A DNA stretch of 24,000 nucleotides from Providencia rettgeri (GCA_900455085.1 UGTZ01000001.1:3804661-3828660), one strand, 5' to 3'; shown: positions 1-24,000, counted from the first letter of the stretch. Notes: generated by a model from the sequence alone, not told the origin. Numbers and translations are program-made.

Positions 1-134
1 GACTCATTGCGGGGGTTTCGACTTCAAGTACACAACGATCAGTAAAAAAACGTCTGATTTCCGCAATTATTTTTGCGCGCTGTAACAGGTTAGCGATGGG
101 GGGCGGTTGGCTGCCAATTCGCTATATCACTCAT
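1..134 (-). CDS. epmA: EF-P Lys34 lysyltransferase EpmA (PoxA/GenX), 5' end only; frame broken as sequenced
   Basis: Reverse-strand ATG at 134. The translation is [12 protein letters not shown] then [32 protein letters not shown]. This matches the E. coli EpmA N-terminus as I recall it ([44 protein letters not shown]), but only after removing one G from the G6 run at 98-103. The gene is divergent from frdA, as in E. coli, and runs off the window start. Confidence 0.8.
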
Positions 135-848
135 TAAGATGACTCCAAAATAAACTTAGTCGTGCAGTGTACCCACCTCACAGGCAACACACAATGCATT
201 TACACTGATAATGCATATTTATCTGAACGTAAATACTTGCAACTGTCGGCATGATGAGTAAGTAGAGATAGCCTGAAACATGATTAATTCTTATATTATG
301 TGACATATCTGTTACTAAAAAAGCGAAACGATTCGCTTTCTCAATCTATTTTAAAATTTTCTGTTCAAAATTAAATTTATTCTAAATAATAAATAGTGAG
401 ACTCCTCGCAAATTAGCATTCAATATGAATTAAACTCTTCAGCTATAATAATAGTATTAATCACTTATTATTGATAAAACCTGAGTAATTCACTTGGTTT
501 TATACACTAAAAGTCTATGTAAATTTAATGATAATCATTTGAAATTCCTTTTTATTCGGTGTTAACAGCCTAGAAAATCCAGTAATGTAAAAACATTTAT
601 AAAAAGAAGATCTATCTCACACTTTATCGCTAAATTTGGCCAAAACACCCCTCTATATCAAATTTATCTTGAGGACTATTCGCTATAATTCACAGCATGA
701 TAAGTCATTATTAGCTATTATATTATTTACTATTAAAAAACAGATATTTCGTAGTTTAGCTTTAAGTTGAACTGAAAATGACGTAGCTAATTATCAAAAG
801 TATTTAAAAGAATTTATCAATTTTACACTTGAACAATGGAGAAGCGCA

Positions 849-2646
849 GTGCAAACCTTCAATGCCGATTTAGCGATTATCGGGGCCGGGGGCGCAGGCT
901 TACGTGCAGCAATTGCTGCCGCTGAAGCAAATCCCAATATCAAGATTGCTCTGGTCTCAAAAGTATACCCAATGCGTAGTCACACTGTGGCCGCAGAGGG
1001 GGGATCAGCAGCAGTTACTCAGGCTCATGACTCCTATGACTATCATTTTAATGATACTGTAGCTGGGTGGGGACTGGCTGTGTGAGCAAGATGTTGTCGA
1101 CTATTTTGTCGAACACTGCCCAACAGAAATGACCCAACTAGAGCTATGGGGCTGCCCGTGGAGCCGTAAACCAGATGGTTCAGTTAACGTTCGCCGTTTT
1201 GGTGGAATGAAAATTGAGCGTACGTGGTTTGCTGCTGATAAAACTGGCTTCCACATGCTCCATACCCTGTTCCAAACTTCATTAAAATATCCACAAATTC
1301 AACGTTTTGACGAACATTTTGTTCTCGATATCATTGTTGATGAAGGCCAAGTCCGTGGTCTTGTCGCGTTAAATATGATGGAAGGAACAAAAGTCCAGAT
1401 CCGTGCTAATGCCATCGTGATGGCAACTGGCGGTGCTGGACGCGTTTATCGCTACAATACCAATGGCGGTATTGTAACCGGTGATGGTATGGGTATCGCA
1501 TTCCGCCATGGCGTGCCGCTGCGTGATATGGAATTTGTTCAATATCACCCAACTGGGTTACCGGGTTCAGGTATCTTAATGACCGAAGGTTGTCGTGGTG
1601 AGGGCGGGATCCTTGTCAATAAAGACGGCTATCGCTATCTGCAAGACTACGGAATGGGGCCTGAAACTCCACTGGGTAAACCTGAAAATAAATATATGGA
1701 ACTGGGTCCACGTGACAAAGTTTCCCAAGCGTTCTGGCACGAATGGCGTGCAGGCCGTACGATCAGCACTCATCGTGGTGATGTCGTCTATCTGGATCTA
1801 CGTCACCTTGGCGCAGAAAAACTGCATGAGCGTTTACCATTTATTTGTGAATTGGCGAAAGCCTACGTAGGTGTTGACCCAGTAACAGACCCAATTCCTG
1901 TTCGCCCAACCGCTCACTACACCATGGGTGGTATCGAAACGGATCAACGCACAGAAACACGCATCAAAGGCCTATTTGCTGTCGGTGAGTGTTCTTCTGT
2001 TGGCTTGCACGGTGCAAACCGTTTAGGTTCTAACTCATTAGCTGAATTAGTTGTATTTGGTCGTCTGGCAGGTGAAGAAGCCGCTCGCCATGCTGCTGAA
2101 GCAACACCAGCCAATGCAAATGCTATCGAAGCCCGTACTCGTGATATCGAAGCTGACCTCAGCAAACTCATGAACCAAAAAGGGAAAGAGAGCTGGTCGA
2201 AGATCCGCGACGAAATGGGTATTTCAATGGAAGAAGGCTGCGGTATCTACCGTACCCCTGAATTAATGCAAAAAACCGTTGATAAAATTGCTGAGCTGAA
2301 AGAACGCTTCAAACACGTCGAAATTACCGACCATAGCAGCGTATTTAATACTGACCTACTGTACACCATTGAATTAGGCTTTGGCCTTGATGTGGCGGAA
2401 TGTATGGCTCACTCTGCAATCAACCGTAAAGAATCACGTGGTGCACACCAACGTCTCGATGAAGGCTGTACTGAGCGTGATGATGTTAATTTCCTTAAAC
2501 ATACTTTGGCATTCTATAACCCAGAGGGCTCCCCTCGTTTAGAATACAGTGACGTGAAAATCACGAAATCTCAGCCAGCTAAACGTGTTTACGGTGCCGA
2601 AGCTGAAGCTCAAGATAAGGCGAAGAAGGAGCAAGCTAATGGATGA
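849..2646 (+). CDS. frdA: fumarate reductase flavoprotein subunit FrdA; frame broken as sequenced
   Basis: GTG start at 849 with GGAGA at 838-842. The product aligns end to end with E. coli FrdA ([22 protein letters not shown] ... [10 protein letters not shown]). The ORF track splits it into 849-1085 and 1129-2646. [10 protein letters not shown] should read [18 protein letters not shown]. One extra nucleotide within gctgggtgggga (1062-1073) causes the shift. Confidence 0.97.
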
Positions 2647-3374
2647 TATGAAACACCTAAAAATGGAGATCATGCGTTACAATCCGGAAACGGATAGTGA
2701 GCCCCATTTGGTGACGTATGATGTCCCTTACGACGAGCAAACTTCTTTGTTAGATGCGTTAGGCTATATCAAAGATAACCTCGCTCCAGACCTGTCTTAC
2801 CGTTGGTCTTGTCGTATGGCGATTTGTGGTTCTTGCGGCATGATGGTGGATAAAGTACCTAAACTGGCGTGTAAAACATTCCTGCGTGAATACCCGCAAG
2901 GTATGAAAGTTGAGCCATTAGGTAACTTCCCAATCGAGCGCGACCTTGTTGTTGATATGACTCACTTTATTGAGCGTTTAGAAGCGATCAAACCGTATAT
3001 TATCGGTAATGACCGTAAACCTTCTGAAGGCCCAAATAAGCAAACGCCTGCACAGATGGCCAAATACCATCAATTTTTCAGGCTGTATCAACTGTGGTCT
3101 GTGCTATGCAGCTTGCCCACAATTTGGACTGAACCCAGAGTTCATCGGCCCAGCCGCGATCACATTGGCAGAGCGCTACAATTTAGATAACCGAGACCAT
3201 GGTGCGAAAGAACGCATGACCTTGTTAAACGGTGACAATGGTGTCTGGAGCTGTACGTTTGTAGGCTACTGTTCTGAAGTCTGTCCTAAGCATGTCGACC
3301 CTGCTGGTGCTATTCAGCAAGGGAAAGTTGCCAGCGCGCAAGACTTTGTTATCGCCATGCTGAAGCCACGATAA
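2639..3374 (+). CDS. frdB: fumarate reductase iron-sulfur subunit FrdB; frame broken as sequenced
   Basis: ATG at 2639 with AGGAG at 2627-2631; it overlaps the frdA stop (ATGGATGA). Cys clusters are present: [24 protein letters not shown] and [12 protein letters not shown]. The ORF track splits it into 2585-3190 and 3009-3374. The T5 run at 3074-3078 should be T4 to read [12 protein letters not shown]. Confidence 0.95.
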
Positions 3375-3388
3375 GGAGAATTGAAGTC

Positions 3389-3783
3389 ATGACTACGAAA
3401 CGTAAACCCTATGTCAGAGAAATGAAGGGCGACTGGTGGCAAAAGCTGGGTTTTTACCGCTTTTACATCATGCGTGAAAGTACCTCCGTCCTTCAGGTCT
3501 GGTTCAGTATTTTAGTCCTGTATGGGGTATTTGCGCTGAAAAGCGGTCCAGAATCATGGGCTGGCTTTGTTGGGTTCTTAAGTAACCCAATCATTCTTAT
3601 CATTAACATTATTACATTGGCTGCGACATTGCTGCATACCACGACGTGGTTCAACCTTGCGCCAAAAGCCGTCAGTATTATTGTGAAAGATAAGAAAATG
3701 TCTGATGAGCCTATCGTTAAAGGCTTCTGGGCTCTCACGATTGTTGTTACGCGGCAATCTTAGCAATCGCATTGTTATTTTAA
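3389..3783 (+). CDS. frdC: fumarate reductase membrane anchor FrdC; 3' end out of frame as sequenced
   Basis: ATG at 3389 after a [20 protein letters not shown]... matches FrdC. The sequenced ORF stops at TAG 3761-3763 (…IVVTRQS*). Adding one G at acg|cgg (about 3749-3752) gives …[14 protein letters not shown] ending at TAA 3781-3783, which matches the FrdC C-terminus. Confidence 0.9.
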
Positions 3784-3798
3784 TCTAAGGAGAATCTG

Positions 3799-4152
3799 AT
3801 GAATCTAACGCCTAAACGTTCCGATGAGCCGATTTTCTGGGGGTTATTTGGTGCAGGTGGTATGTGGAGTGCTGTAATTGGCCCTGCAATCATCATTCTG
3901 TTAGGAATTTTAATTCCTCTCGGTGTGGCACCAGAAATGCTGAGCTATGAGCGCATTATGGCATTTAGCCAAAGCTTTATCGGCCGCGTTTTCTTATTAC
4001 TGATGATTATTTTGCCAGTTTGGTGTGGTATGCACCGTATCCACCATACGCTGCACGACTTTAAAATCCATGTCCCTGCGACAAAATGGGTTTTCTACGG
4101 TGGCTCAGCAATCATTAGTGTAATTGCAATTATTGGTGTATTTACTCTGTAA
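3799..4152 (+). CDS. frdD: fumarate reductase membrane anchor FrdD
   Basis: Intact 117-aa ORF with [28 protein letters not shown]… and …[16 protein letters not shown] match E. coli FrdD. Confidence 0.93.
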
Positions 4153-4183
4153 ATAATGCAATCACCACATTATTTTAATAAAA

Positions 4184-4216
4184 GGTATGACAGCACATTG
4201 TCATACCTTTTCTTTT

Positions 4217-4218
<2 letters not shown>
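4184..4218 (+). terminator. rho-independent terminator after frdD
   Basis: Perfect 9-bp stem ggtatgaca (4184-4192) / tgtcatacc (4199-4207) with a 6-nt loop, followed by ttttctttttt. An A-rich left flank could also make it work for the convergent tetR. Confidence 0.75.
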
Positions 4219-4837
<619 letters not shown>

Positions 4838-4840
4838 CTA

Positions 4841-4893
4841 TTGACACTCTATCACTGATAGGGATACATTCCAAATCTATCAATGATAGAGAA
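4841..4893. promoter_or_regulatory. tet divergent control region: TTGACA -35 hexamer plus two tet operators
   Basis: actctatcactgataggga (4846-4864) and atctatcaatgatagagaa (4875-4893) are both close to the palindromic tetO consensus TCTATCAnTGATAGA. TTGACA at 4841-4846 abuts operator 1, as in the Tn10 tetA promoter (from memory). Confidence 0.85.
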
Positions 4894-4900
4894 ATGAATA

Positions 4901-6097
4901 ATGAATAAATTTGCGATCACTGCATTAACGATCACCGCCCTTGATGCTATGGGGATCGGTTTGATCATGCCTGTTTTACCAGCCTTACTCCGTGAGTATG
5001 TGACGCTAGAAAACTTGGCAAATCATTACGGTATCTTGCTGGCTTTGTACTCCATCATGCAGGTATTTTTTGCCCCAATACTGGGCAGATGGTCTGATAA
5101 ATTCGGTCGCAAGCCTATTTTGTTGATCTCCCTTGCAGGAGCCGTACTGGACTACAGTTTATTGACTTTATCGAGCTCACTTTGGATGCTGTATTTAGGC
5201 CGTTTAATTTCAGGGATCACTGGCGCAACAGGCGCCGTAGCGGCTTCTGTTATTGCCGACAACACTGCCCCCACAAGAACGCACTAAATGGTTTGGGCGA
5301 TTAGGCGCAGCATTTGGCGTGGGGTTAATCGCCGGCCCTGCGATTGGGGGCTTTGCAGGGCAATTTTCCCCACATTTACCTTTTGTTATTGCGGCTATTT
5401 TGAATGCGTGCTCTTTTGTCGTGATCTGGCTTATTTTTAAAAATAAAAATGCCATACAGAATGATCAAAATGAAACTGTAGAGCTGTCAGTTCCCTTCAT
5501 ACAGCTGATAAAACCCGTTATTTTGCTACTTTTTGTCTTTTTTATGGCACAGTTAATTGGTCAGATCCCTGCAACAACCTGGGTGCTATTTACCGAAAAT
5601 CGCTTCCAATGGAATAGTGTGCAAGTTGGTTATCTTTGGCGGGCTTAGGCGTTATGCATGCCCTATTCCAAGCTTTTATTGCTGGAGCCATTGACAAAAA
5701 ATTCAATGAAAAGGTAACAATCATTGTCGGCTTTGTCGCAGACGGAAGCGCATTTATTATTTTGTCATTACTCACCGAAGGTTGGATGATTTACCCTACA
5801 TTAATCTTACTCGCCGGTGGTAGTATTGCATTACCAGCACTACAAGGGTTAATGTCAGCTCAAGTTAATCAAGCTAACCAAGGTAAATTACAAGGGATTT
5901 TAGTCAGTTTAACCAATGCCACAGGGGTTATTGGCCCATTATTATTTAGCTTTATTTTTGGCCTTACACTGGCAAATTGGGACGGCTGGGTGTGGCTAAT
6001 TGGCGCGATAATGTATATTTTCTTGATCGTATTTATTTTATCTTTTTATAGAAGTAGCAGACAGATAGTTAAAATAGTGACACGACCAGCAAGCTAA
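4901..6097 (+). CDS. tetA: tetracycline efflux MFS pump TetA (class J/H-like); frame broken twice as sequenced
   Basis: MNKFAITALTITALDAMGIGLIMPVLPALLREY and GRWSDKFGRKPILL are TetA hallmarks. There are three ORF pieces: 4901-5287, 5253-5648 and 5636-6097. The C5 run 5268-5272 has one base too many (…NTAP/QERTKWFGRLGA). The tt at about 5629-5632 has one too few (…QVG/LSLAGLGVMHALF). The total length of 1197 nt is in frame overall. Confidence 0.9.
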
Positions 6098-6175
6098 ATT
6101 TTAGCATATGAATATTAAATGCTATGATATCCCTATCAGATTTGCTTTTGGTACATGACGTTAAGAGATATTTCA

Positions 6176-6757
6176 ATGACAATACAGCCTAAAAACCAAG
6201 AACAAAACCTGCGGAAGAAAGGCTTGATGACTTAATGAACGCAGCAGAAAACCTTTTTCTTTCCAAAGGTTTTGTCAATACTACGGTTAGCGAAATTGTC
6301 TTATCTGCGGATGTTGCAAAAGGGACCTTTTATCACTACTTCCAGTCAAAAAATGACATTATGGAAGCCTTACGCTCTCGCTATATGGATTGGTATCTAA
6401 GCCACATTCAATCTGCTTTAGATTCGCAAAAAAGTGCATCTGCCAAACTCAAATCATGGTGTGAAAATAGCATTAAATACTATGTTTGAAAAACAAAATA
6501 TTCACGACATGCTATTTCATGACGAATACCACGGACGCAGTAATGATCATGAAACTCGTGCAGTTGAACAGATTAAAGCTATTTTAGCTTTTGGTGAGAA
6601 AAACAAAGCATGGCCAGAATTGCCACATGAATTGATGGCGACAATGATTTATCACTCCATGCATGCTGCTGTTGATAATTTAGCCAATAGTACTGAGTAT
6701 GATCAATATACTTTGGGTGAGATCCTATACCAGCGATTCAGCCAATTGATCAACTAA
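6176..6757 (+). CDS. TetR/AcrR-family transcriptional regulator; frame broken twice as sequenced
   Basis: The N-terminal HTH TTVSEIVLSADVAKGTFYHYFQSKNDI is typical of the TetR family. ATG at 6176 (MTIQPK). The A5 run 6191-6195 lacks one base (…KKPRTKPAEERLDDLMNAAENLF). The T3 run 6485-6487 has one too many (…SIKYYV/EKQNIHDMLF). The span is 582 nt, in frame overall. Confidence 0.75.
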
Positions 6758-6862
6758 CACATTTAATACTGGGTTTTATTTTTTCATCCGAAAAATTTTT
6801 GTATACCCAATAGGGTAGCAATCTTATTTTCTATTACTATAGCTCTATAATTTATGATGATT

Positions 6863-6881
6863 TCCCCCCCTAACGGGGGGA
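6863..6881. other. G/C-only hairpin between convergent genes
   Basis: tCCCCCCC-taac-GGGGGGa: a C7 run 6864-6870, loop 6871-6874 and a G6 run 6875-6880. It lies 18 nt beyond the restored MFS-1 stop. Neither strand has a U-tract, so a terminator role is uncertain. Confidence 0.5.
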
Positions 6882-6898
6882 TTAAATCATGGTTAACA

Positions 6899-8086
6899 CT
6901 AAGCAGGATTTGGTTTTGGCAAACAAGCAGATACAAAGTAAAAAAGCCCACAAACCGCAATAAATAGCCCAACATAACCTAAGTTAAAGTGACTTAAATA
7001 ACTGACAATTAGAGGGGTTGATCCCACCGATAGATGCAGCTGCACTATTATAACCAACACCTAATATTGTTGCCTGTCCGTCAGATTTATCCATCAGTAC
7101 CGCTGATAAATTACACAATATCATCGCTGAGTATGCAGACATAACGACTTGAGCAAAAAAAACTAGAAGCAAATTACCTATTTGTAATAAAAAATAAAGT
7201 GGCGCTGAAAACAATACCATCCCAATAACGCCTATATCAAAAACAAATTTAGCCGAACCATACTTATCTGTTAACCAACCACATATCATCATAAAAACTA
7301 GCAATAAACCGGATGAAAATATTTCATAATAATTTTTTATCTCATCTATCTTTAATTGTTGAATAATTAGTGAGGTTGACAAACTTTGAGAGTAAAAAGT
7401 GACAGTTCCAGGAATAGTAAATAAGAACACCAAAATTACACGATACCAACTAAATATCGTTTTTTTATCTAATTCATTTTTATAATTAGGTAATTTAGCT
7501 CTAAACCAAAAACTAATTAAAATATTAATTAAACCAATTAATAATGGGATCCTCCACCCAATTGACTGCATAGTATCTTCAGATAACGAATTCTTTTAGT
7601 ATAAAAACGATAGCTAATGATGCAATGACCCCACACAAAGAACTACCAACAATAATTGACGAAACTCTAGATCGAATATTTCCATCTAAATCCTTAAATA
7701 AATATGTAATTAGAGAGGGAAATTCACCTGCGAAGCTAAAAGAAAGAGCCAATTGTAAAATTAATATCACTAATGGCGTATAGTTCCCTAATAATTCAAT
7801 GGGTAACAGTGCCATCATTAATGTTGCCGTACCGGTTATCAAGCTTGTTAATACTAGGGCTGACTTTTTTCCTACCGTATCAGCATAGCGGCCGATAACA
7901 TATCCGCCTAAAGGGCGGATTAAAAAACGTAATGCAAAGATACCCCATACCATTTCTGTCGCTTGAGAATAACCTAATTTAGTTAATTCAATACTTAAAA
8001 TAAGTAGATATAGCTGCAAAAACTGCAATATCATAGTATTCCAAAGCATTACCAGCTACAGCACCCAACCTAAATTTCCATTTCAT
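6899..8086 (-). pseudogene. MHS-family (ProP/KgtP/ShiA-like) MFS permease, copy 1; three frame breaks as sequenced
   Basis: ATG at 8086 (MKWKFRLGAVAGNALEYYDIAVFAAIS). The G-N-x-L-E-x-Y-D motif and RPLGGYVIGRYADTVGKK loop resemble the KgtP/ProP subfamily (from memory). Breaks: the A4 run 7997-8000; about 7581-7587 (…ILKEFV/SEDTMQSIGWRIPLL); and the G4 run 7014-7017. Fixing the last extends the tail to …PLIVSYLSHFNLGYVGLFIAVCGLFYFVSACLPKPNPA*, with the stop at 6899-6901. It is a paralogue of 9863-11058. Confidence 0.75.
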
Positions 8087-8137
8087 TTTTATCCCTTTTC
8101 TATTAATGACTTTCCTTGTAGAGAAATATTCTGTCCT

Positions 8138-8921
8138 TTAGGGATAACTCACCAGAGACTCCAAACAAGCAAGAGTAATACCATTTTCTTTTAAAGCCTT
8201 AAATAACCCGCTAGGTGAAGAGTAAGAGCAACCTAGTTTTTCCTTAATACGTTGAATACGCTTATTTTCTGTCGCTTCTGAACAATCTTGCATATAGCTA
8301 ATTTCCTTTACCCGACAATGTGACAATAATAATGCGGATAGTTATTATTTCTTTACGGGTAAAACGAATATTACCAAAGCGCATATAAGGGTGAATATCT
8401 AAAGGTTCAAGCTCTTGTTCACTAAGTTTGTTAATTATATTCACTGGGAATTTAATTTCTTCACGCAATGGTTAAATAGCATAATTATCTTTGTCTTTTT
8501 TCCATGATTCATATGCGAAATCTATAATCGTTGGCCTACATTTATAAAGTGATATCATATCATTTAGTGAAATTTTCTTTCTAGAATTAATGGACGTAAT
8601 TTCATATACATTTCCATACTTAGCACAAAAATCAATTTTCAATTCCCTTTTCTTGGTTTTTGCTAATGTATTTACAAAGCTTTCCGAGTAATTACTCCAG
8701 TATTGAACCCCTGGAGATAACCGTTCACTTAAACGTAAATCTAAATCAGCATTCCAATAAATAAGCAGCCATTCGTAATTGTTTGACATAATACTCACTT
8801 GCTTATTGCTAAGATCAACTCTAGTTATGGATAAATCTATATCATTCCAATTGAAATACTTTGAAAAAAGGTTTGTTAAATTAGAACAGGATTTTTCTAA
8901 TAAATTATTTTCTATATCCAT
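8138..8921 (-). pseudogene. LuxR-type solo regulator, paralogue A; in-frame TAA plus one frameshift
   Basis: ATG at 8921. It is colinear with the intact paralogue 9083-9847. An in-frame stop at 8472-8474 (…DNYAI*PLREE) replaces the TTA (Leu) seen in the paralogue. One extra base in 8323-8333 separates …FTRKEIITIR from LLLSHCRVKEISYMQDCSEATENKRIQRIKEKLGC…, which is the LuxR/FixJ-type HTH. Confidence 0.72.
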
Positions 8922-9082
8922 ACACTATCCTTAATTTGATTATTTTTTAAATTATTAGATTAAAATTAATACTTTTAAAAAACAGTATACTTATTAGCAT
9001 CTGGAAGTTAATGAATTAAAGGCTCCACATCCCTACTCTCAATTAGGTTAATAATTCAATACGTTAAAATAGATATTTTAAA

Positions 9083-9847
9083 TTAAGGGTAACTTACCAG
9101 AGACTCCAGACAAGCAAGGGTAATGCCATTTTCTTTTAATGCCTGAAATAAACCGCTAGGTGAAGTATAAGAGCAACCTAATTTTTCCTTAATACGTTGA
9201 ATACGTTTATTTTCAGTCGCTTCCGAACAACCTTGGATATAACTAATTTCCTTTACCCGGCAATGTGATAATAGTAATCGGATAGTCATCATTTCTTTAC
9301 GGGTAAAACGAATATTACCAAAACGCATGTAGTGGTGAGCATCTAAAATATCTCGGTTATTATCTTCAATTTTTTGAGATAAGCTTATGTCAGCCCTAAG
9401 TGGTAAAATAATATTTTCATTATCTTTCCAGGCATGTTGGGAGTAATCAGAAATAACTGCTCTTAATTTATAGAGTTCTAATAATTCATTACTTGTAAAT
9501 TTTTTTCTTGAATTTATTGAGGTAATTTCATATATACCACCATATTGGGTACAAAAATCCACCTTCATTTCTTTCTTATCTGTTTTAGATAATGTTTTTT
9601 GGAATGCGGCAGAGTAATTATTCCAATATTGAATACCGGGGGTTAATCGTTCCTTTACTTTTTTATCTAGGTCATCATCCCAAAACATTAAAACCCACTC
9701 ATAGTGATTTGAAATAACTTTTACCACGTTATTTGTTACATCCACTCTACTGTAAGTCACATCCATATCATTCCAATCGAAATATTTTAAAAACTTATCA
9801 CCAAAACCAGAACAAGACAGTTCTAAGTGTTTATTTTCAATATTCAT
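9083..9847 (-). CDS. LuxR-type solo regulator, paralogue B (intact): unrecognised ~185-aa N-terminal domain plus C-terminal LuxR/FixJ HTH
   Basis: Intact 254-aa ORF. The SD AAGGGGGA lies 15 nt after the stop of the upstream permease. The C-terminus FTRKEMMTIRLLLSHCRVKEISYIQGCSEATENKRIQRIKEKLGC is a LuxR/GerE-type HTH. The N-terminal domain carries YF-WND-D (22-29), YEW (49-51), PG-QYW-NYS (70-79) and YEITSINSRKK (106-116). I cannot recognise AHL-receptor or receiver-domain motifs in it. Confidence 0.8.
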   Translation of the reverse strand: MNIENKHLELSCSGFGDKFLKYFDWNDMDVTYSRVDVTNNVVKVISNHYEWVLMFWDDDLDKKVKERLTPGIQYWNNYSAAFQKTLSKTDKKEMKVDFCTQYGGIYEITSINSRKKFTSNELLELYKLRAVISDYSQHAWKDNENIILPLRADISLSQKIEDNNRDILDAHHYMRFGNIRFTRKEMMTIRLLLSHCRVKEISYIQGCSEATENKRIQRIKEKLGCSYTSPSGLFQALKENGITLACLESLVSYP

Positions 9848-9862
9848 ACATCCCCCTTAAAT

Positions 9863-11058
9863 TTAAGCAGTTAATAACCTTTGTTTTTTATTCAATAAAA
9901 ATGACGCAAATAGCGTTAACGAGCTCAATGAAACAAAAACACCCACCAAGGAAACATCAATGAGGACTAAGTAATTGATAATTAATGGCGTTAACCCACC
10001 TATAATCGTCGATGCAAGGTTATACCCCATACTTAACGTCGTAACTTGCCCATTGGCTGGTTTTGCCATCGCATAATTCCAATTGCATAACACCATCGCT
10101 GAAATAATAATAATTGACGATTGGGAGATAAGTACTAATGATAAAACCTTAGTAGACATTAGGTAATAAATAGGAATTGATAATATCGCAGCGAGCTTTA
10201 CCCCTAAGTTAAACACCCGCTCAGAGTAATTGTATTTATCGGTTAGCCAACCAACTATTGCCATTAAAACCAATAATAACGTTGATGATATCATTGAATA
10301 TATACTTTTAAATTCTTCGAGTTCTAACTCCTTAAGTAAAAATGAAGATGAAAAATTTAAGGTATAAAAAATAACCGAACCAGGAATAACAACCAGTAAG
10401 ATATTAAATGCCTTAAGCCAATCTATTTTCTGGCGCCCATCATATTCAATTGGTTGGTCTGTTAAGCGATAGCGAAACCAGAAACAGATCAGTATATTAC
10501 CTAAACCTAATAGCAGTGGTATTCTCCATCCCACTCTTTGCATGGTTTCAGGGGGTAATATATTTTCAAGAATTAACACAATTCCTAACGAGCCAATAAC
10601 GCCAACAACCGCACTTCCAGTTAACAACGCTGAAATTCGACCTCGTTCTTGGGGTTTAGAATCTTTATATAAATAGGTAGACAGTGATGGGCTTTCACCC
10701 GCAAAACTAAAAGATAGCAACATTTGAAGAAATAGGATGGCTAAAGGTGTATATATCCCTAATAATTCAATAGGCAGAAATGCCATACACAATGTGGCAC
10801 TACCGGTAAGAATGCTGACCAAAATCATTGCCGGTTTTTTACCGACTTTATCCGCATAACGGCCAATTACATACCCCCCTAATGGCCGAATAAGAAAACG
10901 TAAAGCAAAAATCCCCCACACCAGCTCCGTTGCTTGCTGATAACCTAGGGCGGGTTAATTCTGCACTTAAATATGATGAAATTGCAGCAAAAATTGCAAC
11001 ATCATAAAATTCTAAGGTATGCCCTGCGACAGCACCCAAAACGTAATTTCCATTTCAT
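9863..11058 (-). CDS. MHS-family (ProP/KgtP/ShiA-like) MFS permease, copy 2; two frame breaks near the 5' end as sequenced
   Basis: ATG at 11058 (MKWKLR). The A4 run 11038-11041 has one base too many (…R/LGAVAGHTLEFYDVAIFAAISSYLSAELTR). The GGG run 10948-10950 has one too many (…ELTR/LGYQQATELVWGIFALRFLIRPLGGYVIGRYADKVGKKP). The remaining 352 aa are open. 1196 nt minus 2 gives 398 codons. Confidence 0.8.
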
Positions 11059-11101
11059 AAAATGATCCCATGTCCCTATAGAAAACCAATAGTTAAATTA
11101 A

Positions 11102-11863
11102 TTAATAGGCATTAATTTTTCTAAAACTTGTTAATGTAATGCCGTGACCTTCCATTACCGAAAAGCATTCCTTTTGAGAGACCATTTCACAGTTTAATTT
11201 TTTCTTGATGTTTTTAACTCTTATATATTCCACCTCTTCCGAACAGCCTTGAATACGGCTAATTTCCTTGATATTTCGGTGGGAAAGCAACAAGGCGGAT
11301 GGTTAATGCTTCTTTGTTTGAAAATGATAACTGACCAAAACGTATAAAATTAGGGGTTTCCTTACTTCTACAAATAATAGGGTACAGGTTCATCTAATTC
11401 AATTTTTTGGCGTAACGGTAATGCCACCGTTTTATTTTCAGACCATTTTTCATATGCATAATCAGAAACTATTGAACGCCATTGATATACATGAAAGTAA
11501 GTACTCATATGAGACTTTATGGTTTCCATTGAGTGAAAATATCTCAAATAAATTATTGTACCTATTACAAATATCAATTTTTTTATTTCCTTTATCGAGT
11601 TTGGTTAATATTTTCTGGTATGCATCTGAATAATTAACTCCAATATTGCACCCCAGAGAATAACCGTTCTTTTAATGATAAATCCATATCATGATGCCAA
11701 TAAATTAACTGCCACTCATAATTACTAGATAATGTGTATATCTTTCCTCATCAACATTAATAATCGTATAATGGATATCAATATCATTCCAATTAAAATA
11801 ATTGCAAAGATCTAACTTTACTCTAGTGCTTATTTTTTCCATCTTATTGTTTTCTATATCCAT
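11102..11863 (-). pseudogene. LuxR-type solo regulator, paralogue C; at least five frame breaks
   Basis: ATG at 11863 (MDIENNKMEKISTRVKLDLCNYFNWNDIDIHY…). Homologous segments sit in different frames: SNYEWQLIYWHHDMDLSLKERLFSGVQYWS; NYSDAYQKILTKLDKGNKKIDICNRYNNLFEIFSLNG; YQWRSIVSDYAYEKWSENKTVALPLRQKIELD; PNFIRFGQLSFSNKEALTIR; LLLSHRNIKEISRIQGCSEEVEYIRVKNIKKKLNC. The breaks are near 11705-11730, 11633-11637, 11488-11497, 11372-11374 and 11284-11295. Confidence 0.62.
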
Positions 11864-12069
11864 AAAAATCACCTTATAGTTATTTAAATAAAAATAAAGA
11901 TAATAAAAGCGTTTAACCCATATCTTTAGCACATAAAAATAAATATTCAAAGACCGAAATTTAAAGGGATTTAAAATTAAGAATTATTTTTTTATCTTGA
12001 TATCTAAATTTAGTTCCAGCTAACTTAAATAATTTCAATTATATTTATATATTCACTATTGGAGATCGT

Positions 12070-12279
12070 ATGAAACAAGATTGGCACTCGGCTGATATTA
12101 TTGCAGCGATAAAGAAAAAAGGTTCTTCTCTTTCACAAATATCACGTTCAGCAGGGTTAAACTCATCAACATTAAATAACGCCTTGTCAAGACGTTGGCC
12201 TAAAGGAGAGCGTATTATTGCCGAGTTTTTGGGTGTTGCACCATCTGAAATTTGGCCATCGCGTTATAACGAAAAATAA
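12070..12279 (+). CDS. nlp: Ner/Nlp(SfsB)-family small HTH DNA-binding protein
   Basis: Intact 69-aa ORF with GGAGA RBS. DWHSADIIAAIKKKGSSLSQISRSAGLNSSTLNNALSRRWPKGERIIAEFLGVAPSEIWPSRY parallels E. coli Nlp (DWHPADIIAGLRKKGTSMAA…LSSSTLANALSRPWPKGEMIIA…IWPSRY, from memory). Confidence 0.75.
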   Translation: MKQDWHSADIIAAIKKKGSSLSQISRSAGLNSSTLNNALSRRWPKGERIIAEFLGVAPSEIWPSRYNEK

Positions 12280-12323
12280 CATAAGAATAGTTTTCTTTAT
12301 GCCAATAAAATATCAAGAAGATA

Positions 12324-12352
12324 AAGCGGGTAACTTTCTCTGTCGCCCGCTT
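12324..12352. terminator. hairpin between convergent nlp and gdx
   Basis: aagcggg (12324-12330) pairs with cccgctt (12346-12352). The left flank is A-rich and ttattattcattttt lies to the right. The loop is about 15 nt, so the prediction is only moderate. Confidence 0.5.
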
Positions 12353-12390
12353 ATTATTCATTTTTAATTAAATAATAATTAATTTGAAAA

Positions 12391-12705
12391 TTAACTTGAT
12401 ACTTTTAAACCAATTAACCCGGTAATAATCAAAGCAAGGCTTAACAAGCGGAACATATTTGCTGACTCACCAAGGAAAATAATCCCAACAATTGCTGTGC
12501 CCACAGCCCCAATCCCCGTCCAAATGGCATAAGCCGTGCCGACCGGTAAATCACGCATGGCGTAGGCTAACAACCCCATACTGGTAATAATAGCGACAAT
12601 AGTAATAATACTCGGTGTTAAACGGGTAAAACCATGAGTATATTTTAAACCTACAGCCCATACCACTTCGCATAAACCTGCAAAAAAAAGAACGATCCAA
12701 GCCAT
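12391..12705 (-). CDS. gdx: SMR-family guanidinium exporter Gdx (SugE)
   Basis: Intact 104-aa [32 protein letters not shown]… contains the conserved membrane Glu (CEV) and has the typical four-TM SMR length. GGGAG SD at 12715-12719. Confidence 0.9.
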
Positions 12706-12730
12706 GATTGCTTGCTCCCGTTAATTACTC

Positions 12731-12776
12731 GGGGTCGTCCCATATTTAAATGACGTTGATTCAGGCCGTCCTGAAT
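12731..12776 (-). promoter_or_regulatory. guanidine-II (mini-ykkC) riboswitch candidate in the gdx leader
   Basis: The minus-strand RNA is AUUCAGG-ACGG-CCUGAAU (12776-12759; 7-bp stem, ACGG loop), then a 17-nt linker, then GGG-ACGA-CCC(C) (12741-12731). The GGGAG SD follows 11 nt later and the AUG is at 12705. Two hairpins with ACGR tetraloops upstream of an SMR exporter define the mini-ykkC motif. Confidence 0.65.
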
Positions 12777-12972
12777 ACGTATGATGTATAAATACATTAT
12801 AAATATTCACAGACCCAGACTCAAGCAACGAAAAATAACAAATAAGCGCAAATCAACCATAAAATTTAACCTTTTTATACCGTTTTTTATTATTAAGCAT
12901 CATAACCATCGCACTCAAAATTATACACATGTAAGTAGATGTCTAATCTGGCAAGTTCATCGAGAAAATAGC

Positions 12973-13882
12973 ATGAGTCTCAGAGACATCTTACTCGCCC
13001 TTTGTGTAGTCGTAATTTGGGGGGGTTAACTTCGTTATCATTAACTCGGCGTTACCGCACTTCCGCCATTATTATTAGGCGCATTACGTTTCATGTTTGT
13101 AGCCTTTCCTGCTATTTTTATTTTTAAGCGCCCCAAAATTCCGTTCAAATTATTGCTTCTCTATGGGCTCACCATCAGCTTTGGTCAATTTGCCTTCTTA
13201 TTTTGCGCGATTAGAGTGGGGATGCCAGCGGGGATTACCTCTGTTATCTTGCAATCCCAAGCATTCTTTACTCTATTACTCGGCGCAATGATTTTAAAAG
13301 AATCATTACAGCCGACTCACTTTCTTGGTATGTTTATCGCAATTGCAGGGCTGACCGTGTTAGCCAATGGCGCCACTGCCGGCGGGCTAGATGATATTCC
13401 ATTACTCGGGTTAGCATTTACTTTAATTGGCTGGTTTATCATGGGCTTGTGGTAACATTACCAATAGGATCATAATGAAACAGGAAGGCGCTGAGAAATG
13501 CAGTGCCCTATCATTGGTCAGTTGGAGCGCGCTGATCCCAATCATTCCCTTTTTGATTAGTTCATGGGTTTTAGAAGGTGAAGAAGCCATTGTTGAAGGG
13601 CTATCAGGGCTTTAATTGGTCAGTCTTTGGTGTCATTATCTATTTAGCTTATTTATCAACATTTGTCGGCTATGGGCTTTGGGGAGTCCTGCTCGCCGTT
13701 ATGAAGCTTGGCGTGTTGCTCCTTTTTCATTGTTGGTTCCAGTCTTTGGTTTAAGCAGCAGTGCTTTATTCCTTGGAGAGCATATAAATGGCGTACAACT
13801 TGCTGGCCTCGTTTTGATCATGTTTGGCCTAATTACCACGCTTTTTGGTAAAAAAATAATGCAACAATTAAGACGAGCCTAG
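12973..13882 (+). pseudogene. eamA: EamA (YdeD)-like DMT-family cysteine/O-acetylserine exporter; five frame breaks as sequenced
   Basis: ATG at 12973 (MSLRDILLALCVVVIWG). The restored protein parallels E. coli EamA throughout (…NFVIIKLGVTALPPLLLGALRFMFVAFPAIF…FSWACGN-type LSWACGNI…YGLWGVLLARYEAWRVAPFSLLVPVFGL…). The breaks are at the G7 run 13019-13025 (+1), aa 13043-13044 (-1), gg 13429-13430 (+1), the T3 run 13611-13613 (+1) and cc 13696-13697 (-1). Confidence 0.8.
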
Positions 13883-13897
13883 TTAACCAATTAATAG

Positions 13898-13932
13898 TCG
13901 GGAGTTTTTTAGCTTCCGATTATTTTCTTTTC
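13898..13932 (+). terminator. putative rho-independent terminator after eamA
   Basis: tcgggag (13898-13904) pairs with cttccga (13913-13919), including one G-U pair. The loop is 8 nt and is followed by ttattttcttttc. Confidence 0.5.
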
Positions 13933-14209
13933 TTTAACCATTTTCGTATCAACAAAAACAACGCAACAGCTATTATTACTAAAAAACATCAAAAATCCAG
14001 ATAAAAAACCAATTCATTAGATAATCGCTAGCTCAAAACCAGATAAAATCCAATAAATAATCCTAAATTAGTGATACTGGCAACAATTATTAAATTTATC
14101 TCAAATTTCAATTAGGTGTCTCGTTTTAGCTACTTTTTCTTTAACTTAACTATGGCTATATCTTCCTCAGTTTCACTTAAATAAATAACAAATATCATTC
14201 ATTGAACAG

Positions 14210-16314
14210 ATGGGGATGACTATGGGTAAACAATTTATTTGGATTGTGCTCGCTCTGCTCGGTGCTTTTTCACTTGGCTACATCGCTTTATATCGTGGCG
14301 AACAAATCAATGCCTTGTGGATCGTTGTCGCAGCCGTATGTATTTATCTGATCGCATACCGCTATTACGGGCTTTTTATTGCTAAAAAAGTACTCCAAGT
14401 CGATGCAACTCGAATGACGCCTGCAATTCGTCATAATGATGGCTTAGATTACGTACCAACAGATAAAAAAGTATTATTTGGTCACCATTTTGCCGCTATC
14501 GCAGGCGCCGGCCCACTGGTTGGCCCTGTTCTTGCCGCGCAAATGGGCTATTTACCCGGTATGCTGTGGCTACTCGCTGGGGTTGTGCTAGCTGGTGCCG
14601 TACAAGATTTTATGGTGCTGTTTGTCTCAACACGTCGAGATGGCCGCTCACTGGGTGAATTAGTCAAAGAAGAAATGGGCAATACCGCAGGGGTGCTGGC
14701 TTTAATCGCTTGTTTCATGATTATGGTAATCATCTTAGCCGTACTTGCCATGATTGTCGTAAAAGCCCTCACTCATAGCCCATGGGGAACTTATACGGTT
14801 GCCTTTACTATTCCTTTAGCGATTTTTATGGGTATTTATACCCGTTATATCCGCCCAGGACGCATTGGTGAAGTTTCTATTATTGGGCTCGTTTTTCTTG
14901 TATTTGCAATTATCTCAGGGGGTTGGGTTGCTGAAAGCGAAACTTGGGCACCTTACTTTGACTATACAGGTGTTCAACTCACTTGGATGTTAGTCGGTTA
15001 TGGCTTTGTTGCTGCCGTTTTGCCAGTTTGGCTATTACTCGCTCCCGCGACTATCTATCAACCTTTTTAAAAATCGGGACTATCATTGGATTGGCAATTG
15101 GTATTTTAATTCTCAATCCAAACTTACAGATGCCATCGTTAACGAAATATATTGATGGTACAGGCCCAGTTTGGGCAGGTGATTTGTTTCCATTCTTATT
15201 TATTACGATTGCTTGTGGCGCCGTTTCTGGCTTCCATGCACTGATTTCATCAGGCACCACACCAAAAATGTTGGCTAATGAAAACCAAGCTTGCTTTATT
15301 GGCTATGGTGGCATGTTAATGGAATCTTTCGTAGCAATTATGGCATTGGTTGCCGCTTGTGTGATTGACCCGGGTGTTTATTTTGCCATGAATAGTCCCA
15401 TGGCGATGTTAGCTCCCGCAGGTACGCAAGATGTGGTCGCCTCTGCGGCCCAAGTTGTCAGTAGTTGGGGCTTCCAAATCACTCCTGAGCAGCTCAACAG
15501 CATTGCGAATGACGTGGGTGAAACCAGTATTATTTCACGGGCAGGCGGTGCGCCAACACTGGCAGTTGGGATGGCGTATATTCTTCACGGTGCGCTTGGC
15601 GGCTTGATGAATGTGGCATTCTGGTACCACTTTGCCATATTATTTGAAGCATTATTTATTTTAACCGCGGTGGATGCAGGAACCCGAGCAGCACGTTTTA
15701 TGCTACAAGATTTACTGGGAGTGGTGTCTCCATCTTTGAAACGTACGGATTCGCTACCCGCCAACTTGATAGCAACTGCACTGTGTGTGCTAGCTTGGGG
15801 TTATTTCCTCCACCAAGGCGTTGTCGACCCACTTGGTGGTATTAACACCTTGTGGCCATTGTCTGGTATCGCGAACCAAATGTTAGCAGGTATGGCATTA
15901 ATGCTGTGTGCTGTGGTACTGTTCAAAATGAAGCGCCAAAGATATGCATGGGTCGCTTTAGTACCAACAGCATGGCTGTTAATCTGCACGATGACTGCAG
16001 GCTGGGAAAAAACCTTCAGTGAAGATGCCCGCGTCGGTTTCTTAGCTGTAGCAAATAAATTCCAAGCGATGATTGATAGCGGCAATATTCCTGTTCAATA
16101 TACAGAGTCTCAATTAACTCAGTTAATTTTCAATAACCGCTTAGATGCAGGGTTAACTATTTTCTTTATGATTGTCGTGGTATTACTGGCTCTATTCTCC
16201 ATCCGCACCGCGTTGAAGGCATTAAAATCTGACCAACCAACTGCGAATGAAGTACCATATGAACCCATGCCAGCCAACTATGAAGAAATCGTGGCAAATA
16301 CGCGCCATCATTGA
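14210..16314 (+). CDS. cstA: carbon starvation protein A (CstA-family peptide/pyruvate transporter); one frame break as sequenced
   Basis: It aligns along its whole length with E. coli CstA (…GAFSLGYIALYRGEQINALWIVVA…, …GFHALISSGTTPKMLANE…). Candidate starts are at 14210, 14216 and 14222, and I cannot choose between them. The ORF track splits it into 14210-15070 and 14983-16314. The CCC run 15044-15046 lacks one C (…WLLLAP/RDYLSTFLKIGT). Confidence 0.93.
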
Positions 16315-16368
16315 TTTTCGCGGAAAAGCTTGTCACTGTTTAGGACATATACTCTTTCTCCAAAATAA

Positions 16369-16468
16369 TTCACGTTGGAGCAAGGCGGCCAAGAAGATAA
16401 TCCCTAGGAGCATACTCCAGTATGTGACTAGGGTTAGCGAATGAAGCCAACGCAGCAACAGCGTGAAG
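16369..16468. repeat. ERIC/IRU-like imperfect palindromic repeat, full copy
   Basis: The core taATCCCtAGGAGCaTACtccAGTAtGTGACTaGGGTtAGCG matches the ERIC central inverted repeat (AATCCCCAGGAGCTTACATAAGTAAGTGACTGGGGTGAGCG, i.e. the ERIC1R/ERIC2 primer region, from memory). The outer arms ttcacgttggagcaaggcgg… and …gccaacgcagcaacagcgtgaa are also complementary. Confidence 0.7.
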
Positions 16469-16481
16469 TATTAAGGATAAA

Positions 16482-16546
16482 CTAGGAGCATACATAACAG
16501 TATGTGACAGGGTTAACAAGTGAAGTCAACAACGCTGTAGCACGAA
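16482..16546. repeat. ERIC-like repeat, second (partial) copy
   Basis: ctaggagcatacataacagtatgtgacagggttaacaagtgaagtcaacaacgctgtagcacgaa repeats the right half of the copy at 16369-16468, with substitutions. It ends 5 nt before the ybdD Shine-Dalgarno sequence. Confidence 0.55.
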
Positions 16547-16563
16547 ATATGAGGGAGAAAAAA

Positions 16564-16761
16564 ATGTTTGGAGAACTGGGAAAAGCAGCCCGCTACCTAG
16601 GCCAAGCGGCAAAAATGATGGTTGGCGTTCCCGATTACGACAACTATGTCGCTCATATGCAAAGAACACACCCTGACCAAACGCCTATGACCTATGAAGA
16701 ATTTTTCAAAGAGCGTCAAGACGCACGCTACGGTGGCAAAGGTGGGTTTAAGTGCTGTTAA
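16564..16761 (+). CDS. ybdD: YbdD/YjiX-family small protein (CstA-associated)
   Basis: ATG at 16564 after GAGGGAG (16551-16557). [65 protein letters not shown] matches E. coli YbdD/YjiX, including the terminal CC. The longer track ORF starting at 16504 reads through the ERIC copy and is not credible. Confidence 0.85.
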
Positions 16762-16783
16762 TCACTTAAAATAGACAAAAAAA

Positions 16784-16812
16784 GCCGTGGTCGAGTACCA
16801 CGGCTTTTTATT
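16784..16812. terminator. bidirectional rho-independent terminator between ybdD and efp
   Basis: gccgtggt (16784-16791) pairs with accacggc (16797-16804) around a 5-nt loop. It is flanked by aaaaaaa on the left and tttttattttt on the right. Confidence 0.8.
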
Positions 16813-16839
16813 TTTAACGATTCAGTATAGGATCAACCG

Positions 16840-17406
16840 TTATTTTACACGTGAAACATATTCACCTGAACGAGTATCAACACGGATAACTTCACCGATC
16901 TGAACAAACAGAGGAACCTTAACCACTGCGCCAGTGCTCAGTGTTGCAGGTTTACCACCTGTACCTGCGGTATCCCCTTTCAGGCCTGGGTCAGTATCGG
17001 TAATTTCTAACTCAACAAAGTTAGGTGGAGTTACCGCGATAGGACGGCCGTCCCACAGTGTTAAAATACATTCTGCTTGGTCAACTAACCATTTCGCGTT
17101 ATCGCCAACGGTTTTTTCGTCCGCTGCTAACTGTTCAAAAGTTTCGTTGTTCATGAAATGCCAGAACTCACCGTCGTTGTATAGGTAAGTTAAGTTCATA
17201 TCCATGACATCTGCACCTTCAACAGAGTCAGTAGACTTAAATGTTTTTTCCAACAGTTTGTTAGAAATCAGTTTACGGATACGCACACGTGCGAATGCTT
17301 GACCTTTACCCGGTTTGACGAATTCACTTTCTAAAACGACACAAGGCTCGCCATCTAACATGATTTTAAGACCTGAGCGGAATTCATTGGTACTATAAGT
17401 AGCCAT
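16840..17406 (-). CDS. efp: translation elongation factor P
   Basis: Intact 188-aa ORF with [31 protein letters not shown]…[12 protein letters not shown] contains the conserved Lys34 modification loop (KPGKGQA). Confidence 0.97.
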
Positions 17407-17449
17407 GGTGATCCTCTAATTTATAAACTAAAAATGGCATAGCCAAAAA

Positions 17450-18478
17450 ATGGTCGATATTGTAACTCAAAATACCTCATCCAGAGAAGTCTGGATACAA
17501 CAACTTGCTGAAGCAATCACTAATCCAGATGAATTGCTGCAAATACTTAACCTAGAAAATCATCTTTTATCGAAAGAAGGCAGTGAGGCACGTAAATTAT
17601 TTCCTTTACGCGTTCCAGTGCCCTTTATTTCCCGCATGAAAAAAGGTGATCCACTAGACCCTCTGCTATTGCAGGTATTAACTGCAAAAGCAGAGTTTGA
17701 TATACATCCAGGTTTTTCTACTGACCCACTAGAAGAGCAGGATAATGAAATTCCAAGTTTACTGCATAAATACCACAACCGCGCATTATTGCTGGTAAAA
17801 GGTGGCTGCGCAGTCAACTGTCGCTACTGTTTTCGCCGGCATTTTCCTTACGAAGACAACAAAGGAAATAAAAATAACTGGTTGATGGCTGTGGATTATA
17901 TAAAAAACCACACCGAACTCAATGAAATCATCTTCTCAGGTGGTGATCCGTTGATGGCAAAAGACCATGAACTTGATTGGCTCATCAGCCAATTAGAGGC
18001 GATTCCTCATATAAAACGCCTTAGAATTCACACTCGTTTGCCTGTGGTGATACCAGAACGCATCACAGATACGCTCTGTAAACGTCTTGCTAGCTCTAGG
18101 TTACAGGTCATTATGGTTACACACGTTAATCATGCTAACGAAATTGACGAGCCATTCACCAAGGCAATACAAAAACTAAAACTATCAGGTGTGACATTAT
18201 TAAACCAAAGCGTATTACTGCGCCAAGTTAATGACAACGTGACGGCTCTGATGAATTTAAGTAATGCCTTATTTGATGCAGGTATTTTACCTTATTACTT
18301 ACATGTATTAGATAAAGTTCAAGGCGCTGCGCACTTTTTAGTGAGTGATACCGAAGCTAGACAATTGATACAGCAATTACTGAGTAAGGTCTCTGGGTAC
18401 CTTGTACCTAAGCTCGCTAGGGAAATAGGGGGAGAGCCAAGTAAAACACTGCTTGACCTTAACTTAAGACAGAACTAG
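17450..18478 (+). CDS. epmB: EF-P beta-lysylation protein EpmB (YjeK, lysine 2,3-aminomutase-like radical SAM)
   Basis: Intact 342-aa ORF, divergent from efp with a 43-nt gap. It has the radical-SAM CAVNCRYCFRR motif and is colinear with E. coli EpmB (…LLHKYHNRALLLVKGGCAVNCRYCFRRHFPY…KLAREIGGEPSKT). Confidence 0.93.
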   Translation: MVDIVTQNTSSREVWIQQLAEAITNPDELLQILNLENHLLSKEGSEARKLFPLRVPVPFISRMKKGDPLDPLLLQVLTAKAEFDIHPGFSTDPLEEQDNEIPSLLHKYHNRALLLVKGGCAVNCRYCFRRHFPYEDNKGNKNNWLMAVDYIKNHTELNEIIFSGGDPLMAKDHELDWLISQLEAIPHIKRLRIHTRLPVVIPERITDTLCKRLASSRLQVIMVTHVNHANEIDEPFTKAIQKLKLSGVTLLNQSVLLRQVNDNVTALMNLSNALFDAGILPYYLHVLDKVQGAAHFLVSDTEARQLIQQLLSKVSGYLVPKLAREIGGEPSKTLLDLNLRQN

Positions 18479-18487
18479 AAAGCAAAA

Positions 18488-18509
18488 CGCCCAAACAATT
18501 ATTTGGGCG
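18488..18509 (-). terminator. hairpin terminator downstream of yjeI (shared with convergent epmB)
   Basis: cgcccaaa (18488-18495) pairs with tttgggcg (18502-18509) around a 6-nt loop. On the minus strand it is followed by ttttgcttt. The plus-strand side lacks a U-tract. Confidence 0.6.
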
Positions 18510-18522
18510 CTATGAATTCATT

Positions 18523-18867
18523 TTAGGGGCATTTATAAACTTGGCCAACCATTTTGCTATCTAATGGAATGAAGCTAGATAACACGGTTTCACTTGGGCT
18601 TGATGCACCAAAAATCACGTTACCGCCCATCGCCGCTGCTTTATTACGTAAATCATTTGCTGCACTGCGCATTGAGCTAGATTCATTGTTGACACCACTC
18701 AACCAGTTGCTTTGAGTCCCTGCAACCTGACCGAGAAGTTGGCAATCGCTTCCAGGTTGATTCTCAACAAAACGAACTTGTGAGCCTGCCGCAGTCAAAT
18801 TAGTTGTTGTTGAACAACCTGCTAAAAGCAATAATGCAGCAGCACCAAGCAAGACTTTAATTCGCAT
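18523..18867 (-). CDS. yjeI: YjeI-like (DUF4156) lipoprotein
   Basis: MRIKVLLGAAALLLLAGC has a lipobox (LLAGC). …QSNWLSG…SMRSAANDLRNKAAAMGGNVI…GQVYKCP parallels E. coli YjeI. I prefer ATG 18867 (AGGGA SD) over the track start at 18879. Confidence 0.8.
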   Translation of the reverse strand: MRIKVLLGAAALLLLAGCSTTTNLTAAGSQVRFVENQPGSDCQLLGQVAGTQSNWLSGVNNESSSMRSAANDLRNKAAAMGGNVIFGASSPSETVLSSFIPLDSKMVGQVYKCP

Positions 18868-19186
18868 GTTTTCCCTCATTTTTCATTGTGTTTTTGCAGC
18901 TGGTTTGAAAATCTCTTTAGTTCCAATAGCCTACTAATTGAAATATCTAGGAGGTGATTAACATACAGCGTCATAATTGCCGCACATCACCAGCCGAATA
19001 GAGTCTACCACAAATTAATCAAGAACCTGCTCTATTCTTTGCTAATTCAAACCACTTACCTTACGTTAAATATAACCTGCGAAGCAACATTGACGCAAAA
19101 ATAAATCGCATAACGCATTAATTGTATCTTGTTTTGGGATATTACCTTCATCAATAATTAATGGTTATTTATTAATTAAAAACCAA

Positions 19187-19225
19187 TAAAAAAACCGGCA
19201 CCGCTAGAAATATAACGATGCCGGT
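19187..19225 (-). terminator. rho-independent terminator after groEL
   Basis: On the minus strand, accggcatcg (19225-19216) pairs with cggtgccggt (19203-19194). This is 10 bp including one G-U pair, and is followed by ttttttt (19193-19187). Confidence 0.75.
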
Positions 19226-19285
19226 CTTATGGTGGGTAGCCCTAACTTAGTTAGTAACTACTTGAGCTTGATGTCGCCAACTGGC

Positions 19286-20941
<1,656 letters not shown>

Positions 20942-20980
20942 TCAAATTCTTTTCGTTCGTTGAGAAGTTTTAAGTGAAAA

Positions 20981-21331
<351 letters not shown>

Positions 21332-21358
21332 TTAAATAAACTAGTACCATGTTTGAGC

Positions 21359-21392
21359 AGATTGGGGCGAAGAAGAGGGACTTCAAGGGGGG
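21359..21392 (-). promoter_or_regulatory. sigma-32 heat-shock promoter of groES-groEL
   Basis: The minus strand reads CCCCCCTTGAA, then a 14-nt spacer, then CCCCAATCT. The -35 CTTGAA is at 21387-21382 and the -10 is at 21367-21359. This matches the sigma-32 consensus (CTTGAA / CCCCATnT) and the E. coli groE promoter layout. Confidence 0.7.
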
Positions 21393-21422
21393 AGATAAAA
21401 AATTTTTCATTTTTATCTCCCC
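21389..21422 (-). terminator. 13-bp perfect inverted repeat just downstream of fxsA, overlapping the groES -35 region
   Basis: ggggagataaaaa (21389-21401) pairs with tttttatctcccc (21410-21422) around an 8-nt loop. It starts 16 nt after the fxsA stop. There is no clean U-tract after the stem. Confidence 0.5.
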
Positions 21423-21437
21423 ATAAATAGGATGGTT

Positions 21438-21953
21438 TTATGGTTTAGGGCGATCGTCTTTATCTGACGAATCTGTTTTATCTGAATTATCGATTGTAAA
21501 AGAAGGATCGTCTTGCTTACGTTGGAATTCCCCCTCAAAAGTATCGCCACGTTGAAAGCCGCCATTTCCCGTTTGGTTAAAACCAGCACCTGGTTGGTAG
21601 AAACGAATATGAGGAATTAAGCGCATTACAATAAGCTTTTGAATTGGCGGTAGTAATAACAGTAAACCAATAAAATCCGTAAAGAACCCAGGCACAATCA
21701 ACAAGAAACCCGCTAAGACCAATGCAACGCTCTTGATCATTTCAGCTGCAGGGCTTTCACCTGATGCTAACTTTTGTTGGATTTGCAGTACATTTTTCAT
21801 GCCTTGATTTTTCACAAGTGACACACCTAAGCAGGATGTCAAAACGACTAAAATTAACGTCATTAAAACACCAACTTCAGATGCAACCCGCACAAAAATG
21901 ACGGATTCAATGTAAACGAGAATACATATCAGAATGAGTGGTAACCAGCGCAC
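21438..21953 (-). CDS. fxsA: FxsA family inner-membrane protein
   Basis: Intact ORF with a GTG start at 21953. MRWLPLILICILVYIE… and …PAAEMIKSVALVLAGFLLIVPGFFTDFIGLLLLLPPIQK match E. coli FxsA. The acidic C-terminal tail is low-complexity. Confidence 0.88.
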   Translation of the reverse strand: MRWLPLILICILVYIESVIFVRVASEVGVLMTLILVVLTSCLGVSLVKNQGMKNVLQIQQKLASGESPAAEMIKSVALVLAGFLLIVPGFFTDFIGLLLLLPPIQKLIVMRLIPHIRFYQPGAGFNQTGNGGFQRGDTFEGEFQRKQDDPSFTIDNSDKTDSSDKDDRPKP

Positions 21954-22129
21954 AAGTTCTCCTTTATTTCAATAAGCTATCGATTATTTTACGCCCCTAG
22001 GGAAACCTTTGTGAACTGCATCTAAGAGACAACTATCAATATTCGCTTTTTTCTTTAGTATAGCCATAATAATTGGGGCAGATATAACGCTTTTCAACTC
22101 ACAGATTTTTTTCATTAATGGCACTTATC

Positions 22130-22145
22130 TGTGATGAATATCACA
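22130..22145. promoter_or_regulatory. CRP (cAMP receptor protein) binding site, perfect core
   Basis: TGTGAtgaataTCACA is an exact match to both half-sites of the consensus TGTGA-N6-TCACA. It lies in the divergent fxsA/aspA intergenic region, 245 nt upstream of the aspA ATG. Confidence 0.7.
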
Positions 22146-22389
22146 CAACGTGAAATCTGTTGCATAAATCAAACTATATAGTGATCTAGGTTCAAGGCAA
22201 TAGATGATTAAAAGCATATCATCTACCCATAAATCAGTAGATCATAATGCTGACAACGTAGTAGACGGTGTTAATTGCTTGTAAAGTTTTACTTTGCAAT
22301 ATTAATCACCTGTGAATTTTGTTTTACGAAGTATCGATTTTTAAAGCGCATAAACGGACAGTAACTGTAATCTAATTAAGAAGGTTCTC

Positions 22390-23815
22390 ATGTCAAACAA
22401 TACTCGTATCGAAGAAGACCTGTTAGGTAAAAAAGAAGTTCCAGCTGATGCCTATTATGGTGTTCATACTCTGCGTGCGATTGAAAACTTTTATATCAGC
22501 GACCGCACCATTAACGATGTCCCAGAATTTATTCGTGGCATGGTTATGGTTAAAAAAGCGGCGGCTTTAGCCAACAAAGAACAGCACACTATTCCACGTA
22601 ATATCGCGGATACCATCATCAAAGCGTGTGACGTTGTTCTAAATGAAGGCAAATGCATGGACCAATTCCCGGTTGACGTATTCCAAGGTGGTGCGGGCAC
22701 ATCACTGAACATGAATACCAACGAGGTTCTAGCAAACATCGGTCTTGAACTGATGGGTCATAAAAAAGGTGAGTATGAATTCTTAAATCCAAATGACCAC
22801 CTGAACAAAAGTCAATCCACTAACGATGCATACCCTACAGGGTTCCGTATCGCAGTGTATAATTCTATATTGAAGTTAATTGAGTCTGTTGAATACCTGA
22901 AAAAAGGCTTTGAAGCTAAAGCTGAAGAATACAAAGACATTCTGAAAATGGGTCGTACCCAGCTGCAGGATGCCGTTCCAATGACTGTCGGCCAAGAATT
23001 CCATGCTTTCGCTACTCTCTTAAAAGAAGAAGAGAAAAACTTAAAACGCAGCATTGAATTACTACTCGAAGTTAACTTGGGCGCAACTGCTATTGGTACA
23101 GGCCTGAATACTGCTCCTGGTTACTCAGAACTTGCAGTTAAAAAATTAGCAGAAGTGACTGGTCTACCATGCGTTCCAGCAGAAGACTTAATCGAAGCAA
23201 CCTCTGACTGTGGTGCTTACATCACTGTTCATGCAGGCTTAAAACGTCTAGCGATGAAACTGTCTAAAATTTGTAACGACTTACGTCTGCTATCTTCAGG
23301 TCCTCGCGCTGGCCTTAAAGAAATCAACTTACCTGAGTTACAAGCTGGTTCGTCTATCATGCCAGCAAAAGTTAACCCTGTTATTCCTGAAGTCGTCAAC
23401 CAAGCATGTTTCAAAGTTATTGGTAATGATATCTGTGTAACGATGGCTGCTGAAGCAGGTCAATTACAATTAAACGTAATGGAACCAGCGATTGGCCAAG
23501 CGATGTTCGAGTCTATCTCTCTGATGAGCAACGCATGTCGTAACCTGCAAGAAAAATGTATTAGCGGCATTACTGTGAACAAAGAAATCTGTGAAGCATT
23601 TGTATTTAACTCCATCGGTATCGTCACTTATCTGAACCCATTCATTGGTCACCATAATGGTGATATCGTGGGTAAAATCTGTGCTGAAACTGGTAAGAGC
23701 GTACGCGAAGTTGTTTTTAGAACGCGGTTTACTGACTGAAGCAGAACTGGATGATATTTTCTCTGTTGAGAACTTAAAACACCCAGCTTATAAAGCAAAA
23801 CGCTTTGATGACTAA
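22390..23815 (+). CDS. aspA: aspartate ammonia-lyase AspA; 3' end out of frame as sequenced
   Basis: It is colinear with E. coli AspA, including the [11 protein letters not shown] signature. The sequenced ORF ends at 23739 (…[13 protein letters not shown]). Removing one T from the T5 run 23714-23718 gives …[38 protein letters not shown], with the stop at 23813-23815. Confidence 0.95.
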
Positions 23816-23851
23816 AAATTTATGTTTATCATAAATAATACTTAAAAATAA

Positions 23852-23886
23852 AGGCACGCCTCTCAACAGAAAGCGTGCCTTTTTTG
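23852..23886 (+). terminator. rho-independent terminator after aspA
   Basis: aggcacgc (23852-23859) pairs with gcgtgcct (23873-23880), followed by tttttt. Confidence 0.8.
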
Positions 23887-23959
23887 ATTAATACACACAC
23901 AAATAATTAACATAACAGTTTCATAATTTTAATTTTCATTTTGTCGAGGAGTAAACACT

Positions 23960-24000
23960 ATGTTAGCCGTAGAATTTATTATTGTTCTGCTGGCCATCTT
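23960..24000 (+). CDS. dcuA: anaerobic C4-dicarboxylate transporter DcuA, first 13 codons only
   Basis: ATG at 23960 after GAGGA (23946-23950). MLAVEFIIVLLAI resembles the E. coli DcuA start MLVVELIIVLLAI, and the position after aspA matches E. coli synteny. The fragment is very short. Confidence 0.65.
   Translation, partial: MLAVEFIIVLLAI

Follow-up and report, generated by a model that had tools for sequence, protein, structure and literature searches.

Between frdD and sugE (gdx) in the analyzed window, a 24,000-nt stretch of the Providencia rettgeri genome (GCA_900455085.1, UGTZ01000001.1:3804661-3828660), lies a minus-strand array of five genes that encode three LuxR-type regulators and two MHS-like permeases. 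As an earlier note on this DNA had recognized, this slot corresponds to the position of ampC-blc in E. coli. A sixth gene, encoding a small Ner-like protein, diverges from the first regulator. The features, with positions counted from the first base of the window, are:

12070-12279, plus strand: Ner/Nlp(SfsB)-like small DNA-binding protein, 69 aa, intact; HTH_35 match; divergent to regC
11864-12069: intergenic region of 206 nt from the Ner-like gene to regC, with the conserved block ATGTGCTAAAGAT
11098-11863, minus strand: regC (luxR-C), LuxR-type regulator, 253 aa in conspecifics, broken here; from tblastn and comparison with the conspecific genome L025
9863-11058, minus strand: MFS-2, MHS-like permease, 397 aa in conspecifics, broken here; Pfam MFS_1 and Sugar_tr, TIGR00883
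9083-9847, minus strand: regB (luxR-B), 254 aa, intact; from the ORF, AF2, Foldseek, and hhalign
8922-9082: regB-regA gap of 161 nt with a sigma-70-like site; consensus scan
8138-8921, minus strand: regA (luxR-A), LuxR-type regulator, 260 aa in conspecifics, broken here; from tblastn and comparison with L025
6899-8086, minus strand: MFS-1, MHS-like permease, 394 aa in conspecifics, broken here; tblastn, TIGR00883
6864-6880: G+C hairpin CCCCCC-GTTA-GGGGGG, read by eye from the sequence

The gene order and strand agree with the earlier note and are borne out by tblastn and by intact conspecific loci, except that regC ends at 11098 rather than 11102. Its spacings of 15, 161, and 51 nt recur in intact L025, but the first gap is 39 nt, not 43. 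The regB start lies 15 nt past the MFS-2 stop and is served by a AAGGGGGA ribosome-binding site. The array forms a G+C-poor island (29–37% vs. 41–48% in the flanks), and its neighbors in Providencia are efflux-type genes, namely a TetR-MFS-TetR block, sugE/gdx, and EamA. Pfam searches of the called genes confirmed that the block itself contains no luxI, kinase, or enzyme gene. No LuxI-type synthase (PF00765) was found among all genes called within 10 kb on either side in six conspecific loci, or in the Yersinia, Morganella, Vibrio, and Fukatsuia contexts. Judged by this synthase-free neighborhood, the array regulators are LuxR-type solos, as had been proposed.

Of the five array genes, ORF calling in the window recovers only regB as an intact frame; the other four are interrupted by 1-nt indels and, once, by a nonsense codon, a feature that the earlier note, which implied five open genes of ~250 or ~395 aa, passed over. 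Compared with L025 the window is 99.78% identical over 19.9 kb, differing by 9 substitutions and 35 indels of one base each; 25 of the indels are insertions, mostly extending short runs. In regC there are insertions at 11126, 11295, 11382, 11490, and 11637 and a deletion at 11745. MFS-2 has two +1 insertions near its 5′ end, at 11037 and 10950, with a longest ORF of 9863-10921; in regA the codon at 8475-8473 reads TAA (stop) in place of TTA, and one base is inserted at 8334; and MFS-1 has +1 insertions at 8000, 7597, and 7019. The tblastn pieces are spread across frames -3/-1/-2/-3 for regC and -1/-2/-3 for MFS-1. Similar indels disrupt frdA (1067), frdB (3078), frdC (3751), and cstA (15046), and the EamA, tetA-like MFS, and TetR genes in the window are likewise broken.

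In conspecific genomes of the P. rettgeri group all five array genes are intact, with products of 253, 397, 254, 260, and 394 aa in array order. The regC frame is open in L022-L027 and that of regA in L022-L025 and L027, and the exact regB protein is present in at least 101 collection blocks from P. rettgeri-group genomes. Because indels far outnumber substitutions, also break frdABC and cstA, and affect genes that are intact in conspecifics, the damage to the array is almost certainly sequencing or assembly error rather than biology. That four of the five genes are real, decaying pseudogenes, with regB alone functional, is very improbable. The frameshifts and the nonsense substitution do stand in the sequence as given, and one complete conspecific genome (L026, CP082351.1) has a regA disrupted at its N-terminal end; however, the disruptions relative to such close relatives are single bases throughout, and simultaneous loss of frdA, frdB, frdC, and cstA is implausible so near genomes with intact copies.

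Outside the window, the pairing of regulator with downstream MHS-like permease is kept in 32 of the 33 loci examined, which span Providencia, Morganella, Yersinia, Fukatsuia, Vibrio, marine metagenomes, and one IncFII plasmid. Same-strand adjacency was seen in 19 of 20 loci from species-representative genomes, in 7/7 marine metagenome loci, and in 6/6 further ones, and a reciprocal search from the permease side recovered the regulator in both cases (2/2). The pairing persists down to ~25% regulator identity and ~30–36% permease identity. The fixed regulator-permease module suggested by the earlier note is thus co-inherited across several genera and not confined to one genome. Gaps between the two genes mostly measure between ~10 nt and slightly more than 100 nt, with wider ones of ~370–400 nt in V. 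spartinae, V. campbellii, and a Y. pseudotuberculosis plasmid. The V. spartinae gap, the sole wide-gap case with gene calls, is filled by a gene of the glyoxalase/bleomycin-resistance (VOC) family, whose presence inside the pair could favor detoxification over signaling.

No catabolic or target gene accompanies the cassette in these loci. Its flanks differ from genus to genus, one copy is plasmid-borne (IncFII), and the Providencia array is a G+C-poor island; given these genomic features, the cassette is judged to be self-contained and mobile. It may also be dispensable, since several of the species-representative genomes (L013, L016-L020) carry disrupted family members.

The Ner-like gene (12070-12279), which the earlier note overlooked, is a further conserved partner. 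In 17 of the 20 Providencia, Morganella, and Yersinia species loci, and likewise in L039, L041, and L042, it sits ahead of the first regulator in divergent orientation; by this conserved position it is the third cassette member in Enterobacterales. Its 69-aa product matches HTH_35 (PF13693) at E = 1.6e-33 (114.9 bits vs. a cut-off of 25). Residues 4-68 also match the NCBIfam SfsB model, at 92.9 bits against an equivalog cut-off of 150, and the protein is assigned only to the Ner/Nlp family and not as an SfsB orthologue. These two model matches relate it to Ner of phage Mu and Nlp (SfsB) of E. coli, but it is shorter, scores below the cut-off, and holds a fixed divergent position beside a LuxR-type regulator.

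The regB product consists of an N-terminal domain (approximately residues 1-150), a linker of ~25 aa, and a C-terminal LuxR/GerE-type helix-turn-helix (HTH). Its AF2 model has a pLDDT of 85.7 at full length, and the N-terminal domain alone reaches a pLDDT of 92.9 and a pTM of 0.87. When this domain was compared with the PDB using Foldseek, the best 50 matches were all LuxR-type ligand-binding domains (LBDs), with E-values down to 1.5e-4; TMq values of 0.5–0.61 and rmsd of 4–6 Å make this a remote fold match. The structural neighbors include SdiA, YenR, QscR, RhlR, CepR2, LasR, VqsR, TraR, and CviR, and the full-length model retrieved the same families of two-domain LuxR receptors. On the modeled structure, the sensor domain is a very divergent autoinducer-binding-type fold, an alpha-beta-alpha sandwich.

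At the level of sequence, no tie between the N-terminal domain and any ligand-binding family was found with Pfam, hhalign, or a profile search of PDB sequences. Autoind_bind (PF03472) matched none of 66 remote family members at E ≤ 1 and none of the window proteins, hhalign of the N-terminal domains against an SdiA alignment gave a probability <1%, and the profile search returned no match. The sensor domain that the earlier note called unrecognized therefore does lack a sequence-level family, but its fold is that of a LuxR-type LBD. It belongs to a known ligand-binding family in fold only, from which neither a ligand nor a sequence family follows. Two other identities were rejected. A PAS4 domain, implied by the earlier analogy with Photorhabdus, finds no PAS_4 (PF08448) match in regA, regB, or regC or among the families listed for the 66 members, and PAS proteins are absent from the Foldseek top 50. 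A FixJ/NarL-type receiver (PF00072) finds no Response_reg match in the window proteins or the 66 members; the strands and helices of the sensor domain do not follow a (beta-alpha)5 order, and its fold matches include no receiver structures.

The paralogue-conserved motifs noticed earlier are real and are hallmarks of the family. Invariant residues include F23, Y49, D61, E66, R67, W75, Y78, K95, and D97, and residues conserved across the whole family are grouped in the helices at 49-57 and 60-67, the strand at 71-75, and the strands at 94-113. In the published structures of TraR and SdiA, the corresponding elements line the ligand pocket of these AHL receptors. We infer by analogy that the conserved residues may sit in equivalent pocket-lining elements here.

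The C-terminal domain is assigned as a LuxR/GerE-type HTH. GerE (PF00196) is matched by 31 of the 66 remote members (best E = 1.5e-13), the regB match being weak and under the gathering score (E = 0.013), and hhalign pairs regB 178-229 with the SdiA HTH (177-228) at 89% probability. The divergence among paralogues lies mostly in the N-terminal domain, as the earlier note had proposed: regA and regB are 53% identical there vs. 92% in the HTH, with dS of 1.35 and 0.47, respectively. The regC HTH is just 48–50% identical to those of the other two. By sequence comparison, then, regA and regB have a common DNA-binding domain with different sensor domains, and regC is distinct in both. The sensor domains are under purifying selection (dN/dS 0.25–0.38). 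MFS-1 and MFS-2 are also unevenly related, with 77% identity over the first 130 residues and 44% over the remainder. Regarding the idea that the module was duplicated as a unit, regC-MFS-2 and regA-MFS-1 do form such units, but regB is an extra regulator in this array; in P. huashanensis (L001) regA is missing and regB stands directly ahead of MFS-1.

For both permeases the best full-length model is TIGR00883 (MHS), with E-values of 1.2e-40 for MFS-2 and 2.3e-40 for MFS-1. The earlier label of MHS-family permeases is apt insofar as they are MHS-like, but the scores of 139–140 bits fall under the curated cut-off of 443, and because of this shortfall their assignment as importers is not secure. 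The MFS_1 match is above the Pfam gathering score, MFS motif A is present, and the best matches are to H+ symporters (the MHS subfamily, TcuC, ShiA, ProP, and the PRK10406 MFS model). The core of antiporter motif C, G-x3-G-P-x2-G, was not found in MFS-1 or MFS-2, neither of which contains a Gly-Pro pair anywhere. The array proteins resemble ProP, KgtP, ShiA, and TcuC in their best models, in near-full-length matching, and in motif A; they differ in being shorter (394–403 aa), in their low MHS score, and in forming a subfamily of their own, with a taxonomic range as narrow as that of the regulator.

Candidate control elements were also located. The block ATGTGCTAAAGAT lies on the minus strand at 11934-11922 and precedes the regC ATG by ~68 nt. 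Of 14 non-redundant loci, 10 have the motif ATGnTAA / TGnTAAA at a distance of 42–68 nt before the regulator start, vs. 1.6 ± 1.2 in shuffles, an enrichment to be read as suggestive, the pattern having been picked post hoc after inspection of the data; candidate roles for the motif are an extended -10 element and an operator. A consensus scan placed a sigma-70-like site, TTAACT-16-TATACT, on the minus strand at 9011-8984, a weak indication that the regB-regA gap holds a predicted, probable second promoter; such sites were no more frequent in the array region than in shuffles, and the promoter and terminator scans of the region gave nothing over background. The hairpin at 6864-6880 lies where MFS-1 and a TetR-like gene converge, contains an artefactual insertion (6870), and was not flagged by the terminator scan because it has no T-run; the transcription unit may end at this hairpin.

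Some LuxR solos carry an autoinducer-binding domain but have ligands other than AHLs; examples are PluR and PauR from Photorhabdus, together with the OryR/PipR group of plant-associated solos. With these the Providencia family shares the LBD fold, the LuxR/GerE HTH, the lack of a linked LuxI, and a ligand presumed to be non-AHL. Known LuxR solos are, however, defined by PF03472 (PMC10134790), which the Providencia family does not match, and here a Ner-like gene is the third member. The PipR system includes an adjoining transporter (PMC4981722), but here the regulator is paired with one MHS-like MFS permease and not with an ABC system and pip. A proline iminopeptidase (pip) gene or ABC-type transporter beside the cassette was absent from every context examined, and the likeness is functional only. 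The PAS4-LuxR solo arrays of Photorhabdus (PMC4235431) are, like the present one, tandem sets of ~250-aa paralogous solos with divergent sensors in animal- or insect-associated Enterobacterales. The Providencia proteins have no PAS_4 match, and the published description does not present the Photorhabdus arrays as permease-interleaved (PMC4235431 nowhere uses the word “transporter”).

The canonical AHL receptors SdiA, YenR, QscR, RhlR, LasR, and TraR provide the closest structures for both domains, and the HTH aligns to that of SdiA; identity is nevertheless 6–17%, the LBD is without profile-level similarity, and it measures ~145 aa here vs. ~165–170. A PF03472-based census described a LuxR-solo “subgroup 2” with a neighboring MFS_1 gene, mostly in aquatic bacteria, and gives for it no gene order, permease subfamily, or mechanism (PMC10134790). 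The likeness is a LuxR-type solo recurrently beside an MFS transporter gene; the subgroup was gathered via PF03472, which the Providencia family does not match, and overlap with the marine loci L029-L035 is possible.

On balance, we lean toward reading the locus as diversified copies, in tandem, of a compact, mobile cassette that senses and imports a small molecule and consists of a regulator, an MHS-like permease, and, in Enterobacterales, a Ner-like gene. A toxin- or drug-responsive efflux cassette, in which the regulator would sense a harmful compound and induce an MFS exporter with TetR/TetA-like logic but as an activator, is unlikely. It would accommodate the VOC-family gene between regulator and permease in V. 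spartinae, the efflux-type surroundings of the Providencia array, and the sub-cut-off MHS assignment. Yet the best family matches (TIGR00883, TcuC, ShiA, ProP) are all metabolite-importing H+ symporters, neither permease shows the antiporter signature, and the neighboring efflux genes do not accompany the cassette in other genera.

It is improbable that the proteins are eavesdropping receptors that stand in functionally for SdiA and bind exogenous acyl-homoserine lactones, even though all of their structural neighbors are AHL-type receptors. The AHL-pocket signature WYDPWG corresponds to TraR W57, Y61, D70, P71, W85, and G113 (PMC4235431). In a hand registration by secondary-structure order, which serves as a lead only, W51, Y/F55, D61, and W75 may match W57, Y61, D70, and W85, but evident equivalents of P71 and G113 are absent. 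Sequence similarity to Autoind_bind is likewise lacking, a dedicated, obligatory permease would be unexpected for membrane-permeant AHLs, and the many divergent paralogues per genome, together with the conserved charged D61, R67, K95, D97, and E107, suggest polar and varied ligands. We also give little credence to ligand-independent regulators, whose N-terminal domain would be a dimerization or stability module and which would counter silencing of the permease in an acquired AT-rich island. The low G+C content, the lack of a recognizable ligand-binding sequence family, and the frequent disruption of members in other genomes would suit that account. Against it, the pocket-forming elements keep invariant aromatic and charged residues in members just 20–30% identical, and the N-terminal domain, while under purifying selection, outpaces the HTH in divergence between paralogues, the pattern expected for shifting ligand specificity.

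In the import-and-sense cassette that we favor, the permease, encoded directly 3′ of the regulator and probably on the same transcript, would bring in a polar metabolite unable to diffuse through the membrane. The imported metabolite would occupy the pocket of the regulator, and the liganded regulator would switch on its own operon, creating a positive feedback loop for uptake, and would probably also act on unlinked target genes, with the Ner-like protein fixing the basal state of the divergent promoter. This sensor-permease cassette is previously undescribed and escapes PF03472-based censuses; in the P. rettgeri group, amplification has given it three regulators and two permeases.

In the ORF listing of the window, the regulator gene regB was the only one of the five array genes found open. 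The other four genes were recovered by tblastn, using regB and the longest MFS ORF as queries, and are split over several reading frames. The gene order and coordinates proposed in the earlier note were correct; its presentation of the genes as open had read through the frameshifts without mentioning them.

Features of the array in the window. The three LuxR-type regulators are named regA, regB, and regC, and the two MHS-like permeases MFS-1 and MFS-2.
12070-12279, plus strand: Ner/Nlp(SfsB)-like gene, intact, 69 aa, HTH_35 match with E=1.6e-33
11934-11922: ATGnTAA/TGnTAAA block, suggestive as an element
11863-~11100, minus strand: regC, tblastn fragments in frames -3, -1, -2, and -3
11058-9863, minus strand: MFS-2, 1196 nt, which is not a multiple of three
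9083-9847, minus strand: regB, open, 254 aa
8921-8138, minus strand: regA, tblastn fragments in frames -2 and -3
8086-6899, minus strand: MFS-1, tblastn fragments in frames -1, -2, and -3

The identical regB protein is encoded in many genomes of the P. rettgeri group (e.g., CP029736.1, CP172121.1, and CP082351.1), and most of these carry the whole set of five in intact form (regC, 253 aa; MFS-2, 397 aa; regB, 254 aa; regA, 260 aa; MFS-1, 394 aa). These intact conspecific proteins were used for all biological analyses. Compared to one conspecific locus (L025), the window is 99.78% identical over 19.9 kb (positions 1-19851), with only 9 substitutions and 35 single-base indels (25 insertions, 10 deletions), most of which alter the length of a short run. 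Housekeeping genes are also broken by indels (frdA at 1067, frdB at 3078, frdC at 3751, and cstA at 15046), as are a tetA-like MFS gene (5272, 5629), a TetR gene (6487), and, several times, an EamA gene (13025-13695). Because indels greatly outnumber substitutions, affect essential and accessory genes alike, and occur in a sequence nearly identical to that of healthy conspecifics, the frameshifts carry the signature of assembly error. The only substitution-type lesion, TTA to TAA in regA (8475-8473), could be genuine or an error. The split genes could also be read as true pseudogenes, whether through real pseudogenization or in a mutator lineage; we rejected this explanation on the basis of the 35:9 ratio of indels to substitutions and the lesions in frdABC and cstA. 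Sequence quality in the window is poor, and pseudogene- or frameshift-type findings drawn from it are suspect and should be taken as artifacts.

Lesions were also seen in other genomes. In the complete conspecific genome CP082351.1 (L026; 10924-11706 and 7484-7784), regA is broken near its 5' end and called as 216 aa, and the Ner-like gene is split by ~90 nt, which may mean that some strains are losing parts of the array by natural decay. Regulators of the family, and sometimes permeases, are frameshifted in the species-representative loci L013, L016, L017/L021, L018, L019, and L020, which include P. alcalifaciens DSM 30120 and BIGb0506, M. morganii H1r, M. psychrotolerans, and P. burhodogranariea. 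These reflect either frequent inactivation of the cassette or more assembly errors in AT-rich, homopolymer-rich genes.

Tabulation of gene neighbors supports the earlier proposal that the regulator and MHS permease are inherited together. Scanning a single genome for each species gave 21 loci (20 distinct) in Providencia, Morganella, and Yersinia, and 19 of the 20 have a permease homolog immediately downstream on the same strand; the exception (L019) has a frameshifted regulator. The pair was adjacent in all seven loci from a scan of metagenome contigs using an alignment of a distant subclade, with regulators 24-29% identical to regB and permeases 30-36% identical. When searched from the permease side, the permease subfamily proved to be as narrowly distributed as the regulator, and the regulator also lies upstream in the most distant permease members checked, from Vibrio spartinae and Candidatus Fukatsuia symbiotica. 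More paired loci were found in Y. enterocolitica, M. morganii, V. campbellii, and on the Y. pseudotuberculosis IncFII plasmid pYPSE1-3. The statement that no luxI-type synthase or enzyme gene accompanies the array also held across the loci examined, with one exception: in V. spartinae (CP046268.1, L036), a 133-aa glyoxalase/VOC-family gene (3598-3999) lies between regulator and permease. The ~400-nt gap at the same position in V. campbellii may contain this gene as well, and it is possibly a hint at substrate chemistry.

Clustering of all flanking ORFs revealed a third partner, which the earlier note had omitted in naming the permeases as the only ones: the Ner-like gene at 12070-12279, divergent from the first regulator. 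The match of its product to the SfsB model falls short of the model cut-off. The gene is present in 17 of the 20 Enterobacterales species loci, as well as in the pYPSE1-3, Y. enterocolitica, and M. morganii loci, and was not present in the Vibrio, Fukatsuia, or marine loci. In Yersinia thracica (L015, 7998-13060), the full unit of Ner-like gene, regulator, and permease occurs as a tandem duplicate, and the near-identical intergenic regions include the direct repeat ATCTCAGTGG ATCTCAGTGG ATCTCAGG.

By sequence, the regulators are barely recognizable. None of the three has an above-threshold Pfam or NCBIfam match, and the DNA-binding part (HTH) of regB has sub-threshold matches only (Pfam GerE, E=0.013). 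A database search gave 80 regB relatives, all from Providencia and Yersinia and all lacking a Pfam domain. When a profile was run over 1.84 billion representative proteins, only 113 matched, with a range reaching Vibrio and marine (Tara) metagenomes. Among 66 remote members, 31 match GerE (best E=1.5e-13), and neither Autoind_bind (PF03472) nor PAS_4 (PF08448) is listed for any of them. Using hhalign, the HTH alone aligned to an SdiA alignment with 89% probability, and the sensor part (N-domain, approximately residues 1-150) remained below 1% in forced local and global alignments, so that no residue mapping can be derived from these. Searching PDB sequences by profile yielded nothing above noise. 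Regulators of the family also occur in tandem in uncultured marine bacteria (the Tara scaffold with P0116 and P0128, and L031 at 7210-8604), and arrays are thus not confined to Providencia.

Structure prediction was more informative. The AlphaFold2 model of full-length regB, based on a 50-sequence alignment, has a pLDDT of 85.7, and residues 1-150 alone reach a pLDDT of 92.9 and pTM of 0.87, with the element order alpha-beta-beta-alpha-alpha-beta-alpha-beta-beta-alpha-alpha. For both models, the best 50 Foldseek matches in the PDB are all LuxR-type quorum-sensing receptors or their ligand-binding domains, including SdiA, YenR, QscR, RhlR, CepR2, LasR, VqsR, TraR, and CviR; the N-domain alone matches them with TMq of 0.5-0.61 and 6-17% identity. 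The sensor, which the earlier note called unrecognized, is therefore a very divergent domain of the autoinducer-binding type. A receiver domain was rejected from the lack of a Pfam match, the element order of the model, and the absence of receivers from the top 50 Foldseek matches, and a PAS4 domain from the lack of a match in Pfam, including the families listed for the 66 remote members, and its absence from the same Foldseek matches. The AHL-pocket signature WYDPWG has been defined previously (PMC4235431). If residues are matched by the succession of secondary-structure elements, W57, Y61, D70, and W85 of TraR may have counterparts in W51, Y/F55, D61, and W75, as a lead only.

The best-supported reading of the cassette (regulator, downstream permease, and, in Enterobacterales, the Ner-like gene) is an import-and-sense unit. 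The permease would import a polar metabolite, which the LuxR-type regulator would bind in order to activate the operon and possibly unlinked genes too, and the divergent promoter would be modulated by the Ner-like protein. One rival is an efflux or detoxification cassette; the best family matches of the permeases are H+ symporters, and both proteins carry MFS motif A and lack antiporter motif C, which would favor uptake. Eavesdropping on AHLs would fit the predicted receptor fold, and has to be weighed with the very low identity of the sensor to AHL receptors and the constant presence of a permease. A further rival is that the regulators act independently of a ligand; the residues conserved across the family (Y49, W51, D59-L60-D61, E66, R67, G71, Q73, W75, Y78, K95, D97, E107, and N112) are in the sensor and, judging from published structures, would sit in pocket-forming helices and strands of AHL receptors. 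Of the parts of the import-and-sense reading, the sensor fold, the type of HTH, the strict regulator-permease linkage, purifying selection, and mobility rest on the results, and binding of a ligand, direction of transport, autoregulation, and the part played by the Ner-like protein are inferred.

The Providencia array runs from the divergent Ner-like gene through regC, MFS-2, regB, and regA to MFS-1. P. huashanensis, the nearest other species, has no regA, and its regB immediately precedes MFS-1. The sensor domains of regA and regB are 53% identical (dS 1.35, dN/dS 0.26), compared to 92% for the HTH region (dS 0.47, dN/dS 0.08), and both are under purifying selection. At the DNA level, the HTH-coding 3' parts (8138-8403 vs. 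9083-9347) are 89% identical (92% as protein), and synonymous sites are saturated in the 5' two-thirds. That dS is lower in the HTH points to gene conversion, a mosaic origin, or a recent duplication after which the sensors diverged, and the two proteins probably bind the same DNA sites. regC is distinct in both domains, its HTH being 48-50% identical to those of regA and regB. MFS-1 and MFS-2 share 77% identity over the first 130 residues and 44% over the remainder. Given gaps of only 39, 15, and 51 nt within regC-MFS-2-regB and regA-MFS-1, each of these groups is likely co-transcribed.

Intergenic sequences offered fewer clues. Scans for consensus promoters and terminators found no excess above shuffled background, and a sigma-70-like site (9011-8984) within the 161 nt that separate regB from regA counts as weak evidence, given that sites of this kind are no more frequent than in shuffles. 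In 10 of the 14 non-redundant loci, an ATGnTAA/TGnTAAA block precedes the first regulator by 42-68 nt (1.6 +/- 1.2 in shuffles); as a conserved element it is only suggestive, since the pattern was picked once the data had been seen. An inverted-repeat search found no convincing lux-box-like palindrome, and the TAAATTTA-type palindromes in several intergenic regions are expected for DNA this AT-rich. RNA elements such as riboswitches were excluded from the gaps, as the window contains no Rfam family or tRNA.

The genomic position of the cassette differs by genus. In Providencia it occupies the frdD-sugE interval, which is, as the earlier note recognized, the ampC-blc slot of E. coli. Conspecific neighbors match the window, with frdABCD, TetR, MFS, and second TetR genes on one side and the 69-aa HTH_35 gene, sugE, EamA, cstA, efp, epmB, a DUF4156 gene, and groEL on the other. 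The Morganella cassette adjoins argH and a LysR-type gene, and that of Y. enterocolitica is bordered by a sugar-alcohol operon on one side and by a large helicase gene of the DEAD/HA2 family on the other. G+C content is 29-37% in the array (6500-12500) vs. 41-48% in its flanks. Together, the genus-specific slots and G+C-poor island indicate that the cassette is horizontally mobile; the array is also a likely H-NS target.

Other observations concern the surroundings of the cassette. Between frdD and the array (4224-6757), the window contains a minus-strand TetR gene and, on the plus strand, a tetA-like MFS gene (~4901-6097) and a second TetR gene (6235-6757); these, too, are inserted in comparison with E. 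coli and are broken by the same artifactual indels, and the slot is filled by several transporter/regulator modules. A complete three-gene cassette (locus L039, 3056-5838) is carried by the 91-kb plasmid pYPSE1-3 (NZ_AP028971.1), adjoining HEPN, phospholipase D-family, and restriction endonuclease genes, and an IncFII plasmid is a plausible vehicle of its spread. In the aphid symbiont Candidatus Fukatsuia symbiotica (CP021659.1), the pair is flanked by genes for a Tc-type (TcA-like) toxin and for TcdA/TcdB-like glucosyltransferase and peptidase C80 toxins, and in V. spartinae it adjoins T6SS hcp/vgrG genes.

The regulators would work in the manner of LuxR solos with non-AHL ligands. PipR, whose response requires an adjacent transporter (PMC4981722), is the closest analog in function. 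Photorhabdus arrays are tandem and diversified, as here, but are PAS_4-annotated and not described with a linked permease (PMC4235431). Published censuses define LuxR solos by PF03472 (PMC10134790), and that study mentions, without more detail, a mostly aquatic PF03472 subgroup with an MFS neighbor; having no PF03472 match, the family described here would be missed by such censuses. We found no publication on the regulator family or the three-gene cassette in literature on Providencia LuxR solos, LuxR solos with MFS transporters, or Ner-like genes with LuxR and MFS genes.

In the study of bacterial chemical communication, LuxR solos pose a major unsolved question, as their ligands are mostly unknown. 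With more doubt than confidence, we propose that these proteins form a new class of LuxR-type chemoreceptor in Morganellaceae, Yersiniaceae, Vibrionaceae, and uncultured marine gammaproteobacteria, in which perception is obligately tied to the receptor's own MHS-type importer, with a Ner-like co-regulator in enterics. Each cassette would then be a plug-in, horizontally transferable channel that imports and then senses a polar host or microbiota metabolite, and an array would amount to a repertoire of these channels undergoing diversification, unseen by PF03472-based censuses. The concept itself will not surprise specialists, but the family widens the LuxR-solo class past the reach of domain-based surveys and provides a tractable path to a new class of ligand, as the strictly linked permease should reveal the ligand's chemical class and permit uptake-based ligand discovery. 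Providencia, Morganella, and Yersinia are opportunists of the gut and urinary tract and associates of insects, and metabolites of the host or its microbiota that matter in colonization could serve as the signals.
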